From the NCBI GenBank assembly GCA_016223205.1, contig JACRPM010000010.1, positions 26,441-90,440 on the forward strand: 64,000 bases of DNA. The letters are read 5' to 3'. Positions within the stretch are counted from its first letter, which is position 1, and every line of letters begins with the position of its first letter. Shown here piece after piece: positions 1-64,000 of the stretch. The translations under genes were made by a program, and so were the position numbers. The notes under the pieces were generated by a model that saw only the letters and a program-made list of their open reading frames with translations, did not search any database and was not told the DNA's origin. The stretch comes from Candidatus Saganbacteria bacterium (lineage in GTDB: Bacteria; Margulisbacteria; WOR-1; XYC2-FULL-46-14; WPAF01).

Positions 1-607
1 AGAGATCTTCGGTCGTTGCCAAAAGACCGCTCAATTTGTTATCGGTTGAATACAATTCAGCCGCAGGCGAGAAGCTCAAACCGCCGTCGGTCGAGGTCAG
101 TCGATATATTTTTGATCCCGAGATAAAATCGATCTCCAACTTATCGGGGATCACCAGCAGGGCGGGGCGGGTTACGATGGGCAAGGTGTCGTTGAGGACC
201 TTTGCCGGGGAAAAGCCGGCGCCCCGGTCGGCGGAGCGCAAGTAAAGCAGCTTCTCTTCTTTGACGGCCAAGATCTGTAATATTCCTTTTTGCGCCTGGA
301 TATCGATAATCTGCGGAGCGTCCTTGAGGGCGGCGATCTTTTCAAAGGTCAATCCGGCATTCCGGGAAAAAGTGATCTTCAGGTCGCCTTTTTCCATCCA
401 CCAGAGGTATAACAGTTTGTCTTGGGGATCTTCCAGGATGGTCGGAGAGGCGGAAGCAGGAAGAGGGGTGGAAAAGCGCTCCCAATTCTGCCCCAGGTCG
501 GTCGATCGCATCAGCCGACCCTGCTCGAAGGAATAAAGAATTCGGGCTTGCGCGGTTAACGGCAGGAACATGAAAAGGAGCAAAATCCAGATTGTTTGCC
601 GCCGCAT
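1..607 (-). CDS. Secreted BNR/Asp-box repeat protein (Ycf48-like beta-propeller family); partial, C-terminus off the left edge
   Basis: Minus-strand ORF open to the window edge, start ATG at 605-607. N-terminal signal peptide MRRQTIWILLLFMFLPLTAQA. Asp-box motifs STDLGQNW and STDGGLSF (S-x-D-x-G-x-x-W). Not in the ORF track because it runs off the edge. It supersedes the + strand ORFs 36..245 and 261..536. Confidence 0.5.
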   Translation of the reverse strand, partial: MRRQTIWILLLFMFLPLTAQARILYSFEQGRLMRSTDLGQNWERFSTPLPASASPTILEDPQDKLLYLWWMEKGDLKITFSRNAGLTFEKIAALKDAPQIIDIQAQKGILQILAVKEEKLLYLRSADRGAGFSPAKVLNDTLPIVTRPALLVIPDKLEIDFISGSKIYRLTSTDGGLSFSPAAELYSTDNKLSGLLATTEDL

Positions 608-631
608 TTGGCCCAATTCTATAACATTATA

Positions 632-670
632 TTGAAAATGCAAGCTACGGCGGGTATAATCGGTAAAATG
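632..670 (+). promoter_or_regulatory. Sigma70-type promoter TTGAAA(632-637)-N17-TATAAT(655-660), apparently giving a leaderless mRNA that starts at the ATG at 668
   Basis: Near-consensus -35 and -10 hexamers with 17-nt spacing. The ATG at 668-670 lies 7 nt downstream of the -10 element and has no Shine-Dalgarno sequence. Confidence 0.4.
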
Positions 671-1414
671 CGCATGCTACCCGAGGTCCGCCTGGCACTG
701 GGGCTAATTGAGAAACGCAAAGCCCGCGAGGACGAAGGGAAATTCGTGGTGGAAGGGGAGCATTTGATCGTGGAAGCGGGGGAGAGGGTGGAATTTATCA
801 TCCACACCCGTACCCTTCCACCCCAGCTGGCCGCGGGGAAAAAAACGATCAAGGTCTCGCAAAAAGAGTTCGCCCACCTGACTTCGGTCGAGACCCCGGC
901 CGGACTTTTGGCGGTGGTCAGAAAGCCGGAGCAAACCCTGGCGGATATCATGCCGGGGCTGGTAGTTTTTTGCGTCGAGATCCAGGACCCGGGCAATCTC
1001 GGCACTATCATCCGCGGGGCGGATGCGGCCGGAGCGAAGGGCGTGATCCTTTCCCGGGGAACGGTCGATCTTTTTAACCCAAAGGTCATCCGCTCCACCC
1101 AGGGATCGCTTTTTCACCTGCCGATCGTCCAGGTAAAGGACACGATAGAGACCATCGGGCAGTTGAAAAAACGGGGGTTTAAGGTCGTGGCGACCGCGGG
1201 CCAGGGAACCCGGCCGCATTTTAAGGCCGATCTTTCGGGCTCGGCCGTAATATTGATCGGCAACGAGGGAGCGGGACTGCCGGACAATATAAAAAAGCTG
1301 GCAGATGAAACAGTGTCCATTCCTATGCCGGGGAAAGCAGAATCGTTGAACGCCGCGATGGCGGCCACGGTTATTTTATATGAGGCGGTAAGACAAAGAT
1401 GGTCGAAAGAATAA
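668..1414 (+). CDS. SpoU/TrmH-family RNA 2'-O-ribose methyltransferase (RlmB-like, with N-terminal substrate-binding domain)
   Basis: Track ORF 596..1414. Motifs GNLGTIIRGADAAGA, IGNEGAGLP and ESLNAAMAATVILYE are SPOUT hallmarks. The start was chosen at MRMLPEV (668) because the ATGs at 596 and 638 overlap the divergent gene start and the promoter. Confidence 0.8.
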   Translation: MRMLPEVRLALGLIEKRKAREDEGKFVVEGEHLIVEAGERVEFIIHTRTLPPQLAAGKKTIKVSQKEFAHLTSVETPAGLLAVVRKPEQTLADIMPGLVVFCVEIQDPGNLGTIIRGADAAGAKGVILSRGTVDLFNPKVIRSTQGSLFHLPIVQVKDTIETIGQLKKRGFKVVATAGQGTRPHFKADLSGSAVILIGNEGAGLPDNIKKLADETVSIPMPGKAESLNAAMAATVILYEAVRQRWSKE

Positions 1415-2415
1415 AGGCGATAGAACAGGAAGCGCTCGGGGCGCTGGGATCGGTCAACGATCTGACGTCTTTGGACCAGGTGCGCGTGCGCTACCTGGGC
1501 AAAAAGGGTTTGCTGACGGAGCTTACCAGATTTTTGGGGAGCTTGCCGGAGCAGGAGCGGCCCCGCTTCGGCGCCGTCCTAAACGAGGTCAAGACCAAAC
1601 TGGAAGGGATCATCAAAGATAAAAAAGCCGCGCTCGAGAATACTGCGCTTGGCCAAAAGCTCAAAGGCGACGCGCTGGATATCACGCTTCCCGGGGCGGG
1701 GGTTAAAAGGGGCAAACTCCATCCCATCACCCAGGTGATGGATGAGCTGATCGATATTTTTCAACGGCTGGGATTTTCGATCGCGGAAGGTCCCGAGATC
1801 GAGTCCGATTATTACAATTTTGAGGCCCTGAACATCCCTCCCCACCATCCCAGCCGCGACATGTGGTCCACGCTCTGGATCGATGCGGATAAATTATTGA
1901 GGACCCACACCTCCCCGGTCCAGATCCGCGTCATGGAAAAGCAAAAGCCGCCGCTCGCGGTGATCATGCCCGGCCGGGTCTATCGTCGGGATGCCGACAT
2001 CACCCATTCGCCGGTCTTCCACCAACTCGAAGGTTTGCTGGTTGACCAAAATGTGACCTTCGGCGATCTTAAAGGCACGCTCACCGCCTTTCTCCATTCG
2101 GTCTTCGGCAAGGACAAAAAGGTCCGCTTCCGGCCAAGCTACTTCCCCTTTACCGAGCCCTCGGCGGAGGTGGATGTGGAATGCGTGATGTGCGAGGGTC
2201 GCGGCTGCCGCACCTGTTCGAACACCGGCTGGCTCGAGATATTGGGCTCGGGCATGGTGGATCCCAATGTTTTTAAATACGTAAAATGCGATCCGGAAAA
2301 ATACACGGGGTTCGCTTTCGGCATGGGAGTGGAGCGCATTGCCATGCTCAAGTTCGGCATCGACGACATTCGCCTGTTCTATGAGAACGATATGCGCTTT
2401 TTGAGGCAATTCTGA
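1399..2415 (+). CDS. pheS: Phenylalanine--tRNA ligase alpha subunit
   Basis: 338 aa. C-terminal FGMGVERIAMLKFGIDDIRLFYENDMRFLRQF and class II aaRS motifs. A 16-nt overlap with the preceding gene. Confidence 0.95.
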   Translation: MVERIKAIEQEALGALGSVNDLTSLDQVRVRYLGKKGLLTELTRFLGSLPEQERPRFGAVLNEVKTKLEGIIKDKKAALENTALGQKLKGDALDITLPGAGVKRGKLHPITQVMDELIDIFQRLGFSIAEGPEIESDYYNFEALNIPPHHPSRDMWSTLWIDADKLLRTHTSPVQIRVMEKQKPPLAVIMPGRVYRRDADITHSPVFHQLEGLLVDQNVTFGDLKGTLTAFLHSVFGKDKKVRFRPSYFPFTEPSAEVDVECVMCEGRGCRTCSNTGWLEILGSGMVDPNVFKYVKCDPEKYTGFAFGMGVERIAMLKFGIDDIRLFYENDMRFLRQF

Positions 2416-2416
2416 C

Positions 2417-4444
2417 ATGAAAATACCGTTAGAGTGGCTGAAAGATCTGGTGGAAGTGAAGATGAGGCCCCAGGAGCTGCAAGCGCGGCTCACCATGGCG
2501 GGACTGGAAGTGGGAGCGCTGGAAGGCGAGGTGCTGGATATTGATGTTCTGCCTAATAGGGGGGATTGTTTAAGCATTTTGGGAGTAGCTAGGGAAGTGA
2601 GCGCGGTTACAAATACGAAACTCAAGAAACCAGCGAATAAATTCGCGGTTAAATCTAAGCGAGACGGCTCGACCGAGCTCGCCGAGGTCTTCAGTCTCGG
2701 CTTACACAAGATGTCAATCGAAGTAAAAGACAAAGAACTTTGTCCGAGATATATGGCGAGAATGATAGAGAAGGTCTCGGTCGGGGAATCGCCGGAATGG
2801 CTGAAGAAGAGATTAGTGCTTGCCGGACTGCGGCCGATCAATAACATCGTGGATGCCACCAATTACGTCCTGATGGAACTCGGCCAACCCCTGCATGCCT
2901 TTGATGCGGGAAAGATTGGCGGCCAAAAGATCGTGGTGCGACGCGCCAAACCCGGCGAGAAGATCATCACTTTGGACGGGATGGAGCATAAACTTGGAAA
3001 AGATACGCTGGCCATCGCCGATGACCAAAGACCGATCGCCCTAGCGGGGGTGATGGGCGGGGCCAACACGGAAGTTTCTGCTTCTACCACTTCGGTATTG
3101 CTGGAATCCGCTTATTTCGATCCCACTTCCATCAACAAAACCTCCAAAGCGGCCAAACTGCGCACCGAGGCTTCCATCCGTTTTGAAAAAGGCGTGGATT
3201 GGGAAAGGGTGGAGCAGGCCCTTGACCGCGCGGCGGCCCTTATCGCCGAGCTTTCGGGAGGGAAGGTCACCGGTTATAAAGTTGATATTAAGTCCAGGGA
3301 CCGGAAACCGAAAATCCTGGAATTAAGGCAAGAACGGCTGAATAGGGTATTGGGGACCACGGTGCCGCTAAGTGAGGCCGCGAAGATATTAGTAAGGCTG
3401 GGATTTACCCGCCTTCGCCAAGGCTCCGGCGGGCAGGGGAAATTGAAAGTAGGGGTTCCGTTGTGGAGAGCGGGAGACATCGAACGGGAAATTGACTTAA
3501 TAGAAGAGGTGGCGCGCCTGCGAGGGTACGATCGCATACCTACAACCCTGCCCCGGCCCGCGGGCGAAGTTAGAGAAGACCGGAAATATGCCTTCCTCAA
3601 GAAAATAAAAGAAATATTGGTCGGCTGCGGATTGTACGAAGCGCAAACCTTTACCCTGGTAGATCCCCAGATGGCCGGAGAAGAAGCGGTTAAGCTGGCC
3701 AACCCCATGGCGCCCGAAGAATCGGTCCTGCGGACCGAAATGCTGCCCAGCCTACTTAGGGCGGTCTCTTATAATTTAAGGCGGCAGGTGGAAGACGTGA
3801 AGCTTTTTGAGATCGGGAAGGTGTTTTTGGAACCGCGGCGTTCAGCCGCAGGTTCCATTCCCGCGGGTAAACCCCGCGGTTCTCTTACCGAGGAAAGGCT
3901 AATTCTCGCCGGAGCATCGACCAACCTTGATTTTCTTGGTCTCAAAGGCATTGTGGAAAATCTATTGAATGAACTTACCTCCGATTGGAAGCTGGAATCC
4001 ACCGCCAAACGGGAGTATCATCCCGGACAATCCGCCGCCGTGATCGGAAAAAGCGGAAAACTGCTGGGTACTTTCGGCCGCCTGCACCCCGAACTAAAAC
4101 CGGAAGGGGTCTTGGTGTTCGAGTTTGATATCGACGCGCTGTTGGGTGAAGCGCAGATCGGCAAGCGTTATAAACCCCTTCCCAAATATCCCAAGGTGGA
4201 GCGGGATCTGGCCATGTTCGTGCCGCCGGGGGTTACCTCCGGGCAGATCATTTTGATCATCCGCCAGGCCGGCGGCAACATTGTGGAAGAAGTTCGACTT
4301 TTTGATATATTCAAGAACAGCCAGGCCTATCGCATTTCTTTCCGCGACCCGGAGCGGACCCTCACCGATGAGGTCGTGAACCGCGCTTTTCTTACCATCC
4401 AGGATGAACTAACCGGCAAACTCAAAGTCCAGATACGCAAATGA
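2417..4444 (+). CDS. pheT: Phenylalanine--tRNA ligase beta subunit (short form lacking the B2 OB-fold tRNA-binding domain)
   Basis: 675 aa. N-terminal MKIPLEWLKDLVEV B1 domain runs directly into the ...PNRGDCLSILGVAREV B3 region. B5 and FDX-ACB-like C-terminus present. Starts 2 nt after the pheS stop. Confidence 0.9.
   Translation: MKIPLEWLKDLVEVKMRPQELQARLTMAGLEVGALEGEVLDIDVLPNRGDCLSILGVAREVSAVTNTKLKKPANKFAVKSKRDGSTELAEVFSLGLHKMSIEVKDKELCPRYMARMIEKVSVGESPEWLKKRLVLAGLRPINNIVDATNYVLMELGQPLHAFDAGKIGGQKIVVRRAKPGEKIITLDGMEHKLGKDTLAIADDQRPIALAGVMGGANTEVSASTTSVLLESAYFDPTSINKTSKAAKLRTEASIRFEKGVDWERVEQALDRAAALIAELSGGKVTGYKVDIKSRDRKPKILELRQERLNRVLGTTVPLSEAAKILVRLGFTRLRQGSGGQGKLKVGVPLWRAGDIEREIDLIEEVARLRGYDRIPTTLPRPAGEVREDRKYAFLKKIKEILVGCGLYEAQTFTLVDPQMAGEEAVKLANPMAPEESVLRTEMLPSLLRAVSYNLRRQVEDVKLFEIGKVFLEPRRSAAGSIPAGKPRGSLTEERLILAGASTNLDFLGLKGIVENLLNELTSDWKLESTAKREYHPGQSAAVIGKSGKLLGTFGRLHPELKPEGVLVFEFDIDALLGEAQIGKRYKPLPKYPKVERDLAMFVPPGVTSGQIILIIRQAGGNIVEEVRLFDIFKNSQAYRISFRDPERTLTDEVVNRAFLTIQDELTGKLKVQIRK
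2633..2683. repeat. Family-3 palindromic mini-repeat (GCGAATAAATTCGCGGTTAAATYTARGCGAGA...), in-frame inside pheT
   Basis: About 34 nt are near-identical to copies at 55087-55131 and 61311-61344. It encodes KKPANKFAVKSKRDGSTELAE within a linker that is about 14 aa longer than in E. coli PheT. Confidence 0.55.
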
Positions 4445-4498
4445 CCTCACCCCGCCCTCGGCAAGCTCGGGCACCCCTCTCCATAAAATGGAGAGGGG
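4445..4498. repeat. Family-1 composite palindromic element (CCTCACCC + GC hairpin + CCCCTCTCCA-N5-TGGAGAGGGG)
   Basis: Perfect 10-bp stem hairpin cccctctccaTAAAAtggagagggg followed by TTATTAC. Fills the pheT-mutS spacer and may also act as a terminator. Confidence 0.6.
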
Positions 4499-4575
4499 TT
4501 ATTACAAACAGATTAACTATTGGCTATTTCAGGGATAACCTATGAAAAATCCCGAAGGTGATAAATCAGTAAGAT

Positions 4576-4632
4576 TCCCTCTCCACAAAGTGGAGAGGGA
4601 TGTCCCCCGGCTTGCCGGGGGACAGGGTGAGG
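4576..4632. repeat. Family-1 composite palindromic element (tccctctccaCAAAGtggagaggga + cccccggcTTGccggggg + GGGTGAGG), inverted orientation
   Basis: Lies just upstream of the likely mutS start, inside the N-terminal extension of track ORF 4542. Confidence 0.6.
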
Positions 4633-4640
4633 TGACCCCC

Positions 4641-6866
4641 ATGGTGGCCCAGTACCGCGAGATAAAAGCCCGCCACCAGGATGCTATCCTCTTTTACCGC
4701 TTGGGGGATTTTTACGAAATGTTCAACGAGGACGCCGAGCTCGCCAGCCGGGAGTTGGACCTGACTTTGACCGGCCGCGGCAAGGATGAGAACCGCATGC
4801 CCATGTGCGGCATTCCTTATCATGCGGCGCAGGGCTACATTGCCCGGCTGATCGAGAAGGGCTACAAGGTAGCTATCTGCGAACAGACCGAAGATCCCAA
4901 CCTGGCCAAGGGATTGGTCAAAAGGGAGGTCGTTCGCATCGTGACCCCGGGGACGGTGCTCGAATCCGATCTATTGTCCGAAAAAAGCAGCAACTATCTG
5001 GCGGCGATCTCTTTGGAGAAGGGGAAATACGGGCTGGCTTATGTCGAGGCCTCGACCGGCGAGTTCAAGACGACCGATTTTACGGATGAAACACAGCTTA
5101 AAGCCGAGATCGACCGCATCGCTCCCGCCGAGACCATCGCCGCAAAAAACGGCTCCGCGGTTGACGCCATACTAGAATATCTCAAGCAAAACCGCAAGAC
5201 CCGCTTAGGGCATATTGGAGAGGCGGTAAGATATTCGGTCGGCGAGTTCATGCTGATCGATCCGCAAACCCGGCGGAATTTGGAGCTTATCCAGACCATC
5301 CGCGACCGGGCTTTTAAAGGAAGCTTGCTTTGGGTTTTAGACCAGTGCCGGACCAGCATGGGCAGCCGCCTGCTTAAAAATTGGCTGCTGGCGCCGCTGC
5401 TCAACCGGGAGGAGATCGAGCGGCGGCTGGAGGCGGTGGCGGAATTACATGGAAACGCCATCCTGCGCGCCGAATTGTCCAGAGAACTCGATCAGGTCTT
5501 TGATATCGAGAGATTGACCGGAAGGGCGGCCTCCGGCGCCGCCAACGCGCGCGACCTTATCTCTTTGGCCGAATCCTTAACGCATTTGCCCCGTATCGCC
5601 GATATTCTGAAAAATTCCAAAACCTTGAAAGTTCCAAATCCCTTGCCCGAAGTAACGGACCTTATCCATAGGGCGATCGTAAATGACCCGCCGTTTGTCT
5701 TGACCGCAGGCGGGATCATCAAGGATGGATATAATGCCGAGCTCGATGAGCTCAAGCAGGCGGCTCGCGGCGGTAAAAGCTGGATCACGGAGCTGGAGAA
5801 TAAAGAACGCCTGCGCACCGGCATCAAATCCCTCAAAGTCGGTTTTACCAAGGTGTTCGGCTACTATATCGAAGTGAGCAACGCCAATCAATCAGCGGTT
5901 CCCGCCGATTATATCCGCAAGCAAACCCTGGTGAACTGCGAGCGCTTTATCACCCCGGAGCTCAAGGATAAAGAATCTTTCATCTTGAACGCCGAAGAAC
6001 GGCTGAAGGACATGGAATATAAGATATTCTGCGAAGTCCGCGAACAGGTCGCGGAGCACACCAAAGAGCTTCAATCCATCGCCCGCCAACTGGCCCGGAT
6101 AGATGTTCTGCTTTCTTTGGCCGAAGTCGCGGTCGCCAACAATTTCTGCCGCCCCCGGATCACCGGATCAGCGGATATCCGGATAACCGAATCGCGTCAC
6201 CCGGTTGTCGAAAAAACTCTCGGAGAACAAAAATTCACCCCAAACAACATTGTGATGGATGCTGAATCGCGATTTCTCATGATTACGGGGCCAAACATGG
6301 CGGGGAAAAGCACGTATATGCGGCAAGTTGCCCTCATCTGCCTTATGGCCCAGATCGGCTCCTTTGTCCCGGCCGCATCCGCCGAGCTTGCGATCATCGA
6401 CCGCATCTTTACCCGCATCGGGGCCATGGACGACATTTTCTCCGGCCAGTCCACCTTTATGCTGGAGATGACCGAGACCGCCAATATCTTAAAGAACGCA
6501 ACCGAGAACAGCTTGATAATTCTCGATGAAATAGGGCGGGGGACGGCGACTTTTGACGGCATGTCGATCGCGGCGGCGGTGGCGGAATATATCCACGAAA
6601 AGATCAAAGCGAAAACCTTATTCGCCACGCATTATCACGAAATAACCCAGCTGGCGGAAAAACACCCCGGCATGAAAAATTTCAATGTTCTGGTCAAAGA
6701 AGTTGGGGAGGAAATCACCTTTTTGCATAAGATCGCGGAGGGCCCGGCGGACAAATCTTACGGCATCGCGGTAGCCAAGCTGGCGGGCTTGCCCGCTGAA
6801 GTGGTTAAGCGCGCGCGCGAGGTCTATAATACGCTCGAAATGGCGGAAACCGACTTACTTGGCTAA
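4641..6866 (+). CDS. mutS: DNA mismatch repair protein MutS (lacks the C-terminal tetramerisation tail)
   Basis: Canonical N-terminus TPMVAQYREIKARHQDAILFYRLGDFYEMFNEDA. Walker A ITGPNMAGKSTYMRQ. Track ORF starts at 4542, but that region is a palindromic repeat. Start placed at ATG 4641 (MVAQY). Confidence 0.85.
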   Translation: MVAQYREIKARHQDAILFYRLGDFYEMFNEDAELASRELDLTLTGRGKDENRMPMCGIPYHAAQGYIARLIEKGYKVAICEQTEDPNLAKGLVKREVVRIVTPGTVLESDLLSEKSSNYLAAISLEKGKYGLAYVEASTGEFKTTDFTDETQLKAEIDRIAPAETIAAKNGSAVDAILEYLKQNRKTRLGHIGEAVRYSVGEFMLIDPQTRRNLELIQTIRDRAFKGSLLWVLDQCRTSMGSRLLKNWLLAPLLNREEIERRLEAVAELHGNAILRAELSRELDQVFDIERLTGRAASGAANARDLISLAESLTHLPRIADILKNSKTLKVPNPLPEVTDLIHRAIVNDPPFVLTAGGIIKDGYNAELDELKQAARGGKSWITELENKERLRTGIKSLKVGFTKVFGYYIEVSNANQSAVPADYIRKQTLVNCERFITPELKDKESFILNAEERLKDMEYKIFCEVREQVAEHTKELQSIARQLARIDVLLSLAEVAVANNFCRPRITGSADIRITESRHPVVEKTLGEQKFTPNNIVMDAESRFLMITGPNMAGKSTYMRQVALICLMAQIGSFVPAASAELAIIDRIFTRIGAMDDIFSGQSTFMLEMTETANILKNATENSLIILDEIGRGTATFDGMSIAAAVAEYIHEKIKAKTLFATHYHEITQLAEKHPGMKNFNVLVKEVGEEITFLHKIAEGPADKSYGIAVAKLAGLPAEVVKRAREVYNTLEMAETDLLG

Positions 6867-9800
6867 AAAAATCGGTTTGATAATATTGTGCCTGATCCTC
6901 CTGGGCACGGTCGCCCAGGCCGCCGACATCTATGTTGACGCGGTGAACGGCGACAACACCCGCACCACCGCCGAAGCCCAGAACCCCGCCACTCCCTGGA
7001 AGTGCATTACTGTGGCGGCCACCGGAGCGGCGGTGGGAGACACGGTGCATGTGGCGCCGGGTTATTATCTAACGGCCACCGGCGAAGCCTTCCCCATAAC
7101 CATCACCGGACGATATTTTATTTCGACCACCACCGGCTTGGCCACGATCGATTCGGGCACCAAGATTGCTGATGCCATCCATCTGGGAGCCGGGGCTACC
7201 CTGGATGGCTTTACCGTTTTAAATGCCGCACCCTCAAATTATTATTACGACATATACGTTCCCGCTGCCAATGCTCATATCCGGAATTGCACTTTAAAGC
7301 AGAACAGTACTGCCGCACAAAACAGGGTGATCTGGGTGGATGCCGGAGGAGACCGGGTAAGTATTGAAGGGAATTCCCTCACTACGAATACCTCCAATAC
7401 TTCTGCTGTGGTTACCTTTACCAGCGGAGCGGATAATCCTATCATCCGCAATAATATCATCTATGGGCCGGGAAGCCAGACCACCGGCATTGATTTTGGC
7501 ACCACCGTCGCGCCTACGGTCGAAGGCAATACCATAACGGTGGGATATTCCGGCATCGTTCAAACCGGGACCAGTACCAACCAAAATATTCTAAATAACA
7601 AGGTCATTGCGGTCGGGACCAACAATAATTATGGATTCTATGTCGGCGGAACTGCGGCGACCTCCATTACCGGCACGATCTCCGGCAATGAATTTAGGAA
7701 CTGGAACAATTCGGCCGGATCTTCCGGTATCAGGATCGAAAATACCAACGCTAATTATACTATCTCTAAAAATACCCTAGTCAAGAATACGAATGGGGTG
7801 AGAGTCGGCGCCGGCACCGCGACCGTCCGTGACAACATCATCTCCGCTGGTCCGCGAGACGGCACTTATCTTTCGGGCAGCACTGGGATCTACCAATCGG
7901 GGGGAACAATAACTTCCACTTACAACAATCTTTTCAACAACATTACGACTTATTACGGAACAGTTGGCAGTCAATCCAATGACAATACTTCCAACCCCAG
8001 GTTCGTAAATCCGGACGGCAATGATTATCGACTATTCTCCGATTCTCCCTGCAAAAATACGGCGAGCGACGGCGGCAATCGGGGGGCATATGCCGCGACC
8101 GATACCACCTCCGGCATCACCACCGAATCTTATGTGGATGATGGCGGAAGCGACGTAACGGGGGATGGCACATTGGGCAATCCCTGGAGAACGATCACCA
8201 AGGGATTGGGCTCGACCGAGGGCACGGTCTATGTGCGGGCAGGGACCTATACTGCCGCCAAGGGCGAAACCTTTCCTTTGGCGATCGGCAGCGGCCAGAA
8301 ACTCATCAATTATTTAACGGAGGCGGCCACCATCGATTCCTCAACCACCGCCATCAATACTGTTAATCTGGCCAATAACGCCACCCTCGAAGGGATGACG
8401 GTGAACAATTCCTCCAATCAATCCGCCGTATATTTGGTCGGCCCCGACTCACAGTTGATAAACAGCACAATTTATCAGGCCGGATCGGGCGGTTCGGGCG
8501 CCGCGGTATATTACGCGTCCGATGCCGATCGCTGCCTGCTGGAGGGGAATACCATTACCGGCGGTTCCAATTCCGTCGCCGCCCTATATTTGTTGACCGG
8601 GGTGGACAATCCGATCGTCCGCAATAACACTATTGTCGAGCAAAAAACCTCCAGCGCCTATGCGATCTATTTTGGCGGGACCAGCAGTTATCCCACCATC
8701 GAAGGCAATACCATTACAACCGGATATAACGGTATCATCCAAGTCGGGATCTGCACGAATCAAAATATATTAAACAATAAGATCATCGGGACGGGAAGCA
8801 ATATTAATGCCGGGATATATTTTCAGACCAATTCCACCGGAACGGTGGCCAGCAATGAAGTTAGGGGCTGGAGTGGGACGAGCGGCGCCGGGATCTATGT
8901 GAGCGGCTCCACCGCCAATTTAACCCTTAACAAGAACACCCTGGTCAAGAACACCTATGGGGTGCAGGTCACCAATGGGACGGTGAACATCCAAAACTGC
9001 ATTATTTCCGCGGCGCCGAGGGGCGGCACATATCTTTCGGCCAGTATCGGGATATATCGGACGGGAGGAACGGTAACCTCCACTTATAATGATCTTTTCA
9101 ATAACGTTGTTAATTATTCCGGGACAGTAGGAAGCCAATCGAACGACATCACCACCAATCCAAGGTTTGTAAATCCGGACGGCAATGATTATCAGCTATT
9201 TTCCGATTCCCCCTGTAAAAATACCGCGAGCGACGGCGGCAACCGGGGGGCCTATGCCGCGACCGGCGTTACCTCCGGCATTACGACCGAATCTTATGTG
9301 GATGACGGGGGCAGTGATGTTACCGGGGATGGGACATTGGGCAACCCCTGGAAAACGGTCACCAAGGGCTTGGGCTCGACGGAAGGCACGGTCTATGTAA
9401 GGGCCGGGACCTACAATACGGCCAACGGCAACACCCTGCCCGTTTCCCTGGCGGCGGGGCAGACCTTAAAAGGATATGCTTCGGAGATAGCCACCGTCGA
9501 AGGGAACGGCAGCAACCATGTGGTCCTGATCGGCTCCAATGCGACGATCGATAATATTTACCTCAAATTGACCGGGAATTATTACGGCGTATATGCCGGC
9601 GCCTCAAATGTAAATATCACCCGCAGCAAGATCATCGGCAACAGCCAGGGAAGCGGGATCTATTTTGACGGTGCTTTGACCGGCGTAACGCCGGGGGGCA
9701 ATATCACCACCTGTGAGGTCGGCGCAGTCGATTACGGCATTAATCTCTACGGCGCCACCTCCTGCGGAAATATTACCATCGAGGGGAACACCATCCGCGA

Positions 9801-12800
9801 TTATGACATTTGGGGAATTTATATTTACTGGGGACAAAGCGGCGCGAGTAATTTGGTCGATATCAAGAGGAATATCCTCAACAACTGCAACAACGCCTCG
9901 GGGACTTCTTACGGCGGCATCTACGCCTGGCTCCATTACACCGGGACCGTCAATATCATAAACAATACCATTGTTAAAAATTCTTTGGGAATCTATGCCT
10001 ATCGCTATTCATCCACCTTAAACATGAACATAAGGAATAACATCATCAGCGACACGCCGCGGCCGGACGGCGGGCCCCGTAACGGCAGTTATGGCCTGTA
10101 TAAAGATCAAGCGCTCTCTTTCATCTCTTCTTACAATAATGTTTGGAATCAGAGAACCAACTTCTATGGGGTGAGTGCGGGCACGGGCGATATTTCCGCC
10201 TATCCGCGATTTGTGGATCCCTGGAACAATAATTTCGACCTATATTCGGATTCGCCTTGCATCGGGACGGGATCGGGAGGTGCAAATATCGGGGCTTATG
10301 AAGGGGCGGGGGCGGCTAACTCGCCTTACCGGACCACCTCTTATGTCAACAACACCACCGGAGTCGACGCGGTGACCTCCGGAGAATCGGTCTCCAATCC
10401 CTATAAGACCGTTACCTTTGCCAATAAATATACGCTTGGCACGATAAATGTGGCGGCCAGCTCCAACAAGTACAATTCCACCAACAGCGAAACTTTTCCC
10501 ATAGATCTGGGCGCGGGCGGAGGAAAGCGGCTTTCCGGCGCCGACAGCGGCTCGGTCACCCTCGAGGGCTACGGCACGGATACTCATTTAGTTCCGGGGT
10601 CTTCCCTGGTTTATGGTTTAGGGGCCTTTACCAGCACGACCATTGAGGGTATCACTCTGCAGGGTATGGGGAACAATACGGGAGTTTATTTTTACGGGTC
10701 TAATCCAATTATCCAAAATTCGATCATCAAGGGGCCGCTCGCGGGAACCGGTTCTTCCGGCAAAGGCGTATATTTTGACGGCACTAATGGGGCATCAACC
10801 GGAGGCACGGTATCCACCTGCGAAATTACCAGTCTGGACTACGGGATTTATTTCACTGGAAGCACAACCTGCGGCAATATCACGATCGAAGGGAATGATA
10901 TCCACGACAATTATCAATGGGGCATCTATCATTATTTTTGGGCGCCGACCTCCAACGCCAATAATTTTATCGATATAAAACGGAACTTGATACGGAACTG
11001 CCTTAATACTTCCACCTCTTACGGCGGCATCTACGCCTGGACCTATTTTGTGACCTTGAACGTCAACCGCAACACGATCGTAAAAAATCCTATCGGGATC
11101 TATGCTTACCGATACGACAGCTATCTTACTCTGATCGCCAAGAACAATATTGTCGCATCGGAGATCGGCGGCTTTTCGGTAACGGGATCCAAAGGGATCT
11201 TGCGGGAGGGGGGGACCCTGACCAATACTTATAACGACGTATATTCGAACGACACCAATTGGTCGGGAGTGGCTTCCGGGGAAGGGAGCATTTCTGCCGA
11301 CGCCCTTTTCGTCAATGCCACCAACAACGATTTCCATCTCCAGCAGGGCTCCCCAGCCATCGATTCCGGCACACCGGCCGGCACCGACATGGGGGCGTAT
11401 GATTATAGTTCAACTACTCCCACCGTTACCCTGGGAAGCCCCAACGGCGGGGAGACCTGGGGTGCGGGCGCCTGGCACAACATTACCTGGGAGACCACCA
11501 ATACCCCTGACTCCATCAATCTCTATTATATTACCAGCGAGGCCACCGGATATCAGACCATTGCGACCGGTATTTCGGATAACGGCTCTTATCCTTGGCT
11601 GGTGCCGAACCGCGCGACCTCCACTGCCAAGGTAAGCGTCGAGGCGGTCAAAGCGGCAGAGACCGCTCGGGATGAATCGGCCGCGTACTTCACCATCACC
11701 GCGGCGACCAATTATTATGTGGATGCGACGAACGGGAATAATGCTTACAGCGGTATCACTTCCGAGGTCTCGGGAACCAACGGACCCTGGAAAACCCTAA
11801 CTTATGCTTCCACCCAAGCCGCGGCCTCGTCCACCACCCATGTAGCGGCGGGGACCTATAATGCGGCTCTGGGGGAAAGCTTCCCCATCGCCATTGCCAA
11901 CCTTAATTTTATCTCCTCGGCTTCGCCCACTACTTTAGCGACCATCGATGCCGGATCCAGCAACTGTATCACCCTGGGAGCGGCCGGTTATTTGGCGGGT
12001 TTCGATCTTAAATCGACTACTACCGATAAGGTGATCTATGTGACCGGAGCTAGCGCTTATATCGTCAGCAATAGGATGGCAACTTCGTATTCTATAACCA
12101 GCAATTACGATATTGATGTGGCCGATGCCGGCGATAATATCTTGATCCAGGGCAATACCATAGATTCGAAAAGAACCAACAATATCCGTTTGGAGACCGG
12201 CGCCGATAATCCGATCGTCAAGGACAACACTTTGACCACCGCCCAAAGTTACCAAACCGGCATCTATGTGAACTGGGTTACCACCCGGGTCACCGTAGAG
12301 GGGAATACCATTGTCGCGGACCAGGGCATATATCTGGGCAACTCTTGCAGCAATATTGATATTCGCACCAATGTGATCTCACCTTACAGCGCCGATTCCA
12401 GCGCTTATAAGGGAATGTTTTTGAGGGGGACCGGTACGGTGGCCAGTAATGAGGTGCGCGGGTATAAAAATTACGACACCTCCAATACCGCCGCCATATA
12501 TATCTATGACGGCACCATCACGGTCAGAAATAACACCCTGGTAAACAATGTAGTGGGGGTGGGCAACAGCTACGGCACTGCTACCATCAAAAACAATATT
12601 ATTTCCGCCGCTCCCAAGTTAAATTCCATTTATACCGATTACGGGGGCGGATTAGTAAACAGTGTGGGGATATGGGGGAGGGCCGGATACACCACCAACG
12701 CCAGTTATAATAACGTTTTCAATAATTACGCCAATTATTCGGGAAGCAGTATCACCCGATCGAACGAGCTCAATACTTGTCCGAGATTCGTCAATCCCGA

Positions 12801-15800
12801 CACGAATGATTTTCGGCTCTACTATGATTCTCCCAGCCGGGCAACGGCCGACGACGGCGGCAACCGGGGCAGGTATAGCGCTATCGGGACCAGCTCCGGA
12901 ATAACGGCCGAGTCCTATGTTTCGACCGCCGGCAATGATTCAACGGGTGACGGCAGTTTGTCTAATCCCTGGAAGACGGTGACCAAGGCGGTTTCTTCGA
13001 CCGAGGGAACGGTTTATGTGCGGGCCGGTAATTTCACCGCCAACGAGACCTTCCCCCTGGTCCTGACCGGCGGCCAAAAGGCGACCCGTTATCTTACCGA
13101 GTCGGCTTCGATCGATGCAACCGGGGCGGGCGCCAAGCATACTTTTATAACCGGATCGGCCGCCACCATAGAGTCGCTCACCCTGACCGCGAACAACACC
13201 AATGCCAGTTATTTCTCGATCTATTCCCTGGGCAATACCCACATCAAGAACAATACGCTTAACGCGGCGGTGAGCGGCGTATATCTCCGCGCAAATTACT
13301 GCACGGTCGAAGGCAACGCCATAACCATGAGCGGCTCCAGCGGTTATGGGGTAACCGTTCATGACAGCGGCGATTATTCGCTTATCCAAAACAACAGCAT
13401 AACCGCGAATGCCAGCGACGGCCGGGGGATCAGATTGGAAAATTATGCGGATAACATTACCGTAAGCGGGAATACCGTTGAAGCCCGGGCCTTTGGGATG
13501 GAGGTGGCCTCTTACAATAATAATTATAATATTACCAACAATATCTTGAGGGGGGCCGGGGTGGCGAGCTCTTACGGAATATATGCCAGTTACGTTTATA
13601 CCGGAAGCATTTCCTCGAATGAAGTGTCGAATTTTTACTACGGGATCCAGGCCGACTGTAATTCCGGCACCAGCACGATCTGGAACAATACCATCGTTAA
13701 TTTCACCACCGGCATTTACTCCTCGAACGGCGCCGCCAAGGTCATTAAAAACAATATCGTGAGCTCGTTGCCTACCTTCCCCTCGCTCCCGACCAGCGGG
13801 ACCAAAGGGATAGATCACATCGGGGGGACTACCACCCTAAAGAATAATGACATCTGGAACAATGAAACCAACTACAGCAACACCTCCGCCGGGACGGGCG
13901 ATATATCTCAAAATCCCAGATTTGTAAGCGCGGCGAGCAGCGATTTTCGCCTTTACAGCGATTCTCCCTGCGCCGCCGGCGGCGAAGGCGGGACCTATAT
14001 CGGGCGTTTCCCGGCGCTGGGAACTACTTCCGGCATAACCACGGAATCTTATGTGAGCGTGAGCGGAAATGATACGACCGGGAGCGGGACCCTAACCAGT
14101 CCCTGGAGGACCGTCACTAAAGGCTTGGGTTCAACGGAGGGGACGGTTTATGTAAGAGCGGGAACTTACACCGCGGGCGAGACCTTCCCCTTGGTCTTAC
14201 CTGCCGGAGAGCAGCTTAAAGGATATTTAACCGAAGCGGCGACCATCGATTGCACCGGGATTTCCGGAAAGAACACGGTGAACCTGGGAAGCAATACCAC
14301 CCTCGAAGGCCTGACGATCATCAACGCAGAAGGATCCGGCGCTTACCACACGATATATGCAGCTTCCTCCGGATCCCATATCAAGAACAATAAGATATAT
14401 CAAAATGGAGCGGCTTCGGGATCCTACGCCCTGTATCTAACGGCCGCCGCCGATCAATGCAGTATCGAAGGGAATACCATTCAGACCGGGAGCTCCAACG
14501 ATATAACGGTCTATCTGAGCAGTGGAGCGAATGATCCCATCATTAGGAACAACAACCTCACCGGAACAAAGTCCTCAAATTATGTCCTTTATTTCGCCGG
14601 CACCAGCAGCTCGCCGATCATTCAGAGCAACACCATAACCGGAACCTATTTCGGCATTTATCAGGGAGGAGCCCTAACCAATCAAGATCTAAGCAGCAAC
14701 AAGATCATCGCGACCGGATCCAATCATGTTTACGGAATATATATGGGATCGAATTCAACCGGCATCGTTTCCACCAATGAAGTGCGGGGCTGGAACGCCT
14801 ATTCTTATTCCTACGGCATCTGGGTGGGCGGCTTTAGCTCCAACCTGACCTTTAACAAGAATACGATCGTCAAATGCCAGACCGCTCTGGCTACCGGCGG
14901 CACCGCGAATATAACCAACAATATCATAGCGGGGGAGATCGGCGGTTTTTCTGGCTCCAATGTCAAGGGGATCGATAATGACAGCAGCGGCACGGTAACC
15001 TCGACTTACAACGACATTTATGCCAACGATATCACTTACGAAGGAACGGTGAGCAATAAAACCGGAGACCTGCAACAAAATCCTTTATTCGTCGACGCTG
15101 CCAATAACGATTACCATCTAACTTCGACTTCCCCCGCCATCGACGCCGGCGACCCGGCATCGCCGCACGATCCCGATGGTACGCGGGCGGACATGGGAGA
15201 ATACTATTTTAACCAGACCAATGACGCGCCCTCGGTTACCCTGCTCACTCCCAGCGGCGGCCAGAGCTTGACCGGCGGGGCCAGCTACAATATTACCTGG
15301 GCCGCCACCCAGCCGGCTTCGGGAGTGGATCATGTCGACATTTATTACTCCACCAACAGCGGATCGACCTATCCCAACCTGATCGTAGCCGGGACCTCCA
15401 ATGACGGCACTCATCCCTGGACCGTTCCCACCATCAATTCCACCACCGATAGGGTAAAAGTAATAGCGGTCTCGGGGGTAGGAGTTCTTGGCACCGGTGA
15501 AAGCAGTTCGGATTTTTCGATCACCACCGATTCCCAGGGTCCCACAGTCGAGGTTACTTCTCCGATCGGTGGGGAGTTGTGGAAGGGAGGGTCAACCCAC
15601 AATATCACCTTTACCGCGACCGATGAAGCCGGCCTTAAGGCCAATTCCCTTTATGCCTGGTATTCGACCAACGGAGGATCCACTTACCCTAATATCATAA
15701 CTAGTGAAGCCATCATTACTTCACCCTTCGTGTGGAATATCCCAGCCACGATCAATTCCCAGACGGTGCGGGTGCGTTTGAATATTTGGGATGCCTACAA

Positions 15801-18800
15801 CAATATCGGCACCGGGGAGAGTTCGGCAAGTTTTACTATCGATTCCACCCCTCCCACCGTTACCGTCCTGTCCCCGACGGGAGGGGATAAGTGGCAGGGT
15901 GGGACCAGCCACGACCTTACCTGGACCGCCACCGACAATTTTACACTGGAAGCTAATCCCATAACTCTCCAGTACTCGATTGATGCCGGAAGCAGCCGCA
16001 CCGACATTGCCACCGGGGAGGCAAATGACGGGAGCTATTCCTGGACAACGCTTTCCACCAACACCGATGAAGCGCGGATCAAGGTTTTGGCGCAGGATGT
16101 GTGCGGCAATATCGGCTCCGCCGAAAGCGCCAATTTCGTCATCGATTCCACGGCTCCAACGGCTCCGACCCTTTTAGCCCCGGCCAACGGATCAGCCACC
16201 GCCGAATCGCGGCCTCAATTAAGCTGGAATGCGGCAGTGGATTCCATCTCGGGGATCTCGAGTTACGAAGTGACCATCGATACCAACGTAGTAACCATCG
16301 ATGCCACCACCAGCTACACCACGCCGGACGCGCTTTCAGCCGCGGCGCACAGCTGGAAGGTGAAGGCCAAGAATGGCGTCGGTCTTTGGGGAGATTATTC
16401 GGAAACCTGGACCTTTACTACGGGTGTCGGCCCCAGTGCGGCGGGCATTGCGCTCAAAGATCGGGTCTATGGCAGTACCCAGTACTCCAACAGCTTGACC
16501 ATCTCGCTCGAAGTCCACGATGCGACCGGCTCGCCGACCCAAAGGCGAACTGCGCAGGATTCGGCATTTAGTGTCAATGACACCGGCTGGCTGACCTATG
16601 CCACCACCTCCGAATATACCTTTACCGCGGGGGAAGGCAGTCGCACGGCTTATTTTAAGATGCGCGACGCGTTCCAGAATGAAAGCGGCGCCTACAACGC
16701 CTCGATCGTAATCGATACCGTGCCGCCTTCACAGGTAACCCTGCTCACCCCGGCCAACAACAGTTATACCAACGACACCACACCGACATTCACTTGGAAT
16801 GCGGCCACGGACGCGACGAGCGGCGTGGCCAGCTATGAGGTGGTGATCGACACCACCCAGATCGCAACGGTCGGCGCGGTCACCACTTACACCACGCCCG
16901 ACGCCGAATCACAAGGACTGCACAACTGGAAGGCGCGCGCCAAGGACAACGCTCAAAATTGGGGGGAATATTCAACCACCTGGAATTTGACCGTTGAAAC
17001 CACCAATCCAACGGTAACTTTGGGCAAACCCAACGGCGGGGAAACCCTGGCTTCGGGCGCAAGCTACAGCATCACCTGGGAAGCGGCGGACAATTTCGGG
17101 TTAAAGACCGATCCCGTCACGCTCAACCTTTCAACCAACGGCGGAAGTTCTTGGTCCACCATCCAGGCCGGGATCTCCTACGTCACCGGCGAGGGGACCT
17201 ATTCCTGGACGGTGCCGTCGGTATCTTCCACCACCTGTCTGGTAAGCATCGAGGTGGAGGATAACGCCGGAAACAAGGGATACGACATCAGCAATTCAAC
17301 CTTTACCATCTCCAATACGCAGCCGACCGCTACGGTCACTTATCCCAACGGCGGGGAATACTTAAAAGGCGCGACCGCTTATAATATTACCTGGATCGCC
17401 ACAGGCGAGCCGGCTCCGGTCGCCATTAATCTGCGTTATTCGACCAACAGCGGATCGAGCTGGACGCTGATCGCCAGCAACGAAAGCAATGACGGAACTT
17501 ATGCCTGGACCACGCCTGCTATCGATTCTATAACCGATCGGGTCAGCGTCGAGGCGGTGGATGGTTTGGGGAGGGTGGGGACCGGGCAAAGCGCCGCGAA
17601 TTTTGCGATCGACAGTACTACTCCGGAAGTTGCGGTGGTCGCTCCAAGTGGCGGAGAACGGCTGGCGGGAGGGTCTTCCTATAATATCCAGTGGACCGCC
17701 ACAGACACAGTGGGCCTGCCGGCTAATCCCATCACGTTGAGATATTCAACCGATAGTGGAAGCAGTTGGACGCCCATCGCCGCTGCCCAACCCAACACGT
17801 CCCCCTATGCCTGGACGGTGCCGACGGTCAACTCCACCACCGTACGGGTAAGCGTCGAAGCGACCGATCGGGTCGGCTTTACCGGAACTGCCCAGAGCGC
17901 GTCGGATTTTATAATCGACAGCACCACTCCTACAGTACTGACGGTATCGCCCACCGACGGGGCGACCTCGGTTTCGATCAGCGCCACAGTGATCATCGTC
18001 TTCAGCAAGGAAATGAGCCGGGAAGCCACTCAAAACGCATTCTCGCTTTCCGCTTCGCCTGCGGTCTCGGGCGGTTTCTCCTGGAGCGGCGATGGTAAAA
18101 CCCTAACCTTCACTCCAGCTGCAGCTCTTGAATATAATACTCTTTATACGGTCGCGGTGGCCGCCGCGGCAACGGACCTGGCGGGCAACCATCTTACGGC
18201 TTTCTCCTCGAGCTTCACCACTGCGCCAAGAGGGGATTCCGAAGCGCCCCATATCATAATCCAAAGAGTAGATGCCCAAGGTGTGGCCAATACCCTGAAG
18301 GACGGGGATTATATTCCTAAACAGCCCAGGTTCAAAGGGGTCATAACCGATAATCTGGGAGTGAGCCGCGCCACCATCAAGTTCTACCTGGACGATGTGG
18401 AAACGGCGGCAACGATAACCGAGGTCTCTGTCACCAGATATGAAGTGGCTTACACGGTAACCTCCAATCTCGAAGGGGAGACAGTGAGGACTCATAGCGT
18501 TAAACTGGTCGCCAGCGATACTGCCGGTAATTCTACGACCCAGGAGATCACGGGACTTAAAGTTTCCTACGAATCAGGGAAAGTGATCGGCCCCGTGCTT
18601 ACTTATCCCACCACCTATAATCCGTTGACCGGCCAGCCGGCCCGCCTGGCTTACAATCTCACCGCCGACCAAGATGTGATGCTTTATATGCTGGATATCT
18701 CCGGACAAGTTGTCTGGACGGGCAAATATCCTTCGGGCGCCGAGGGCGGCAAGGCCGGCTATAACGAAATTCTCTTCTACGGCCGCTCCGAGATCTCCGG

Positions 18801-18885
18801 AACATTCCTCGGCAACGGCATCTATATCTACAAACTGGTGGCAGGCAATCGGGTCATCGGGACGGGAAGGTTGGCGATATTCTAA
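6859..18885 (+). CDS. Giant secreted surface protein (4008 aa): signal peptide, at least 5 right-handed parallel beta-helix modules, about 14 Ig/Fn3-like domains, T9SS-type (Por_Secre_tail / FlgD-Ig-like) C-terminal sorting domain
   Basis: Signal peptide MAKKIGLIILCLILLGTVAQA. Apparent TTG start overlapping the mutS stop. Repeated module ...NPRFVNPDGNDY(R/Q)LFSDSPCKNTASDGGNRGAYAAT..SGITTESYV..GDGTLGNPWKT(V/I)TKGLGSTEGTVYVRAGTY. PbH1-like NN(I/T)I repeats. Repeated PNGGE.W..G....ITW Ig-like domains. C-terminal ...YPTTYNPLTG...MLYMLDISGQVVWTGKY...GIYIYKLVAGNRVIGTGRLAIF. Confidence 0.85.
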   Translation: MAKKIGLIILCLILLGTVAQAADIYVDAVNGDNTRTTAEAQNPATPWKCITVAATGAAVGDTVHVAPGYYLTATGEAFPITITGRYFISTTTGLATIDSGTKIADAIHLGAGATLDGFTVLNAAPSNYYYDIYVPAANAHIRNCTLKQNSTAAQNRVIWVDAGGDRVSIEGNSLTTNTSNTSAVVTFTSGADNPIIRNNIIYGPGSQTTGIDFGTTVAPTVEGNTITVGYSGIVQTGTSTNQNILNNKVIAVGTNNNYGFYVGGTAATSITGTISGNEFRNWNNSAGSSGIRIENTNANYTISKNTLVKNTNGVRVGAGTATVRDNIISAGPRDGTYLSGSTGIYQSGGTITSTYNNLFNNITTYYGTVGSQSNDNTSNPRFVNPDGNDYRLFSDSPCKNTASDGGNRGAYAATDTTSGITTESYVDDGGSDVTGDGTLGNPWRTITKGLGSTEGTVYVRAGTYTAAKGETFPLAIGSGQKLINYLTEAATIDSSTTAINTVNLANNATLEGMTVNNSSNQSAVYLVGPDSQLINSTIYQAGSGGSGAAVYYASDADRCLLEGNTITGGSNSVAALYLLTGVDNPIVRNNTIVEQKTSSAYAIYFGGTSSYPTIEGNTITTGYNGIIQVGICTNQNILNNKIIGTGSNINAGIYFQTNSTGTVASNEVRGWSGTSGAGIYVSGSTANLTLNKNTLVKNTYGVQVTNGTVNIQNCIISAAPRGGTYLSASIGIYRTGGTVTSTYNDLFNNVVNYSGTVGSQSNDITTNPRFVNPDGNDYQLFSDSPCKNTASDGGNRGAYAATGVTSGITTESYVDDGGSDVTGDGTLGNPWKTVTKGLGSTEGTVYVRAGTYNTANGNTLPVSLAAGQTLKGYASEIATVEGNGSNHVVLIGSNATIDNIYLKLTGNYYGVYAGASNVNITRSKIIGNSQGSGIYFDGALTGVTPGGNITTCEVGAVDYGINLYGATSCGNITIEGNTIRDYDIWGIYIYWGQSGASNLVDIKRNILNNCNNASGTSYGGIYAWLHYTGTVNIINNTIVKNSLGIYAYRYSSTLNMNIRNNIISDTPRPDGGPRNGSYGLYKDQALSFISSYNNVWNQRTNFYGVSAGTGDISAYPRFVDPWNNNFDLYSDSPCIGTGSGGANIGAYEGAGAANSPYRTTSYVNNTTGVDAVTSGESVSNPYKTVTFANKYTLGTINVAASSNKYNSTNSETFPIDLGAGGGKRLSGADSGSVTLEGYGTDTHLVPGSSLVYGLGAFTSTTIEGITLQGMGNNTGVYFYGSNPIIQNSIIKGPLAGTGSSGKGVYFDGTNGASTGGTVSTCEITSLDYGIYFTGSTTCGNITIEGNDIHDNYQWGIYHYFWAPTSNANNFIDIKRNLIRNCLNTSTSYGGIYAWTYFVTLNVNRNTIVKNPIGIYAYRYDSYLTLIAKNNIVASEIGGFSVTGSKGILREGGTLTNTYNDVYSNDTNWSGVASGEGSISADALFVNATNNDFHLQQGSPAIDSGTPAGTDMGAYDYSSTTPTVTLGSPNGGETWGAGAWHNITWETTNTPDSINLYYITSEATGYQTIATGISDNGSYPWLVPNRATSTAKVSVEAVKAAETARDESAAYFTITAATNYYVDATNGNNAYSGITSEVSGTNGPWKTLTYASTQAAASSTTHVAAGTYNAALGESFPIAIANLNFISSASPTTLATIDAGSSNCITLGAAGYLAGFDLKSTTTDKVIYVTGASAYIVSNRMATSYSITSNYDIDVADAGDNILIQGNTIDSKRTNNIRLETGADNPIVKDNTLTTAQSYQTGIYVNWVTTRVTVEGNTIVADQGIYLGNSCSNIDIRTNVISPYSADSSAYKGMFLRGTGTVASNEVRGYKNYDTSNTAAIYIYDGTITVRNNTLVNNVVGVGNSYGTATIKNNIISAAPKLNSIYTDYGGGLVNSVGIWGRAGYTTNASYNNVFNNYANYSGSSITRSNELNTCPRFVNPDTNDFRLYYDSPSRATADDGGNRGRYSAIGTSSGITAESYVSTAGNDSTGDGSLSNPWKTVTKAVSSTEGTVYVRAGNFTANETFPLVLTGGQKATRYLTESASIDATGAGAKHTFITGSAATIESLTLTANNTNASYFSIYSLGNTHIKNNTLNAAVSGVYLRANYCTVEGNAITMSGSSGYGVTVHDSGDYSLIQNNSITANASDGRGIRLENYADNITVSGNTVEARAFGMEVASYNNNYNITNNILRGAGVASSYGIYASYVYTGSISSNEVSNFYYGIQADCNSGTSTIWNNTIVNFTTGIYSSNGAAKVIKNNIVSSLPTFPSLPTSGTKGIDHIGGTTTLKNNDIWNNETNYSNTSAGTGDISQNPRFVSAASSDFRLYSDSPCAAGGEGGTYIGRFPALGTTSGITTESYVSVSGNDTTGSGTLTSPWRTVTKGLGSTEGTVYVRAGTYTAGETFPLVLPAGEQLKGYLTEAATIDCTGISGKNTVNLGSNTTLEGLTIINAEGSGAYHTIYAASSGSHIKNNKIYQNGAASGSYALYLTAAADQCSIEGNTIQTGSSNDITVYLSSGANDPIIRNNNLTGTKSSNYVLYFAGTSSSPIIQSNTITGTYFGIYQGGALTNQDLSSNKIIATGSNHVYGIYMGSNSTGIVSTNEVRGWNAYSYSYGIWVGGFSSNLTFNKNTIVKCQTALATGGTANITNNIIAGEIGGFSGSNVKGIDNDSSGTVTSTYNDIYANDITYEGTVSNKTGDLQQNPLFVDAANNDYHLTSTSPAIDAGDPASPHDPDGTRADMGEYYFNQTNDAPSVTLLTPSGGQSLTGGASYNITWAATQPASGVDHVDIYYSTNSGSTYPNLIVAGTSNDGTHPWTVPTINSTTDRVKVIAVSGVGVLGTGESSSDFSITTDSQGPTVEVTSPIGGELWKGGSTHNITFTATDEAGLKANSLYAWYSTNGGSTYPNIITSEAIITSPFVWNIPATINSQTVRVRLNIWDAYNNIGTGESSASFTIDSTPPTVTVLSPTGGDKWQGGTSHDLTWTATDNFTLEANPITLQYSIDAGSSRTDIATGEANDGSYSWTTLSTNTDEARIKVLAQDVCGNIGSAESANFVIDSTAPTAPTLLAPANGSATAESRPQLSWNAAVDSISGISSYEVTIDTNVVTIDATTSYTTPDALSAAAHSWKVKAKNGVGLWGDYSETWTFTTGVGPSAAGIALKDRVYGSTQYSNSLTISLEVHDATGSPTQRRTAQDSAFSVNDTGWLTYATTSEYTFTAGEGSRTAYFKMRDAFQNESGAYNASIVIDTVPPSQVTLLTPANNSYTNDTTPTFTWNAATDATSGVASYEVVIDTTQIATVGAVTTYTTPDAESQGLHNWKARAKDNAQNWGEYSTTWNLTVETTNPTVTLGKPNGGETLASGASYSITWEAADNFGLKTDPVTLNLSTNGGSSWSTIQAGISYVTGEGTYSWTVPSVSSTTCLVSIEVEDNAGNKGYDISNSTFTISNTQPTATVTYPNGGEYLKGATAYNITWIATGEPAPVAINLRYSTNSGSSWTLIASNESNDGTYAWTTPAIDSITDRVSVEAVDGLGRVGTGQSAANFAIDSTTPEVAVVAPSGGERLAGGSSYNIQWTATDTVGLPANPITLRYSTDSGSSWTPIAAAQPNTSPYAWTVPTVNSTTVRVSVEATDRVGFTGTAQSASDFIIDSTTPTVLTVSPTDGATSVSISATVIIVFSKEMSREATQNAFSLSASPAVSGGFSWSGDGKTLTFTPAAALEYNTLYTVAVAAAATDLAGNHLTAFSSSFTTAPRGDSEAPHIIIQRVDAQGVANTLKDGDYIPKQPRFKGVITDNLGVSRATIKFYLDDVETAATITEVSVTRYEVAYTVTSNLEGETVRTHSVKLVASDTAGNSTTQEITGLKVSYESGKVIGPVLTYPTTYNPLTGQPARLAYNLTADQDVMLYMLDISGQVVWTGKYPSGAEGGKAGYNEILFYGRSEISGTFLGNGIYIYKLVAGNRVIGTGRLAIF

Positions 18886-19013
18886 TTAGGAATTTAATAA
18901 TTGGGATTTCCCTCGTCATTGCGGTTTCATCATTCGGATTTTCCGCGCAAGCGGACACGGTCAAAGTTGCCACAGACCCGACACGTATTTCTGTAGGCGC
19001 CAGGATCCTAGGG

Positions 19014-20654
19014 ATGGGCAAGGCCTATTTGGGCCGGGCGGACGATATCGGCTCGCTGTTCATTAATCCCGCGGGGTTAGCGAACATCAAGGAGTGGCAA
19101 GCTACCTCCATGTCCGGCAAATTCATCAACGAGTTCAATTATCTTAATCTGGGATTTGCTTATCCCACCCGTTTCGGCACTTTCGGGTTTGGGTTCACTG
19201 GTTCCGACATCTCTTTTTCCGGTCCGGCGGCGGTCTTGGAATCGATCGATGGGGTAAGGGTGGTGCCTTCCACCACCGAGACCGTTTCTTATGGGTACAA
19301 CAACAGCGTGATGCTTTTGGGATACGGCGGGAAGGCGCGCGAAGATCTAGCGGTCGGCTTGACCTTAAAGCTTTTCTCTCCCATCCTTACCGGCCCGCAG
19401 ATCACGGGGGGTACGGCGCGGGGATTCGACGCCGACCTGGGTTTTTTATATGAGCCGCGTCCGGCAGTGCGGATGGGCGTTACGGTGCAGAACTTCGTCC
19501 CTTATTCTTTGGGCGGCAAGATACGCTGGGGGAACGGACAGGAAGAATCCTTTCCCTCGACCCTAAAGACCGGATTAAGCTTGATCTTAATGGGAGAAAA
19601 AGGGATCAGGAAGTTCGGTCAACAAGAACTCAAATTTAACTTTGACGGGGATTTTACCCCTCTGCGCCCCACTATCCCCAGCTTGTACCATCTGGGCCTG
19701 GAGTGGTCGCCGGTTTTGATCCTTGATCTGCGATTGGGGATCGACCAGGATATTATCGGGAAGGGCGGGGGACTGCTCGATGTCTCGAACAACTTTACCA
19801 CCGGAGTGGGAATTTACCTTGATGGCTTCCGTTTCGATTATGCCTTCCACCAGTATTATGGGGCGGTAGAGAACGATACCCATTATTTCTCCGTAAGCTA
19901 TGGGATCTTCAGGGAGCCCCCTCCTAAAGTCATAAAAGAACACCTGCATGTGATCGCGCCCGCCGATCGCGCCGTCTTTTACACCGATAAGGTCCCGGTC
20001 CTGGCGCAGGCGCTCGATCCGGAGATCAAACGGATCACCGTTGCCGGCCGAACCTGGAACGCGACCGCTGAAGAGATCGGGCTGGGGGTCGGAAAAAATC
20101 TTATATCGGTCGAGGGCTGGTCCGCTGCCGGTCGAAAAGTTGAGACCATCTACCTGCGGGAGCTGCGCCTGCTTTCTTTCAAAGATGTGGATGAGATCTA
20201 TTGGGCGCGACCCCCCATAGAACGGCTGGCGACATTGGGAATTTTGCGCGGTTATCCGGACGGCGACTTTAAGCCGCAGGAAAGGGTGCGGCGGCAGGAT
20301 CTTGCCGCTCTTTTGGCCCGGCTGATAAGCCCGGAAGCCCAAACCGAAGTTGCCGATCCCAAAAGATATGTCACCCGGGCCGAAGCGGTGACCATGATCT
20401 ATAATTTCGGCGGGGTCGCTCCCGTGCCGGTGCTCGAAAGTCCTTTTCCCGATATTCCCGGAAGATATTGGGCCGCAGGGGCAATATATGCGGCCAAATC
20501 GGCGGGGATCTTGAAATATCTGGAGGGTGGGAACTTTCTTCCGGGTAAGGAGCTCACCCGCGCCGAGATGGCCGAGCTGCTTTCCCGCGTCCCGTCGATA
20601 AAAGCGAGGATCGACTACCTTCTGGACTTTGAGCGGGGTTTTGCGGTAAAATAG
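19014..20654 (+). CDS. FadL/OmpP1-family (PorV-like) outer-membrane beta-barrel fused to two C-terminal SLH domains
   Basis: N-terminal motif VGARILGMGKAYLGRADDIGSLFINPAGLA is the FadL/TodX signature (G.G.A...DDA....NPA). C-terminal SLH repeats FKDVDEIYWARPPIERLATLGILRGYPDGDFKPQERVRRQDLAALLARL and FPDIPGRYWAAGAIYAAKSAGILKYLEGGNFLPGKELTRAEMAELLSRV. The reading frame is open upstream to about 18885 and encodes a signal peptide (IIGISLVIAVSSFGFSAQA) with no canonical start codon, so the true 5' end is uncertain. Confidence 0.6.
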   Translation: MGKAYLGRADDIGSLFINPAGLANIKEWQATSMSGKFINEFNYLNLGFAYPTRFGTFGFGFTGSDISFSGPAAVLESIDGVRVVPSTTETVSYGYNNSVMLLGYGGKAREDLAVGLTLKLFSPILTGPQITGGTARGFDADLGFLYEPRPAVRMGVTVQNFVPYSLGGKIRWGNGQEESFPSTLKTGLSLILMGEKGIRKFGQQELKFNFDGDFTPLRPTIPSLYHLGLEWSPVLILDLRLGIDQDIIGKGGGLLDVSNNFTTGVGIYLDGFRFDYAFHQYYGAVENDTHYFSVSYGIFREPPPKVIKEHLHVIAPADRAVFYTDKVPVLAQALDPEIKRITVAGRTWNATAEEIGLGVGKNLISVEGWSAAGRKVETIYLRELRLLSFKDVDEIYWARPPIERLATLGILRGYPDGDFKPQERVRRQDLAALLARLISPEAQTEVADPKRYVTRAEAVTMIYNFGGVAPVPVLESPFPDIPGRYWAAGAIYAAKSAGILKYLEGGNFLPGKELTRAEMAELLSRVPSIKARIDYLLDFERGFAVK

Positions 20655-20661
20655 AGGCCTC

Positions 20662-21999
20662 ATGTCCGAAGAACGCATCCCACCGCAAAACCTGGCAGCC
20701 GAGCAATCCGTCATCGGCTCACTGCTTATCGACAAGAACGCCATTGTCAAAGCCATAGAGATACTGCGCCCCGACAGCTTTTACCGCGACGCCCACCGTT
20801 TTATCTTTGAAGCGATCTTGGAGCTTTTTGACCGCGGCGAGCCGGTGGACCTGGTGACCGTGACCGAGGTTTTGCGCAAGGGCGGCAAATTGGACGCGGT
20901 GGGCGGATCGGTATATGTGGCGGACCTTATTAATTCCGTTCCCACCGCCGCCAACCTCGAGCATTACGCCAAGATCGTCGAAGAAAAAGCCACTCTCCGC
21001 CGCCTCATCGATGCCGGCACCCGGATAGTGGGCAGCAGCTTTGAAGCCGTCGAAAATGTGGACCAGATACTGGACCGCGCGGAAAAAAGCATCTTTGAGA
21101 TCGCGCTCAAGCGTTCCCGCGAGGGTTTCCACCGCTTAGACGAAGTGCTGAAATCGGTCCTAGACAAGATCGACCGGCTCTACGGCAAAAAAGAAAATAT
21201 CACCGGCATCCCCACGGGATTCGCCGACCTCGACAATCTGACCGCCGGTTTCCAGAACTCGGACCTCATTATCCTGGCGGCCCGCCCGTCGGTCGGCAAA
21301 ACCGCCCTGGCGCTCAACATCGCGCAAAACGCCGCCCTGCGCCACAAGATCCCGGTAGCTATCTTTTCGCTCGAGATGAGCAAGGACCAGCTGGCCCAAC
21401 GGATGCTGTGCTCCGAAGCCGAGATCGACGCCCTGCGGCTTAAGACCGCGAGCTTGCCCGATGCCGGCTGGAAGCGGCTCACCCGGGCGCTTTCCAAGCT
21501 TTCGGAAGCCCCCATCTTTGTCGACGATACCGCGGCCATCACCGTGACCGAGATCCGCGCCAAGTGCCGCCGGCTTAAGCTCGAGAAAGGGCTGGGGCTG
21601 GTGGTGATCGATTATCTCCAGCTCATGCAGGGGAGGGGCCGGATCGAGAACCGCGTGCAGGAGATCTCGGAGATCACCCGGTCGCTCAAGACCTTGGCCC
21701 GGGAGCTCGATATCCCGGTGGTCTCGCTCTCCCAGCTGTCGCGCGCGGTGATGCAAAGGCAGGACCGCACCCCCATGCTCTCGGACCTGCGTGAATCGGG
21801 CGAGATCGAGCAGACCGCGGATGTGGTGATCTTTATCCACCGCGACGATTATTACAATCCGCAATCCGAGAAGGGCAACCTCGCGGAGATCATCATCTCC
21901 AAACAGCGCAACGGCCCCATCGGCACGGTGGAGCTGGTCTTCCGCAAGGATATCGCCAAGTTCGTCAACAAGGAAAGCAGATATGAGGAGGTTGGCTAG
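20662..21999 (+). CDS. dnaB: Replicative DNA helicase DnaB
   Basis: 445 aa. N-terminal PPQNLAAEQSVIGSLLID. Walker A ARPSVGKTALALN. RecA-like C-terminal domain. Confidence 0.95.
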   Translation: MSEERIPPQNLAAEQSVIGSLLIDKNAIVKAIEILRPDSFYRDAHRFIFEAILELFDRGEPVDLVTVTEVLRKGGKLDAVGGSVYVADLINSVPTAANLEHYAKIVEEKATLRRLIDAGTRIVGSSFEAVENVDQILDRAEKSIFEIALKRSREGFHRLDEVLKSVLDKIDRLYGKKENITGIPTGFADLDNLTAGFQNSDLIILAARPSVGKTALALNIAQNAALRHKIPVAIFSLEMSKDQLAQRMLCSEAEIDALRLKTASLPDAGWKRLTRALSKLSEAPIFVDDTAAITVTEIRAKCRRLKLEKGLGLVVIDYLQLMQGRGRIENRVQEISEITRSLKTLARELDIPVVSLSQLSRAVMQRQDRTPMLSDLRESGEIEQTADVVIFIHRDDYYNPQSEKGNLAEIIISKQRNGPIGTVELVFRKDIAKFVNKESRYEEVG

Positions 22000-23479
22000 C
22001 TGTCTTCTGGCTGCGGCGCTGGTGCTCCTGGCGGGCGCCGCCTGGTCGGTTGAAAAAGACCTCAAGATCAATGCCCATTCTGTCGATTATGACAATGTTC
22101 ACAATCTCATCGAAGCCACCGGATCGGTGGAGGCCCTCTATAAGGATTTTTCCGCCTCCGGCGAACATCTGATCTACCACACCGATACCCGGGTCCTGAC
22201 GATGGACCGGGGTTTTAAATTCAAGTACGAGGAGGTCGATCTTAAGGGTGGGCAATTGACCTACGAGGTCCAATCCCGCCGGGGCGAGGCCCAAAAGGTC
22301 AGCGCACTCTACGACCGGCTGACCCTTACCGGCCAAAAGGTGAACTTCGATCCCGAAAAACTCGAACTGCATGATGCCGGTTTCAATAGCTGCGGCCTCG
22401 CGGGCCCGCATTACAATTTTACCGCCTCCGACATCCAGCTTTATCCCAAATCCGGTTGGTTGGTCGCCTATTGGGGATTGTTCTACCTGCAGGGCATTCC
22501 CACTATCCCGGTGCCGGTCTATATCTACGATGTGGAGGCGCAAAGAAGGGGGGAGGGCAATGTCCTGCCTTATCCGGTCTTGGGCAGTAACGCCGAGGAC
22601 GGCAATTTTATATCCGAAAGCTTCGCCTGGACGCGGAGCCGCGAACTTTTCGGCTCGGTGACGCTCGGCTATCTCGAAAAGAAGGGATTGAGCCTGGGAG
22701 TGGCGGCCAACTATCTCAATGACCAAAACAACTCCGGCAAGGTCCGGCTGGCGGGCAATCCCAAAGACGGCATTTGGGGCGGCTGGACCCATCAATATGC
22801 TTTCGGCGACCTGATCATCCCCGGGGAAAAATTCGCCTTTCGCCTGTTTAACCTGCCCTCTTTCCATCGTTACGACCTGGTATCCGACCTTACTTATCGG
22901 GAACGCATCAATTACGAGCGGGTGAGCCAGCTGCCCAACCTCAAGCTCACCGTCCGCCGGATCGACTGGGGAGAAATAAAAGGGGTGGGGGAAGCGCAGG
23001 CGGGCTATATTACCGAAGAATCGACTGGCGTATCCTTGGCCCGATATTCTCTTGCCGCGGACCTGGTGCGGCCGTATCCTTTGGGGGGGTGGGGATATTT
23101 GACCCCGGGAGTGAACCTCAACGGGACCTATTACGGCAACCACACCAATTGGAGAAAGATCCAGGGAAGGTTGGTCTGGGATTCGACCCTGGGGGAAAAC
23201 TTTACCACCAGTTTGGGTTATTACCATTATTTCCTTAACCAGGGGACCAGCCCCTTCAGGTACGAGCTGTACCGATTCACCTCGTCCGACCAGGTGACCG
23301 CCGGTTTCATCTATTCGTGGCAGTTGAGCAAACTGGGAGTGAGCGCGGCCTATAACCTCCCTTCCGGCGCCCCGCAAGATATCGATTATCTCTTTAAAGT
23401 CGGCTTCCATTGTTATAGTATAGGAGCGACCTATCGCGCCATGCGCAACGAGTTCTATATGATATTCAACCTAATATAA
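21983..23479 (+). CDS. OstA/LptD-like outer-membrane protein (short LPS-assembly LptD homologue, tentative)
   Basis: Signal peptide MRRLASCLLAAALVLLAGAAWS. N-terminal beta-jellyroll-like region with LptA/OstA-style alternating pattern. C-terminal beta-rich region of about 350 aa. A 17-nt overlap with dnaB. Confidence 0.4.
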   Translation: MRRLASCLLAAALVLLAGAAWSVEKDLKINAHSVDYDNVHNLIEATGSVEALYKDFSASGEHLIYHTDTRVLTMDRGFKFKYEEVDLKGGQLTYEVQSRRGEAQKVSALYDRLTLTGQKVNFDPEKLELHDAGFNSCGLAGPHYNFTASDIQLYPKSGWLVAYWGLFYLQGIPTIPVPVYIYDVEAQRRGEGNVLPYPVLGSNAEDGNFISESFAWTRSRELFGSVTLGYLEKKGLSLGVAANYLNDQNNSGKVRLAGNPKDGIWGGWTHQYAFGDLIIPGEKFAFRLFNLPSFHRYDLVSDLTYRERINYERVSQLPNLKLTVRRIDWGEIKGVGEAQAGYITEESTGVSLARYSLAADLVRPYPLGGWGYLTPGVNLNGTYYGNHTNWRKIQGRLVWDSTLGENFTTSLGYYHYFLNQGTSPFRYELYRFTSSDQVTAGFIYSWQLSKLGVSAAYNLPSGAPQDIDYLFKVGFHCYSIGATYRAMRNEFYMIFNLI

Positions 23480-23480
23480 T

Positions 23481-24059
23481 ATGTTCATAACTTTTGAGGG
23501 CGGTGAAGGTTCCGGTAAATCCACCCACGCGCGGCTCCTGTCCGAGCGCCTGTCGGCAGTTTTAACCCACGAGCCGGGAGGGACGGCGGTCGGCAAGCTC
23601 ATCCGCGAGGCCCTGCTCAACCGCGAGTCGGAGCTCGAAGCCATGTCGGAAATATTCCTTTTTGCGGCCGATCGGGTGGAACATATGGAAAAGGTCATCC
23701 TGCCCGCGCTCCACGCCAAAAAGATCGTGATCTCCGACCGTTTCCTCGATTCGACCATTGCCTACCAGCTGGCGGGGAGGGGCCTGCCCGAGGACCTGGT
23801 GAGATACGTTAATTGGGTATCCTGCCGGGGTACTATCCCCGACCTGACTTTTTACCTCGATGTTCCGGTCAAGGAAGGGCTGCTGCGCGCACAAAAGCGC
23901 GGCGCGGCCGACCGCTTTGAGGCGGAGATCTTGGCCTTCCACGAAAGGGTACGCGACAAGTATCTCGAGATCGCGCGGGATAATCCGGAACGCGTTAAAG
24001 TAATTGAGAGCGTGGGTTCGATAGACGAGGTCCAGGCGCGGATCAGAAAGCTGATATGA
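23481..24059 (+). CDS. tmk: Thymidylate kinase
   Basis: MFITFEGGEGSGKSTHARLL P-loop. DRF lid motif. 192 aa. Confidence 0.9.
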   Translation: MFITFEGGEGSGKSTHARLLSERLSAVLTHEPGGTAVGKLIREALLNRESELEAMSEIFLFAADRVEHMEKVILPALHAKKIVISDRFLDSTIAYQLAGRGLPEDLVRYVNWVSCRGTIPDLTFYLDVPVKEGLLRAQKRGAADRFEAEILAFHERVRDKYLEIARDNPERVKVIESVGSIDEVQARIRKLI

Positions 24060-26662
24060 AAAGCGACGAAATTCGAAAGACGTTCTTGAAATATTTTGAG
24101 AGCAAGGGGCATAAGATATTGCCTTCCTCTTCGCTTATCCCCAAAGATCCCACGGTCTTGCTGACCCTGGCGGGGATGCTGCAGTTCAAACCCATCTTTT
24201 TGGGGATCGAGGAGCCGCAGCACAAAAAGGTAGCCACCGTGCAGAAGTGCATCCGCATGAACGACCTGGAAAACGTAGGAAAGACCTCCCGCCATCACAC
24301 TTTTTTTGAGATGCTGGGTAATTTTTCTTTCGGCGATTATTTTAAGACCGAGGCCATCGAGATGGCCTGGGAGCTTTTGACCAAGGTATATGGGCTGCCG
24401 GCGGACCGGCTGGTGGCGGCGGTCTATGAGAAAGATGACGAGGCGGCCGAGATCTGGGCTAAAAAGATCAAACTTCCCATCGACCGCATCTACCGATTAG
24501 ACGAGGAGAATAATTTTTGGTCGGCGGGGCCCACCGGTCCCTGCGGGCCGTGCTCCGAGATCTATTATGATTACGGCACACCTTGCGGCCGGCCCAACTG
24601 CAATCCCGCCTGCGATTGCGAGCGTTTCCTGGAGGTATGGAACCTGGTCTTTATCGAGTTCGACCGCCAGGAATCCGGGCATCTGGTCCCGCTCCCCAAA
24701 AAGAACATCGATACGGGAATGGGGCTCGAGCGGATCGCCCGTCTGCTCCAGAACGTTGAGACCAATTTCGACACCGACCTGTTCGCCCCCATCCTTAAAG
24801 AGCTTCCCGATCCGCAGAACCTTCCGGCCCGGGTGGTGGCCGACCATGTCCGCGCGGCCACTTATCTTTTGGCCGATGGGTTGCGGCCCGGCAACGAGGG
24901 GAGGGGCTATGTCCTGCGCCGTATCATCCGCCGGGCCGTGCTGTTCTTAAAGAAGTTGAAATTGACCGAGGCCTATTTATCCAAATTGGCGGAGATAGTC
25001 ATTTTGATCAACCAGGCCGCCTATCCCGAGCTGGGACGGGAGAGAAAGAACATATTGAGCATCCTCAACTACGAGGAAAAAGCGTTCAGCGCCACGCTGG
25101 AGTCCGGGCTCAAATTGCTCGATAAATATCGGGGCGCAAAGATACTGCCGGGAGAGGAGGCCTTTAAACTCCACGACACCTATGGATTTCCCATCGAGTT
25201 GACCCGGGAGCTTATGGCGGTGGATGAGGCGGGGTTTGCCAAATGCATGGAAGAACAGCGGGGGCGGGCCCGCCAGGCAGGCAGTTTCCGCGAAAAGTTC
25301 GATGCCGCCCAGCTTAAGAACCTGGGCCGGACCAATTTTATCGGCTACGACAAATTCGAAGCCGAAGCCAAGATCACCGGCATGGTTCCCGAAGAGAATA
25401 TTGTGGTGCTCGACAAATCGCCTTTCTATCCTGAAGGCGGCGGGCAGGTGGGAGATACCGGCATTTTGGGGGAGAACCTGGTGCAGGATACTTACGGCGA
25501 GATCGGCGGCCTCATCGGGCACAAACTCGACCACGCCGACAATTTAAAAGTCGGCCAAAAGGTCAAGGTCAAGATCGACCTAAGCAAACGGGCCGCAACT
25601 TCCGCGCACCATACCTCGACCCATCTTTTGCAAGCGGCTTTGCGCCGGGTGCTGGGGCCGGAGGTTAAACAATCCGGATCGCTGGTGGCCCCCGACCGCC
25701 TGCGTTTTGACTACACTTCTACCCGAGCCCTGACCCCGGCAGAGATCGGGCAGGTGGAGAAGATCGTAAATGATTCCATAAAAGCGGCCCTGCCGGTAGA
25801 AATATTCGAGACCACAATGGAGGAAGCGCGGAAACTCGGGGTTTTGGCCTTCTTCGAAGAAAAATATGGGGAAAAGGTGAGGGTCGTGAAGATCGACGAG
25901 GTGAGCCGCGAGCTGTGCGGCGGCTGTCATGTTAAAAATACCAAAGAGATCGCTTTCTTTAAGATAGTTAAAGAAGACGCCCTGCAGGCCGGGGTGAGAC
26001 GCATCGAAGCGACGGCCGGATCCGCCGCTAAAGTATCGACCGTTTTCCGCGGCAAGAACTTAAAGCTGACCATCGACGGACTTATGCAAAAGCACCGCCT
26101 GCTGCAGGCCCAGGCCGGGAAACAGCTGGAAGCGGATATCTTTGAGATCGATGTGGAAGAGATCGAACGCCTGAAAAGGGCGGTGGACGCGCAGGATATC
26201 GAGAACGTCAACAAGTTCCTGGAGCATTTAGAAGGGCGTCGCGAATGGCTGCGCGACCGTAATTTGACATTGGAAAAGGAGATCGGAAAGCTCAAAGAGA
26301 AGCAGGCGCTGGAGAGAGCAGATGACATCGCCAAGGATATCAAGGAGATCAAGGGAGTGCGGGTCTTGGCCGTGGAGCTGGCCGGATTCAATATCGACAA
26401 CCTGCGGTCTTTGTCTGATTCATTGCGGCAAAAGATAGGATCGGGGATATTGCTTCTGGCCGGCACGGCGGAGGGGAAGGTATCGTTTTTGGTCTCGGTT
26501 CCAGACGAGCTAACTTCCAAATATCATGCCGGAAAGCTGGCTAAAATATTGGCGGAAACGTGCGGTGGGGGCGGGGGCGGCAAGGCCAACAAAGCCGAGG
26601 CCGGCGGTAAAGACCCCTCAAAAGTTGGAGAAGCTTTCAACCAGGCGATCGGGTCGCTATGA
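24056..26662 (+). CDS. alaS: Alanine--tRNA ligase
   Basis: 868 aa. N-terminal MKSDEIRKTFLKYFESKGH. HxxxH/CxxxH editing motifs (HHTSTHLL, CGGCH). Gly-rich C-terminus. A 4-nt overlap with tmk. Confidence 0.95.
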   Translation: MKSDEIRKTFLKYFESKGHKILPSSSLIPKDPTVLLTLAGMLQFKPIFLGIEEPQHKKVATVQKCIRMNDLENVGKTSRHHTFFEMLGNFSFGDYFKTEAIEMAWELLTKVYGLPADRLVAAVYEKDDEAAEIWAKKIKLPIDRIYRLDEENNFWSAGPTGPCGPCSEIYYDYGTPCGRPNCNPACDCERFLEVWNLVFIEFDRQESGHLVPLPKKNIDTGMGLERIARLLQNVETNFDTDLFAPILKELPDPQNLPARVVADHVRAATYLLADGLRPGNEGRGYVLRRIIRRAVLFLKKLKLTEAYLSKLAEIVILINQAAYPELGRERKNILSILNYEEKAFSATLESGLKLLDKYRGAKILPGEEAFKLHDTYGFPIELTRELMAVDEAGFAKCMEEQRGRARQAGSFREKFDAAQLKNLGRTNFIGYDKFEAEAKITGMVPEENIVVLDKSPFYPEGGGQVGDTGILGENLVQDTYGEIGGLIGHKLDHADNLKVGQKVKVKIDLSKRAATSAHHTSTHLLQAALRRVLGPEVKQSGSLVAPDRLRFDYTSTRALTPAEIGQVEKIVNDSIKAALPVEIFETTMEEARKLGVLAFFEEKYGEKVRVVKIDEVSRELCGGCHVKNTKEIAFFKIVKEDALQAGVRRIEATAGSAAKVSTVFRGKNLKLTIDGLMQKHRLLQAQAGKQLEADIFEIDVEEIERLKRAVDAQDIENVNKFLEHLEGRREWLRDRNLTLEKEIGKLKEKQALERADDIAKDIKEIKGVRVLAVELAGFNIDNLRSLSDSLRQKIGSGILLLAGTAEGKVSFLVSVPDELTSKYHAGKLAKILAETCGGGGGGKANKAEAGGKDPSKVGEAFNQAIGSL

Positions 26663-26798
26663 CCTCACCCCTTCGCTTCGCTCTTCCCCTCTCCATCAAA
26701 GATGGAGAGGGGCTATCAATAAAAGGAAATCAGTTGACAATCAGAATAACCCCCTCTCTACGAAGTGGAGAGGGGGTGCCCGAAGGGCGGGGGTGAGG
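26663..26798. repeat. Family-1 composite palindromic element (CCTCACCCC ... two CCCCTCTCCA/TGGAGAGGGG-type hairpins ... GGGGTGAGG) filling the alaS-ruvX spacer
   Basis: Outer 9-nt inverted repeat CCTCACCCC/GGGGTGAGG. Hairpins cccctctccaTCAAAGAtggagagggg and ccccctctctaCGAAgtggagaggggg. GC hairpin gcccGAAgggc. An internal TTGACA may serve as the -35 for ruvX. Confidence 0.6.
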
Positions 26799-26799
26799 T

Positions 26800-27222
26800 A
26801 TGAGGATCTTAGGCATTGATTACGGGGACCAGCGCATCGGTATCGCGATGTCGGACCCTCTGGGTTTTACCGCGCAGGCGGTGGCGGTGGTGGGCAAAGG
26901 CCCGACCTTTGAGGAAGACATAAAGGAACTTAAAAAAATAATTAAGAAGTTCGAAGGCATCGACGAGATCGTGGTGGGACTGCCCAAAACCATGTCCGGG
27001 GAGGTCAAGGAGCAGGCCGAAAAGGTGCTGGCCTTTGTCGAAGCCCTGAAAAAGTCATTCAAGATACCCATCCTTACCTGGGATGAGCGTTTGACCACGG
27101 TCTTGGCGGAGCGCGCCCTGCGCGAGGCCGGGGTGCCGGCCAAAAAACGGCGCGGGATCGTGGATAAGACCGCGGCCGGCTATATCCTGCAAAGTTATCT
27201 GGACAACCAAAGCAAGAGATGA
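26800..27222 (+). CDS. ruvX: Putative pre-16S rRNA nuclease / Holliday-junction resolvase-like YqgF
   Basis: MRILGIDYGDQRIGIAMSD catalytic Asp motif. 140 aa. Confidence 0.85.
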   Translation: MRILGIDYGDQRIGIAMSDPLGFTAQAVAVVGKGPTFEEDIKELKKIIKKFEGIDEIVVGLPKTMSGEVKEQAEKVLAFVEALKKSFKIPILTWDERLTTVLAERALREAGVPAKKRRGIVDKTAAGYILQSYLDNQSKR

Positions 27223-28181
27223 AGAACCTAAAGTTGATCGTGATCGTTACCGCCGCGGTGGTTTTAATATTCGGCGCCTATTCGGTATTGTCACTTTTAT
27301 TGAGCATCGGCTCTAACGGCAAATCGGTGAAAGTAGAGATCAAGCCCGGCGCTTCCGCCTCGTCTATAGCTTATGACCTGGCCCAACAAAAAGTCATTAA
27401 AAGCGCCCGGGATTTTAAACTGGTCGCCTTTATTTTGGGGTCGTCAAACAAGTTCCAGGCGGGCCTTTATAAATTCAAGCCCCGTACGCCGCTCTATGAG
27501 GTGATCCTCAAGCTAAAGATGGGATCGATCATGGCGCCCGAGCCGCTCACGGTCACCTTCCCCGAAGGCGCCTCGATCTACAAGATGGGAAGCATTTTGG
27601 AGAAGGCCGGCATGCTGGATTTTAAGGATTTCCGCAAGCTTACCCGGGAAGAGGGCTATTTGTATCCGGATACTTATATTTTCGACAAGGAGATCACCGC
27701 GGAGGCCCTGGCCAATCTAATGCGGAAGAGGTTCAATGAAGTGGTCCTGCCTTACTGGGAGCAGAATAAAAAAGCGACCAAATACGATCTGCGCCAGATC
27801 CTGATCTTGGCTTCGATCATTGAGAAGGAGGCCGCGCAGGAGAAAGAACGCCCGATCATCTCTTCGGTATTTCATAATCGGTTAGACATCAAAATGGCGC
27901 TCGATTCCTGTTCAACCGTAAAGTATGCGCTGGAAAAACCTACCAAAGTCGTCTATTTCGATCAACTGAAATACCCTTCGCCTTACAATACTTATCTGCA
28001 TCGCGGCCTGCCTCCGGGGCCCATCTGTAATCCCGGTTTGGCTTCCATCAAAGCGGCCATCTATCCGGCTAAGACCAATTATTTATATTTTGTGGCCAAC
28101 CAGGACGGCTCGCATACTTTCTCCGCCACCTGGGCCGAGCATCAGAAAGCGAGGTTAAAAGTCCCTACTCCCACTCGATAG
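27219..28181 (+). CDS. mltG: Endolytic murein transglycosylase MltG (YceG family)
   Basis: N-terminal TM helix. YceG motifs YLYPDTYIF and YNTYLHRGLPPGPICNPG. A 4-nt overlap with ruvX. Confidence 0.8.
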   Translation: MKNLKLIVIVTAAVVLIFGAYSVLSLLLSIGSNGKSVKVEIKPGASASSIAYDLAQQKVIKSARDFKLVAFILGSSNKFQAGLYKFKPRTPLYEVILKLKMGSIMAPEPLTVTFPEGASIYKMGSILEKAGMLDFKDFRKLTREEGYLYPDTYIFDKEITAEALANLMRKRFNEVVLPYWEQNKKATKYDLRQILILASIIEKEAAQEKERPIISSVFHNRLDIKMALDSCSTVKYALEKPTKVVYFDQLKYPSPYNTYLHRGLPPGPICNPGLASIKAAIYPAKTNYLYFVANQDGSHTFSATWAEHQKARLKVPTPTR

Positions 28182-29718
28182 TGGAGGGCGGCTTGCTGCT
28201 GATATCGTAGACCACGCGGTTGACGGTGGGCGTTTCATTAACAATTCGATTAGCGATCGTATCCAATAGGTCATAAGGCAATCTGGCCCAATCGGCGGTC
28301 ATGGCGTCGGTTGAGGTCACCGCTCGGATGGCCACCGTATTCAAATAAGTTCTCTTGTCACCCATCACTCCTACGGTCCTGATAGGAAGAAGAACTCCGA
28401 ATGACTGCCAGACCTTCTTGTAAAAGCCGGCTTTCTTGACCTCGGAAACCACGATATCATCCACTTCTTGTAGGATCTTTACACGTTCCGGCGTTACTTC
28501 CCCGATAATGCGGATGGCGAGCCCCGGACCGGGGAACGGCTGGCGGCTGATGATATCTTCCGGAACCCCTAATTCCCTGCCCAACGCTCTAACCTCGTCC
28601 TTGAAAAGTTTTTTAAGCGGCTCCACCAGTTTGAATTTAATATCTTTAGGTAATCCGCCCACATTATGGTGGGTCTTGATGCGCACCGCGGTGGTGGAGG
28701 TGAGGCCCGGCACCGCAGATTCGATCACATCCGGGTAAAGTGTTCCCTGCGCCAGATATGGCATCTTGCCGAGCTTTTTAGCTTCTTCCTCAAAGACCCG
28801 GATGAACTCGTTGCCGATGCGGTGGCGTTTTTCTTCGGGATCGGTAACCCCGCTAAGCTTGTTATAGAACCTTTGGCTGGCGTCGATATGGACGAACTTT
28901 ATCTTGAACCTGGTGGTGAAGATGTCGTTTATCTTTTTGGCCTCGTTCTTGCGCATAAAACCCTGGTCGATGAACATGCAGGTGAGCTGTTTGCCCACGG
29001 CCTTGCTTACCAGAGCGGAGACAGTGGTCGAATCCACCCCGCCCGAAAGCGCGCAGAGGATCTTTTCCTTGCCTACGGTTGCCTTGATCTCTTTGATCGA
29101 TTCCTCAACGAAATTCTTGGTGGTCCAGGTGGGCTTACAGCCGCAGACCACATAAACGAAGTTCTTGATGATCTCAACCCCCGATTCGGTATGCGCCACT
29201 TCGGGATGGAATTGGACGCCGTATAGCTTTTCTTTGGGGTTGCCGATGGCGGCCAGGGGAGTATTTTTGGTGTGGGCCAAGACCTTAAAACCCTTAGGGA
29301 GCTTTACCACGGAATCCCCATGGCTCATCCAGCAGGTCAGATGGTTGGGGAGCCCCGCAAAAAGATTGGTCTCATCATCCACCAAAAGTTCGGTTCGTCC
29401 GTATTCCTTCTTTTTTTCGGGTTTAACCACACCCCCGAGGGCTTTGGCGATCAATTGAGTGCCGTAGCAGATCCCCAAAATGGGTATTCCGGATCTTAAT
29501 AGATTAGGATCGGGGTAGGGGGCGCCTTTGTCGTAAACGGAGGCGGGTCCGCCTGAAATTATGATCCCTTTGACTTTGCGTCGTTTCAGTTCACTTACTG
29601 TGACATTATGAGGCAGGATCTCGCAGTAAACATTGCACTCCCTAACCCGCCGGGCGATGAGCATGGCATACTGCGCCCCAAAATCAAGAACGGCGACCAG
29701 GTCGTGCTTAATGGCCAT
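28165..29718 (-). CDS. guaA: GMP synthase (glutamine-hydrolysing)
   Basis: 517 aa. Class I glutamine amidotransferase domain plus ATP-PPase SGGVDS motif. C-terminal ...PPSTIEWE. Confidence 0.95.
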   Translation of the reverse strand: MAIKHDLVAVLDFGAQYAMLIARRVRECNVYCEILPHNVTVSELKRRKVKGIIISGGPASVYDKGAPYPDPNLLRSGIPILGICYGTQLIAKALGGVVKPEKKKEYGRTELLVDDETNLFAGLPNHLTCWMSHGDSVVKLPKGFKVLAHTKNTPLAAIGNPKEKLYGVQFHPEVAHTESGVEIIKNFVYVVCGCKPTWTTKNFVEESIKEIKATVGKEKILCALSGGVDSTTVSALVSKAVGKQLTCMFIDQGFMRKNEAKKINDIFTTRFKIKFVHIDASQRFYNKLSGVTDPEEKRHRIGNEFIRVFEEEAKKLGKMPYLAQGTLYPDVIESAVPGLTSTTAVRIKTHHNVGGLPKDIKFKLVEPLKKLFKDEVRALGRELGVPEDIISRQPFPGPGLAIRIIGEVTPERVKILQEVDDIVVSEVKKAGFYKKVWQSFGVLLPIRTVGVMGDKRTYLNTVAIRAVTSTDAMTADWARLPYDLLDTIANRIVNETPTVNRVVYDISSKPPSTIEWE

Positions 29719-29724
29719 ATCAAA

Positions 29725-30540
29725 TTATATCATAATAGCGAAATATTTATCGATCGCGCCGACAAAGTAATCTTTCTTGAAATATTCCGCCTCTTCTTTT
29801 TTTTCAAGAAAGAATTGAACGTCGCTCAAGAGACGGGGGAAATTGATCCGGTCGATCCTGCCAAGAAGAAGTTCTTTGGTTTGGGGGCCGTCCAGGTCAA
29901 AATTCTTTCCTTCCGTCTGCGCCGCCGCGTTCGACAATAGCTTGTAATTGATGGGGGTCTTGCGGGTCAAAAACCAGAGCAGATCGTAATAATCCCGGCC
30001 TTTATCATATTTTCTAAACAAGACGGCGTGCAATTTGGAGGCGAACAGGGAATCCGGCTTATAGCAGTTCACTTTGAACAGGAAATTCTTGTTTACCAGC
30101 ACGACTTCGGTTTGATAGCCCCGCGGAGGATTCGAATCTATCTCCAGTTTAATGAACAGTTTTTCGCTCTTTAGTTGAGATAGGCCAAGCTCGTATAACA
30201 GCCCCTTGAAGCGAATGAATTCGCTTAAAACGGTTTTATCCTTGGCTTTCGCCTCCTCCACGGAATAACCGGTTAATTCCAGCTCTTTTTTAGCCGTTTT
30301 GAGAAGCGCGCTAAAATCAAATCCTTTTTTATTAATCAGTGAGAAATCAAGGTCCTCTGAAAATCGCGGCATATCATAAAGAATTCTTAGGGCAGTTCCC
30401 CCGACAAAAGCGAAGTTCTTGAAATAGCCCTTCCTATCCAGGATCTGAAGGATCAGTTCCTGCAGATATTCCCTGGTGAAATTATATTTTTCTTCGTTCG
30501 ATCCCAGGCCTTCAAGTTTTTTCAGCAATATTTCTTTCAT
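29725..30540 (-). CDS. abiEii: AbiEii/AbiGii-family nucleotidyltransferase toxin (type IV toxin-antitoxin / abortive infection)
   Basis: DUF1814 hallmark FVGGTALRILYDMPRFSEDLDFSL. 271 aa. A 4-nt overlap with the upstream AbiEi gene. Confidence 0.75.
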   Translation of the reverse strand: MKEILLKKLEGLGSNEEKYNFTREYLQELILQILDRKGYFKNFAFVGGTALRILYDMPRFSEDLDFSLINKKGFDFSALLKTAKKELELTGYSVEEAKAKDKTVLSEFIRFKGLLYELGLSQLKSEKLFIKLEIDSNPPRGYQTEVVLVNKNFLFKVNCYKPDSLFASKLHAVLFRKYDKGRDYYDLLWFLTRKTPINYKLLSNAAAQTEGKNFDLDGPQTKELLLGRIDRINFPRLLSDVQFFLEKKEEAEYFKKDYFVGAIDKYFAIMI

Positions 30541-31151
30541 TTAAACTGCCCAAGGACTCGATCTAATTTTTTTATATTGAAGCGCCGGGCATATGAAAAA
30601 AGCTTCTTTTTATTCAGGATGGATATATTTTGAAGGCGGAGCGACTGATTGAAATATCCCTTTTTTTTCGGATCGATCTTTCCTAAATTAAGATAGAGAT
30701 AATCAAGCAGGGCTTTTTCCGGCTCGGCAATAAAATAGGGATAGCCCGACTCGTCCTTTTTAGCCATAAAGCCGAAATAGAGCGGGGTTTTTATATGGCG
30801 GTAAACAAAACCGCCTTCCTGGTTGGTGAAGGTCCGGGTCTTGCGGGTCGAAACCGAAGTCACCCTGGTCACTTTTTCCGGGATCATCTTGTAACTGCTT
30901 AAGGCGGATTCGAGGCTGATATAAGAGGGCTGGTAGATGCTGGCGGCCGCCACTTCTTTGGAAAGAGGCGTTTGCATCTCGCTTTTTCCAAGCGTATAAA
31001 GGCCCCTTTTCAATTCCAACAGAAGCCCCTGCTTTTTCCAGCGGGAAAGCTGGTTCCTCATCGTCTTCGGAGAGAGGGAGAAGATCTCCGCAACGTCGCT
31101 TCCGAAGAAGGGCAGCTTTTTGACTTTTTCTTTAAATTCCCTGAAATTCAT
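30537..31151 (-). CDS. abiEi: AbiEi-family antitoxin / transcriptional autoregulator
   Basis: N-terminal winged-HTH region with a conserved RGLY motif (LKRGLYTL). 204 aa. Immediately upstream of the AbiEii gene. Confidence 0.7.
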   Translation of the reverse strand: MNFREFKEKVKKLPFFGSDVAEIFSLSPKTMRNQLSRWKKQGLLLELKRGLYTLGKSEMQTPLSKEVAAASIYQPSYISLESALSSYKMIPEKVTRVTSVSTRKTRTFTNQEGGFVYRHIKTPLYFGFMAKKDESGYPYFIAEPEKALLDYLYLNLGKIDPKKKGYFNQSLRLQNISILNKKKLFSYARRFNIKKLDRVLGQFK

Positions 31152-31164
31152 GTCGTTTCCTTAA

Positions 31165-31225
31165 ATAATCATAAATGATTATATGTGGAAATAATAGCAG
31201 GTAGAGATCGGTTGTCAAGGCCCAA
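31165..31225 (-). promoter_or_regulatory. Promoter (TTGACA-N16-TATTAT on the minus strand) plus perfect palindromic operator ATAATCAT-TT-ATGATTAT (31165-31182) upstream of abiEi
   Basis: -35 and -10 hexamers read on the minus strand. The 8-bp-arm palindrome sits between the -10 element and the AAGGAAA ribosome-binding site. AbiEi proteins are known to autoregulate via inverted repeats. Confidence 0.4.
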
Positions 31226-31237
31226 GGGGGGGATTTA

Positions 31238-32398
31238 TTACTTATACATCCCCAACTGCTGGGCTTTCTGATAAACCTTGCCTTCGGTAAGGAGCGAAGG
31301 GGCGATGACCACTTCCACCTGCTGCATTTCCTTGAGATTAGCAGCGCCCAGGGTGCCCATCGAGGTCCTTAGCGCTCCTGCCAGGTTCATGGAGCCGTCA
31401 TCATATTTAGCCGGGCCTAAAAGTATTTCCTTAAGCGTCCCGATCGTTCCAACTTTGATCCTGGAGCCGCGGGGCAGCAGTGGGGAAGGGGTGGCCATCC
31501 CCCAGTGGAAGCCCTTGCCGGGAGCTTCTTCCGCCTTGGCGATGGGGGAGCCCATCATTACCAGGTCGGCTCCGCAGGCGATGCATTTGCAGACATCTCC
31601 GCCGGTGACCAGCCCCCCATCGGCGATGATGGGGACATATTTACCGTTTTCCTTATAATAAGAATCGCGGGCGGCAGCGCAATCAGAGATAGCGGTTGCC
31701 ATAGGAACGCCGACGCCCAATACTCCGCGAGAAGTACAGGCGGCGCCGGGGCCAATGCCCACCAGCACCCCGGCTACCCCGGTCCCCATCAAGGTCAAAG
31801 CCACTTCATAGGTGACACAGTTGCCCACCAAAACCGGGATCCCCATCATTTGGCAGAATTCAGCCAGGTGCAGGGGCTCGCTGCTCTTGGATTTATGCTT
31901 GGTGGAGATGACGGTGGATTGCAGGACGAACATGTCCACCCCGGCTTTTTTGGTTATCGGGCCCAGCCAGGCGGCATCCTGGGGGATAGAGGAGACCGCG
32001 CATTTGGCTTTGGCGGCTTTGATTTCCTTGATGCGTTTGGTCACCAGCTCTTCCTTAATAGGTTCAAGATAAAGTTTTTGCATCAGCGGCACATATTCGT
32101 CCTTGCTTACTTTAGATATCTGTTCGAGCTGGGCTTCGGCGTTTTCGTACCTGGTCCAAAGGCCCTGCAGGTTCAAGACCCCCAAACCGCCATATTGGCT
32201 CATTAAAATGGCGGTCTGGGGGCTAACCACCCCGTCCATGGCGGAGGCGATGATCGGGATCGCCAGCTTGTAATTGCCCAAATTGGCGCTGATATCGGTA
32301 TCGTCCGGATTGATGGTGATAATGCTGGGACAAAGCGCGATCTCATCCAGTCCGTAAGTCCGGCGGGTCTTTTTACCTTTTCCCAGTTCAATTTCCAT
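31238..32398 (-). CDS. guaB: IMP dehydrogenase family protein (CBS-domain-less form)
   Basis: 386 aa TIM-barrel. Catalytic loop GIGPGAACTSRGVLGVG. No CBS pair. Lies upstream of guaA, with the AbiE pair inserted between them. Confidence 0.7.
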   Translation of the reverse strand: MEIELGKGKKTRRTYGLDEIALCPSIITINPDDTDISANLGNYKLAIPIIASAMDGVVSPQTAILMSQYGGLGVLNLQGLWTRYENAEAQLEQISKVSKDEYVPLMQKLYLEPIKEELVTKRIKEIKAAKAKCAVSSIPQDAAWLGPITKKAGVDMFVLQSTVISTKHKSKSSEPLHLAEFCQMMGIPVLVGNCVTYEVALTLMGTGVAGVLVGIGPGAACTSRGVLGVGVPMATAISDCAAARDSYYKENGKYVPIIADGGLVTGGDVCKCIACGADLVMMGSPIAKAEEAPGKGFHWGMATPSPLLPRGSRIKVGTIGTLKEILLGPAKYDDGSMNLAGALRTSMGTLGAANLKEMQQVEVVIAPSLLTEGKVYQKAQQLGMYK

Positions 32399-32401
32399 TT
32401 T

Positions 32402-33460
32402 TTACTCCTGTGGCCTTTCCCCGATCTTGCCGCCCAGATTCAAGTTTTTCCCATCGCGGTATATCATAAAAGTTATCCGGTCGCCGGGCTTCTTGCCGGC
32501 GACGAGCTTTTGGATATCTTCACTGGCCTTGATCTTTTGGCCGTCGACTTCTTTGACCAGGTCATACTGCTTGATGCCGATCTTTTCAGCCGGGCCGTCT
32601 TTTATGACCTCGGTAATGACCACGCCTTCGGCCAGCGGCAGGTCCAGATAGGCCTTGATCTTTTCGTCCACATTGCGCATATAGATCCCCAGCCAGGGGC
32701 GGATCACTTTACCTTTGTTTATCAGGTCTTCTTTTATCTCGCGGGCTTCATCGATGGGGATGGCAAACCCGATGCCCTGGGCCTGGGCCACGATGGCCAC
32801 ATTGATGCCGATGACCTTCCCGTCCAGGTCGATCAGGGGACCGCCGGAATTGCCGGGATTGATGGCGGCATCGGTCTGGATAAGGTCTTTTTTCCCTAAT
32901 TCTCCCAGTGTCCGGCCGATGGCGCTGACGATGCCGGCCGTCACCGTGTTGCTGAACCCATAAGGATTGCCGATGGCGATCACCCATTCTCCTACTCTTA
33001 TCCGGCTTGAATCCCCCATGGTTAGAACCGGCAGGTTGTGAGCATCGACTTTAACTACCGCAACATCTAAAGTAGAGTCGGAGCCGACCACCTTGCCGTC
33101 AAATGAGCGGCCGTCCTTTAGGGTGACCTTGATCTTATCCGCGCCCTTGACCACATGGGCGTTAGTGAAGATATAGCCCTCTTTATCTATAATGAAACCG
33201 GAGCCCGCTCCCTTAAGCGGGACCATGCGGTCCTCAAAGTAGCGTTTGAACTCCGGGTCCATCTCAAAGCCGAAGCCGAAATCGAAATCCTTGAAAGGAT
33301 TAAAGATGCGCTGGCGCTCCATCTTGACCACATCGATATTGACCACCGCGGGGCCTACCTGCTCCACGATATCGGCTATCATAATCGGCAGCTGGGCGAG
33401 CGAGGGGCAGGCGCACAGAAAATAAAAAAGGGCTCCTAAGATCGCAATTCTTTTTGCCAT
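32402..33460 (-). CDS. htrA: HtrA/DegP-family periplasmic serine protease with one PDZ domain
   Basis: Signal peptide. Catalytic triad context TNAHVV ... D ... GNSGGPLIDLDGKVIGIN. C-terminal PDZ domain. Confidence 0.85.
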   Translation of the reverse strand: MAKRIAILGALFYFLCACPSLAQLPIMIADIVEQVGPAVVNIDVVKMERQRIFNPFKDFDFGFGFEMDPEFKRYFEDRMVPLKGAGSGFIIDKEGYIFTNAHVVKGADKIKVTLKDGRSFDGKVVGSDSTLDVAVVKVDAHNLPVLTMGDSSRIRVGEWVIAIGNPYGFSNTVTAGIVSAIGRTLGELGKKDLIQTDAAINPGNSGGPLIDLDGKVIGINVAIVAQAQGIGFAIPIDEAREIKEDLINKGKVIRPWLGIYMRNVDEKIKAYLDLPLAEGVVITEVIKDGPAEKIGIKQYDLVKEVDGQKIKASEDIQKLVAGKKPGDRITFMIYRDGKNLNLGGKIGERPQE

Positions 33461-33480
33461 AAAATTAGTTGGTCATTCTA

Positions 33481-33729
33481 TCATTTTTTGGGGCGCTTCG
33501 CAAGACGGGACTTGTGGCGCTTGGCGGTCTCCATCATCTTCTCGAATTCTTTTAAGATCGGCTCGGGGACCCAGATCTCGCCGCACTGCTCGCAGACCAT
33601 GGCCGGCACGTTCTCCATGAGATAGAGTTTGCCGCCCTCGAGCTCTTCCAGGTTCACCTTTTCGGGCTTAAGCTCGCCCCCGCAGGCCTCGCACGTCCCC
33701 TCCGCTTCTTCAAATAATTCTTCGCTCAA
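33481..33729 (-). CDS. YgiT-type zinc-ribbon protein (CxxC...CxxC), 82 aa, TTG start
   Basis: CEACGGELKP...(27 aa)...CEQCGEIW. Basic C-terminal tail RHKSRLAKRPKK. Confidence 0.4.
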   Translation of the reverse strand: MSEELFEEAEGTCEACGGELKPEKVNLEELEGGKLYLMENVPAMVCEQCGEIWVPEPILKEFEKMMETAKRHKSRLAKRPKK

Positions 33730-33738
33730 GTTATCTTG

Positions 33739-33788
33739 ATTATACAGGTCGAAATTTGGCTTGACAAGCCTTACCTATATGTTATAGT
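33739..33788. promoter_or_regulatory. Back-to-back divergent promoters sharing the near-palindromic -35 GGCTTGACAAGCC (33758-33770)
   Basis: + strand: TTGACA-N16-TATAGT, then GGGAGG ribosome-binding site, then ATG 33819. Minus strand: TTGTCA-N17-TATAAT, then TTG start 33729. Confidence 0.35.
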
Positions 33789-33818
33789 TCGGCGTTGAAA
33801 GACCCAATAGGGAGGTAA

Positions 33819-34460
33819 TTGATGAAAAAATTCGTGGGCCTCATGATCCTTTCCTGTTTCGTCGTTTCCCTCGCAGTCGCCTCATTTGCCCAGAGCCAGG
33901 AGCGCATCAGCAAACTCGAACGCGAGATCAGCAAGCTGGAATCCACTTTAGCTAAGACCAAGAACCGCACCCAACGCCTGCGTCTGCAAAAAACCATCAA
34001 CGATTATAAGAAGGAGGTCGCCGAGCTGAAGAAGGAAATGTCGCCGGCAGCGGCTTCTTCTATGGCCGCAGGCCCAAGCGGGCCGGCCGCTCCCAAGACC
34101 CTGATGGTAAAAGGCGGTCTGGCGGGAGGAGCGGGACTGATCGCGGGCGAATTCTTTATGCCGATGGGCCCGATGAACGTGGGCGGGGAGCTGGGATATG
34201 CCATCGGCAGCAACTTCGGCATCATCGATGCCGGGGTCAAGGCGACTTACTCGCTGGGCATGCCCTTTGTTGGGTTGGAAATCAGCTACGCGGGCTATTC
34301 TAAGGATGTTACCAATGTCCCAGGACTGTCCGGCACGATCAAGAGCGGGATAGGGTTGGGCTTAGTAGGGGGCACCAACATAGGTCCGGTGCTGGCTCAA
34401 GTGGGTTATAACACCATTTTCGGCCTCCGCGCGGATGCCGGATACCGGATCAAGATATAA
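33819..34460 (+). CDS. Secreted coiled-coil / Gly-rich beta-rich protein (possible small OM protein)
   Basis: Signal peptide MMKKFVGLMILSCFVVSLAVASFA. Heptad-like KLEREISKLESTLAK. Gly-rich C-terminal half ending ...YRIKI. Confidence 0.35.
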   Translation: MMKKFVGLMILSCFVVSLAVASFAQSQERISKLEREISKLESTLAKTKNRTQRLRLQKTINDYKKEVAELKKEMSPAAASSMAAGPSGPAAPKTLMVKGGLAGGAGLIAGEFFMPMGPMNVGGELGYAIGSNFGIIDAGVKATYSLGMPFVGLEISYAGYSKDVTNVPGLSGTIKSGIGLGLVGGTNIGPVLAQVGYNTIFGLRADAGYRIKI

Positions 34461-34475
34461 TAAGGGAGGGAAAAC

Positions 34476-35735
34476 ATGAAAAAAGCGTTAGTATTTAGTT
34501 TGGTCTTATTCGTTGGGGTTACTATATTATTATTTGGTTGCGCTAAAGTGGTGGACACCACTTCTAGTTCCAGACTACCTGCAGGAGTGGCAGTAGGAAG
34601 CCCTATTTCCTCGCCCGAAGCCACAATTACCGGAGCAGTGGCAACTTCAGGTGGGGCAGTAAGACTAAATCTGGGCGGCATTATTCCGACCGGAGCTTCG
34701 AGTTCGGTTTCGATCGACCTTAGTCGTATGTCGGTTTATGCGGCTGCCGGGTCTCATGCTTCCGGGCTTTCGGCTTCAGATACCGCATCCTGGACGGCTC
34801 TTTCAACCGGATTTTATAGTGGTTCGGCCTCACCCATAGATGTTGTTTTTGTTCTGGATAACACCGGCAGTATGGGGGAAGAAATTACCGCGGTCAAAAA
34901 CAGCATTGTGGCTTTTGCCACCACGCTGGAAGCGGCAGGAGTGGATGCCAAATTTGCCCTGGTAACCTATGGCGACAGCGCCCTGCACCCCACACCCGCG
35001 GGCTTCATCACCAGCGAAAGTTTTACTGATGCATCCTTTATCAGACCGATCCTCGATCTAAGCACTGCCGCTAGATTGCAGGCCACGCTGGAAAGCGTAA
35101 CTGCGGACGGTGGAAGCGATACTCCGGAAAATCCGTTTGATTGCACAAAATGGGCTCTTCACACTAATGATACCACTGGAGCGCTTGATAACCTTACCTG
35201 GAGAGCCGGAGCTCAAAAGATATTTGTTATTATTACAGATGCCAGCGCCCATCAAAATATAGCCGCGGATACCAGCTCCGATAACAAATGCACTACTACT
35301 GCCACGCTTGAAGTTGCGCGTATGAGGAACTTCAATGCCAAGGTCTACGCCGTAAGCCCCAATTACACTTCGTCCCTGTCTCCCTACGCGGATGTTCGCA
35401 TGCTGGCGGACGGATTTGGAGAGGGAAGGACCACGGCGGAGGCGGTGACTTATACCAGCGGCGGACAATGGATCAGATTGCCCTCCGATGGCAATGTTGA
35501 CCTGACCGAACTGGGAATTTCAGACACTTTAACCGCCGGGCGTACAATTAACCTGTCAGGATATACCTTTGCCAATGGAACGGTTTATACCTTAATCGTT
35601 TATTACGACGTGACCGGTGACGGCATATTGGATAGCTACGCATATTTTGTGTTCACCTATTCATCTACCGCCGGCGCTTTGGGCATTCAGGGTAAACTGG
35701 TACCGATCGACGATCATCGACCCAGCTACAACTAG
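34476..35735 (+). CDS. Lipoprotein with von Willebrand factor A domain
   Basis: Signal peptide with lipobox-like LLFGC. vWA MIDAS context IDVVFVLDNTGSMGEEI...ALVTYGD. Confidence 0.6.
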   Translation: MKKALVFSLVLFVGVTILLFGCAKVVDTTSSSRLPAGVAVGSPISSPEATITGAVATSGGAVRLNLGGIIPTGASSSVSIDLSRMSVYAAAGSHASGLSASDTASWTALSTGFYSGSASPIDVVFVLDNTGSMGEEITAVKNSIVAFATTLEAAGVDAKFALVTYGDSALHPTPAGFITSESFTDASFIRPILDLSTAARLQATLESVTADGGSDTPENPFDCTKWALHTNDTTGALDNLTWRAGAQKIFVIITDASAHQNIAADTSSDNKCTTTATLEVARMRNFNAKVYAVSPNYTSSLSPYADVRMLADGFGEGRTTAEAVTYTSGGQWIRLPSDGNVDLTELGISDTLTAGRTINLSGYTFANGTVYTLIVYYDVTGDGILDSYAYFVFTYSSTAGALGIQGKLVPIDDHRPSYN

Positions 35736-35749
35736 CCCGCGGATCAAGA

Positions 35750-35785
35750 ACGGCCCCGGCTTGCAAGCCGGGGCCGTTTCATTTA
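35750..35785 (+). terminator. Rho-independent terminator: perfect 14+14 palindrome ACGGCCCCGGCTTG/CAAGCCGGGGCCGT followed by TTTCATTT
   Basis: GC-rich 28-nt perfect palindrome followed by a T-rich tract, 15 nt after the stop of the vWA gene. Confidence 0.6.
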
Positions 35786-35789
35786 ATAT

Positions 35790-35858
35790 ATGACCATGCC
35801 AAAGACCATCGTCATCATGCCCGCCTATAACGCCGAGAAGATATTAAAAAATGAATAA
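35790..35858 (+). pseudogene. Orphan 5' fragment of the GT2 glycosyltransferase gene (MTMPKTIVIMPAYNAEKILKNE*), displaced by insertion of the DUF1016 gene
   Basis: 33 nt TCGTCATCATGCCCGCCTATAACGCCGAGAAGA are identical at 35808-35840 and 36887-36919. The fragment carries the ATG start and first 17 codons of the gene that continues at 36872. Confidence 0.55.
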
Positions 35859-36879
35859 AAAAATCAGCAAAGAGAGCAAGTATCATAAACTGATAGATTC
35901 GATTGGGGCGCTTCTGCAACAGGCGCGACAAAAAGCGTTTCAGCAGATTAATAATTTAATCGTGAAAACCTATTGGGAAATCGGCAGGTATATAGTAGTT
36001 TATGAGCAGGAAAACAAGGTTAAAGCGGAATATGGCTCGAAATTGCTGGACAAAATCGCTTATGATCTGAAAGGGAGATACGGGAAGGGTTTTAGCCGAA
36101 GCAATGTCGTATACATGAGATTGCTGTATCTTAAATACCCCAAAAGTCAGACACTGTCTGACCAATTGAGCTGGAGTCATTACGTTGAGCTGTTGGGGGT
36201 TTCAGATGATCTGGCTCGCTCTTTTTATGAAAAAGAATGTCTTGTTAACCGCTGGAGCGTAAGAGAGCTGGAAAGACAAATTAATTCTATGCTTTTTGAG
36301 CGTCTGGCACTAAGCAAAGACAAGCAAGGCGTGCTGGCGCTGGCTGCCAAGGGCCACAAAATAGAGAAAGCCGAGGACGTAGTCAAAAACCCATATATTC
36401 TGGAATTTCTGGGTATACCGGAAGATTATCGCTATTCCGAAAAAGAGCTCGAACAAAAAGTCATCGATAATATGCAAAACTTCTTGCTTGAGCTGGGTAA
36501 AGGATTTACTTTCGTGGCGCGCCAGTATCGCCTCACATTAAACAATAAGCATTTCCATGTTGACCTGGTTTTTTATCATCGGATTTTGAAATGCTTTGTT
36601 TTGATCGATCTAAAACTGGGAGCGATTACCCATTATGATATAGGGCAAATGAATATGTATCTAAATTATTTCAAGAAAGAAGAAATGGCCGAAGATGATA
36701 ATGAGCCGATAGGTATTGTTTTAGGCGCCGAGAAGAAGCATATTTTGGTTGAATATGCTTTAGGCGGAATTTCCAACAAACTTTTCGCTTCAAAATACCA
36801 GCTATCACTGCCCAACAAATATCTTTTGCAGAAAGCGGTCGAAAATATTATAACTCGCGAGAAAAAACACCGTGCTTAA
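35851..36879 (+). CDS. PDDEXK-nuclease-fold protein, DUF1016 / YhcG family
   Basis: 342 aa. Core FHVDLVFYHRILKCFVLIDLKLG (D...D/ExK-like) typical of YhcG. Lies inside a roughly 1.05 kb insertion bounded by the 33-bp direct repeats. Confidence 0.7.
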   Translation: MNKKISKESKYHKLIDSIGALLQQARQKAFQQINNLIVKTYWEIGRYIVVYEQENKVKAEYGSKLLDKIAYDLKGRYGKGFSRSNVVYMRLLYLKYPKSQTLSDQLSWSHYVELLGVSDDLARSFYEKECLVNRWSVRELERQINSMLFERLALSKDKQGVLALAAKGHKIEKAEDVVKNPYILEFLGIPEDYRYSEKELEQKVIDNMQNFLLELGKGFTFVARQYRLTLNNKHFHVDLVFYHRILKCFVLIDLKLGAITHYDIGQMNMYLNYFKKEEMAEDDNEPIGIVLGAEKKHILVEYALGGISNKLFASKYQLSLPNKYLLQKAVENIITREKKHRA

Positions 36880-37573
36880 AACAGTCGTCATCATGCCCGC
36901 CTATAACGCCGAGAAGACACTGGAAAAGACCTACCGGGATATCCCCAAGGACCAGGTCTCCGAGATCATTTTGGGGGATGATTGTTCACAGGACAAAACA
37001 ATTGAAATCGCCGAAAAGTTGGGCATTCGCGTCCTTAAAACCCCGCACAACCTGGGTTACGGCGGCAACCAGAAAATGCTGTATCGGGAAGCCCTCAAGA
37101 GGGGAGCGGATGTGATCGTGATGGTGCATCCCGACTGGCAGTACGATGCCACTAAAATTCCGGAGATGGTCGCGCCCATTGCGGCCGGAGAAAAAGACGT
37201 TATGATGGGCTCGAGGGTGCTGGGCGGGGGGACGCTGGCGGGGGGCATGCCCATCTGGAAATACATCAGCAACCGCTTCCTCACCTGGTGTGAGAATATG
37301 ACTTTTCGTCTTGATCTTTCCGAATACCACACCGGCTTCCGCGCTTTTTCCCGCAAGGTATTGGAAACCATCCCTTTTGAGAAGAATTCCAACGATTTTG
37401 TCTTTGACACCGAGGTTCTGGCGGAGGCGGCCCGGAAAAAATTCAGGGCCGGGGAGATCGCAGTACCCTGCCGCTATTTTTCCGAGGCCTCGGAGATCAA
37501 TTTTGTCCGCAGTTCGGTCTACGGTCTGCAGACCTTATGGGTATGTCTTAAGTATTGGTTGAATCTCATATGA
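36872..37573 (+). CDS. Family 2 glycosyltransferase (polyprenyl-phosphate sugar transferase-like)
   Basis: VVIMPAYNAEKTL...GDDCSQDKT GT-A DxD context. 233 aa. The current GTG start lies inside the inserted DUF1016 element. Confidence 0.8.
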   Translation: MLKTVVIMPAYNAEKTLEKTYRDIPKDQVSEIILGDDCSQDKTIEIAEKLGIRVLKTPHNLGYGGNQKMLYREALKRGADVIVMVHPDWQYDATKIPEMVAPIAAGEKDVMMGSRVLGGGTLAGGMPIWKYISNRFLTWCENMTFRLDLSEYHTGFRAFSRKVLETIPFEKNSNDFVFDTEVLAEAARKKFRAGEIAVPCRYFSEASEINFVRSSVYGLQTLWVCLKYWLNLI

Positions 37574-38076
37574 AAAACCGCCGCGGATTCACCCTTATCG
37601 AAGCCGCTTCCGTGATCGTCATTCTTATGATACTGGCCGTGGGAAGCTTCGTCTACATCGGTTTTACCAACGGCATCAAGCTTGATGCCGCCGCAAACAA
37701 GCTGGCCGCCGACATCCGCTACGCCCAATCCCGCGCCATGAGCTATACCGTCTGGCACGGCGTGATCTTTAACGTTAATCCGACCAACACCTATTCGGTA
37801 TATTCGACCGACGGATCGACCGATACCGTGGTCGAAGATCCCGCCAAGCTCGCCTCCAACCTCACGGTGAATTTAAATACCGCTTATGGGGCCACCATCA
37901 ACAGCGTCAGCATCCAGGAAGGCGGGAATAAGATAGAATTTTCCCCGTTGGGCGCGCCCTGGACGGACAAGAACGGCATGCTATTAAGCTCCGAGGCCGG
38001 CGTGGTGATCGGCCTGGCCGGGCAGACCAAGACGATTACCATAACCCAGAACACCGGCAAGGTGAACGTGGAATGA
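37555..38076 (+). CDS. Type IV pilin / pseudopilin (prepilin N-terminal cleavage-methylation domain)
   Basis: RRGFTLIEAASVIVILMILAVGSF class III signal. Likely true start MKNRRG at about 37570. Confidence 0.75.
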   Translation: MVESHMKNRRGFTLIEAASVIVILMILAVGSFVYIGFTNGIKLDAAANKLAADIRYAQSRAMSYTVWHGVIFNVNPTNTYSVYSTDGSTDTVVEDPAKLASNLTVNLNTAYGATINSVSIQEGGNKIEFSPLGAPWTDKNGMLLSSEAGVVIGLAGQTKTITITQNTGKVNVE

Positions 38077-38462
38077 GAAAGACGGGATTTTCCCTGGTCG
38101 AACTGATCATTGCCGTAGTGGTGATCGGCATCGCTTTTTATGCTTTGATCTCGGTCTTTATCACGGTGGCGCCGCGCAACGTGAACGTGGAGGATATAAC
38201 CAAGGCCACCCACCTGGCCTTTGAAAAGATGGAAGAGACCACGGTCAAGCCCTTTACCAGCGTGGCCTCCGTTTCGGCCACCAGCTTCACCGGAGATTTT
38301 TCCAATTTCCAGTATCAGGTGATCATGAATTATGTGACCTCCTCCGAGCCGGATGTTTTAGCGCCCGGCGCGACCTCCTATAAAAGGGTTAAAGTCAGGA
38401 CCTGGGGCGGGCTTTCGGGAACGGTGGAGCTAGTGACTTTGGTAACAACTTATGAATTCTAG
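38073..38462 (+). CDS. Minor pilin / pseudopilin
   Basis: MRKTGFSLVELIIAVVVIGIAF prepilin leader plus hydrophobic helix. A 4-nt overlap with the preceding gene. Confidence 0.75.
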   Translation: MRKTGFSLVELIIAVVVIGIAFYALISVFITVAPRNVNVEDITKATHLAFEKMEETTVKPFTSVASVSATSFTGDFSNFQYQVIMNYVTSSEPDVLAPGATSYKRVKVRTWGGLSGTVELVTLVTTYEF

Positions 38463-38934
38463 GGGATACACACTAATAGAGCTGGTTATCGTCATCACCT
38501 TGTTGGGTTTGCTTTCTTTTATTTTCGGGGCCTTTATCACCGAGTCCATGGACGCCTGGGTGTTCGTAAAAGCCCGGGAAAACGCCTTGGGCACCTCACG
38601 GTACGCAATAGAGAGGATGGTGACCGAAATGCGGAGGATACAGAAAGCCAACATGATCATTACCTCCACCACCTCGGAGGTAAGCTTTGTGGATATTGGG
38701 GGAGGGACGGTGACCTTTAGCCAGGAGGCCACCAACTTATGGCGGAATTCTAATATTCTGGCGACCGGGTTGGTAAGCGGGAGCGGCAACGGCTTAAGGT
38801 TCTCTTACCTGGATGCCAACGGCAACCCCACCGCGACCAAACAGAATATCCGCAGTATCCGCGTGTGGCTGAAGCTCAATAAATTCGGCCAGACCATGAT
38901 ATTGGAATCGGCGGCGAGGTTGAGGAACTTATGA
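38452..38934 (+). CDS. Minor pilin / pseudopilin (PulJ/GspJ-like)
   Basis: MNSRGYTLIELVIVITLLGLLSF prepilin-type N-terminus. Confidence 0.7.
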   Translation: MNSRGYTLIELVIVITLLGLLSFIFGAFITESMDAWVFVKARENALGTSRYAIERMVTEMRRIQKANMIITSTTSEVSFVDIGGGTVTFSQEATNLWRNSNILATGLVSGSGNGLRFSYLDANGNPTATKQNIRSIRVWLKLNKFGQTMILESAARLRNL

Positions 38935-40166
38935 AGAAAAACCGGGGTTTTGCGCTGATTGTGGCGATCTTTGTGGTGGTGGTCTTTGCCGTGCTGGGGG
39001 TGGTGGCGGTCTCTTTGCTTTCGGGCGAGAGCATTATGGCCATGCGGGACCTGCACGGCATCCAGGCGCTGGAGCTGGCCGAGGCCGGGCTCAAGCACGC
39101 CCTGGCATATCAATTGTCCGGCGATGACGATTGGTCGGACAACACCGGATATTCCAAGAACCTTTCGCCGGGTTCTTTTACGATCTCCTACACTTATAAT
39201 ACTAAGAACCGGGTGACCTTGCAGGTTACCGGGGTGGTGTCGGGGGTTTCGCGCACCATCCAATCCACGGTCAAAAGGGGAGGCCTGCCGGCGGCGTTCG
39301 GTTACGGCATGTATTCCGCCAACCAAGGCGGCGACCCGCTGGTAATAGAAAATTCCGCCACCATCTTCGGGGATTTCTATTTCAAGGGCGATGTTACCAT
39401 GAAAAACAGCTCACGCTTGCTGAACGGTACCATGTACAGCGATTCCTTGACTTTGTTGAACTCGGCGACCTGCGCCTCCTGGGAGCCCGCCCCCGACGTG
39501 CCTCTGCCGACTCTCGAAACCGGCTATTACGACACCCTGCTGGCGGAGACCACCAGGTCCGCTTCTTCCTCATTAAGAATGAGCAGCGGCACCCTGGCTT
39601 TGGCGGGAACGACCCGGTATTACACCAGCATCAATCTTTCCGGCTCCGCTATCGTGACCGGGCCGGGAATGCTGGTGGCCACTACCGGCAACTTCACTTT
39701 ACAGAACAGCGCGCGATTAGGCGATAACATTATTGTGGTTGCCAAACAACAGGCCTCTTTTCAAAATTCCGCCCAGGTGGGCAACGATGTTAAGATAGTA
39801 GCCAATGATGACATCAATATAAATAATGGACAAAATTTTCTTCCCGAAGCGCTGATCTTTTCTTATGGGAATATTGATTTTGATAACACCTCATATTACT
39901 ACGGCAGTTTCATTTGTCCTAACGGCCAGGTGTCGTCGCTCAACTCCACGAAGTTTAGAGGGTTGATCTACGCGGGGACCATCGATATGCTCAATTCAAC
40001 CAACCTAATTGGGAGTATCGTGCTCCGGGAGGGCATCAGCCATTTCCGCAATAGCTCCACCGTAACTTATGATCCATCTTACTTGCCCACCGAATGGCCG
40101 CCGGGGCTCGAAGGCGGGGTTGGGGCTTCTGAAGAGGGGACTTCCGATTGGCTGGAGGTCTATTAG
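38931..40166 (+). CDS. Large minor pilin (PilX-like) with prepilin-type N-terminus and beta-helix-like repetitive C-terminal region
   Basis: MKKNRGFALIVAIFVVVVFAVLGVVAV. Repetitive NSA/NS-rich segments. Confidence 0.65.
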   Translation: MKKNRGFALIVAIFVVVVFAVLGVVAVSLLSGESIMAMRDLHGIQALELAEAGLKHALAYQLSGDDDWSDNTGYSKNLSPGSFTISYTYNTKNRVTLQVTGVVSGVSRTIQSTVKRGGLPAAFGYGMYSANQGGDPLVIENSATIFGDFYFKGDVTMKNSSRLLNGTMYSDSLTLLNSATCASWEPAPDVPLPTLETGYYDTLLAETTRSASSSLRMSSGTLALAGTTRYYTSINLSGSAIVTGPGMLVATTGNFTLQNSARLGDNIIVVAKQQASFQNSAQVGNDVKIVANDDININNGQNFLPEALIFSYGNIDFDNTSYYYGSFICPNGQVSSLNSTKFRGLIYAGTIDMLNSTNLIGSIVLREGISHFRNSSTVTYDPSYLPTEWPPGLEGGVGASEEGTSDWLEVY

Positions 40167-40378
40167 ATCGGATTCCCTTTTATGATGGGAATTATATATT
40201 CCCTTATATTAGAGGTCAACTTTTCGGCCGCGGCTTGGATCTTAAGCAGCCGGTCTTTTTGAACGTGGCTCAATTCCCCGGAAAGGCCTTCGAGCAGGAT
40301 GCTCACCTGGCCGAGAATGATGGTGGTCGGCTCCAGCAGTTTGTGCTGTAACACCCTCTCATCTATTGGCTGATCCAC
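40163..40378 (-). CDS. Small ORF, possible HisKA-like dimerisation fragment (remnant histidine kinase?)
   Basis: ILGQVSILLEGLSGELSHVQKDRLLKIQAAAEKL resembles a His-phosphotransfer helix. 71 aa. Overlaps the response-regulator gene by 16 nt. No catalytic domain follows. Confidence 0.2.
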   Translation of the reverse strand: MDQPIDERVLQHKLLEPTTIILGQVSILLEGLSGELSHVQKDRLLKIQAAAEKLTSNIREYIIPIIKGNPI

Positions 40379-40725
40379 TTCTTGATCCTTTGCATAAGAT
40401 CCGCGGGATCGAAGGGCTTGGCCACGTAATCGTTCATGCCCACCCCTTCACTGCGTTTGTGATTGGCCTCATCCTTAAGGACGGTCACCGCGATCACCGG
40501 GATATTGTTCCCGTCTTTCCTGATCTTCCGGCAAAATTCAAATCCATCCATACCGGGCAGCATCAAGTCCAGCAGGATCAGATCGGGCTTCTCGTGGGTG
40601 AGTTTGGTTAAGCCCTGCTCCGCGTCCGGGGCGGATATGGCCTGGTAACCATGCGCTTCGACCAGATCTTCGAGCAAGGTTACTATCTCCGGAGCATCAT
40701 CAATGATCAGGACTTTCTTTTTCAT
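40363..40725 (-). CDS. Single-domain response regulator (CheY-like receiver)
   Basis: KVLIIDDAPE...DLILLDLMLPGMDGFEF...K. 120 aa. Confidence 0.85.
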   Translation of the reverse strand: MKKKVLIIDDAPEIVTLLEDLVEAHGYQAISAPDAEQGLTKLTHEKPDLILLDLMLPGMDGFEFCRKIRKDGNNIPVIAVTVLKDEANHKRSEGVGMNDYVAKPFDPADLMQRIKKWISQ

Positions 40726-42191
40726 GTTTTCTTTTCCCCCTCAACTACATTATACCCTTCACCGGCGGTCTCGCCGATCACGTTCAGGTCGTGGCGGATG
40801 GCGTCGGTGATCACCCAATCGCAGACCTTAAGTATCATGCGCGGCACACCCTGGCTCATCTTATAAATATTCTCGACCGATTCCGGGGTGAACGGCTTAA
40901 GGCCGGTTCCTCCCGAGTTCTCGATCCTCTTTTGCATCATCTCTTCGGTCTCCTTAACGGAGAGATGCTCCAAGGTCACTTCCAAAATAATGCGGTCGTA
41001 AAATGGAGCGCTCACGCACTTGATCTTGTCCGAGGTCTCCAGTAATCCTGCCAGCACAAAATTTACCCCATTTAGGTCGCCCAGGGTGCGGAGCGGCCGC
41101 TCGAATTCGGCCGAGAACTCATGGGCTTCGTCGAGAAACAATAGGATGTTCTTCTGGGTGGTGCTGGCCAGGGATTCCAGATCGTAGATGGTGAACCGGC
41201 GGTCCTTGGGCTTTTTCAATTTGAGCGATGCGGCCAAGAATTCCAGCAAGTCGTCGAAATTATCGGTGGGGCGGGGGATATAGATAGTATGATAATCGTC
41301 TTTGAGCTTGTCGGCCAGCCACTTGAGCAGGGTGGTCTTGCCTACGCCCTTATTGCCGCAAACCAGGACATGTCCGCTTTTAAGGCAGATCTTCTCAAGG
41401 ATATTCTGCACCTGGGTCTGGTAACCGGTAAAAAGATTGGGTAGGATATCCAGGGTAAAGGGATTGCGCTTCCAGCCGAACTTGGCGTACCACTTGCGCT
41501 GGGCCGCGGTGACCCCGGTCCAGGGCTTGAGCCGCGCGCCGCACTTGGCGCAAAATTCGGCCGCTCCGGGATTGGACCACTTGCATTCGGTGCAGATCTG
41601 CAGTTTTTTCTTTTCCAGATAATCCCGGATATTGGTGTAAGTTATGCGGATAAGCAGAAGAAGGGTCAGGACCGATACCACTCCCATCCACAAGGATATT
41701 TGCTGGATCAGATTTGCGGTAACGGCGGTTGCGGCGGGTGGTTTCTGCGGCCTAAAAAGCGGCGCCCTGGGCTCCTCTTTTTGGGGTTCTTCCTTTTTGG
41801 GCTTGGGCAGGGTAGGAGGCAGAACCTGTCTTAAGCTGGGGAAGGCGGGTTTTTCCTGTACTTTGGGTGGAGGCGGGGGAGGAGCGGCCGGTCCCATCTC
41901 CTTTTTGATCTCATTTTGCAGTTCCATGGCCCGGGTGTGGTTGGGATCGAGCTTCAGCGCCTCGCCCAGGTCCTTAAGGGCGCCTTCGTTATCGCCCAGG
42001 AAGTATTTATTTACCGCGCGGTCGTAGTGGTCGTCTGCGCTTTGGGCGTATCCGGGAGCTTGAAAGCTAATCATCAAAAAACAAACAACAAAAAACAAAC
42101 AAATACCAATATCCATTATCCAATATTTAAATTGAGATTTGGAATTTTGAAATTGTTTGTTATTTGTCATTTGTAATTTATTATTTTTCAT
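40722..42191 (-). CDS. Membrane-anchored TPR / Pro-rich linker / TM / zinc-ribbon / AAA+ ATPase (ExeA/GspA-like)
   Basis: N-terminal TM helix plus TPR (ALKDLGEALKLDPNHTRAMEL). PPPPPPP linker. Second TM helix. CTECK...CAKCG zinc ribbon. Walker A CGNKGVGKTTLLKW and Walker B LLFLDEAHE. Confidence 0.6.
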   Translation of the reverse strand: MKNNKLQMTNNKQFQNSKSQFKYWIMDIGICLFFVVCFLMISFQAPGYAQSADDHYDRAVNKYFLGDNEGALKDLGEALKLDPNHTRAMELQNEIKKEMGPAAPPPPPPKVQEKPAFPSLRQVLPPTLPKPKKEEPQKEEPRAPLFRPQKPPAATAVTANLIQQISLWMGVVSVLTLLLLIRITYTNIRDYLEKKKLQICTECKWSNPGAAEFCAKCGARLKPWTGVTAAQRKWYAKFGWKRNPFTLDILPNLFTGYQTQVQNILEKICLKSGHVLVCGNKGVGKTTLLKWLADKLKDDYHTIYIPRPTDNFDDLLEFLAASLKLKKPKDRRFTIYDLESLASTTQKNILLFLDEAHEFSAEFERPLRTLGDLNGVNFVLAGLLETSDKIKCVSAPFYDRIILEVTLEHLSVKETEEMMQKRIENSGGTGLKPFTPESVENIYKMSQGVPRMILKVCDWVITDAIRHDLNVIGETAGEGYNVVEGEKKT

Positions 42192-43645
42192 TACTTCTTC
42201 TCCAATTTCATGATCAATTGCAGTTTTTTCTGCAGGGCCTGGGCCTGTTTGTTTTTGGGATCCTTGGAGAGCGAGGCATCCACCTGCTCCAGGGCTTCCT
42301 TGTACTTGCCGGTCACCACCAGCTTCAGGGCTTCGCCCAAAAAGCTGCGGGCCTGCTCCTGGCTCTGCTCGATAAGCTGGCTCTCCATTTTGGTCTGGGC
42401 CTCGCTTTGGAGCCGCAGGGCCTCACGGTTGGTGGGCTCGATCCTCAAGGCCTTGCTGAATTCCGCCAGGGCCTCCAAATACTTGCCCTGGGATAAAAAT
42501 CCCTTGCCGGAAGACATTATATCATTGATATCGCGTTTGATCTCAACCGCCAGTTCTGCGAAGACCTTCTCAAAGGCCTCTCTTTCGAGCTCGGCCTGGG
42601 CTTTTTTCAGGAGTATCAGGCCTTCTTCGTTCTTGGGGTCGAGGGTGTTAACCTTTTCAAATCTTATAACCGCATCGGAATATTTTTTCTTATCAAGATA
42701 GGCCTTGCCCAGCGCCAGGTTATCCAAGATGAGCTTCTTGGACTTATCTTCGGCGCCGAAAAGCAGGCTGATGCTCACCTGGTGCGCGGCTCCCAGATCG
42801 GCGTGGCCCAGGTAAGCGTAGTCGAAGGCGAAGAGATTGGCATACAGGCCCAGCCCGGCGCGCAAAGTCCCGCCCGCCGAACCCACTCTTATGGCCAAGA
42901 AATTGCGGATCAAATATTCGGCCCCCAAATTGATCCGCAGGCCTTCGGGGAAAGACACCAGATCGGAATTAAGATTGATATTTTCATCGAAAAGCCGGGT
43001 GGCGAAGGCCGCCCCCAGGCGGTAAGAAGCGGGGAGAGGCGTGTTTTCGGTGACGAATTTTAAGGGGGAGCCCAGATTAAGCGCCGAAACCCCCAGGCAA
43101 AACTGGGAATTGACGCGGTAAGCCAAGCCGCCGTCCAGGGCGAAGGTGGAAGCGGAGCTCCCTTCCAATTTTTCCGAGATCGATTTTACCCCCAAACCGA
43201 ACGAGAGGTTGGGGGTTATCCTTCTGCCCAGGGAAAGATTGATACTGCTGTGAGCGGTGTTAAAGGTGGAGGTTACCGCTCCGGTATTATCGTATCCTTG
43301 TATATCTCCTGAAGATAAGCCCGAATAGCCGATCCCCAGCACCCCGAAATTAACCGGGTACGCGGCTCCCACGATCATCTGGCTGGCGCCGACGAAGTGG
43401 CTGTTGTACAGGCTCAAGACCTCGGGGAAATTAAGCTGGGCCAGGCCCGCCGGGTTATAATACATGGCTGAAATGTCATCCGCTTGCGCTACATAGGCCT
43501 CGCCCATCCCCAAAGGTCTGGCTCCACCGCCTAAGCGGAGAAAATCAGCGCCGGAACTGGAACCAACGCCCGCCTCCGATGGAATAACCAATGAACAAGC
43601 TACAAAAGACAAACAAATAATAAATATCAATTTCCAATTTCTCAT
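42191..43645 (-). CDS. FadL/OmpP1-family (PorV-like) outer-membrane beta-barrel with C-terminal TPR repeats
   Basis: Signal peptide. Motif GGGARPLGMGEAYVAQADDISAMYYNPAGLA. C-terminal 150 aa TPR-like (YLDKKKYSDAVIRFEKVNTLDPKNEEG...). Start overlaps the stop of the upstream cargo gene by 4 nt. Confidence 0.55.
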   Translation of the reverse strand: MRNWKLIFIICLSFVACSLVIPSEAGVGSSSGADFLRLGGGARPLGMGEAYVAQADDISAMYYNPAGLAQLNFPEVLSLYNSHFVGASQMIVGAAYPVNFGVLGIGYSGLSSGDIQGYDNTGAVTSTFNTAHSSINLSLGRRITPNLSFGLGVKSISEKLEGSSASTFALDGGLAYRVNSQFCLGVSALNLGSPLKFVTENTPLPASYRLGAAFATRLFDENINLNSDLVSFPEGLRINLGAEYLIRNFLAIRVGSAGGTLRAGLGLYANLFAFDYAYLGHADLGAAHQVSISLLFGAEDKSKKLILDNLALGKAYLDKKKYSDAVIRFEKVNTLDPKNEEGLILLKKAQAELEREAFEKVFAELAVEIKRDINDIMSSGKGFLSQGKYLEALAEFSKALRIEPTNREALRLQSEAQTKMESQLIEQSQEQARSFLGEALKLVVTGKYKEALEQVDASLSKDPKNKQAQALQKKLQLIMKLEKK

Positions 43646-46600
43646 CTAATTATCACTAATTTGCCTAATTTTTGATCGGTGGCGCTCTTAATAGCATAAA
43701 AATACAAGCCACTCACCACATTTTCTCCCGCGTCGTTTTTGACGTCCCACGCGTTCTGCCCGTCGCCGTCGGATTCATTGATGGTCTTGACCGCATCTCC
43801 GCTCACGGTGAAGATCTTGATGGTGCACTGGGAAGCCAGGTTGGTGAAAGTTATGGTGGTGTGGCCCAGGCCGGAATTGGGTTTAAAAGGATTGGGATAA
43901 GCGTAAGCGATCGACAGGTCGTTGGCCGGCGTGGCCATGGCGGTGAAAGTCGAAAAGCTTTTAACCGGGGCGGATACCAGCTTGGTGGAGGTGTCTACCA
44001 CGCAGCCTGGGACTCTAACCCAGAGTTGACTGGTTTCATTTAAACGATAATTGAGCAGGGCCGAGACCCTGGCCGGCGGAGTCACGTTATCAACGTAGCC
44101 GTCGTTGTTGTCGTCGCGATAGGGGAGGTAAATGGTCGCGTCGCTTTGGAGTTGATCGGTTATGCGAGTTCCCGAAGTATTGTAAACCACGAATTCCCTC
44201 ACATCGCCGGAGATGGGATGCCGGAAAGTGTTGCCTTCTCCCGCGATCTTGGTGGTGGCCGCGGTGATATTTGCCGGGGTTACCACGATGGGATCGCTTT
44301 CCGGATTGGTGCTGATCCTTACATAAAAATCCTGGTTATAGGCGTTGGCCGGGATCACCACTTTGGTCTTGCCGTCGTCGGCGATAACCGTTAAAGAGGC
44401 GGTATGATCCAATATTGTCTCAAATGATGCGCTGAAAGTCGTAGCCAGATGGTCGCCCACCAGATCGGCGGCTTCGGTGGAAACCGTAGCCTGATAAGTA
44501 TAGTTCTTGGTCAAGTTGGAAGTGGGAGTGAAGGTAACGGTGGTTCCCGACCAGGAATACGTCCCATCGATCTGGGTATTGAGGGTATTGCCGTCTTTGT
44601 CCCGGATAGCTTTAAGCCGCAGGGCATTTTCCACCGACGACTGGTTCATAGTTTCGGAGAAGGTGACCCTAACGGTTTCCGATGTGGCCACGCCCACTGC
44701 CAGGTCGGCAGGGGAGACGCTCGTTATAGTTGGTGTTGCCTCGGCGGTTATATTAAAAGTATTGGAGGTAGCCGAAGTTAAGCCGGTAGCGGAGGCGACC
44801 AGGGTGTAGCCGTTCCCGGCATTGTTGATGCTTAGGTTGGAAAAAGAAGCAACGCCGGATGATACGGTCTTGCTGGTGGTGCCGGAAAGTGTTCCGCTCC
44901 CTGGATTGGTGCCGATGGCAAGCGAAACGCTGGTGGTGTTATCGCTGGCCAGCAAATTGCCGTATTGATCTTGCACCTCAACACTCACCGAAGGCGACAT
45001 CGTCACTCCCGCTTCGGTGGTTGAGGGCTGAACGCTGTACGCGACCTTGCTGGCGGGGGCCGAGGCCCAGGCGGCATATCTATAAGTGATGCCGTTAGCA
45101 TTGGTCGCTAATCCTGCTGCGGCGCCCGAGCCGATCTGAAAACCATCGGATTGCAGGGCCTGGATAAGGTCGGAAGCATTGGCGGTATTGGTAAAATATT
45201 GTGCGTTATCGCCCGAAAGCGAGGAGTTCCGGAAGACGGCGTTGGTATTAGCCGTTCCTTCGGGTCTTTTTATCAATAATAATCCGGGAATAAAGCCCAC
45301 GCCGGTGATGTTGCGGTTATCGGTCGCATTTCCCACATAAGTGCTTTCTTTGAATTGGTCGGTTGTGGCTTTAAATGCGAAATAGTGGTAAAGATTGGCT
45401 GCGGTATTGGCCTGCGCGTTGGTCCCGACTTGAAAGCCGGTGGTTTCGAGGGCCTGAATTACATCCGCCGTGTCAGCAGTGACGGAGAAGTAAGCGGTAT
45501 TATCGCCTGCGATCGAAGCGGTGCGGAAAACACCTAAGCTGGCGCCGTCCCTCTTTATCGCCACAATGTCTGGGGTAAAGTCCAGGGCAGGGATTGAGCG
45601 ATTGTCGCCGACCCCGACACCGGTGCTCGTGCCGGTATAAGAGCCCACCACAAAGTTAGTAGAGCCCGAATTGCCGAAAGCTGTCCAGCGGTAAGTGATA
45701 CCGACGGTATTGACCGCAGCATTAGCTCCTATATTAAAACCAGTGCCGGTCAAAGATGTTATCCCGTCCGAAAAATTAGCGGCGGCATTGGCCAGATAGG
45801 CGGTGGAATCAGGCGTCATCTTGGAGGTTGCGAATACTCCGTAGCCCGCGGCGGTATCGGATTTCACGATCACCAGGTCCGGTCGGAAGCCCACCGAGGT
45901 GATCGACATGCTGGTGCCGTTGCCCAAATAAGATCCACTGGACATAGTGAAAGTGTTGGTAGGCGCAGTAGAAGTAACACCCCGAAAAGCCGCAAAATAA
46001 TAAGTGCTGGCGGCGGCATTTACCCGGGCATTGGTCCCGACTTGGAATCCGGCGGCCTCCAAAGTTTGGATGTGATCGACGGCGTTAGCGGTGGCAGTGA
46101 AGATCTGGCTCTCGTCACCGTAATTCTGGTTGCTGCGCAAAACCGCGGCACTGGCGGCGGCGGATTGCTTGACGAACACGAAATCCGGCTTAAAGGCGGT
46201 CTTGCTGATGGAGCGGTTATCCGTCCCGTCGCCCGTATAGCTTTCAACCGACATGCTTTCGGACGTCTTGAAGGCGACATAATAGTAAGTTGCACCGGTA
46301 GAATTTACTTCTGCATTGGCGCCTACCTGGAATCCATCCGCCTGCAAGGCCTGGATGCGGTCTGCGGCAGGAGCAGTAGCTGAAAAATAATGGCTGTTAT
46401 CCGCTCCCATGGAAGAGGTGTACCAGACCCCCAGGTAAGCCCCGTCCCGCTTGGTCCAAACCAAGTTGGGCTGGAAGCCGACCCCAGTAATATTGCGGTC
46501 ATCACTGCCATTGCCGGTATAAGAACCGATTTTTAGATTAACCCCCGTGCTGCTGCGGAACGCGATCCAGACATAGCGCGTATTGCTGACCGAATTGACA

Positions 46601-46899
46601 TCCGCTCCGGTGCCCAGGGAAAAGCCGTCAGAATCAAGCGAAGTTACCAGTCCCGAAGCATTGGCGGCGGCATTCTCAAAATAAGCGGTGGAATCGCCCG
46701 TCATGGAGGAAGAGCGCCACACCGCGCGCCCGGTAGCAGTGTCGGCCTTGATGATCACCAGGTCGGGCTGGAATCCCACCCCCGTGATCGAGCGCGAAAC
46801 GCCCGAACCCACATAATATCCGGTTTGCATTTGGAAGGCGAGGGCACAACTGCCTAATAGTAAGAGAAAAATCGCGGCCCAAAAAGCTGTCTTCTTCAT
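43642..46899 (-). CDS. Secreted 1085-aa protein with 7 tandem ~95-aa repeats, Big-like Ig domains and T9SS-type C-terminal sorting domain
   Basis: Signal peptide MKKTAFWAAIFLLLLGSCALA. Repeat consensus GSYTGNG..NR.I.GVGFQPDLV.IK....G.V.R.S.M.GD...F...A...D.I..L...GFQVG.NA.VN....Y...AF. C-terminal AYAYPNPFKPNSG..TITF..L...CTIKIFTVSGD.V.T.......G.N.W.W......G..V.SGLYFYAIKSA.DQ..GKLVIIR, which matches the Por_Secre_tail pattern. Confidence 0.75.
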   Translation of the reverse strand: MKKTAFWAAIFLLLLGSCALAFQMQTGYYVGSGVSRSITGVGFQPDLVIIKADTATGRAVWRSSSMTGDSTAYFENAAANASGLVTSLDSDGFSLGTGADVNSVSNTRYVWIAFRSSTGVNLKIGSYTGNGSDDRNITGVGFQPNLVWTKRDGAYLGVWYTSSMGADNSHYFSATAPAADRIQALQADGFQVGANAEVNSTGATYYYVAFKTSESMSVESYTGDGTDNRSISKTAFKPDFVFVKQSAAASAAVLRSNQNYGDESQIFTATANAVDHIQTLEAAGFQVGTNARVNAAASTYYFAAFRGVTSTAPTNTFTMSSGSYLGNGTSMSITSVGFRPDLVIVKSDTAAGYGVFATSKMTPDSTAYLANAAANFSDGITSLTGTGFNIGANAAVNTVGITYRWTAFGNSGSTNFVVGSYTGTSTGVGVGDNRSIPALDFTPDIVAIKRDGASLGVFRTASIAGDNTAYFSVTADTADVIQALETTGFQVGTNAQANTAANLYHYFAFKATTDQFKESTYVGNATDNRNITGVGFIPGLLLIKRPEGTANTNAVFRNSSLSGDNAQYFTNTANASDLIQALQSDGFQIGSGAAAGLATNANGITYRYAAWASAPASKVAYSVQPSTTEAGVTMSPSVSVEVQDQYGNLLASDNTTSVSLAIGTNPGSGTLSGTTSKTVSSGVASFSNLSINNAGNGYTLVASATGLTSATSNTFNITAEATPTITSVSPADLAVGVATSETVRVTFSETMNQSSVENALRLKAIRDKDGNTLNTQIDGTYSWSGTTVTFTPTSNLTKNYTYQATVSTEAADLVGDHLATTFSASFETILDHTASLTVIADDGKTKVVIPANAYNQDFYVRISTNPESDPIVVTPANITAATTKIAGEGNTFRHPISGDVREFVVYNTSGTRITDQLQSDATIYLPYRDDNNDGYVDNVTPPARVSALLNYRLNETSQLWVRVPGCVVDTSTKLVSAPVKSFSTFTAMATPANDLSIAYAYPNPFKPNSGLGHTTITFTNLASQCTIKIFTVSGDAVKTINESDGDGQNAWDVKNDAGENVVSGLYFYAIKSATDQKLGKLVIIR

Positions 46900-46908
46900 T
46901 CAAGGGGT

Positions 46909-46938
46909 ATTATATAGAATAGATATAATGTAAGTCAA
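46909..46938 (-). promoter_or_regulatory. Consensus sigma70 promoter TTGACT-N18-TATAAT (minus strand) giving a near-leaderless transcript for the CTD-cargo operon
   Basis: + strand AGTCAA at 46933-38 and ATTATA at 46909-14. The ATG at 46899-97 lies about 10 nt downstream of the -10 element. Confidence 0.45.
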
Positions 46939-46955
46939 CAACCAACAGGTTCCTC

Positions 46956-47137
46956 AGCAAACAGTGTGCTAAGACGGAACCTGCGACTAAACGTCGCGGT
47001 TCCTTAAATCTATTGATTTTAATCAGGAAACCGCGAAGTTCATTCGCGGGTTTCCTGATTTCTCATGTCATTTTTTCTGTTAACCACTGCAAGGAAAAAT
47101 AATTAATTATCGTTTACTATTTGGCACACTGTTTGCT
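46956..47137. repeat. Structured intergenic element: 14-nt long-range inverted repeat AGCAAACAGTGTGC/GCACACTGTTTGCT enclosing two GC-clamped hairpins (46976-47003 and 47024-47057)
   Basis: Hairpins GGAACCTGCGAC-TAAAC-GTCGCGGTTCC and CAGGAAACCGCGAA-GTTCA-TTCGCGGGTTTCCTG. Lies downstream of the OmpM-like gene and upstream of the cargo-operon promoter. Probably a terminator/insulator or a MITE-like element. Confidence 0.4.
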
Positions 47138-47182
47138 ATAGAGCCCAACCAACATGTATCGGCCAATCGGCTTTCCTCTTAG

Positions 47183-48538
47183 TTAGAAAACTATTCCGAT
47201 TTTAGCGCCGAAAAGTCCGGAAGATTTCGGCACACTAATGGCTAGGGCTGAATCTTTGGAACTCACTCCCGAGGGAACCTGGTAATTGCGATAGAAACCG
47301 TAGCCGCTGATATTATCGGTTAGGTCGTAGGATAACCCGAATTCGGAGGTCAAAGTGGTGCCGGGATATGCTTCGCCAAAGGTCAGGTCGCCATTGGCTA
47401 CCACGTCGGATCTGATCTGCGTGCGAATGCGGGGGAACAATAGCTGGGTCAAGATAAAACCGGCGTCGACCGTGCCGTCCAAAACATATTTATCGAACTG
47501 ATTCAACTCCAACAGCTTAAAGCGGGCGTAAGCGGGGCGATAAGCGCTCCCCACTTTATGGATGGTTATGGCCAGATCGGTGTCCGGCAGGTCTATTTTA
47601 AATTTACCTCGAACATACTGGCTGTGATAGCTGGATAAATTACCGACACCAAAGAGGAGCTCGGCCGAGACCTCTTTTGAATGATCATAACCGGCCGCGA
47701 TCTCGCCCCGGGCGTCATGCTCGTTGATAAACCCCAGCAAGCTGGGACGAGCAGAAAACCTAAACTTACCCAAGCGATAAGAGACCGAAAGGGAAGTTTC
47801 GGATAGGGTGGCTTCTCCGGATAAAGTATTGGCCAACACCGTGTAAGCCAGATCAAGGTCCAGGTTGTTCCATCTGGTCGAGGTCGAAAGGCGCGGGTAT
47901 TTCATACGGAAAACGGTCCCGTCATCGGAATATGAGATCGGATCGCGGTGCAGGATATCTCCCGCGCCAAACGAGACCGACAATCCTCGCGTCCGCCCCT
48001 CAAAATCGATCTGCGCCGGGTCGGTGTACAGGGTGTCCAGGTTGATCTTTAAAGTATCGGTGTAATTGAATTCCTTAAGCAGAGAAACCTTCAGCCGATG
48101 GTCGATGAGCGGGCCGTGAAATGCCCGGTCTTCATACTGCGCTCTGATGCGGTCGGTGTAATTTCCCGATAATTTGAACCCCTCCGGATGGTCCAGCTGA
48201 TATTTTGCCGTGTTCAGCTCGGTCTTAAGCTCCGCCAGGATTTTTTCCGTCCGTGCTTTTTCCGTGGATTTTTCAGACAATTTGGAGAGCAGGGCGGCAG
48301 TCTCATAGCGGGTAAGATTTTTGTCGCCCCGGAAGGTGCCGTCGGGGTAGCCGGAAGTCACTCCCTGTTTTACCAGATCGTAAACCGCCGGAGCGGCCCA
48401 ATGGTCGGCCGGAACGTCCCCAAACTTTATGTCCGCATTGGCGGCGCTACAGATACTTGATAATATCAGCAGCGATATCAAAAGCCGCATGCGGTTTTCT
48501 GGCCCTTTCAATGTTCTTCTGGATCTTTTTATATTCAT
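47183..48538 (-). CDS. OmpM/Slp-like outer-membrane protein: N-terminal SLH domain, coiled-coil, C-terminal beta-barrel
   Basis: SLH FGDVPADHWAAPAVYDLVKQGVTSGYPDGTFRGDKNLTRYETAALLSKL. Heptad region. C-terminal barrel ending ...FGAKIGIVF. Likely true start MRLLISLLILSSICSAANA at about 48490. Confidence 0.65.
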   Translation of the reverse strand: MNIKRSRRTLKGPENRMRLLISLLILSSICSAANADIKFGDVPADHWAAPAVYDLVKQGVTSGYPDGTFRGDKNLTRYETAALLSKLSEKSTEKARTEKILAELKTELNTAKYQLDHPEGFKLSGNYTDRIRAQYEDRAFHGPLIDHRLKVSLLKEFNYTDTLKINLDTLYTDPAQIDFEGRTRGLSVSFGAGDILHRDPISYSDDGTVFRMKYPRLSTSTRWNNLDLDLAYTVLANTLSGEATLSETSLSVSYRLGKFRFSARPSLLGFINEHDARGEIAAGYDHSKEVSAELLFGVGNLSSYHSQYVRGKFKIDLPDTDLAITIHKVGSAYRPAYARFKLLELNQFDKYVLDGTVDAGFILTQLLFPRIRTQIRSDVVANGDLTFGEAYPGTTLTSEFGLSYDLTDNISGYGFYRNYQVPSGVSSKDSALAISVPKSSGLFGAKIGIVF

Positions 48539-49544
48539 TGGGATCTTGCAGGTCCCGGATTATCTCCACCACTTTTTCGGGGTCCTGGGTGACCTGGCCG
48601 ACCTTTGCCGCCTCCACAAAACGCACATTGCCCTCCTCCTGGCCGGGCAGCCAGGAGGTGATGATGATGGGCAGGTTCATGGCCAGGGCTTCGGCGATCG
48701 ATCCCGGCCCGGCCTTGGTGATGATGAGATCCGATTGGGACATGATCTGCGGCACCTGGTCGGTAAAACCGTAGACCTTGAGGGGGAAGCCGAAATTCGG
48801 GGCTTCGGCCTTTAGCTTTTCTTCCAGTTTTTGGTTTCTTCCGCAGATCACGATCAGCTGGACTTTTAGTTTGGCCAGGTCGATGGCCTGGATTATCTCA
48901 TACATGCCGCCCGCGCCTTCGCCTCCGCCCATCAAGAGCACCGTGAACTTATGCGGGGTCTTCTTTTTTTGCGGGCCTTTGGCAAAGCGGGGGTCGATCG
49001 GCATGCCTTCCACTTTTATCTTTTTTACCGGCATACCGTACTTAACAGCCAGCTTTTTGGCTTCTTCCGTAGCTACCAGGCAAAGGTCGACCTTGGGGGT
49101 GATCCAGGCCCGGTGCAGGGTCACCGGGTCCATCACCACCACGATAAAGGGGATCTTAAGGCCGCTGTCGGCAATAGCCTGCGCGGTCAAATGGTTCACC
49201 AGGGGATGGACCGAAACGATCGCATCGGGCTTGGTCTTTTTTATTAACTTGGTCAGGTCTTTGAGGATAAAGGGTCGGGAGATCGCCTCCAGCTGTTCTA
49301 ATTTCTTTTCGTCATCCAGAAAGTAATAAAGCATTCCCCACATCCGGGGAGAGAATTTTATCACCGGCGCGTAAAGCCGGGCGAAGATGTTCAAGAACCC
49401 GCTGCACTCGGCAAAGACATCCACCATTTCCTGCTCGAATTTACCGGGCTTGAGACCTTCGACCGCATTCATCAGGGCCTTGGCCCCGGAGCGGTGCCCC
49501 CCGCCGGTATCCGAGAACAGGTAGAGGATCTTCTTTTTCATCAA
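48447..49544 (-). CDS. GT28-family diacylglycerol glycosyltransferase (MGDG synthase / UgtP-like)
   Basis: N-terminal LYLFSDTGGGHRSGAKAL, characteristic of MGDG/processive DAG glucosyltransferases. 365 aa. Confidence 0.7.
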   Translation of the reverse strand: MMKKKILYLFSDTGGGHRSGAKALMNAVEGLKPGKFEQEMVDVFAECSGFLNIFARLYAPVIKFSPRMWGMLYYFLDDEKKLEQLEAISRPFILKDLTKLIKKTKPDAIVSVHPLVNHLTAQAIADSGLKIPFIVVVMDPVTLHRAWITPKVDLCLVATEEAKKLAVKYGMPVKKIKVEGMPIDPRFAKGPQKKKTPHKFTVLLMGGGEGAGGMYEIIQAIDLAKLKVQLIVICGRNQKLEEKLKAEAPNFGFPLKVYGFTDQVPQIMSQSDLIITKAGPGSIAEALAMNLPIIITSWLPGQEEGNVRFVEAAKVGQVTQDPEKVVEIIRDLQDPNEYKKIQKNIERARKPHAAFDIAADIIKYL

Positions 49545-50455
49545 GTGGTGGCCTTAACGGTGAGCTCGAGGCCCCGGGCCATGTCGACGGTCGGCTGCCA
49601 GCCGAGTTCCTTCTTGATCTTTTCGGCGTTCAGGACACTGCGGAAGAGTTCCCCGGCGCGGGGTGGGGCATAGACCACGGACCCCTTGAATTTCATGATC
49701 TTTTTTAAGTGGTCGAACAATTCGTTGACCGAAGTGCCGATGCCGGTGCCTACATTATATATGCCGTTGTCACCCTTGGTTAAAGCGGTTAGGTTGGCCT
49801 GGCATACGTCCTTAACATAAACATAATCGCGCAATTGCTTGCCATCGCCGAAGATGGTGGGATTTTCTCCCTTGGCTAGCTTTCCAATAAAAATAGCGAT
49901 CACTCCGGCCTCGCCCAGGGGATCCTGCCGCGGGCCGTAGACGTTGCCGTAGCGCAGGACGGTGAACTTTATCCCGTAGGTGACATGATAGAAATACAGG
50001 TACATCTCGGTTGCTTTCTTGGTGACGGCATAGGGGGAAATGGGCTCGAGTTTATGGTCCTCATCGGCGCCTTCCTTTTCGGGGATCTCGCCGTAAAGCG
50101 CGCCGCCGGTCGAAGAAAATACTATCTTTTTAACTTTAGCTTTTACCGCGGCGTCCAAGAGATTTATCGCGCCCAAAACGTTCACCTCTTCGGTAAAAGC
50201 CGGGTCCGCCACGGATTTCCTTACATCTATCTGGGCGGCCAGGTGATTTATGATCTCGGGCTTAAAATCCAACAGGATATCGGCGACCTTTTTATCCCGG
50301 ATATCGATCTGATAGAACTTCGCTATGGGGTTGAGATTTTCTTTTTTCCCGGTTATAAGATTGTCGAGGATGGCGACCTCATGTCCCGCCTCGATATAAG
50401 CATCCACGATGTTACTGCCGATGAATCCCGCGCCGCCGGTCACTAGAATTTTCAA
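49541..50455 (-). CDS. NAD-dependent sugar epimerase/dehydratase (GalE/WcaG-like SDR)
   Basis: MKILVTGGAGFIGSN Rossmann motif. YxxxK catalytic context (YAVTKKATE). 304 aa. A 4-nt overlap with the MGDG synthase gene. Confidence 0.85.
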   Translation of the reverse strand: MKILVTGGAGFIGSNIVDAYIEAGHEVAILDNLITGKKENLNPIAKFYQIDIRDKKVADILLDFKPEIINHLAAQIDVRKSVADPAFTEEVNVLGAINLLDAAVKAKVKKIVFSSTGGALYGEIPEKEGADEDHKLEPISPYAVTKKATEMYLYFYHVTYGIKFTVLRYGNVYGPRQDPLGEAGVIAIFIGKLAKGENPTIFGDGKQLRDYVYVKDVCQANLTALTKGDNGIYNVGTGIGTSVNELFDHLKKIMKFKGSVVYAPPRAGELFRSVLNAEKIKKELGWQPTVDMARGLELTVKATT

Positions 50456-50485
50456 GGTTTACTCCTATTGGGGGGATTATAGCAT

Positions 50486-50639
50486 GGTAAATAGGGGAGA
50501 GGGAATGGGGAAGGGGAGAGCACGGAACTTAGAACATAGGGTAAGATCCCTGTGCTCTGTGTTCAGTGCCTGCCTGCCGGCAGGCAGGTTCCGTGCTCCG
50601 TGTTCATTTTTCCCTCACTCTTCACGATTTACTATTTCC
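50486..50639. repeat. Element A: ~150-nt imperfect palindromic repeat with GAACTTAGAACA submotifs and an internal perfect 20-nt palindrome CCTGCCTGCCGGCAGGCAGG (50569-50588)
   Basis: Left end GGTAAATAGGGGAGAGGGAATGGGGAAGG. Right end TTCCGTGCTCCGTGTTCA...CACGATTTACTATTTCC. 11-nt inverted repeat GAGCACGGAAC/GTTCCGTGCTC. Homologous to element C (52341-52499) and partially to element B (51081-51144). Confidence 0.6.
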
Positions 50640-50729
50640 AGTTTTTCTTATTATTGAGCCAAATACTAATTTTGCAGAAGATTGGCATACTAATTGCTAG
50701 GGTGGTGGTTAGGAAGGGAGGTGAAAGAA

Positions 50730-51080
50730 ATGTTCATATTTGAGAATTTGGAGGCCTACAAAAAGGCGGTTGCCCTTGCCAAGAAAATATTCTCCGCAAA
50801 TCGAAGGATTAAGGACCGAACCATCAAGGATCAACTTTGCCGCGCAGTCCTTTCTGTCCCGCTAAACATTGCGGAGGGGCAAGGGCGATACCACCAAAAA
50901 GAAAAGCGGCAATTTTACTGCACGGCAAAGGGTTCACTATACGAAAGTCTGCCGCTGGTGCAACTGTGTTTCGAGCTACAGTATTTCGATATGGCACAAT
51001 ACGAAGAAATATATGGTCTGATGAATGAGATAGGGCGAGTTTTGTCGGGGCTTATAAGATCAGTGAAGGGGGAGGAGTGA
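50730..51080 (+). CDS. Four-helix-bundle protein (23S rRNA intervening-sequence protein family, TIGR02436; Avd-like)
   Basis: MFIFENLEAYKKAVALAKKIF...LCRAVLSVPLNIAEGQGRYHQKEKRQFYCTAKGSLYESLPLVQLCFELQYF matches the 4HB / IVS-protein pattern. GGAGGTG ribosome-binding site 7 nt upstream. Track ORF starts at 50694. Confidence 0.75.
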   Translation: MFIFENLEAYKKAVALAKKIFSANRRIKDRTIKDQLCRAVLSVPLNIAEGQGRYHQKEKRQFYCTAKGSLYESLPLVQLCFELQYFDMAQYEEIYGLMNEIGRVLSGLIRSVKGEE

Positions 51081-51144
51081 ATAGCGAAGGTTAGAACACA
51101 GAACTTAGAACACGGAACTTGGAGCATAGGGCGGAATCGCTATT
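51081..51144. repeat. Element B: short hairpin repeat with tandem AGAACAC(A/G)GAACTT units, between the convergent 4HB and FHA genes
   Basis: AATAGCGAAGG...GAATCGCTATT stem enclosing TTAGAACACAGAACTTAGAACACGGAACTTGGAGCATAGGG. Probable bidirectional terminator. Shares submotifs with elements A and C. Confidence 0.5.
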
Positions 51145-52248
51145 TTAATCTTCTTTAGGTGTGGCCTCGGGCAAAGCCGGCGCGCTCATGGCCTCAATTA
51201 ATTGATTTCTGACCGCCTGTGCTTTTAAACTATCAGCCTTCTCCAAAAGCCCCAGAAAACGATCTCTTTCCGCGGGATTTCTGACTGCTAATAATCTGGC
51301 AATTTCTCGCACATCAAATTGAAATAATATATGGCAAATACTATCATCTAATTTTCTGTGAGCCGCTTTGTTTGAAGATCGGTAGCTTGCCAATGAGCCA
51401 GCGGCACCGCCAATAAAACCACCAATACAAACTAAAGTCGAAATGGGAAAAAGTAAGCCCATTATTCCCCAGCCTACTCCAGAACCTAATAGAGTTTGAA
51501 TAAACGTATTTCTCCAGTCGCGCCGGATTTTATCTTTTCTTTCTAGATAAATAGTGAGAAGTTCATCTGTCGTTCTTGCTTCCGCAAAATCAGTCCCTTC
51601 GATCAGAGATGGATCGATTCGCTTGGTAACTGTCAACCCTTGTTCGGCAATAAAGGTTTGAACTATCGCCAATTGTTCCTGTCGAGCTTGAGCTACTTCC
51701 GGCGTGACCTCTTCAATGGGCGGACGGGTGGCTAAAAGCAGACGGACATCTTCACCGATTTCTTTGGCGGTTTCTAATTGTATCTCCAGATATCTGCCGT
51801 TTTTACCAGGAATAGCACCGCTTAAGTGCAGAACCAACCGTGCGCCCTCGGGTATTAAGCTGCCTTCGAGATTCTTGTCGGTTGGAACAGTTATGGGCCG
51901 GCCGTTCGGCTTAAGGAGGGTAATCGGCTTGTCGGAATAATTTAGGATGCGGAAACTTTTACCCTGCTGATGAATGATCTGCGCATGGTTTAAGTCAATC
52001 TGCGGATCATTGATCCGGATTTCACAGCTTCGATCGCGACCTATGGAGATCGAACCGCCTACGGGAAGATAAATCTTCTGGCCGCCGATATGCAGGGTGG
52101 CTGCGATATTCGCGTTCATCTGGGGATTTAAAAACTGGTTCCGAACCCTTACCCGCACCTCCCCGCCGCCCCTGGCCTCCGCGTTGAATCCAATGTACCT
52201 TTCTCTGACCGCTGTTCTGACCGCTCTAACCGCTCTAACTATTCCCAT
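51145..52248 (-). CDS. FHA-domain protein with C-terminal glycine-zipper transmembrane region
   Basis: FHA core SISIGRDRSCEIRINDPQIDLNHAQIIHQQGKSFRILNYSD...NGRPI. C-terminal LLGSGVGWGIMGLLFPISTLVCIGGFIGGAAGSLASY. Real start is probably MNANIAATL (52119). The 5' extension is a 9-mer tandem repeat (GTTAGAGCG)x2. Confidence 0.55.
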   Translation of the reverse strand: MGIVRAVRAVRTAVRERYIGFNAEARGGGEVRVRVRNQFLNPQMNANIAATLHIGGQKIYLPVGGSISIGRDRSCEIRINDPQIDLNHAQIIHQQGKSFRILNYSDKPITLLKPNGRPITVPTDKNLEGSLIPEGARLVLHLSGAIPGKNGRYLEIQLETAKEIGEDVRLLLATRPPIEEVTPEVAQARQEQLAIVQTFIAEQGLTVTKRIDPSLIEGTDFAEARTTDELLTIYLERKDKIRRDWRNTFIQTLLGSGVGWGIMGLLFPISTLVCIGGFIGGAAGSLASYRSSNKAAHRKLDDSICHILFQFDVREIARLLAVRNPAERDRFLGLLEKADSLKAQAVRNQLIEAMSAPALPEATPKED

Positions 52249-52340
52249 TGATGTCCCTCCTAGAGGATCTGCTTTCCTATGTATATATCGTTAAAAACGA
52301 GGCCGGATTTCACTTATTAAGGGATATTTTTAGAATTGAT

Positions 52341-52499
52341 TAAATAGGGAGGAGTAAATTGGGAAGGTTAGAACACAGAACTTAGAGCACCGAACTTAGA
52401 ACACAGGGCGGAATCCCTCCCTGTGCTCCGTGCTCCGTGTTCTGTGTTCCGTGCTCCATGTTCTTTCCGTCCCTCTCCACTATTCCCTATTTACTATCC
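52341..52499. repeat. Element C: ~160-nt imperfect palindromic repeat (long hairpin) with tandem GAACTTAGAACAC units
   Basis: Left arm GGAAGGTTAGAACACAGAACTTAGAGCACCGAACTTAGAACACAGGG. Right arm CCCTGTGCTCCGTGCTCCGTGTTCTGTGTTCCGTGCTCCATGTTCTTTCC. Termini TAAATAGGGAGGAG / CCCTCTCCACTATTCCCTATTTACTATCC are homologous to the element A termini. Confidence 0.6.
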
Positions 52500-53954
52500 G
52501 TTAAAACGATATTTTAATATCTCAGTATCGCTCTCATCGACCTCGATCAGGTGATAAGGAAAGAAAACGTGGGTGTCGGATTCGCGGATGGCCAGTTCCT
52601 GGAGCTTGACCTCCAGGTTGATGTCCGCGGGGATCACCTTTAGCAGGTTTTTGGATCCACCGCTGTTCATGGGCTGGGCCCAGTTCTCGATTATCCGGCC
52701 GATGGTCTCGCGCTTTCCCGCCAGCTCCTCGCCGAATTCGGTCAAGATCGCGAGCAGCGGCTTGCCCAGGCGGGCCTCTTTTAAAAGATTGATCGAGCCC
52801 AGCATGCCCAGGTGCTGATTCAATAATTTTCCTTCTTCCTTTTCCACCGAGCCGATATTTAAAAGCAGGACCTGGCACTCGGAATATTCCCGGCCCAATC
52901 CTTCCACAAAGCGCGAATCCCCCGTGATGCCGATGTGGAGCCGTTCACCGTTCTTCAAGACCAGGTTGGTATCGAGCACCAAGCCCACGGAAGATTCCTG
53001 ATTGGTCCAGCGCTCGGTGTGGTAGGCGGGCTTCACATGGATATGAAAGCCGTATTTTTCCATCAGGGACTGGTTCTCGATCTCCGCCACCCGGTTGCCG
53101 GGCACCAGCAGTTTGAAATTTATCTCCTTGTTGCCGAACAGGTCGGTGGCGGAAAGCAGGCCGTGGAATTTCAAAAGCACTCCGGACGAGCCGAAAATAT
53201 CCAGGACTTTGCTCTTTTTTTCCTGGTTGTGATCGTTGTATTTGGCCAAAAGCGAAAGTATCCCCTCCACCGATTCGGTGTGGTCGTCGTGGTCGTGGGT
53301 GATGATGATGGCGTCGATATCGGCGATGCCCAGCCCCAGCCCGCGAAAGATATCGAAAAAATCATAGCCGGGATCGATGGCGATGCCCTTTACTTCCCCT
53401 CTCCCGTTCCGCAAGGTTAAAAAGTACCCTCCGCCCTGGGAGAGCCCGTGGGAGAATAGGGGAGAGGCGGAGTTCCACTTGTGGATGGTGCGCAGGACGT
53501 TGGCTCCCATCTTGTATTCCACCTGGCGGGGAGCGTTCAGCTCCCTGATCAGTTGGGCCTGGTTCTTTTTTATGATTTCCCGCGTGGGGAAAATGGTCTC
53601 GTCCATGTAGTTAATAGCACGGGTGGCGGAGGAGCCGAGGTTCTTCATATGCAGGTCGTACTGGCGCGCCAGCCGGAAATCCTCGTAAGCCTCGCGGAAG
53701 CGCCCCTGCAGAAAGCGACTGATGCCGCGATTGTAGGCCGGCAGCCCCACATTGCCATGCTTTTTCTGCATCAGGCGGAAAAGCGCGTCGAATACCGCCT
53801 CGGCTTCTTTATAAAGATTTCGGTCTATTAAAGCGTGGCCGAGCTGTTCCCACTTCGCCGGATCGTTCTCATTGAGGGATTTGAGAAGTTCTGGAAAGCT
53901 CTTAAAGCCGCCAAGTAAGTCCTGCAATTTGTGTCCTATTAAAATTTCCGCCAA
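52494..53954 (-). CDS. MBL-fold metallo-hydrolase with N-terminal TPR-like region
   Basis: Metal-binding IIITHDHDDHTESVEG (HxHxDH variant). 486 aa. Confidence 0.7.
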   Translation of the reverse strand: MAEILIGHKLQDLLGGFKSFPELLKSLNENDPAKWEQLGHALIDRNLYKEAEAVFDALFRLMQKKHGNVGLPAYNRGISRFLQGRFREAYEDFRLARQYDLHMKNLGSSATRAINYMDETIFPTREIIKKNQAQLIRELNAPRQVEYKMGANVLRTIHKWNSASPLFSHGLSQGGGYFLTLRNGRGEVKGIAIDPGYDFFDIFRGLGLGIADIDAIIITHDHDDHTESVEGILSLLAKYNDHNQEKKSKVLDIFGSSGVLLKFHGLLSATDLFGNKEINFKLLVPGNRVAEIENQSLMEKYGFHIHVKPAYHTERWTNQESSVGLVLDTNLVLKNGERLHIGITGDSRFVEGLGREYSECQVLLLNIGSVEKEEGKLLNQHLGMLGSINLLKEARLGKPLLAILTEFGEELAGKRETIGRIIENWAQPMNSGGSKNLLKVIPADINLEVKLQELAIRESDTHVFFPYHLIEVDESDTEILKYRFNG

Positions 53955-55182
53955 GGTAGGCGTAGTCCAAGATTACCTGGTTGATCATGATCGAGGCGCC
54001 GGCGGTCTTACTGCCGTCGTTTAATCCGGCCCGCAAGGCCAGGCCGGGAAAGGGACGGAATTCAGCGCCATAATGGTTGGTTTGCGGTTTGCCCGACTGG
54101 CGAAAAATATTCTGGATATCCGCGGCCACGGTGAGCTCATCGATAGGGGTGACAGCCAGGCCGCAGTTGATCGACATGCGATAGGTGAGGTTGGTCCCGT
54201 TCTCAAAGTGAATATCGGTGGTCAGTATCTCCTTGGCCACCGCCCCAAAGGCCAGCTGGTCCACCGGCCGCAAAAGCAAGCCCAGGTCGATCCCCGCCCC
54301 ATAACCTTTCAGGTTCACGCTGGGGATCTTGATGTCGTAGAAATTGAGGTTGCTGCCCAGCGCCACCCGCTCCTCATAGCCGGTGGCCAGCGTGAGGGTG
54401 TAATAATTGGTTTTCTGGTCCTGCACGGAATTATTGTCCGTCAACCAGGATAATCCTCCCGCGAACTGTGCCTTGCCCTGGGGGGAATATTCTTCCTCCG
54501 CCGGGCGTTCATCCCAATAGGTAGGGCGGTGATAATCGCGGTAGTAATAGGGATACGCCCAAGGACCCCAGTAGACGTTTACCGAGGTATGGCGGGCCAC
54601 TTCCTTAGCGGTCGAGGCGGTCGAAGAAAGCGCTTGTTCGGTGACCTGCGCGGCCTTTTCTTTTATCTTTTGACCCACCGCCACGGTCTTTTCGGTGCCG
54701 CCTTCCTTTACCTTTTCCGCCGGCGACTCCGTTTGGTCCACCTTTTCAGTGGATCTTCCCCAGTTTTTCTTGAGCACTCCCTGGTCCGAAAGATATTTAG
54801 CGCCTTCGAGCGCCACCAGGGAAACGACGCCGATGCCGGCGACCCAAAGAAAAGGATTAAGCTCGGTCTCGAAGTTCATCTTGAGCGCTAAAAGGTTGTC
54901 GCCGAGGCAGGCGTTGCGGTTTGAAATTACAGTGGTTCCGGTGATATCCACGCCGGGATTGCGCGCTAATCCCGCCGGGTTCCACCAGGCGGCGTTGGCA
55001 TCGTCGGAGATGGCCACAAAAGCCCCGCCCATGCCCAGCGGTCGCGCCCCGAAATTTGCGAATGATTGAGAGGCAAGAGTAAGCACCAACAAGCCGGCGA
55101 ATAAATTCGCGGTTAAATTTAGGCGAGAATTTATTCTCGGCTTCACAAGTGTTATTCTAGCAAAGCCGCCTTGCAGAAGCAA
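53902..55182 (-). CDS. FadL/OmpP1-family (PorV-like) outer-membrane beta-barrel, third paralogue
   Basis: Signal peptide, then FGARPLGMGGAFVAISDDANAAWWNPAGLA. 426 aa. C-terminal ...LTWRL. The 5' end (signal n-region) is encoded by a family-3 palindromic repeat. Confidence 0.55.
   Translation of the reverse strand: MLLQGGFARITLVKPRINSRLNLTANLFAGLLVLTLASQSFANFGARPLGMGGAFVAISDDANAAWWNPAGLARNPGVDITGTTVISNRNACLGDNLLALKMNFETELNPFLWVAGIGVVSLVALEGAKYLSDQGVLKKNWGRSTEKVDQTESPAEKVKEGGTEKTVAVGQKIKEKAAQVTEQALSSTASTAKEVARHTSVNVYWGPWAYPYYYRDYHRPTYWDERPAEEEYSPQGKAQFAGGLSWLTDNNSVQDQKTNYYTLTLATGYEERVALGSNLNFYDIKIPSVNLKGYGAGIDLGLLLRPVDQLAFGAVAKEILTTDIHFENGTNLTYRMSINCGLAVTPIDELTVAADIQNIFRQSGKPQTNHYGAEFRPFPGLALRAGLNDGSKTAGASIMINQVILDYAYLGGNFNRTQIAGLTWRL
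55081..55134. repeat. Family-3 palindromic mini-repeat (AAGCCG-GCGAATAAATTCGC-GGTTAAATTTAG-GCGAGAATTTATTCTCGGC-TT)
   Basis: Near-identical to 2633-2666 and 61311-61344. Forms two adjacent hairpins bounded by AAGCCG/CGGCTT. Confidence 0.55.
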
Positions 55183-55800
55183 GAAAGAGCTGGTAAAATG
55201 GCCGGCATGTGGATTTTTGATCGGGCGCGCGAAATATTATTGTTCCCCAAAGAGGCCTGGGAGAAGATAAAACTCGAGGAGATCAAGGACTGGAAGACGA
55301 TCATCATATATCCGGTGGTGCTGGCCCTATTCTCCGCGGCCGCTTTTTTTATTGGCTACTTCATTGTAGGAGTAAGGATTGGGGTGGTTGGTTATTACCG
55401 GATGTCAGCTATTGATGCTTTCTTTTCAGCGGTAGTTTTTTTCTTTTTAGCTCTGCTGGGTGTGGTGGTCACTGGCTTCATTATTTTATTCCTGGCTAGT
55501 TATTTTTTGGCGGAGGGGGATTTTTTTGCAGCCCTAAAGCTTTCCGTTTATTCGGCGACCGCACCGATTTTAGCGTCAGCTTTTAATATTATTCCCGGGT
55601 TAAAAATTCTTGAGATACTGGGATTGTATGGTGCTTACTTATTGTATGCGGGTATTCCTTTGCTTATGAAGGCCCCGCACGATAAAGAACAACAATTTAT
55701 TTTCACTTCCATAATTTTTGCTGTGGTAATGGTATTACTAATCCATGCTTTAGTAGGTTCTTATGTGTCCCCTATCTTTAGGGAGATGATAGTTTATTAG
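55171..55800 (+). CDS. Yip1-family polytopic membrane protein (tentative)
   Basis: 209 aa. 4-5 predicted TM helices after a soluble N-terminal segment (WIFDRAREILLFPKEAWEKI), resembling Yip1/DUF1282 topology. Confidence 0.35.
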   Translation: MQKQERAGKMAGMWIFDRAREILLFPKEAWEKIKLEEIKDWKTIIIYPVVLALFSAAAFFIGYFIVGVRIGVVGYYRMSAIDAFFSAVVFFFLALLGVVVTGFIILFLASYFLAEGDFFAALKLSVYSATAPILASAFNIIPGLKILEILGLYGAYLLYAGIPLLMKAPHDKEQQFIFTSIIFAVVMVLLIHALVGSYVSPIFREMIVY

Positions 55801-55815
55801 CTCCTTTACCCCGCA

Positions 55816-57252
55816 ATGAAAATCGAACGACATAAAATACCCGAGAGACCGGTTAACGAGCGCATCAAGGACTTTGAGGAAGTGGCGCTCGGCTACACCA
55901 TTGAGACCGCCATCGAAGAGGCCCAGCGCTGCATCCAATGCCAAAATCCCAAGTGTGTGGGAGGCTGTCCGGTGGAGATCGACATTCCCGCCTTTCTAAA
56001 GCTCATCGCCGCCGGCGATATGGAAGGGGCCATTCGTAAGATCAAAGAAAAGAATTCCCTGCCTGCCGTTTGTGGAAGGGTCTGTCCGCAAGAGGACCAG
56101 TGCGAAAAGGTGTGCATACTGGGAATTAAAGGGAAACCGGTGGCGGTAGGAGCATTGGAGAGGTTTGTGGCGGACCAGGCCTCACCCCTTTCTTCTCCTT
56201 CGCCTACGGCTTCGGAGAATTCATTCCCCTCTCCATCGAAGATGGAGAGGGGTGTCCCGATGAATCGGGACGGGGTGAGGATTGCCGTCGTCGGCTCCGG
56301 TCCCGCGGGGCTTACTTGTGCGGGAGATTTAGCCAAACTGGGTTATCAGGTCACGCTGTTTGAGTCGCTTTCGACCCCCGGCGGGGTGTTGGTCTACGGC
56401 ATTCCTGAATTCCGCCTGCCCAAGAAGATCGTGGAGATCGAGATCGATTATGTCAGATCGTTGGGGGTAGAACTGATCACCGATGTTTTGATCGGCAAGA
56501 CCATAACTATCGAGGAGCTGTTCGCCCAAGGGTTCAAGGCCGTCTTTATCGGTTCGGGCGCCGGTCTGCCGCAATTTTTGGGGGTCCCGGGAGAAAATCT
56601 TCTGGGAGTTTATTCCGCCAATGAGTTCTTATCACGGGTAAATTTAATGAAGGCCTATAAATTCCCCGAATATTTAACGCCGGTCAAGGTGGGAAAGAAG
56701 GTGGCGGTGCTGGGGGCGGGGAACGTGGCCATGGACGCGGCGCGGGTCTCGCTTCGCCTGGGAGCAAAAGAAGTTACCATCGTCTATCGCCGCAGCCGTA
56801 AGGAAATGCCTGCCCGGGCGGAGGAGATCGAGAGGGCGGAGGAGGAGGGGATCGTTTTCAAACTGCTCACCGCGCCCACCGAAATACGCGGGGATAAGAA
56901 CGGCTGGGTGCAGGAAATGGAATGCCTGGAGATGGAGCTGGGCGAGCCCGACGCATCGGGCCGCAGAAGGCCGGTCCCCAAGGAAGGATCCGAATTCGTA
57001 TTTCCGGTCGATACCATCATCTCCGCCATCGGCAACAAGCCCAATCCTTTGATCCCCCGCGAAACCTTAGAACTAAAAGTGGAAAAGTGGGGTGGGGTGA
57101 TAATCAATGAAAGCACCCGCATGACCTCTATTCCCGGGGTTTTCGCGGGAGGGGACATCGTGAGGGGAGCGGCCACGGTAATTTCCGCCATGGGGGACGG
57201 CAAAAAGGCTGCCGAGCAGATCAACGCGTATTTATCCAAGCTCGGAACCTGA
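55816..57252 (+). CDS. GltD-family NAD(P)H-dependent oxidoreductase (glutamate synthase small-subunit-like / NfnB/SudA-like)
   Basis: N-terminal Fe-S Cys clusters CIQCQNPKCVGGCP and CGRVCPQEDQCEKVC. FAD motif IAVVGSGPAGLTCAGDLAKLG. NAD(P) motif VAVLGAGNVAMDAAR. Carries an in-frame family-1 repeat in the inter-domain linker. Confidence 0.8.
   Translation: MKIERHKIPERPVNERIKDFEEVALGYTIETAIEEAQRCIQCQNPKCVGGCPVEIDIPAFLKLIAAGDMEGAIRKIKEKNSLPAVCGRVCPQEDQCEKVCILGIKGKPVAVGALERFVADQASPLSSPSPTASENSFPSPSKMERGVPMNRDGVRIAVVGSGPAGLTCAGDLAKLGYQVTLFESLSTPGGVLVYGIPEFRLPKKIVEIEIDYVRSLGVELITDVLIGKTITIEELFAQGFKAVFIGSGAGLPQFLGVPGENLLGVYSANEFLSRVNLMKAYKFPEYLTPVKVGKKVAVLGAGNVAMDAARVSLRLGAKEVTIVYRRSRKEMPARAEEIERAEEEGIVFKLLTAPTEIRGDKNGWVQEMECLEMELGEPDASGRRRPVPKEGSEFVFPVDTIISAIGNKPNPLIPRETLELKVEKWGGVIINESTRMTSIPGVFAGGDIVRGAATVISAMGDGKKAAEQINAYLSKLGT
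56180..56280. repeat. Family-1 composite palindromic element inserted in-frame in the gltD-like CDS (CCTCACCCC ... CCCCTCTCCA-TCGAAGA-TGGAGAGGGG ... GTCCCGAT-GAA-TCGGGAC ... GGGGTGAGG)
   Basis: About 101 nt bounded by the same 9-nt inverted termini as the 26663-26798 copy. It encodes the S/P-rich linker SPLSSPSPTASENSFPSPSKMERGVPMNRDGV, which is absent from typical GltD homologues. Confidence 0.6.
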
Positions 57253-57269
57253 TTGTTTAACCGCGACGT

Positions 57270-58544
57270 TCAGTCGCTGGTTACTAAGATTATCGAATTA
57301 TAGGTTATATCAACCAATTTTCTAAGTTCTGCTTCCGAAATGCTCAAAGGCGGCATAAGCACAATGACATTTCCCAGCGGTCGAAGGATCGCGCCCAATT
57401 TGCGGGCTCTCAATATCACCGGTTGCGCGGGAATATTTAGTTCGATCCCCACCATAAATCCCAATTGCCTGATCTCTTTTACCTGCTTTAATTTGGTGAA
57501 GGGCTTTAACGATTGAGACAGCAATTTTATTTTGGGCTGAAGCTTCTCGATCGTTCTTTCTTTCCTGAAGATCTCCAGATTAGCGAGGGCAGCGGCGCAG
57601 GCCAAAGGATTTCCGGTATAAGTATGGCCGTGGTAAAAGGTGTGATCAAGGAAAGCCCGGTAGATCTTTTCAGATGTTAAGGTAGCAGCCAGGGGCAAGT
57701 ATCCCCCGGTAATTCCTTTGGCGACACACATCAGGTCGGGCGTGATGCCAACGTGCTCGCAGGCGAACATTTTACCGGTTCGTCCAAAGCCGGCGGCCAC
57801 TTCATCCACGATCAAAAGCACATCATATTTTGAGCATAATCTGCGGACCGCTTTGAGATATCCCGGCGGATAAAACAGCATCCCGGCGGCGGCCTGGATA
57901 AGCGGTTCTACGATCATCGCGGCGATCTCTGGATGGCGGGTTTTCAGGATGTTTTCGAGCGCCTGGATATTTCCCGACGGCACTTTCAGCGATTTAAAAA
58001 GCAGGGGTTTATAGGTTTTATGGAAAAGGTCTATGCCCCCGACCGACACCGAGCCGATGGTATCGCCGTGATAGGCGTTGGTCAGGGTGAGGAATTTGGT
58101 TTTACCCCCTCTCTTTCTCCCCCTTAATAAGGGGGAGACGGAGGAGGGGGTGATCTGCCAATAATGGAAAGCCATCTTTAAGGCGATCTCCACCGCCTCC
58201 GAGCCCGAGTCGGAATAAAAGACACGAGTTAAACCCCGGGGAGCGAGCTTTACCAGTTTTTCCGCCAATTCTATCGAAGGGACATTGCCCAGGCCTAAAA
58301 GTGTAGAGTGGGCGATCTTTTTTAATTGGTTTTCGATGGCCCGGTCGAGCTCGGCCTTACGGTGGCCGTGGACCGTGACCCAGAGGGAAGAAACCCCGTC
58401 CAGGTATTTTCTGCCTTTGGTATCAAAGAGATAACTGCCTTTCCCCCTTTCGATGATGAGAGGTTCGCTCTTTTCCCAACCCTTCTGGTCGGTAAAAGGA
58501 TGCCAGAGGTATTGCCGGTCTTTTTTATCTAGCGCTTTTGCCAT
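57270..58544 (-). CDS. bioA: Adenosylmethionine-8-amino-7-oxononanoate aminotransferase
   Basis: 424 aa. N-terminal DRQYLWHPFTDQ. PLP-aminotransferase class III fold. Contains an in-frame family-2 repeat. Confidence 0.9.
   Translation of the reverse strand: MAKALDKKDRQYLWHPFTDQKGWEKSEPLIIERGKGSYLFDTKGRKYLDGVSSLWVTVHGHRKAELDRAIENQLKKIAHSTLLGLGNVPSIELAEKLVKLAPRGLTRVFYSDSGSEAVEIALKMAFHYWQITPSSVSPLLRGRKRGGKTKFLTLTNAYHGDTIGSVSVGGIDLFHKTYKPLLFKSLKVPSGNIQALENILKTRHPEIAAMIVEPLIQAAAGMLFYPPGYLKAVRRLCSKYDVLLIVDEVAAGFGRTGKMFACEHVGITPDLMCVAKGITGGYLPLAATLTSEKIYRAFLDHTFYHGHTYTGNPLACAAALANLEIFRKERTIEKLQPKIKLLSQSLKPFTKLKQVKEIRQLGFMVGIELNIPAQPVILRARKLGAILRPLGNVIVLMPPLSISEAELRKLVDITYNSIILVTSD
58104..58152. repeat. 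Family-2 palindromic element (ACCCCCTCTCTTTCTCCCCCTT-AATA-AGGGGGAGA...GAGGGGGTG), in-frame in bioA, preceded by GGGTGAGG
   Basis: It encodes QITPSSVSPLLRGRKRGGKTK, which is about 12 aa longer than the corresponding E. coli BioA segment YWQARGEARQRF. Near-identical copy at 60275-60343. Confidence 0.6.
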
Positions 58545-59167
58545 TTGAGCTTAGCCATGATCGGGATACCCGTTAGTTCTTCTATCACTTCTGTATTAGT
58601 CCTTTCCGAGAGATCTTTACGTTTAAACCCGTTAAGGACTATTCCCGCGATCCGTATCTTCCTTTTTCTTAAGGCCTCCACCGTAAGCAATGTATGGTTG
58701 ATGGTGCCCAGCCCCGCCCGCGCCACCACAAGGGCGGGCAGGCCCAGATCTTTTATCAGGTCCGCCACCAGATAATCGCGTTTTATGGGTACCATAACCC
58801 CGCCGATCCCCTCCACCAGCAGGCAATCGTGTTTATTTGATAATTTATGAAAAGCGGAAAATATTGGGGATAAAGAAAGCTTTTTCTTTTGCAGTTGGGA
58901 AGCGGGGTAGGGGGCGAGGGGCAAGGAAAGATGGATAGGATTTATCAAGTTGATAGGGTCTTTCAATTTGAGTTTTCTTTTTAGATAAAGAGCGTCATTC
59001 TCTTTCTGCGGGCCGCAGGAGATGGGTTTCATTACGCCAATATCCAGCCCCTCTTTTTTCAAGAGTTCCGCCAGCCAGAGCGTGACGTAGGTCTTGCCTA
59101 CGCCGGTATCAGTTCCCGTAATGAAGAAGCCAGGCAAGCTATATCCTCCTTGGTGTGCTGGGCGCAA
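58529..59167 (-). CDS. bioD: Dethiobiotin synthetase
   Basis: GFFITGTDTGVGKTYVTLWL P-loop. 212 aa. Overlaps bioF by 70 nt and bioA by 16 nt. Confidence 0.85.
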   Translation of the reverse strand: MRPAHQGGYSLPGFFITGTDTGVGKTYVTLWLAELLKKEGLDIGVMKPISCGPQKENDALYLKRKLKLKDPINLINPIHLSLPLAPYPASQLQKKKLSLSPIFSAFHKLSNKHDCLLVEGIGGVMVPIKRDYLVADLIKDLGLPALVVARAGLGTINHTLLTVEALRKRKIRIAGIVLNGFKRKDLSERTNTEVIEELTGIPIMAKLKWQKR

Positions 59168-60273
59168 ATTGTGAGCCGCAGACGGCTTTGACCCGGGGGC
59201 ACGGTCGGCGGGCGGATGGCCGAAAGCAAAATGCCGCGGGTGAAAAGTTGATTGGAGATTTCTAATGTTTTTTCGGGTGGGCCTATGATGATAGGAATGA
59301 TGGGGGATAAGGAACCTGGGGCTGAACGCCCCGGTTCCTTGGAGCCGCGACGTTCAGTCGCAGGCGAAGAATAGTAATCAATATTTTTTCTCAATTTTTC
59401 AAGAAGGGATAAATCCTTCTCGATCAACTCCAGCGCGGCCAGGGCAGCAGCGCAGGAGGCAGGCGGCAGGGCGGTGGTATAAATGAACGAACGCGATTTA
59501 TTGCGCAGGTAATCGATCAAATTCTTTGGACCTGCCACAAAGCCGCCCAGGGAGCCGATGGCCTTGGATAAAGTTCCCATCACGATGTCGGTTCGGCCTT
59601 CGCAATTAAAATGTTCTTCCAGACCTCTTCCTGTCTTCCCGAGCACTCCCGTAGAATGGGCCTCGTCTATCATCACTAAGGCCTTATGATTTTTTGCCAG
59701 CATTAATATATCGAGCAGCGGCGCCAGGTCCCCGTCCATGCTGAAGACCGAATCGGTTACGATAAGCCGCTTGCCGAAGTTTTGCGACTTGCCCAGGAGC
59801 TTTTCCAAAGCATTCATATCCCGATGGGGGAAGACCTGCAGTTTGGCGCGGGATAATTTGCAGGCATCGATTATCGAGGCATGATCCAGGCGGTCGATGA
59901 TCACGGTATCTTTTTCGTCTACCAATGCGGAAACAACGCCCAGGTTAGCCATAAAGCCGGTAGGGAAAACGATCGCCGCTTCTCTTTTTTTGAACTCGGC
60001 TATCTTCCGCTCGAGCTTTTCGTGAAGAACAAGGTTGCCGGAAATTAAACGAGACGCTCCCGCTCCAGTGCCGTACTTTTCTACTGCTTCTTTGGCGGCA
60101 GCCACGACTGCCGGATGATTCGCCAAGCCCAGATAATTGTTAGAGCAGAAATTCAGATAGAGTTTTTCGTCGATGGTTACCGTTCGGCCATCGGTCTTCT
60201 CAATGGTCTTAAGCGAGCGATAAAGGCCGGAATCTTTGATATCCGACAATTCTTTTTCGATGAAGTCCAGCAT
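59098..60273 (-). CDS. bioF: 8-amino-7-oxononanoate synthase
   Basis: 391 aa. PLP-dependent acyl-CoA transferase fold. C-terminal ...AIRPPTVPPGQSRLRLTI. Contains a low-complexity in-frame insertion encoded by two hairpin repeats. Confidence 0.9.
   Translation of the reverse strand: MLDFIEKELSDIKDSGLYRSLKTIEKTDGRTVTIDEKLYLNFCSNNYLGLANHPAVVAAAKEAVEKYGTGAGASRLISGNLVLHEKLERKIAEFKKREAAIVFPTGFMANLGVVSALVDEKDTVIIDRLDHASIIDACKLSRAKLQVFPHRDMNALEKLLGKSQNFGKRLIVTDSVFSMDGDLAPLLDILMLAKNHKALVMIDEAHSTGVLGKTGRGLEEHFNCEGRTDIVMGTLSKAIGSLGGFVAGPKNLIDYLRNKSRSFIYTTALPPASCAAALAALELIEKDLSLLEKLRKNIDYYSSPATERRGSKEPGRSAPGSLSPIIPIIIGPPEKTLEISNQLFTRGILLSAIRPPTVPPGQSRLRLTICAQHTKEDIACLASSLRELIPA
59311..59361. repeat. Two GC-clamped hairpin repeats in-frame in bioF (GGAACCTGGGGC-TGAACG-CCCCGGTTCC and GCCGCGACGTTCAGTCGC)
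   Basis: The second hairpin is 17/17 identical to 57261-57277 (gltD/bioA convergent spacer). The first resembles the GGAACC...GGTTCC hairpin at 46976-47003. They encode SSPATERRGSKEPGRSAPGSL in place of the roughly 14-aa KQRLEEAGF... segment of E. coli BioF. Confidence 0.5.
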
Positions 60274-61278
60274 TTACCCCCTCTCTTTCTCCCCCTTGGC
60301 AAGGGGGAGAGGTCCCGAGCTTTGTCGAGGGACAGAGGGGGTGTCTACTTCTAACCCCAAATCCGCTAACATCCGCAAATCTTTCTCCGGCGCCTGGCCC
60401 TTGGTCGTCAAATAATCCCCGATCAAAGTCACATTCGCTCCTGCCAAAAACATCAAGGGCTGGAGCGTGCCCAACGATAATTCCCTCCCCCCAAAGACGC
60501 CGATATCCTTGTCCTGCAATATCAGTCGATAAACCGCCACCAGACGGAGTACTTCCAAAGGTGGCATAGGCCGATAATTTTTTGCGGCGGGAGTGCCGGG
60601 GATGGGATTTAAGATATTTATCGGTACGGAATCCACCTTGAGTTCCGCCAGAGTGAAGGCCAGCTCCACTCTCTGCTCCGGTGTTTCCCCTAGGCCGAAA
60701 ATGCCGCCCGAACAAACCTCTAAACCCTCTGCTTTTGCCGCTTTGATGGTGGCCAATCTTTCCTGGTAAGTATGCGTGGTGCAAACCTGGTTGAAAAAGC
60801 TTTCCGCGGTCTCGAGATTATGGTGTAATCGCTTCAGCCCGGCGGCCTTGAGTTTTTTGATCTGCTCTTTGGAAAGCGTACCGAGCGAAACACAACGATC
60901 CAGCTTAGTTTGGCTTTTAATGGCGGAAAGGACCCCGGCAATGTCCTCAATTTCCTGGTCGGTTTTGACCGATTTTCCGGCGGTCACTATACTAAAGCAG
61001 GTGGCGTGGAAATTCTTTTCGGAATCGGTAGCGGATTTAAACATCTCATCCTTGGAGAGCAGGGGGTAGATGGGTGTTTTGGTTGAAAAATGGCCGGATT
61101 GGGCGCAGAACGAACAGTTCTCGCTGCAGCGGCCCGATTTGGCGTTAACGATCGCGCAGAGCTTTACTTTATTACCTTTGAATTTCCGGCGGGTCTCGTC
61201 GGCTTTAGCCAAAAGAGAGAAGGTCTCTTCGTCGGAAGAATTAATAAGATTTATTGCTTCTTTGAAAGATAAGGTCAT
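60274..61278 (-). CDS. bioB: Biotin synthase (radical SAM)
   Basis: CSENCSFC Fe-S/SAM motif. 334 aa. The C-terminal tail ...PLPLAKGEKERG is encoded by a family-2 palindromic element. Confidence 0.9.
   Translation of the reverse strand: MTLSFKEAINLINSSDEETFSLLAKADETRRKFKGNKVKLCAIVNAKSGRCSENCSFCAQSGHFSTKTPIYPLLSKDEMFKSATDSEKNFHATCFSIVTAGKSVKTDQEIEDIAGVLSAIKSQTKLDRCVSLGTLSKEQIKKLKAAGLKRLHHNLETAESFFNQVCTTHTYQERLATIKAAKAEGLEVCSGGIFGLGETPEQRVELAFTLAELKVDSVPINILNPIPGTPAAKNYRPMPPLEVLRLVAVYRLILQDKDIGVFGGRELSLGTLQPLMFLAGANVTLIGDYLTTKGQAPEKDLRMLADLGLEVDTPSVPRQSSGPLPLAKGEKERG
60275..60343. repeat. Family-2 palindromic element at the bioB/bioF junction (ACCCCCTCTCTTTCTCCCCCTT-GGC-AAGGGGGAGAG + GTCCC...GGGAC + CAGAGGGGGTG)
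   Basis: 24 of 26 nt identical to the bioA copy. It supplies the last 10 codons and the stop of bioB. The bioF ATG follows the TAA directly. Confidence 0.6.
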
Positions 61279-61291
61279 GATAACTCTAGAA

Positions 61292-61344
61292 ACCGGCCCC
61301 GGTAAACCGGGGCGGTTAAATTTCGGCGAGAATTCATTCTCGCC
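61292..61344. repeat. Hairpin ACCGGCCCCGG-TAAA-CCGGGGCGGT plus family-3 repeat GGTTAAATTTCGGCGAGAATTCATTCTCGCC in the GH94-bioB spacer (terminator-like on the minus strand)
   Basis: Perfect 9-bp stem GGCGAGAAT/ATTCTCGCC immediately after the GH94 stop. Shares GGTTAAATTT-GGCGAGAAT with copies at 2647-2666 and 55101-55131. Confidence 0.5.
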
Positions 61345-63716
61345 TATCCTAACACCGCTTCTACGTGATGATCTTGGTCATCTTTGAAAAGCGGCACCCG
61401 GTTGCCGGAGATCTGGTTGCCGTCCACGATCAAGTGCTTGACCCCTTTATTCACGCCTTTAGGATTTCTTACGGTTATGAAGTAAGTGCAACCCCGGAAG
61501 ACCCTTTTAACTTCAAACCCCTTCCACTTTTTGGGGATGCAGGGATCGATGACGAGACCGTGATAATCCGGACGGATCCCCAGGATATACTGGGAGATCG
61601 CGACCATCGCCCAGGAGGCAGTGCCGGTAAGCCAGCTGTTGCGGCCCAGCCCGAACTGGGGATGTTCCTTGCCTAAGATATTTTGGCAGTAGACGTAGGG
61701 CTCTACTTCGTAAACCTCGGCGATGTCGTTCTTTAAAGAAGGCAGGATCTGGCGGTAATATTGGTAAGCCAGGTCCCCTTCTCCCAGCATGGTTTGGGCG
61801 ATCATCTGCCAGGGATTGGTCTGCAAAAATATCCCACCGTTCTCTTTGGCGCCGGGAGGGTAGGTGGTGGTGCCGCCGATCTTCCAATCAAAGTGATCGT
61901 AAGCCGGCCAGATCAAGACCAGCCCGTATTTGGTGTTGAGATATTTATGAGCCGAAGCCAGCGCGGTCTTGGCCCTGTGGTTGGTCGCAAAACCCGCCAT
62001 CACCGCCCAGCTTTGCATCAAAAGATAGATCTTGGCTTTTTCGTTGAGGTGGCTGCCGACTTTCTTTCCCTCATCCGTATAGGCCCGCAGATACCACTTG
62101 CCGTCCCAGCCGGCCTTGGAGTTTACGATCTTTGAAAAATGCTTATGAAGGTCCGCGTATTTTTTGGCCAGCTCTTCTTTGTTCAGGATGCGGCAAAGGG
62201 CGATCATCTCGAGCAGGGCCACGCCCAAAAGCATGGTGCTCCACACCGACTCCGCCTGGCCCTTGCCGGTGTCCAGATTTAAGGTGTCGTCCCAATCCGC
62301 CCAGCCCGCCAGGGTTAAGCCGTGTTTGCCCACATGGGAGACGGAGAAATCGACGGCTGCTTTTAAATGTTCGAAGACCGGGAACTTGCCGTCCTCTTTG
62401 AAGGTCACCTTTTCATTAAGCAGTTCGTAATCCCCGGTCTCCTTAAGATAAGCGCAGACCGCCAGGATGATCCACAGGTGATCGTCCGAATACCATTTAG
62501 CGGCTTTTTTGGTGCCCTCCGCGGCATCTCCGGATTCCACCTCTCCGGTCAGCGGATAAAATTGATGGGCGGCGTGGCCGTCGCGGTACTGGATCTCCAG
62601 TAATTTGAACAGAGTATGGCGGGCTTCATCCGGGATGGTGTGCATCACGCCCAGGGTGTCTTGCGCGGTATCGCGGAAACCCATACCCCGGTTGACTCCC
62701 AGCTGGTAGAGGGAGACAAAACGCGACCAGTTGAAGGTGCATTTGCATTGGTACTGGTTCCAGATATTCACCATCACGTTGGTCTCGTCGTCGGGGGTTT
62801 TCGCTTCGAATTTGGAAAGGTAGCCGCCCATTTTTTTCTTAAGCTCCGCCAGGGCTACCTGGCAATTCTCGCTTTTGCGGTATTTTTTGATAAGGGGCAG
62901 GGCCCGCTCGGGCTTATCGGTCGTGCCCAAAATAAAGACGACCTCTTTTTCTTCGTGGGGTTTAAGGTCCACTTCCACGCATAATCCTCCCACGCCGTTG
63001 CCCCGCAAAGCCTCCGAGTTGGAGCATTTTCCCGTTTCCACGCAGATCGGGTTGGCCAGGGAGCGGTAGGGGCCGACAAATTTTTCGCGGTCGGTGTCGA
63101 ATCCCGCGATCTTCCCATTGGTCGCAAAATAGGTATAACCCTGGGTCTTCATAAAAGAGGTCCAGAAGATGGTCTGCTGTTTGAATACCGCCTGGTCGAT
63201 CTGCTGGCACCAGTCCACATTGGTCTGGTCCTTCACCGCTTCATAAAAACTGAATTCGGCGTAGCTGAAAAGCTTCAGCCGCCGGGGCTTGCCGTTCATA
63301 TTTTTTACCTTGACCACCCAAACTTCCAGGGCCTGCTGGTTATCCGGCACAAAGTAGGTGACGGAAGATCTGATCTTCTCGTATTCCGAAGTGATGATCG
63401 TATAGCCCAATCCATGCCGGCACTCGTAAGCTTTTAGCTGGTTGTAAGTAGGGGCCCAGGTGGGCGACCAGAACTTTCCGCTCAATTCATCCCGGATATA
63501 AACATAGCGGCCGGGCTGGTCGGTCGGGACGGAATTGTAGCGGTAGCGCAGGATGCGCTTGTTCTTGGGATCGCGGTCGAAAGAATAACCCCCTCCCGTC
63601 TGCGAGACGAATCCCCCGTAATTGCCGGCGCCGATATAGTTGATCCAGGGGGTGGGGGTGTCGGGGCGGTTGATGATATACTCTCGATTTTCGGTGTCAA
63701 ACGATCCGTAACGCAT
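61344..63716 (-). CDS. Glycoside hydrolase family 94 phosphorylase (cellobiose/chitobiose phosphorylase-like)
   Basis: N-terminal MRYGSFDTENREYIINRPDTPTPWINYIGAGNYGGFVSQTGGGYSFDRDPKNKRILRYRYNSVP is closely similar to GH94 cellobiose phosphorylase N-termini. 790 aa. Confidence 0.8.
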   Translation of the reverse strand: MRYGSFDTENREYIINRPDTPTPWINYIGAGNYGGFVSQTGGGYSFDRDPKNKRILRYRYNSVPTDQPGRYVYIRDELSGKFWSPTWAPTYNQLKAYECRHGLGYTIITSEYEKIRSSVTYFVPDNQQALEVWVVKVKNMNGKPRRLKLFSYAEFSFYEAVKDQTNVDWCQQIDQAVFKQQTIFWTSFMKTQGYTYFATNGKIAGFDTDREKFVGPYRSLANPICVETGKCSNSEALRGNGVGGLCVEVDLKPHEEKEVVFILGTTDKPERALPLIKKYRKSENCQVALAELKKKMGGYLSKFEAKTPDDETNVMVNIWNQYQCKCTFNWSRFVSLYQLGVNRGMGFRDTAQDTLGVMHTIPDEARHTLFKLLEIQYRDGHAAHQFYPLTGEVESGDAAEGTKKAAKWYSDDHLWIILAVCAYLKETGDYELLNEKVTFKEDGKFPVFEHLKAAVDFSVSHVGKHGLTLAGWADWDDTLNLDTGKGQAESVWSTMLLGVALLEMIALCRILNKEELAKKYADLHKHFSKIVNSKAGWDGKWYLRAYTDEGKKVGSHLNEKAKIYLLMQSWAVMAGFATNHRAKTALASAHKYLNTKYGLVLIWPAYDHFDWKIGGTTTYPPGAKENGGIFLQTNPWQMIAQTMLGEGDLAYQYYRQILPSLKNDIAEVYEVEPYVYCQNILGKEHPQFGLGRNSWLTGTASWAMVAISQYILGIRPDYHGLVIDPCIPKKWKGFEVKRVFRGCTYFITVRNPKGVNKGVKHLIVDGNQISGNRVPLFKDDQDHHVEAVLG

Positions 63717-64000
63717 TTATATCCTTTCCTTTCCATTTGAGCACACTTCCGAACAAGCTGAAAGTCGCGTAAACGATCTTTCCCTTGCCCAGCTTTTTTC
63801 TGATAATTGCCGGTTTCTCGCAGCCGGCCAAAACATCTTGAAATCCCCAGGCCTCGGCCTTGGTTTTAGGGAGCGGTAGGCGGTTATCCATGATCTGCGT
63901 ATAAAGATGCTTGATATTCAGCAGTTCCTCCAGCAAAGGTTTGGGGTAAAGGTGGGCATTCTCATCCTTTAACCCAAAGCGGGATTCGGTGACCAGGGTC
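63697..64000 (-). CDS. Hypothetical protein, C-terminal part (gene continues past the right edge)
   Basis: Minus-strand frame open from 64000: ...TLVTESRFGLKDENAHLYPKPLLEELLNIKHLYTQIMDNRLPLPKTKAEAWGFQDVLAGCEKPAIIRKKLGKGKIVYATFSLFGSVLKWKGKDINALRIV*. Overlaps the GH94 start by 20 nt. Confidence 0.35.
   Translation of the reverse strand, partial: TLVTESRFGLKDENAHLYPKPLLEELLNIKHLYTQIMDNRLPLPKTKAEAWGFQDVLAGCEKPAIIRKKLGKGKIVYATFSLFGSVLKWKGKDINALRIV

Follow-up and report, generated by a model that had tools for sequence, protein, structure and literature searches.

Gene pairs in which a cargo protein ending in a CTD is encoded beside a PorV-like outer-membrane barrel are a phylum-wide feature of Margulisiibacteriota, and the mixed envelope to which they belong is native to the lineage, with no sign of a recent graft. 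The pairs were identified in a 64-kb stretch of DNA (hereafter the window) whose host is Candidatus Saganbacteria, a member of Bacillati inside the Cyanobacteriota/Melainabacteria group. The envelope of mixed character described in the original prediction was recovered, whereas horizontal acquisition of the cargo modules, one of its two suggestions, was not supported as a feature of this genome.

Window and host lineage

Annotation was based on Pfam for every ORF of 150 aa or more that was taken as a gene, with NCBIfam for the unknowns. Proteins 100% identical to those of the window were labelled Candidatus Saganbacteria, on the Terrabacteria side and next to Cyanobacteria. The lineage is thus as unusual as had been suspected, and it falls in the Cyanobacteriota/Melainabacteria group and not in Bacteroidota/FCB. 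The host organisms are uncultured. A 498-aa protein of unassigned family (21983-23479) gave no informative PDB or family match.

An OmpM/Slp-type tether-porin

The gene originally flagged lies at the end of a conserved block on the minus strand:

49541-50455, minus strand: NAD-dependent sugar epimerase/dehydratase, first gene of the conserved epimerase-GT-OmpM block
48447-49544, minus strand: MGDG_synth/GT28-type glycosyltransferase (GT), its 3' end overlapping the OmpM start by 44 nt
47183-48490, minus strand: OmpM/Slp-type tether-porin gene (the listed ORF reaches 48538; likely start Met17 at 48490)
~48434-48490, minus strand: signal peptide of the tether-porin
48299-48427, minus strand: SLH domain
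~48191-48259, minus strand: stalk helix
~47189-48175, minus strand: beta-barrel

The product of 47183-48490(-) is the Saganbacteria orthologue of OmpM/Slp: its N-terminal SLH domain lies in the periplasm and is joined by a helical stalk to a porin barrel. Its signal peptide, read from Met17, is MRLLISLLILSSICSAANA, a single N-terminal SLH domain was recognized by Pfam SLH (E 3.7e-11), and the barrel ends in ...KIGIVF. A PDB profile search matched OmpM1 (E 8e-25) and SlpA (E 8e-24) over the SLH domain, the stalk and the first barrel strands, the OmpM1 alignment covering query positions 4-149. In the AF2 model the stalk is a helix at residues 78-100 and the barrel has pLDDT values >90, its fold search matches being porins. 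Signal peptide, single SLH domain, stalk and barrel all agree with the SLH porin that had been predicted. A 435-aa protein (P0001) was 100% identical to this product, and the 451-aa ORF had no exact-sequence database match because databases use the Met17 start. The epimerase-GT-OmpM block, including the overlap, was kept in distant relatives whose OmpM is only 33-37% identical.

Proteins of the OmpM/Slp class are trimers that bind pyruvylated wall polymer or polyaminated peptidoglycan, and their loss leads to detachment of the outer membrane. OmpM and Slp/SlpA are the SLH-porin outer-membrane tethers of diderm Terrabacteria: the window gene resembles both OmpM (Veillonella parvula OmpM1, PDB 8bys/8bym) and Slp/SlpA (Thermus, Deinococcus 7zgx) in signal peptide, single SLH domain, stalk and C-terminal barrel, and also in its Terrabacteria-side host. 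By analogy with the solved OmpM1 and SlpA structures, the product is most likely a trimer bound to modified cell wall, serving both as outer-membrane tether and for nutrient passage. Since OmpM has already been published in Saganbacteria/Margulisbacteria (bioRxiv 10.1101/2021.05.31.446380), the flagged gene itself is ordinary; alone it is nothing new, being the expected tether of the lineage, and the interest lies in its context.

Cargo proteins and PorV-like barrels

Two cargo/barrel modules and a third barrel were found in the window, together with the following neighbours:

6859-18885, plus strand: cargo 2 (4008 aa), with signal peptide, many right-handed beta-helix/DUF1565/NosD repeats, Ig-like domains and a CTD at 18598-18882
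18885-20654, plus strand: PorV-like 14-strand barrel, then Ig, then SLH (SLH1, half of SLH2, SLH3), hereafter PorV-SLH
37555-40166, plus strand: pseudopilin/minor-pilin genes (N_methyl, GspH-like, PilX_N), converging on the cargo/PorV-TPR/ATPase operon
40722-42191, minus strand: predicted membrane ATPase, third gene of that operon
42191-43645, minus strand: PorV/PorQ-family barrel (residues 31-294) with C-terminal TPR repeats (PorV-TPR), its start overlapping the stop of cargo 1
43642-46899, minus strand: cargo 1 (1085 aa), with Sec signal peptide, five DUF7483 stretches, Big_5 and a type-A/FlgD_ig-like CTD at 43645-43905
53902-55182, minus strand: third PorV-like barrel

Both cargos carry a signal peptide, and cargo 1 has its own near-consensus, sigma-70-like promoter (46938-46909). 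The CTD of cargo 1 exceeded the cutoffs of TIGR04183 (28.3 bits, cutoff 23) and PF18962 (27.4 bits, cutoff 27), and that of cargo 2 matched TIGR04183 weakly (15.7 bits, under the cutoff of 23). With an HMM seeded on the cargo 2 C-terminus and iterated over Margulisbacteria loci, cargo 2 and the cargo 1 CTD scored 95 and 35.7 bits, respectively, and the CTD lay at the extreme C-terminus, at most 4 residues from the stop codon, in all 68 of the 68 hits. The alignment showed type-A-like motifs (YPNPF, and a Gly-Tyr pair, consensus NGIY, in at least 90% of sequences) and a basic/hydrophobic final strand with the consensus GKGK..V. Pfam matches at E ≤ 0.01 among 65 CTDs included FlgD_ig (36) and Por_Secre_tail (PF18962; 14). 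Against the PDB, the CTD profile gave its best match to the FlgD Ig-like domain (E 1.9e-8), and also matched the CTDs of PorU (6za2, residues 1079-1145 of 1156; E 5e-4) and PorZ (5m11, 676-744 of 758; E 2.8e-3).

Members of the PorV/PorQ family bind the CTD of cargo or of PorU/PorZ. The PorV-TPR barrel, 42191-43645(-), scored 120.2 bits with PorV_fam NF033709 (cutoff 90) and matched Flavobacterium johnsoniae PorV (6h3i_F, E 6e-4), while PorV-SLH, 19014-20654(+), reached 65.4 bits and the third barrel 49.2 bits, the latter as two partial matches on either side of a low-complexity insert; the scores of both barrels are below the cutoff. The PorV_fam matches of the window barrels (E 1e-13 to 1e-34) are far past chance, and chance co-occurrence was rejected. 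In relatives, genes of the size and position of the third barrel (422 and 433 aa, no Pfam hit) were located between Yip1 and MBL genes. With the annotated ATG (19014), the PorV-SLH gene loses its signal peptide as well as a conserved motif at the N-terminus; the true start is upstream and non-canonical, either ATT at 18885 or 18900 or ATA at 18897. Its AF2 model (pLDDT 90.8) is a 14-strand FadL-type barrel with an N-terminal plug, for which the top two Foldseek matches in the PDB were F. johnsoniae PorV structures (8gl6_F and 6h3i_F; E 2e-11, TM 0.63-0.67), with TbuX, TodX and FadL ranking behind. The presence of CTD-type tails and PorV-like barrels in the same window, as first noticed, was thus supported by TIGR04183, PF18962, NF033709 and the CTD HMM, and the mixing is tighter than had been described, one polypeptide combining a PorV-like barrel with SLH domains, a wall anchor of Gram-positive style.

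As read from the sequence, the membrane ATPase comprises an N-terminal hydrophobic segment, TPR, a Pro-rich linker, a second hydrophobic helix, a Zn-ribbon and AAA_22, a predicted topology resembling that of GspA/ExeA. The cargo/PorV-TPR/AAA_22 operon was kept at 50-55% identity in two distant members (L082 and L084), and in L082 it was flanked by pseudopilins and PilMN...secretin genes.

Distribution across the phylum

A scan of species genomes yielded 171 relatives of the PorV-SLH fusion; among the best 80 of these 171, those with a name were labelled Margulisiibacteriota/Saganbacteria/WOR-1, plus one Omnitrophota label. In the loci of these relatives (±10 kb around the matches), a same-strand CTD gene ended 44-137 nt upstream of approximately 45 of 88 PorV-SLH genes, and approximately 9 others had a CTD gene that started just downstream. 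A CTD gene was therefore directly beside ~60% of the barrels, and ~40% of PorV-SLH genes had no recognisable CTD neighbour; one orthologous PorV-SLH group follows a pheA-like gene, with no cargo. Distances between CTDs were correlated with those between barrels (Mantel r = 0.753; none of 2000 permutations as high), a signal that the inheritance of modules as units can produce by itself. The literature search returned no paper describing CTD tails paired with SLH-anchored PorV-like barrels.

PorV-like barrels, which had been taken as a mark of the FCB group, are not exclusive to it, since Elusimicrobia, Spirochaetota and candidate division FCPU426 also contain labelled relatives. Outside Margulisbacteria, the nearest barrels share only 28-35% identity. 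The PorV-like barrels of Elusimicrobia and FCPU426 had no CTD neighbour in the two loci examined, and therefore membership of this family is not always a sign that CTDs are handled.

Comparison with known systems

In Bacteroidota, secretion of T9SS type-A cargo needs SprA/PorKLMN, and the PorU sortase removes the CTD. The PorV-SLH barrel shares with Bacteroidota PorV/PorQ (PDB 6h3i, 8gl6) the 14-strand FadL-like fold, PorV being its best structural match, and the PorV-TPR barrel scores above the PorV_fam cutoff. Like type-A cargo, the window cargo has a Sec signal and, at its very C-terminus, an Ig-like CTD that shows type-A motifs and is homologous to the PorU and PorZ CTDs. In contrast, the Saganbacteria barrels carry periplasmic SLH or TPR extensions in a Terrabacteria-side host, each cargo is paired one-to-one with a barrel instead of sharing a single PorV, most CTDs and SLH-form barrels fall under the curated family cutoffs, and SprA, PorKLMN and PorU were not seen in the window and the sampled neighbourhoods.

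A second parallel is the type-B system of F. johnsoniae and P. gingivalis, in which type-B CTD cargo is accompanied by a downstream cognate PorP/SprF-like shuttle and a PorE-like peptidoglycan anchor (PMC12618676). The gene order is as in the window, an adhesin-like cargo followed by its own outer-membrane barrel, and by analogy the complex in Saganbacteria would likewise be stoichiometric, static and wall-anchored. The parts differ: the CTD is type-A/FlgD_ig-like, the barrel is PorV/PorQ-like and not PorP/SprF, and the anchor is SLH fused to the barrel, as opposed to a separate OmpA_C-type PorE. The FadL-like/UPF0164 barrels of spirochaetes and Elusimicrobia and the PorV-OmpA_C fusions of FCPU426 belong to the same superfamily (PF03687, PF19572 and PF03349 on matches), and some are extended at the C-terminus into the periplasm, for instance by an OmpA domain that binds peptidoglycan (P0339). 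Unlike the pairs described here, they had no adjoining CTD cargo (two loci examined), and their anchor, where present, is OmpA-type and not SLH.

Proposed mechanism

Synteny, co-diversification and homology together suggest a contact between CTD and barrel, and on balance we favour the view that each barrel docks the CTD of its neighbour, tying the surface protein to the outer membrane and the cell wall. In this scheme, Sec would export each giant surface protein, and the PorV/PorQ-type barrel encoded next door would capture, and probably retain, its C-terminal Ig-like CTD, much as the uncleaved CTDs of PorU and PorZ stay bound to PorV and PorQ, and type-B cargo to SprF-like shuttles. The periplasmic extension of the barrel would then fix the complex in place. 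In the first class, Ig and three SLH domains would bind the wall polymer directly, so that the single PorV-SLH chain would combine the roles proposed for SprF and PorE in Bacteroidota; in the second, the TPR repeats of the barrel would interact with those of the membrane AAA_22 ATPase whose gene lies downstream. The cargo might cross the outer membrane through the neighbouring pilus/T2SS-type secretin, through a T9SS-like translocon encoded at another place in the genome, or by some new route.

As a wider and distinctly more tentative proposal, Margulisiibacteriota might practise a CTD-dependent surface display that needs neither the translocon nor the motor of the T9SS. Every giant adhesin-like protein would have a PorV/PorQ-type barrel of its own to receive and hold it, and this barrel would be either bolted to the wall through fused SLH domains or coupled by TPR-TPR contact to a membrane ExeA-like ATPase; the adjacent pilus/T2SS secretin might serve for outer-membrane passage.

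Alternative explanations

The T9SS core consists of the SprA/Sov translocon, the PorL/M motor, the PorK/N ring and the PorU/PorZ attachment complex. No core family (SprA_N, GldM/PorM, PorP_SprF, Peptidase_C25 and others) was found with Pfam/NCBIfam in the 64-kb window, among the listed neighbours at loci L082-L087, or in the recurrent and large ORFs tested from ~1.3 Mb of relatives' loci; SprA/Sov, PorL/M, PorK/N and PorU/PorZ were thus not found in the window and the sampled neighbourhoods of relatives. Two large ORFs without CTD (L065:3-4664 and L077:546-6440) and six other ORFs gave no T9SS core match against NCBIfam. The recurrent neighbour families cl8, cl9 and cl21 had no Pfam family, and their sole NCBIfam match was a sub-cutoff one to an adhesive-fibre family, in cl21. 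These results bear on the possibility that Margulisbacteria genomes hold a complete canonical T9SS elsewhere, inherited vertically or acquired anciently from FCB, the window containing ordinary cargo and PorV paralogues with local SLH anchors. Such a system would fit the type-A CTD of cargo 1, which lies above the TIGR04183 cutoff, the position of PorV as best structural match of the barrel, and the similarity of the CTD profile to the PorU and PorZ CTDs; moreover, missing core genes near the cargo say little, because T9SS core genes are normally scattered. We nevertheless consider it rather unlikely, given the negative searches above, two reviews, which restrict T9SS to Bacteroidota/FCB (PMC11611037, PMC11205867), a literature search in which no paper tied Margulisbacteria or Saganbacteria to T9SS, and a one-to-one cargo-barrel pairing that differs from the single PorV shared by type-A cargo (PMC12618676).

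Alternatively, the barrels could have no functional link to the giants, serving as FadL-type uptake channels or as generic outer-membrane proteins tethered to the wall, and the CTD could be a terminal Ig-like (FlgD_ig) module of adhesins. Barrel relatives without CTD neighbours in phyla not reported to have T9SS, the sizeable fraction of PorV-SLH genes lacking a recognisable CTD neighbour, and FlgD_ig as the commonest Pfam match of the CTDs are all consistent with this explanation. It is, however, improbable in view of the invariable location of the CTD at the exact C-terminus, the tight same-strand adjacency with stop and start often overlapping, the co-diversification of CTD and barrel, the phylum-wide conservation of the operon, and the rank of PorV above FadL and TodX in the fold search.

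Recent acquisition of the cargo/PorV modules by this genome from an FCB donor, a form of the horizontal transfer originally suggested, was rejected as very improbable. The family names have a historical association with FCB and GC is slightly higher (0.58-0.59) at 16-22 kb, but GC over the cargo/barrel modules is otherwise unremarkable, and no integrase, transposase or tRNA boundary was found near either module of the window. Moreover, PorV-SLH genes and their CTD partners occur in multiple copies throughout the phylum, the barrels are fused to the lineage's own SLH anchor, and the orthologous operons of distant members retain 50-55% identity while barrels outside the phylum do not exceed 35%. 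An ancient transfer into the ancestor of the phylum may have taken place. Least probable of all, and also rejected, is a role of the CTD proteins and PorV-SLH barrels in the flagellar apparatus, for instance in outer-membrane-associated structures. Such a role might be suggested by the FlgD match of the CTD profile and by five Saganbacteria loci (L031, L036, L059 and L061, with L045 inferred from an FlhA-like upstream ORF) in which flhA immediately precedes either a CTD gene/PorV-SLH barrel or just the barrel. Against it, the window has no flagellar genes near either module, the barrels are multi-copy with giant beta-helix, BNR or DUF7483 adhesin-like cargo, and PF13860 is known to pick up T9SS-type CTDs.

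Implications

Tethering by SLH, as in Terrabacteria, and CTD/PorV handling, as in FCB and Gracilicutes, are textbook markers of the deepest divide among bacterial envelopes, and here both are joined in one operon, and even in one polypeptide, throughout a phylum next to Cyanobacteria. For annotators, this means that the labels 'T9SS type A sorting domain' and 'PorV/PorQ family' alone are no indication of a T9SS. The gene pairs offer a testable handle on the origin of T9SS parts, on whether CTD docking can work without a translocon, and on the refitting of outer-membrane proteins with lineage-appropriate wall anchors, of which SLH here, OmpA_C in FCPU426 and the separate PorE in Bacteroidota are variants. 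If the more tentative proposal of surface display independent of the T9SS translocon and motor is true, CTD-PorV recognition would be older or wider than T9SS, and the Bacteroidota machine would represent SprA and GldLM added onto a pre-existing cargo-dock module.

Results

OmpM-type gene and lineage

The genes considered here are the following.

Features of the window (coordinates, strand, description)
6859-18885 (+), cargo 2 or "the giant", 4008 aa: signal peptide, beta-helix/DUF1565/NosD repeats
18885-20654 (+), PorV-SLH, a PorV-like barrel with SLH domains (annotated 19014-20654)
40722-42191 (-), AAA_22 protein
42191-43645 (-), PorV-TPR, a PorV-like barrel with TPR repeats
43642-46899 (-), cargo 1, 1085 aa: signal peptide, five DUF7483 stretches, Big_5, C-terminal domain (CTD)
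47183-48538 (-), OmpM-type ORF, 451 aa (ORF listing)
53902-55182 (-), third PorV-like barrel: split PorV_fam match, 49.2 bits (cutoff 90; NCBIfam)

The NCBI entries 100% identical to three proteins of the window (P0001, P0121 and P0240) are all named Candidatus Saganbacteria bacterium, a lineage placed by NCBI under Bacteria > Bacillati > Cyanobacteriota/Melainabacteria group and not within Bacteroidota/FCB, in keeping with the unusual lineage anticipated in the original prediction. OmpM has already been published from Saganbacteria/Margulisbacteria (Witwinowski et al., bioRxiv 10.1101/2021.05.31.446380), and the flagged gene at 47183-48538 is therefore the ordinary, expected tether of this lineage, of a class already described.

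The 451-aa ORF carries one SLH domain (residues 38-80; Pfam, E 3.7e-11). An exact-sequence look-up found no database record of the 451-aa product, and the true start is most likely Met17 (48490), because the best relative, P0001 ('S-layer homology domain-containing protein [Candidatus Saganbacteria bacterium]' in NCBI), is 100% identical and only 435 aa long; starting there yields a clean signal peptide, MRLLISLLILSSICSAANA. In the AF2 model built on 46 homologues (mean pLDDT 86.4), a long helix (residues 78-100) links the SLH region to a beta-barrel (106-434), which is mostly at pLDDT >90. Profile searches of the family against PDB matched three groups: Veillonella parvula OmpM1 (8bys, E 8.4e-25, aligned over query positions 4-149, from the SLH through the stalk to the first strands; 8bym and 8bz2 matched too), Deinococcus SlpA (7zgx, E 7.7e-24) and the Bacillus Sap SLH domain. 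The OmpM/Slp-type assignment thus stands on the SLH domain, the helix, the barrel model and the matches to OmpM1 and SlpA, and we infer that the protein trimerises, tethers the outer membrane and serves as a porin.

In two relatives' loci, L086 and L087, whose OmpM is 37% and 33% identical to that of the window, the gene order was Yip1, a ~425-aa barrel, an MBL-fold protein, an epimerase, an MGDG_synth/GT28 glycosyltransferase and OmpM. The 3' end of the glycosyltransferase gene overlaps the OmpM start by 44 nt in all three (48447-48490 in the window, 8001-8044 in both L086 and L087), and conservation of this overlap in such distant loci suggests translational coupling; the epimerase-glycosyltransferase-OmpM block may make or modify something that OmpM needs. 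The cargo 1 gene is closely preceded by a near-consensus sigma-70-like promoter (11/12 positions), so that OmpM and the cargo 1 operon are probably separate transcription units.

CTD cargo proteins

The T9SS-like signals of the original prediction proved real, with CTD matches in cargo 1 and cargo 2 and PorV_fam matches in three barrels. The CTD of cargo 1 matches PF18962 (27.4 bits, cutoff 27), FlgD_ig and CHU_C in Pfam and TIGR04183 in NCBIfam (28.3 bits, cutoff 23), while the C-terminus of the giant matches TIGR04183 weakly (15.7 bits). An HMM seeded from the latter and run over 1.28 Mb of loci fetched from relatives' genomes gave 68 matches, cargo 1 (35.7 bits) being one of them, and all ended within 4 residues of the stop codon. 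The alignment of 65 CTDs displays a type-A pattern, with YPNPF, a Gly-Tyr pair in at least 90% (consensus NGIY) and, as the C-terminal strand, a basic/hydrophobic stretch (consensus GKGK..V); among these sequences, 36 matched FlgD_ig, 14 Por_Secre_tail and 6 CHU_C (Pfam). Against PDB, the profile matched the FlgD Ig-like domain (E 1.9e-8), the PorU CTD (6za2, 1079-1145 of 1156; E 5e-4) and the PorZ CTD (5m11, 676-744 of 758; E 2.8e-3). The CTDs of PorU and PorZ are the two that remain bound to PorV and PorQ.

PorV-like barrels

PorV-SLH lies directly downstream of the giant, on the same strand. From the annotated ATG (19014) it matches PorV_fam over residues 1-296 (65.4 bits, cutoff 90; E 6.6e-18), followed by SLH domains, and lacks a signal peptide. 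The frame upstream is open, reading ...NLIIGISLVIAVSSFGFSAQA/DTVKVATDPTRISVGARILG, with no ATG, GTG or TTG in 18885-19013. Since the extension is kept throughout in P0122 (87% identical, 593 aa), and the motif DPTRI.VGAR.LGMGK, which the annotated ATG cuts off, is nearly invariant across the family, the start would be non-canonical (ATT 18885 or 18900, or ATA 18897), the alternative being a sequencing error. An AGGA precedes the candidate starts, the first of which directly adjoins or overlaps the giant's stop codon.

Members of this family have a signal peptide, a barrel of ~300 aa, an Ig-like domain and three SLH domains. The first half of SLH2, kept by the rest of the family, is missing in the window's protein and in P0122, its closest relative (columns ~600-690 of the family alignment). 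In the AF2 model (67 sequences, pLDDT 90.8), an N-terminal plug is followed by 14 strands (68-335), a beta-sandwich (350-424) and the SLH helices; the two best PDB matches of the model were F. johnsoniae PorV (8gl6_F and 6h3i_F; Foldseek, E 2e-11, TM 0.63-0.67), with TbuX, TodX and FadL ranking below (E 4e-9 and weaker). Given the even strand number, FadL/PorV topology would place the Ig and SLH domains in the periplasm, as with the SLH of OmpM. OmpM, with one SLH domain per chain, must trimerise to make a three-pronged module, whereas the PorV-like protein has the triad in a single chain, which fits a monomeric barrel.

PorV-TPR, directly downstream of cargo 1 on the same strand, matches the PorV/PorQ family (120.2 bits, cutoff 90; residues 31-294; NCBIfam) and is conserved in Margulisbacteria (P0240-P0274). 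More distant relatives, sharing 28-35% identity, carry the PorV/PorQ family label in Elusimicrobia, Zixibacteria, Spirochaetota, Deferrimicrobium and FCPU426, with Pfam tags PF19572 (PorV), PF03687 (UPF0164) and PF03349 (FadL). PorV-like barrels, taken previously as characteristic of the FCB group, are thus not restricted to it, and a PorV/PorQ annotation is therefore no proof of a T9SS.

In the window and in relatives' loci L082 and L084 (PorV-TPR 55% and 50% identical), a DUF7483/Big_5/Por_Secre_tail cargo is followed by PorV-TPR and always then by an AAA_22 protein (11468-12937 in L082, 11302-12723 in L084). Read from its sequence, the latter would begin with a hydrophobic segment, followed by TPR and a Pro-rich linker, and then by a transmembrane helix, a Zn-ribbon and AAA_22; this GspA/ExeA-like topology predicts a membrane ATPase. 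The L082 triad is flanked by pseudopilin genes on one side and response regulator/PilMN/secretin genes on the other, which hints at a link to pilus or T2SS machinery; that of the window converges on pseudopilin genes at 37555-40166.

In the third barrel, a charged low-complexity stretch of ~110 aa is inserted after the first conserved motif, and the 3' end of the gene shares 53 nt with the MBL-fold/TPR gene downstream (52494-53954); the surrounding order of Yip1, barrel-sized ORF and MBL recurs in L086 and L087.

Distribution and cargo-barrel pairing

A protein-database search returned >100 clusters of the PorV-SLH fusion, from Saganbacteria, Margulisiibacteriota or WOR-1 and one 'Omnitrophota' label. 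Scanning one genome per GTDB species gave 171 relatives, the best 80 of which belong to Margulisiibacteriota, Saganbacteria, WOR-1 and unlabelled MAGs, plus the same single 'Omnitrophota' label. Genomes carry several copies, for example at least six each in JBDRHP01 and JAFGDE01 and no fewer than two in the curated complete MEUD01. The trait is native, phylum-wide and multi-copy, so that horizontal acquisition, proposed originally, is not borne out as a recent transfer. The mixed character of the envelope holds, and is stronger than was stated.

In the fetched loci, ~45 of ~88 PorV-SLH genes follow the end of a same-strand CTD gene at a distance of 44-137 nt, and ~9 have a CTD gene starting directly after the barrel; some of the remainder are preceded by proteins with divergent CTD-like ends, and one orthologous group sits after a pheA-like gene, without cargo. 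CTD distances track those of the neighbouring barrels (Mantel r 0.753; none of 2000 permutations was as high). The correlation fits cognate modules, although modules that are each passed on intact would give it as well.

Several arrangements recurred around these modules. Flagellar export genes (two ORFs without identification, then flhB and flhA) lie on the same strand in Saganbacteria loci L031, L036, L059 and L061 (~500-9900), directly upstream of the CTD gene and PorV-SLH barrel(s), or in L059 of the barrel itself. Arrays in L028 (15048-21548), L035 (10311-13751), L050 (9836-13312), L059 (13886-21829) and L061 (14305-20808) contain two secreted families of ~470 and ~400 aa, sometimes tandem-duplicated and matching nothing in Pfam or NCBIfam, and each closes with a CTD protein of ~390 aa; these could be surface fibre or layer subunits. 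Three-gene modules start with a 1000-2000-aa protein (L062 3245-6436, L069 2949-7559, L077 546-6440, L080 2109-6800) that ends in a shared ...PGKGYYI...W...KPY-type motif, and continue with a CTD cargo and a PorV-SLH barrel.

Elsewhere in the window, antisense ORFs at 21983-23479 (+; 498 aa) and 21965-23410 (-; 481 aa) overlap almost fully between dnaB and tmk. The former is called as a gene in a Logan assembly contig (L001) and had no family match besides very weak ones to LptD. Between guaA and an IMPDH-like gene lies an inserted AbiEii/AbiEi toxin-antitoxin pair (29725-31151, -).

T9SS core genes

The search for T9SS core genes covered the 64-kb window and the relatives' loci as sampled regions. 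No SprA, PorK/L/M/N, PorU, PorZ or PorP was detected by Pfam among window ORFs of at least 150 aa judged genes, nor any core family by NCBIfam among the window's unknown proteins, in the precomputed Pfam lists for L082-L087, or in the recurrent or large neighbour ORFs scanned from relatives' loci. Two reviews assign T9SS to Bacteroidota or to the FCB superphylum (PMC11611037, PMC11205867), and the searched literature yielded no link of Saganbacteria/Margulisbacteria with T9SS, or of PorV with SLH.

Discussion

With domain architectures, folds, the extreme C-terminal position of the CTD, gene pairing, operon conservation and phylum-wide spread as its observed basis, a mechanism can be proposed in which each CTD cargo would dock on the neighbouring PorV/Q-type barrel and probably stay there, the SLH triad would tie the cargo-barrel complex to the wall, and the PorV-TPR form would couple to the membrane ATPase. 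PorV-like docks fused to SLH and paired with cognate CTD cargo, as read from sequence, appear in databases as piecemeal automatic annotation, and no description was found in the searched literature. The weight of this finding hinges on the presence or absence of a T9SS translocon in these genomes.

The closest working analogy would be a complex of Bacteroidota, in which a type-B CTD adhesin, an SprF-like shuttle directly downstream and a PorE-like peptidoglycan anchor are proposed to assemble into a static unit anchored to the wall (PMC12618676); here, in contrast, the CTD is type-A-like, the barrel PorV/Q-like, and the anchor of SLH type and fused to the barrel. A parallel exists in FCPU426, whose PorV-like barrel P0339 (L088 8001-9410), like P0331 and P0340, carries a fused peptidoglycan-binding OmpA_C domain, a Gracilicutes-style counterpart of the window's SLH fusion. 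The same barrel seems to take on the wall anchor suited to each lineage.

Follow-up and report, generated by a model that had tools for sequence, protein, structure and literature searches.

In the samples examined here, most free-standing genes of the PF05635 four-helix-bundle family (IVP genes) have short tandem units, mostly of 7 nt, on both sides, arranged as inverted arrays. One such gene is found in a 64,000-nt stretch of a Candidatus Saganbacteria contig (the window), where it lies with its hairpins between genes for an MBL-fold/TPR protein and an NAD-dependent epimerase. We give an even chance to the reading that this is an inserted IVS-like module, whose stems isolate the gene in RNA and whose palindromic arrays are recombinogenic in DNA. 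Our data establish the anatomy of the module, its insertion polymorphism, the conservation of its promoter and, in three samples, the association of IVP genes with arrays. The features of the locus are as follows.

49541–50455, reverse strand: NAD-dependent epimerase gene, host flank (domain match)
50486–50639, forward strand: hairpin A, imperfect palindrome of ~150 nt (folding and homology with C)
50569–50588, no strand: perfect 20-nt palindrome CCTGCCTGCCGGCAGGCAGG nested in A (exact in sequence)
50683–50698, forward strand: predicted sigma-54-type promoter TGGCAT-N5-TTGCT (−24 GG/−12 GC), 32 nt before the IVP start codon
50717–50721, forward strand: ribosome-binding site GGAGG, 8 nt before the ATG (conserved in alignment A3)
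50730–51080, forward strand: IVP gene, 116-aa four-helix-bundle protein, PF05635/TIGR02436 (profile matches and predicted fold)
51064–51141, forward strand: element B, C-type hairpin with 5′ arm and start of the loop only (88% identity over 72 nt to 52347–52418)
51145–52248, reverse strand: FHA-domain protein gene, 367 aa (FHA match, E 9e-6)
52272–52300, forward strand: degenerate copy of the C 3′ terminus and MBL gene end, TTTCCTATGTATATATCGTTAAAAACGA (5 of 500 shuffles attain its local alignment score of 22)
52341–52499, forward strand: hairpin C, complete ~150-nt heptamer hairpin (folding; orthologues at loci L092 and L090)
52494–53954, reverse strand: MBL-fold/TPR protein gene, host flank (domain match)

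Hairpins A and C can be aligned end to end and are homologous. They share the termini TAAATAGGG.../...CCTATTTACTAT, both contain GAACTTAGAACAY units, and the terminal inverted repeat TAAATAGGG...CCCTATTTA delimits an element of ~150 nt. As RNA, A has a minimum free energy of −79.9 kcal/mol (z −6.7) on the forward strand and −60.8 kcal/mol on the reverse strand; the values for C are −65.8 (z −7.2) and −76.0 kcal/mol (z −9.1), respectively. None of 200 shuffles matched the folding energy of either hairpin. The pair of related ~150-nt hairpins with conserved ends proposed in a preliminary description of this DNA is thus confirmed by the full-length alignment, the termini and the folds. The tandem units proposed there are present as repeats in both hairpins, but 7-nt units (GAACACA/GAACTTA/GAGCACG versus TGTGTTC/CGTGCTC), and not just 13-mers, make up the arrays of the arms. 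In A, a G-rich outer 5′ arm and the units GAGCACG, GAACTTA and GAACATA are followed by an apical stem-loop and the complementary units TGTGCTC and TGTGTTC. The period of 7 is seen as a lag-7 self-match of 19/28 in B and 24/28 in C. GAACTTAGAACAC, allowing up to two mismatches, occurs seven times in the 64 kb (0.83 expected), with five of the seven inside A, B or C. The homology of the two elements accounts for the complementarity of the 5′ arm of A to the 3′ arm of C (15 nt at 93%, 19 nt at 89%). At its 3′ end, C overlaps the MBL stop codon. When A is compared with its orthologues at L092 and L090, six pairs have changed on both sides with pairing kept, a count drawn from three sequences only.

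Element B is, as first described, a shorter relative, matching the 5′ arm of C. It overlaps the final codons of the IVP gene, its homology to C stops inside the apical loop and, folded alone, it has no stable structure (z −0.1). The same position at L092 is occupied by a complete hairpin. The degenerate copy at 52272–52300 may, tentatively, be the remnant of the hairpin to which B belonged. The perfect palindrome noticed earlier in A is an insertion in its 3′ arm relative to C, and near-copies lie at the hairpin junctions of L090. Its 12-nt core CCTGCCGGCAGG was rejected as a dispersed repeat, being single copy in the window. A blastn search of the window found no further copies of A, B or C outside 50486–52499, and Rfam (including rRNA) and tRNA scans of the window gave no match.

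The IVP protein matches PF05635 with 91.4 bits (cut-off 33.8, E 5e-26) and TIGR02436 with 87.6 bits (cut-off 24). The AlphaFold2 monomer model (pLDDT 95.8) consists of four long helices and superimposes with TM scores of 0.92 on 2gsc, 0.84 on 2rld and ~0.76 on Avd (4dwl/8ub7); by this model comparison, the fold is like that of Xcc0516 and BT_0352. In PADLOC, neither the IVP and FHA proteins of the window nor the cargo protein of L090 matched a defence system.

The predicted promoter lies downstream of hairpin A. We searched for GG and GC doublets in the spacing of TGGCAC-N5-TTGCW at a suitable distance from a start codon, and all of these are present. The pattern occurs twice in the 64 kb (0.24 expected). 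It precedes the IVP gene of Margulis/Saganbacteria at L090–L095, L176–L177 and L179–L183; the upstream region of L178 has a TGCCA variant, which the pattern does not match. In the alignment of the upstream regions of seven loci (A3), TGGCA...ATTGC are the sole invariant columns. The promoter would presumably depend on sigma-54 in vivo.

The FHA protein has a Gly-rich hydrophobic segment near residues 250–290. The identification of a four-helix-bundle gene and an FHA gene in the preliminary description agrees with the profile matches, but the 1.7-kb cassette that it saw is not a unit. L092 consists of hairpin A, the IVP gene and a hairpin, with no FHA gene, and L090 has in its place an unrelated 242-aa gene, to which the FHA protein shows no homology. 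A word-indexed search with the FHA protein matched only itself; about 20 remote full-length homologues are found, and the best of these, the one whose context was retrieved, has neither an IVP gene nor a heptamer hairpin in that context. The FHA gene is lineage-specific cargo, outside the conserved module.

The conserved module is the sigma-54-type promoter, the IVP gene and the downstream heptamer hairpin, often with an upstream hairpin as well. It is found at five different genomic sites in Margulis/Saganbacteria: homologous gene and hairpin modules lie at four other sites (L094, L176, L178/L021 and L179–L183), and both A and C have orthologues at L092 and L090. The module hairpins of the relatives fold well (z −2.3 to −10.9), and the palindromic elements in related genomes always adjoin an IVP gene. 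The MBL-fold/TPR gene is widely conserved across Margulis/Saganbacteria sequences. In a related Saganbacteria genome (L186/L187), the MBL–epimerase junction is empty. L186 has the same gene row of MBL, epimerase, MGDG synthase and SLH, with the epimerase gene directly after the MBL gene and a junction of only 100 nt without a hairpin; this, the only empty site, is too diverged for alignment of the junction. The empty junction and the homologous modules at four other sites support the earlier suggestion of an inserted IVS-like unit. A scan of a genome collection with GARCAYNGAACTTAGARCAY gave 87 loci, where we estimate ~69 by chance for random sequence. Most of the 87 are real heptamer arrays, and an IVP gene is nearby in only three.

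The wider association was examined in 80 metagenomic loci, 40 IMG/VR genes and four plasmid loci judged by eye. Among the metagenomic loci, period-7 arrays lie no more than 150 nt upstream of 61% and downstream of 51% of the genes, as compared to 1.7% of 1265 control windows. The upstream and downstream flanks of the same gene are complementary at a minimum of 17 of 21 positions for 74% of the genes, versus 2% of mismatched pairs, with a median enclosing stem of 29.5 bp. The upstream arm ends at a median of 34 nt before the start codon and, counted from the first base of the stop codon, the downstream arm begins at a median distance of 12 nt; typical arms have ~4–5 units. The polarity of the arms is fixed, with G>C in the upstream arm of 45 of 52 stems (p 7e-8), and arm type is correlated with protein identity (Mantel p 0.002). 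Some of these loci have a period of 6 or 8 instead of 7. The arm sequences vary from locus to locus, and the protein motif Q..R...S...NIAEG is constant. The upstream neighbour is co-oriented in 46/58 cases (median gap 80 nt). The IMG/VR genes replicate the result, with upstream arrays of period 6–8 for 74%, downstream arrays for 48% and complementary flanks for 69%. Inverted arrays are visible by eye at the plasmid loci of Nostoc (two), Calothrix and Gemmatirosa. We found no earlier description of such bracketing of free-standing IVP genes in the searchable literature.

With inverted arrays on both sides, the ORF comes to lie in the loop of a stem of ~30 bp, an arrangement shared with 23S IVSs that carry an ORF. 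In Coxiella, the 28-bp terminal stem around the S23p ORF is cut by RNase III in vitro; the distribution of ORF-bearing 23S IVSs is patchy, and they are suspected of mobility, for which no enzyme is known (PMC4990558). The 23S rRNA IVSs of Leptospira and Coxiella burnetii (with S23p) share with the present module a PF05635 protein, a location inside a transcription unit, a patchy distribution and suspected mobility, and with the wider IVP family (74% of the metagenomic genes) an ORF enclosed by complementary termini in a long stem. They differ in that the host here is a row of protein-coding genes, with no rRNA in the window, in that each flank here forms its own hairpin of 7-nt tandem units and in that the gene has its own predicted sigma-54-type promoter and is antisense to its neighbours, with RNase III cleavage being putative. 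The preliminary description regarded the inside of 23S IVSs as a normal location of this family. This does not hold for the metagenomic homologues, of which none of the 80 is inside an rRNA gene and one is just after an LSU rRNA. IVP genes are also wedged into other gene rows: between nrdB and nrdA in Nostoc edaphicum and, with neighbours named from sequence alone, at a carA-like|eno-like junction in L086. 23S_rRNA_IVP genes have been reported inside cas operons, for example between cmr3 and cmr2, in passages that interpret them as CRISPR-associated (Zhang, Doak and Ye 2013, PMC3936711). They are wedged between operon genes in the same way as at the MBL|epimerase, nrdB|nrdA and carA-like|eno-like junctions, but the passages concerned do not mention flanking repeats.

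Some of the arrays resemble the heptamer repeats that were described around 1990. Units flanking IVP genes include ACTGGGG in L132, which we take to be STRR1, and CAGTTAC in L103, presumably the reverse complement of TAACTGA. Heptamer repeats (cyanobacterial STRR; TAACTGA of Beggiatoaceae, Cyanobacteria and Bacteroidetes) are likewise short intergenic 7-nt arrays near start or stop codons in many phyla; they have been described as direct repeats, whereas the arrays here occur in inverted pairs around one gene family (PMC4679880). The terms "23S", "S23", "helix bundle" and "intervening" do not occur in that paper, which thus does not link the repeats to the IVP family, and we found no published link of PF05635, S23p or four-helix-bundle proteins to heptamer repeats.

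Our preferred explanation would run as follows. The module, which comprises hairpin A, the sigma-54-type promoter, the IVP gene and, downstream, a heptamer hairpin (here B plus C), would have entered the Candidatus Saganbacteria genome in antisense orientation, between the MBL and epimerase genes. The FHA-TM gene would be later cargo, which probably reached the apical loop of a copy of the downstream hairpin by insertion or recombination. The hairpins would be this lineage's form of the general array bracketing of PF05635 genes. In transcripts, the stems are expected to form long double-stranded RNA, which could isolate the inserted gene from the host transcription unit via RNase III-type cleavage or via termination/insulation, the same logic as in the excision of ORF-bearing IVSs from 23S rRNA. 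At the DNA level, palindromic arrays would be unstable and recombinogenic, which would account for the gain and loss of units, the duplication and truncation of hairpins and the capture of cargo. Several observations count against parts of this explanation. Mismatches in 56 long-range stems comprise 69 of G-U type and 66 of A-C type, with no strand bias; this speaks against an RNA-level stem, as long selection in sense RNA would be expected to favour G-U. The flanks in the window form local hairpins rather than one stem around the ORF, and if transcription starts at the sigma-54 site, hairpin A would be outside the IVP mRNA. Termination is disfavoured by the lack of U-tracts at the hairpins and by the consensus scan, in which neither intrinsic terminators nor sigma-70 promoters exceeded shuffles.

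The symmetric mismatch counts would fit a non-autonomous transposon that has A and C as its terminal inverted repeats or MITE-like palindromes. A transposase or recombinase encoded elsewhere would move the IVP gene, and at times cargo, at the DNA level, with the RNA structures being incidental. The presence/absence polymorphism at differing insertion sites, the terminal inverted repeat, the tandem and truncated hairpins with cargo turnover at a hairpin and the lower GC content of the element (~45%, versus ~54% in the flanks) would fit as well, and MITEs and REP/BIME palindromes are similar in size (~150 nt), in their terminal inverted repeats and in their tandem and truncated copies. However, the elements here are undispersed in the 64 kb, where A and C have no other copy, have tandem-heptamer arms and in relatives always lie beside an IVP gene. 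The ORFs tested, from 31 to 64 kb, include no transposase or integrase, and no cognate transposase or RAYT was seen. Since the arms differ between loci, one transposase would be unable to recognise all of them; the divergence of the L186 junction leaves a target-site duplication undefinable; and the fixed G-rich/C-rich polarity relative to the ORF is unexpected for plain inverted repeats. We regard a purely DNA-level element as rather unlikely. The polarity, with the tight association of array and gene, would fit arrays that are operators rather than processing sites. Each subunit of an IVP pentamer would bind one unit of a tandem heptamer array, in RNA or in single-stranded DNA, to autoregulate the IVP gene or to act on heptamer arrays across the genome. 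Arms of typically ~4–5 units, the tracking of protein similarity by arm type and the modelled fold, which is that of ring-forming relatives including Avd, are consistent with this. Avd is a nucleic-acid-binding protein. The same-type heptamer arrays that are widespread with no IVP gene nearby would be expected of targets in trans. The highly variable heptamers do not sit easily with the constant protein motif, nor do the loci of period 6 or 8, and the correlation of arm type with protein may merely reflect host phylogeny. We consider such operator arrays distinctly improbable.

The position of the downstream hairpin at L092, L094, L176 and L178, where it separates the IVP gene from a convergent gene or tRNA gene, would also suit lineage-typical bidirectional terminators or mRNA stabilisers between convergent or divergent genes, with the IVP gene an ordinary resident. 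We consider this very unlikely: U-tracts are absent, the empty site of L186 has no hairpin, and other genes of the window are not followed by such hairpins, save for one with a different unit at 42065–42199. In addition, the association with IVP genes is seen in all three samples, where the arrays enclose the ORF from both sides instead of coming after it. The least probable reading, to which we give almost no chance, is a remnant or component of a diversity-generating retroelement (DGR), with the IVP protein as Avd, as the preliminary description had raised, or an integron-type cassette array with attC-like hairpins. The four-helix-bundle fold of the model resembles that of Avd, there is a weak match to the Avd HMM, and imperfect palindromes lie between the ORFs. 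However, the match to the Avd equivalog NF033474 is 25.5 bits against a cut-off of 80, and neither a reverse transcriptase nor an integrase is among the ORFs tested (31 to 64 kb). No template/variable repeat pair was found: the direct repeats of at least 45 nt comprise domain repeats within genes for large surface proteins, two stretches rich in heptamers (42069–43652), the arms of the hairpins and a pair of 59 nt at 35.8/36.9 kb. None of these is TR/VR-like, and none adjoins the IVP gene. A–C contain no RYYYAAC/GTTRRRY core sites, and the two genes are convergent, which genes of integron cassettes are not. For the 64-kb window, the DGR/integron reading is effectively refuted.

Beyond the inserted IVS-like module in this window, PF05635 genes and STRR-type heptamer repeats could form one system, a speculative proposal that we think unlikely. 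The ring-forming protein would recognise tandem heptamers, and gene and inverted arrays together would make up a self-contained IVS-like module that spreads horizontally and settles in operons, plasmids, phage-like contigs and rRNA genes of different bacterial phyla. We know of no function assigned to the PF05635 family since 1993. No function is known for the IVS-encoded S23p proteins, which carry the annotation "four helix bundle protein" or "S23 ribosomal protein" (PMC4990558), and the heptamer repeats, which cyanobacteria, Beggiatoaceae and Bacteroidetes have in abundance, are just as unexplained (PMC4679880).

The regularity described here is that free-standing IVP genes mostly sit in the loop of an inverted-tandem-repeat stem of fixed polarity and are usually wedged into rows of genes. 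For genome annotation, the module marks a site where unrelated cargo is gained and lost. If our explanation is true, the 23S IVS would be a special case of a general insertion module, and the presence of IVP genes in cas, nrd and other operons would be explained. The cultured Nostoc and Calothrix would then allow direct tests of RNA processing and of the binding of protein to repeats. Were the one-system proposal true as well, it would provide a function for both the protein family and the heptamer repeats.

The cassette lies between an epimerase gene and an MBL-fold/TPR gene (MBL), and with these flanks the order is as follows.

49541–50455 (−): epimerase gene
50486–50639: hairpin A
50683–50698 (+): sigma-54-type promoter, TGGCAT-N5-TTGCT, then GGAGG and the ATG at 50730
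50730–51080 (+): IVP gene (four-helix-bundle protein)
51064–51141: B, a partial copy of the C-type hairpin
51145–52248 (−): FHA gene
52272–52300: degenerate copy of the C 3′ terminus, upstream of the FHA gene
52341–52499: hairpin C
52494–53954 (−): MBL

On direct reading, the DNA matches the sequence features claimed for 50486–52499 in the preliminary description. A and C align over their full length and are long imperfect hairpins that fold strongly, with none of 200 shuffles reaching the native stability. As RNA, A folds at −79.9 kcal/mol on the plus strand (z −6.7) and −60.8 on the minus strand, and C at −65.8 kcal/mol (z −7.2) and −76.0, respectively. The arms consist of 7-nt units in tandem (5′ arm GAACACA, GAACTTA, and GAGCACG; 3′ arm TGTGTTC and CGTGCTC), the GAACTTA units giving small internal loops at regular spacing. 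With up to two mismatches, GAACTTAGAACAC has seven matches in the 64 kb against 0.83 expected. The 20-nt palindrome inside A is exact. B is indeed a relative, matching C over the 5′ arm and the loop start (88% identity); it forms no hairpin when folded by itself, and its homology to the hairpin that was copied ends within the apical loop. Nucleotide search found no further copies of A or C in the window.

Profile matches bear out the two ORFs: one encodes a PF05635/TIGR02436 protein of 116 aa, the other an FHA protein of 367 aa that contains a hydrophobic segment. The IVP is predicted with confidence (pLDDT 95.8) to form a four-helix bundle similar to Xcc0516 (2gsc, TM 0.92) and BT_0352 (2rld, 0.84), with Avd more distant. 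The closest homologues of the IVP and MBL carry the names Candidatus Saganbacteria, Margulisbacteria or WOR-1, and the FHA protein has an NCBI entry under Candidatus Saganbacteria. Relatives of the FHA protein are scarce, about 20 of them full-length in a set of 1.8 billion representatives, and the retrieved context of the best relative contains neither an IVP gene nor a hairpin nearby. In the comparison contig L192, the same ~60-nt motif (ATATAGAGAGAC.TTTGCTCTCCGCAA...GGGGAGC...CGCTCCCTTAATTTTAGAT) is found at 1–100 and 1290–1385, 5′ of two consecutive genes, one of them an FHA homologue, and may be a repeated regulatory leader.

In two related contigs, L186 and L187 (MBL 72% identical), the row Yip1, 403 aa, MBL, epimerase, MGDG synthase, SLH is co-oriented throughout, as in the window, and the MBL–epimerase gap is 100 nt, without IVP gene or heptamer hairpin. 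L092 (IVP 92% identical) has the order epimerase, hairpin A, IVP, single complete hairpin, MBL and lacks the FHA gene; in L090 (IVP 96% identical), the place between a truncated stub 3′ of the IVP gene and hairpin C is taken by a gene of 242 aa that has no relation to the FHA gene. From this anatomy, the window holds an insertion of about 2 kb, antisense within the gene row, with hairpin–IVP–hairpin as its constant part and the FHA gene as variable cargo. Of the hairpin-bounded cassette originally proposed as a unit, the hairpin–IVP–hairpin core thus stands, and the FHA gene does not belong to it. Since B stops in the apical loop and a degenerate C 3′ terminus lies at 52272–52300 (score reached by 5 of 500 shuffles), we tentatively place the cargo inside a second, damaged copy of the downstream hairpin. 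L178/L021 have two intact downstream hairpins in tandem. The region downstream of the IVP module is variable in L179 and L180 (3340–6357) too. Both contigs carry one IVP gene in common, and the 560 nt compared after it (3340–3900) are identical; further downstream, the called genes differ (HEPN-like in one; a 270-aa gene and a phage-integrase/AAA gene in the other), and no gene is called for about 1 kb 3′ of the IVP gene.

IVP homologues of 59–69% identity occur at four further sites: between DUF362 and PALP (L094), SNase and tRNA (L176), and radical-SAM and tRNA (L178/L021), and in L179–L183. At every one of these sites, GARCAYN-type heptamers make up a downstream hairpin, two sites (L094 and L178) have an upstream hairpin as well, and all of these hairpins fold significantly. 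The module adjoins tRNA-like genes on the opposite strand, recognised by sequence reading, in two lineages (L176, 3440–3540; L178/L021, 3585–3760); Rfam also places tRNA genes near the IVP gene in L157, at a few hundred nucleotides, and in L101, L107, and L116, at 1–3 kb.

When the 100 nt upstream of the IVP start codons of seven loci were aligned, the sole invariant columns were TG(G/C)CA-N5-ATTGC, which is the −24/−12 signature of sigma-54 promoters. The pattern occurs twice in the 64 kb (0.24 expected). It is located 5′ of the IVP gene in all Margulis/Saganbacteria loci compared but L178 (TGCCA variant), with five other matches among about 190 loci. If this site is the start point, hairpin A would lie outside the IVP mRNA and the downstream hairpin alone would be co-transcribed. 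Near consensus and intergenic, the second window match (47122–47137, plus strand, TGGCACACTGTTTGCT) lies 5′ of the SLH-domain gene, which is encoded on the other strand; the match would therefore drive an antisense or unannotated transcript.

Other features of the window are listed below.

6775–18885: single 4036-codon ORF with several internal repeat families (60–88% identity)
35848–36879: DUF1016/YhcG PD-(D/E)XK nuclease gene, within 35793–36927
42065–42199: second heptamer-array hairpin, where two minus-strand genes adjoin, with units unlike those of A and C and AT-rich (AACAAAC.../...TTTGTTA)
43583–43652: array related to the hairpin at 42065–42199

As RNA, the hairpin at 42065–42199 folds with z −3.7 (plus strand) and −4.3 (minus strand) and has no IVP gene near it. 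The nuclease gene has a 59-nt direct repeat on either side (35793–35851 and 36869–36927, 83% identical) coding for an N-terminus of the form M/V..T.VIMPAYNAEK, and it looks as if insertion of the nuclease gene at the start of the gene that follows had duplicated the 5′ end of the latter. The long ORF probably encodes a giant surface protein, and most of the window's long direct repeats belong to it.

Metagenome contigs searched with a 40-protein IVP alignment yielded 80 loci (30–51% identity to the window IVP). Period-7 arrays, defined by at least 19 of 28 lag-7 self-matches, lie within 150 nt upstream of 61% of the IVP genes and within 150 nt downstream of 51%; among 1265 control windows taken at these loci, the figure is 1.7%. 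The upstream and downstream flanks of the same gene are complementary (at least 17 of 21) for 74% of 73 genes, as compared to 2% of mismatched pairs and 12% in direct orientation. Period 8 is seen in about 10% of flanks and period 6 in 4%, and the units vary by locus (AGTACCA, GGTTAGC, GGAGGCA, GATGTCA, AGTGGTT, and GGGACTA among them). The stems have a median length of 29.5 bp; the upstream arm ends a median of 34 nt 5′ of the start codon, and the downstream arm starts a median of 12 nt on, counting from the first nucleotide of the stop codon, which often falls within the first unit. Polarity is fixed: of 52 stems, 45 have an upstream arm rich in G on the coding strand (p 7e-8), and the window hairpins have the same polarity. 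Most IVP genes lie within gene rows, the upstream neighbour being co-oriented in 46 of 58 (median gap 80 nt). The pattern was replicated in 40 IMG/VR genes (upstream arrays of period 6–8, 74%; downstream, 48%; complementary, 69%) and, by eye, at four plasmid loci (Nostoc sp. ATCC 53789, Calothrix brevissima NIES-22, Gemmatirosa, and Nostoc edaphicum, the last between nrdB and nrdA). Window-type heptamer arrays are spread over many phyla; at 84 of 87 loci, the 8 kb around them holds no IVP gene. L086 (5100–5600) has a stop-codon-interrupted IVP gene between ORFs read as carA-like and eno-like; its arrays (GTTCTAA upstream, TTAGAAC downstream) have units as in the window hairpins and, unlike these, form one stem around the ORF.

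The family had been said to reside normally inside 23S rRNA intervening sequences (IVSs); none of the 80 metagenomic IVP genes lies inside an rRNA gene. In the sole rRNA-linked case, L137 (1–2605), an LSU rRNA gene with a group I intron ends about 200 nt before the IVP gene. Among the relatives, experiments have been done only on the ORF-bearing 23S rRNA IVSs, whose terminal inverted repeats give a stem that is cut by RNase III (PMC4990558). The window module may work alike but is not a member of that class, as it is not located in rRNA. Because the free-standing genes have the IVS topology and lie inside transcription units, our best reading is that the arrays form long double-stranded RNA, which, via cleavage or insulation, would keep the inserted gene apart from the transcripts of the host. 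As DNA, the same palindromic tandem arrays would be unstable, allowing unit turnover, hairpin duplication or truncation, and cargo capture. We give a model combining RNA isolation with DNA instability about an even chance.

Stem mismatches show no excess of G-U (69 versus 66), which speaks against a stem that acts purely at the RNA level. A MITE-like element acting purely as DNA seems unlikely to us. Similar units go with more similar proteins across loci (Mantel p 0.002), a correlation that could be explained by shared host ancestry. We consider it rather improbable that the arrays are binding sites for an IVP pentamer. Ordinary terminators, for arrays found upstream as well as downstream of the gene, are very unlikely. 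The suggested DGR Avd gene is rejected: no reverse transcriptase was found among the ORFs tested (31–64 kb), no template/variable repeat pair is present, and the Avd model scores under its cut-off; we would give a DGR or an integron hardly any weight.

Heptamer repeats have been described (PMC4679880), in a text with zero occurrences of '23S', 'S23', 'helix bundle' or 'intervening', and searches of the openly available full-text literature found no paper that connects them with IVP genes. IVP genes wedged in cas operons have been reported (PMC3936711), in passages that make no mention of flanking repeats. Two CRISPR surveys (PMC10910872 and PMC3936711) list 23S_rRNA_IVP as CRISPR- or cas-linked. 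This link might owe something to the short tandem arrays adjoining the IVP genes and to the tendency of the genes to insert into operons.

Follow-up and report, generated by a model that had tools for sequence, protein, structure and literature searches.

In-frame genic copies of a modular palindromic repeat family of Saganbacteria and Margulisbacteria genomes, one of them filling the interdomain linker of NfnB

Frequent protein-coding palindromes have, to our knowledge, been regarded as essentially a peculiarity of Rickettsia, with scattered intragenic REPs elsewhere. PMC10969869, which summarises the work of Ogata et al. (2000, 2002) on RPE-1 and related Rickettsia palindromic elements, presents these as dispersed repeats of ~100-150 nt; for some RPE families about half of the copies are said there to lie in frame in genes. 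The GTAG- and CGTC-tagged REPs are short stem-loops, often arranged as inverted dimers, that mostly follow directly on a stop codon. Some of them, a minority, are intragenic and encode 20-80 residues, and in Xanthomonas recB different REPs are found at roughly one position of the gene (Di Nocera et al. 2013, PMC3733652). In-frame insertions are also known for bacterial MITEs, among them ERIC, QMITE and cyanobacterial MITEs (PMC10969869). Here we describe a palindromic repeat family (family 1) that came to light in a stretch of 64,000 nucleotides, in the following called the window, from a Candidatus Saganbacteria MAG. The family adds a further case to the Rickettsia-type "protein-coding palindromes" and extends them to a new phylum, so that they are now found in a second, unrelated lineage, the free-living candidate phyla sibling to Cyanobacteria.

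The initial annotation of the window had pointed to an in-frame palindromic element of ~100 nt, with both termini, inside an oxidoreductase gene and between the Fe-S domain and the FAD-binding motif, and in all these respects it was borne out (Table 1). The host ORF contains neither a stop nor a frameshift. Pfam places Fer4_20 at residues 16-122 (E = 4e-43) and Pyr_redox_2 at residues 155-462 (E = 3e-36), and the plus-strand reading of the element supplies A122-R155, 34 residues with the sequence ASPLSSPSPTASENSFPSPSKMERGVPMNRDGVR, directly before IAVVGSGPAG; the insert separates the Fe-S domain from the Rossmann strand that binds FAD. The inverted termini are perfect over 9 nt; the CCTCACCCC 9-mer is present five times in the window against 0.63 expected, a count reached in 0 of 100 shuffles. 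Where two internal hairpins had been proposed we count three, and the fold of the element region has an energy of -70 kcal/mol (z = -6.4 vs dinucleotide shuffles).

Table 1. Positions of the NfnB gene, of the parts of its family-1 element and of the related intergenic elements in the window.
Feature	Position	Strand	Remarks
NfnB / "NADPH-dependent glutamate synthase" (TIGR01316 gltA-type) oxidoreductase, host gene	55816..57252	+	478 aa, intact
Family-1 palindromic element	56180..56280	-	101 nt; canonical A-B-C polarity on the minus strand
Terminal inverted repeat CCTCACCCC	56180..56188
Hairpin module C, TTCTCC..GGAGAA	56193..56219		small hairpin GCCTACGGC nested in loop
Invariant spacer	56220..56225		first six bases of AATTCATT (reverse complement of AATGAATT)
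Invariant core hairpin B, CCCCTCTCCATC-GAA-GATGGAGAGGGG	56226..56252		12-bp stem; encodes PSPSKMERG
Hairpin module A, GTCCCGA-TGAA-TCGGGAC	56254..56271		variable module
Terminal inverted repeat GGGGTGAGG	56272..56280		reverse complement of CCTCACCCC; last codons G-V-R, directly before beta-strand IAVVG
Related intergenic element	26663..26798		38-nt AT-rich spacer flanked by two inverted half-units (TIR-hairpinA-hairpinB)
Related intergenic element	4445..4632		inverted dimer of half-units with AT-rich spacer; starts right after the stop codon at 4444

Read in canonical order, a family member consists of CCTCACCC(C), the variable module A, the invariant hairpin CCCCTCTCCAT..ATGGAGAGGGG, AATGAATT, the variable hairpin C, AAGAAA and GGGGTGAGG. 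A scan of metagenomes with a family-specific 17-mer yielded 24 distinct full copies, and overall 27 distinct full copies with the invariant core were identified on unrelated contigs; copy lengths range from 72 to 137 nt. Hairpin C was judged by folding each copy, the MAFFT alignment of full elements being unsuited to formal covariation counts (hairpin C is not structurally aligned in it). At least eight different stems were noted, every one perfectly complementary, so that the differences between them are compensatory variation. Small hairpins are nested in the module C loop of the window copy and of the copies at L145 and L214. Such nesting recalls the small dispersed repeats (SDR) of Nostoc and relatives, reportedly hairpin units of 21-27 nt that nest in one another and in larger repeats, as Elhai et al. 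are said to have found in 2008. The hosts of the present family belong to lineages sibling to Cyanobacteria. The likeness to SDR lies in the nested arrangement of small hairpins, and the present element differs in being a composite of ~100 nt.

Both termini are also present in the two intergenic elements of the window, one of which takes up all but one base of the interval that separates the stop at 26662 from the start at 26800. As inverted dimers starting right after stop codons these two resemble REPs and REPINs. Unlike REPs, the family has no conserved GTAG or CGTC tag by modules A, B and C (a few module C variants happen to contain GACG or GTAG), and each of its units combines three hairpins between inverted termini. 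With MITEs the family has in common that it is small, carries terminal inverted repeats, folds strongly and is now and then fused translationally to a host ORF. The family departs from these in an unusually high fraction of copies in coding sequence, in having no known parent IS with matching termini, and in that no target-site duplication was seen at any copy or junction inspected, where flanking direct repeats are absent and the preceding and following bases vary. In the 0.87 Mb of family-bearing loci we found no transposase or autonomous element with the same termini, and the one CCTCACCCC...GGGGTGAGG pair 0.4-5 kb apart spans ordinary genes; it is the distribution of the family that points to mobility. 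The generic pattern GGAGAGGGGN{10,40}GGGGTGAGG was found in genome contigs of, among the matches listed, Chloroflexota, Myxococcota, Cyanobacteria, Bacteroidota and others, which shows only a widespread motif style and provides no census of Saganbacteria. Two 17-mer matches on viral contigs were discarded as chance because the rest of the element is absent in both. In sum, genomes of the Saganbacteria/Margulisbacteria type contain a dispersed repeat that is modular and rich in hairpins, and it probably represents selfish DNA of the REP-like or MITE-like kind.

Eight of the 24 copies from the metagenome scan are in frame in long ORFs, two of them in NfnB and the others in LeuRS, PriA, MiaB, RsmH, LplA-like and GH42 genes; about one third of the sampled copies are hence predicted to be translated parts of essential enzymes (LeuRS, PriA, MiaB, RsmH, NfnB). 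Further genic copies, one in a PabB-like gene and two in NfnB, came from other loci. For six in-frame hosts (RsmH, LeuRS, PriA, LplA-like, MiaB, GH42) Pfam domains were found to flank the insert on either side, to span it, or to lie downstream only, the last being the case for GH42 (a partial ORF) and also for the PabB-like host, while in the two NfnB copies of the scan conserved NfnB sequence flanks the insert on both sides. Genic copies are mostly located at domain boundaries, those in NfnB, GH42, RsmH and MiaB just before a beta-strand, and relative to the host gene six are oriented forward and five in reverse. In none of the 11 does a stop interrupt the host frame, which continues exactly after the insert, genic copies being by definition those within open spanning frames. 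All 11 also have a length of 2 mod 3, with which two frames are often open in each orientation. The same length class accounts for 8 of the 11 canonical intergenic copies; the contrast is not significant, and we dropped it as a discriminator between genic and intergenic copies. The 2 mod 3 length of the genic copies is nevertheless not predicted by plain insertion; it may reflect some constraint related to coding, for which a model of purely selfish or neutral DNA offers no explanation. Searches with a 68-aa tandem of two insert peptides, and with the insert by phmmer against 1.84 billion representatives, returned no match and are uninformative, the queries being too short and compositionally biased.

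It is very unlikely that the insert is absent from the mature protein, be it that the gene is a recent pseudogene or that the 101 nt are skipped by translational bypassing or RNA excision. The GC-rich "byp" elements of yeast mitochondrial genes are a precedent for bypassing, and a structure of -70 kcal/mol within a coding sequence presents a severe obstacle. Bypassing would however not need the open and exactly restored frames of all 11 genic copies (open by definition, as stated above), the Rfam search of 55500-57500 gave no family, intron or ribozyme (its sole match, to the serC leader, was sub-threshold with 17 bits vs a cutoff of 35), and the host protein keeps all conserved motifs and scores 583.7 bits against TIGR01316, above the cutoff of 471.75. 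With its N-terminal 2x[4Fe-4S] domain and the FAD/NADPH Rossmann domains it is a NfnB / GltD-like protein, and it aligns to T. maritima NfnB (4ylf_B) with E = 4e-163; the only long gap in this alignment is the linker, where our protein is longer by about 15 residues. The initial annotation had suggested modelling the structure to see whether the insert is a surface loop. In the AF2 model based on a 112-sequence alignment (mean pLDDT 87.2; an earlier model from 25 sequences was too poor, with a pLDDT of 60.6) the sole segment below 50 comprises residues 127-148, inside the insert, and the TM-score against the solved NfnI-L and NfnB structures is 0.87-0.88. The insert is thus predicted to take a surface or loop position compatible with the fold. 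The partner gene nfnA (DHODB_Fe-S_bind) adjoins nfnB in L001, L003, L251 and L252, and tblastn with the L001 NfnA found no match in the window or in L004-L007; the partner of the window NfnB may be located elsewhere in the genome.

Contrary to the claim that this linker is not seen in homologues, 12 of the 111 other aligned orthologues carry a family-1-type linker (13 of 112 including the window). The linkers of the 112 orthologues are hypervariable and largely repeat-derived. Since the element spans the whole linker, from ADQ to IAVVG, it replaces the linker and is not added to it. L001, whose protein is ~75% identical, has a homologous linker with identical boundaries. As the observation that would speak against an integrated palindrome, the initial annotation had named a homologous linker of the same length in relatives whose DNA is not palindromic; the homologous linker DNA of L001, L003, L246 and L250 is the same palindromic element, in L250 in a form without hairpin C. 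Related linkers in 12 other orthologues and the identical boundaries in L001 are what one would expect of an old linker, palindromic by chance, that was inherited vertically within an NfnB clade with no insertion at all. This explanation is already largely refuted and we consider it highly improbable: on the NfnB similarity map the carriers lie far apart from one another, nearly all of them with nearest neighbours whose linkers are unrelated, the element is present in one orientation in the window and L001 and at the same place in the opposite orientation in L003 and L246, and it recurs in the LeuRS, PriA, MiaB, RsmH, LplA-like, GH42 and PabB-like genes and in intergenic DNA. Family-1 linkers are polyphyletic on the NfnB tree.

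In the closest syntenic relatives, with DNA 83-88% identical, the linker site is occupied by a palindromic family other than family 1 in L004-L006 and by an A-rich tract in L007; the A-rich, non-palindromic linker of a close relative has an MFE of -15.8. The window protein is 95% identical to P0008 outside the linker, and the linker of P0008 is unrelated. Because nearest relatives (≤95% identical elsewhere) carry other repeat-derived linkers, the NfnB linker is a hotspot of recurrent replacement. We give practically no credence to a MAG assembly artefact, by which a repeat-induced chimera would have put the element into the NfnB gene. When metagenomes are assembled, short repeats can lead to mis-joins, but the two flanks are parts of a single unbroken and syntenic gene, the reading frame is kept across the insert, two independent data sets (JGI and ENA) gave identical assemblies of the L001-type allele, and the same phenomenon is seen in many genes of independent assemblies. 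A true empty site was not found at the NfnB linker, every close relative having another repeat there, and insertion is for this reason not separable from gene conversion or replacement. The core of the initial description, a dispersed palindrome integrated without disruption of the frame in the manner of RPEs, is supported: one and the same modular element recurs at loci unrelated to each other and is in frame in eight or more gene families, close syntenic relatives differ by presence and absence or by replacement, and the insert coincides with the only low-confidence loop of an otherwise confident model. At NfnB, however, the element is no simple addition.

We favour, with a probability of roughly three in four, the reading that the 101-nt segment is a copy of a dispersed repeat which now occupies the NfnB linker, is translated as a disordered loop and is neutrally tolerated. 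The element would have come to occupy the whole interdomain linker in this lineage and displaced an earlier one, possibly by insertion and subsequent deletion, or by break repair and gene conversion from other copies. It would be transcribed and translated together with the host gene, since the host frame has no stop and is restored after the element, to give a Ser/Pro/Gly-rich, disordered surface loop of 34 residues that connects the Fe-S domain to beta-1, the first strand of the FAD domain. Its persistence would be explained by the NfnB linker, which seems to tolerate almost any sequence of 17-48 residues; we see no sign of a function added by the insert.

That the element is kept for a function appears unlikely to us. 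It could serve as a portable flexible linker cassette, or its very stable mRNA hairpins could slow the ribosome or stabilise or regulate the mRNA; a slowdown between the Fe-S and FAD domains could aid co-translational folding or cluster insertion. An element serving as a linker or to pause ribosomes would be expected just as much at domain boundaries, where the genic copies mostly lie, several of them just before a beta-strand, yet purifying selection alone would leave the same position bias. Compensatory changes keep the hairpins even within genes, but intergenic copies keep them equally strongly, and hairpin conservation therefore fits a constraint on the element itself. A functional role would also be in line with the single length class common to all genic copies, two frames being often open per orientation, and with the Ser/Pro/Gly-rich peptides ending in a basic GVR, where orthologues have a basic K/R at the corresponding position. 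On the other hand the two orientations are about equally frequent in genes (6 vs 5), the closest relatives manage with unrelated linkers including the A-rich non-palindromic one, and solved homologues have short ordinary linkers. A still bolder idea, which we regard as slightly less likely again, is that this and other repeat families at the same sites act as a general engine of linker evolution and have been shaped for compatibility with proteins, being more than tolerated junk. Stop-free in two frames in either orientation, 2 mod 3 in length and encoding Ser/Pro/Gly-rich disordered peptides with a basic end, the elements may be preferentially gained or exchanged at domain boundaries; exchange could proceed via palindrome-induced breaks repaired from other copies, and the mRNA hairpins could pause ribosomes between domains. 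If this were true, repeat cassettes would keep rewriting the linkers between the domains of housekeeping enzymes in Saganbacteria and Margulisbacteria. The NfnB linker is a natural experiment with more than 100 orthologues, in which linkers between near-identical domains have been repeatedly replaced by different repeat families, and it makes the rate of linker turnover, the tolerated sequences and the question whether selfish DNA supplies linkers accessible to measurement.

With RPEs the family shares the character of a dispersed palindromic repeat of ~100-150 nt with a large in-frame share in unrelated housekeeping genes (here 8/24), and a peptide predicted at the surface of the products of intact host genes. 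By functional class it is RPE-like, being a multi-copy palindromic repeat that is in frame in unrelated intact genes at a predicted loop position; as the host is a Candidatus Saganbacteria MAG, we do not claim membership in RPE-1 to RPE-10 proper. In contrast to RPEs, it occurs in free-living, uncultured Saganbacteria/Margulisbacteria and has no evident sequence relation to them; it is shorter and GC-rich, has inverted termini of 9 nt, is built of exchangeable hairpin modules and is coding in both orientations, and at the NfnB site it replaces, and is replaced by, other repeat families and is not simply added. Annotators should recognise such segments, since they make MAG proteins vary in length and give rise to low-complexity "motifs" that are spurious. 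In the window, the neighbouring genes bioA, bioF and bioB also contain repeat segments in frame, which their syntenic relatives lack, so that four consecutive genes carry repeat-derived residues.

The initial annotation had reported a palindromic element lying in frame within a gltD-like oxidoreductase gene, and this observation was confirmed: the 478-aa host ORF runs without interruption across the family-1 element, whose sequence reads CCTCACCCC-TTTC-(TTCTCC TTCG CCTACGG CTTCG GGAGAA)-TTCATT-(CCCCTCTCCATC GAA GATGGAGAGGGG)-T-(GTCCCGA TGAA TCGGGAC)-GGGGTGAGG. The window contains five occurrences of the 9-mer terminus or its reverse complement against 0.63 expected, a count reached by none of 100 dinucleotide-preserving shuffles, and the 121 nt around the element have an MFE of -70 kcal/mol compared with a shuffle mean of -44 +/- 4 (z = -6.4). 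In the predicted fold the termini pair with each other and there are three internal hairpins, the first with a small extra hairpin nested within its loop; the annotated termini thus stand, while the annotated number of two internal hairpins does not.

The host protein, recorded with identical sequence from a Candidatus Saganbacteria MAG, carries Fer4_20 and Pyr_redox_2 domains and, at 583.7 bits, exceeds the 471.75-bit cutoff of TIGR01316, the NCBIfam model for 'NADPH-dependent glutamate synthase' of the gltA type. Among solved structures, T. maritima NfnB (4ylf_B, E = 4e-163) matches it best, together with P. furiosus NfnI-L (5jca_L, E = 1e-160); the sole long gap against both is the linker, the host protein being ~15 residues longer than 4ylf_B and ~10 longer than 5jca_L. 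The element encodes A122-R155, ASPLSSPSPTASENSFPSPSKMERGVPMNRDGVR, the host contributing only the Ala codon's first base. An AF2 model from the alignment of 112 orthologues (mean pLDDT 87.2, pTM 0.87) superposes on NfnI-L with TM 0.88 and on NfnB with TM 0.87. Because residues 127-148, within the insert, are its only segment with pLDDT < 50, the insert is predicted to be a disordered loop linking helix 111-122 to strand 155-159, a model-based answer to the proposal that it be checked as a surface loop. A model from 25 sequences was poor (pLDDT 60.6), and the 112-sequence model was used instead. In the window (region 55171-57252) and the syntenic loci L004-L007 the NfnB-like gene has no adjoining nfnA (DHODB_Fe-S_bind) partner, its upstream neighbour being a Yip1-family membrane protein or AMP-ligase gene, and tblastn found no NfnA homologue in the entire window; nfnA lies directly upstream in L001, L003, L251 and L252.

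The linker had been described as not seen in homologues, which did not hold. Across the 112 orthologues (window included, 64-91% identical) it is hypervariable with 17-48 residues; family-1 peptides are present in 13, other GC-rich palindrome-type peptides (PPLNLPLxKGE.., PSPPNPLSQ.., LTPNPSLNKRG.., PLPEGEG) in at least 15 and A-rich KS-type tracts in ~33. NfnB of L001/L002 (P0012, ~75% identical) carries family 1 with the orientation and boundaries of the window, in NfnB of L003 (a Margulisbacteria MAG) and L246 it is inverted at the same place, and L250 has a form without hairpin C. The closest relatives, L004-L007, share the order Yip1 - [AMP-ligase] - nfnB - bioA-bioD-bioF-bioB and are 83-88% identical to the window in DNA 3' of the linker; their linkers are without family 1. 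In L004, L005 and L006 the site is occupied by a second palindromic family with CCCCCTCT/AGAGGGGG termini; its internal hairpin is TCTCCCCCTT..AAGGGGGAGA in L005 and L006 and a different one in L004. L007 has a non-palindromic A-rich tract (MFE -15.8). In the DNA alignment the window element fills the entire interval from GAC CAG G to ATT GCC and takes the place of 'EREQK + family-2 element + K' in L005, so it is a replacement between close relatives. The reading as a putatively mobile in-frame palindrome similar to Rickettsia palindromic elements (RPEs) is supported with corrections, one being that this is no simple addition.

When the linker is masked, almost all family-1 carriers have nearest neighbours whose linkers are unrelated (window vs P0008 95% identity; P0026 vs P0088 and P0064 94%), so the family-1 linkers are polyphyletic; the DNA of the compared neighbours confirms differing palindromes at the same site. 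Linker turnover is fast relative to the rest of nfnB, and the linker is a clear hotspot of recurrent replacement. The common 3' boundary (..GGGGTGAGG followed by ATwGC) merely marks the onset of conservation at the Ile of IAVVG, and the final AGG of the window element encodes the basic residue found at that position in orthologues. The A-rich K/S/N/Q tracts (KSKVKSQK, NPKSEIRNK, QIQNSN..) resemble translated A-rich dispersed repeats, and this peptide type also occurs in the GH42 linker of L006.

Repeat elements and related features (window coordinates unless a locus or protein is named)
Feature	Position	Host or context	Remarks
Family-1 element, 101 nt	56180-56280	NfnB/GltA-type gene, 55816-57252 (+)	in frame
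Fer4_20	aa 16-122	host protein	Pfam
Pyr_redox_2	aa 155-462	host protein	Pfam
Family-1 inverted dimer	4445-4632	intergenic	both termini
Family-1 inverted dimer	26663-26798	intergenic	both termini
Family-2 element	58105-58150	bioA, 57270-58544 (minus)	in frame, encodes TPSSVSPLLRGRKRGG
Insert	~59305-59360	bioF, 59098-60273 (minus)	18 residues in frame, PATERRGSKEPGRSAPGS
Family-2 element	60276-60341	bioB 3' end, 60274-61278 (minus)	last 21 residues and stop codon
Hairpin similar to bioF insert	3829-3856
Matching hairpin pair	57259-57282 and 46978-47001		AACCGCGACGTTCAGTCGCTGGTT / AACCTGCGACTAAACGTCGCGGTT
A-rich repeats	42069-42138 and 43583-43652
A-rich tract	L007:9335-9451
Internal direct repeats	~6400-18000 and 50487-52418		extensive; ~1.16 kb and ~0.3 kb
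Repeat trio, ~50-70 nt	50487, 51063, 52340		GTAAATAGGGGAGAGG..AGAACACAGAACTTAGAACA
Family 1	L141:1841-1941	GH42 beta-galactosidase	linker before IAIYYSK
Family-1 insert	between catalytic and editing domains	LeuRS	Pfam domains both sides
Family-1 insert	between 3'BD and helicase	PriA	Pfam domains both sides
Family-1 insert	between UPF0004 and radical SAM	MiaB	Pfam domains both sides
Family-1 insert	inside matched Pfam domain	RsmH
Family-1 insert	inside matched Pfam domain	LplA/LipB-like ligase
Family-1 insert	before trimerisation domain	GH42 beta-galactosidase (partial ORF)	Pfam domain downstream only
Family-1 inserts	linker	NfnB of L170 (same contig as L001) and L246	conserved NfnB sequence both sides
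Family-1 copy		PabB-like gene in L002	one additional genic copy

Family 1 is a conserved, modular hairpin repeat, dispersed in both orientations and in frame in many genes. Orthologue loci yielded more full copies, which set its polarity as CCTCACCC(C) - module A - CCCCTCTCCAT(C)nnn(G)ATGGAGAGGGG - AATGAATT - hairpin C - AAGAAA - GGGGTGAGG. A 17-mer specific to the family, GGAGAGGGGAATGAATT, matched at least 120 stretches of public metagenome contigs, mostly by chance; among the matches listed, at least 24 distinct ones hold a whole element (72-137 nt), giving at least 27 distinct copies together with other loci. In the alignment of the 27, core and termini are invariant. Hairpin C has at least eight kinds of stem (CGCC/GGCG, CTCCGCC/GGCGGAG, CCGAC/GTCGG, TCGAC/GTCGA, GCGAC/GTCGC, CCCCGA/TCGGGG, TTCCGCC/GGCGGAA and CTCCGTC/GACGGAG), all perfectly complementary, and three copies, including the window element, carry an additional small hairpin inside its loop. 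Modules A and C are paired differently from copy to copy, so what is maintained is a set of hairpins, and the family either recombines or turns over one module at a time. In the two intergenic dimers a half-unit (terminus, hairpin A, hairpin B) is inverted and doubled around an AT-rich spacer. Both start immediately 3' of the upstream stop codon (TGA followed by CCTCACCCC), and the second ends 1 nt short of the next ATG start codon. The true start of the gene after the first is uncertain, since its first ATG (4542) falls within the element. The generic pair GGAGAGGGG..GGGGTGAGG was also seen, among the matches listed from a genome contig scan (L008-L127), in MAGs or genomes of many phyla (Anaerolineae/other Chloroflexota, Myxococcota, Cyanobacteria, Bacteroidota, Planctomycetota, others), where it may represent either related elements or convergent GC-rich hairpins.

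Among the matches listed from the unbiased 17-mer scan, 8 of the 24 distinct copies lie in frame within long ORFs, and Pfam confirms real genes for six of these. Relative to the host gene, 6 of 11 genic copies are forward and 5 reverse, most commonly encoding (S/A)SPR..HPSPSxMERGMN..KKGVR and (T/S/A)SPLSSP..NSFPSPSKMERG..GVR, respectively; the LeuRS copy is read in a frame different from both. All 11 have a length of 2 mod 3 despite modules of unequal length, so that two open frames are often present per orientation, the third being closed by the TGA in GGGGTGAGG. As canonical intergenic copies mostly share this length class (8/11), the bias is a trait of the family and not of its genic members. 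A frame-preserving plain insertion would require 0 mod 3.

Repeats also affect the neighbouring biotin genes. The window shares the bioA element (CCCCCTC..TCTCCCCCTTATTAAGGGGGAGA..GAGGGGG) with L005; L004, L006 and L007 lack it, and in the DNA 48 nt take the place of 15 nt. The bioF insert consists of two hairpins, GCGACTGAACGTCGC and GGAACCGGGGCGTTCAGCCCCAGGTTCC, and is missing in L004, L005 and L007, while L006 has an unrelated 7-residue segment at the site; relatives also have 'EPRRSxAGS' peptides in their NfnB and GH42 linkers. BioB of relatives stops 21 residues short of the end of the window protein, whose tail (..PRQSSGPLPLAKGEKERG) is repeat-derived, and the element there adjoins the bioF start codon. 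The GH42 linker, holding family 1 in L141 and other repeat-like sequences in L004-L007 (KEPRRSAAGSVRS, KSQKSKVKIAG, RNSKFVIRNS), is a second hypervariable linker colonised by repeats.

In-frame palindromic repeats are the hallmark of Rickettsia RPEs, and a 2024 MITE review still deemed their frequency in frame exceptional and speculated on like processes elsewhere (PMC10969869). Di Nocera et al. described intragenic GTAG/CGTC REPs in several species, and different REPs near the same site of Xanthomonas recB (PMC3733652). Family 1 behaves similarly, yet fits no named family: it lacks GTAG/CGTC tags and MITE-type target duplication, and is unlikely to be related to RPEs by sequence. None of the papers searched names Saganbacteria together with palindromic repeats. 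The kind of feature is thus already known and its occurrence in another phylum is new; the case adds the scale of the phenomenon, with one third of the sampled copies (among the matches listed) coding and four adjacent genes affected.

The element would spread within genomes, be transcribed and translated along with the host gene, and survive only in permissive linkers and gene ends. Earlier linker DNA may have been lost via deletion, or swapped via break repair or gene conversion among palindromic copies. The junctions of the family-1 copies inspected show no target-site duplications, 0.87 Mb of loci contained no autonomous partner element, no Rfam family matched, and no viral carriage of family 1 was found.

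Further repeats were noted in the window. The first hairpin of the matching pair (57259-57282) lies between the convergent nfnB and bioA ends, partly overlapping them. It resembles a terminator and is related to the hairpins of the bioF insert. The ~1.16-kb and ~0.3-kb direct repeats presumably represent repeated domains in very large proteins, and the ~50-70-nt trio is distinct.
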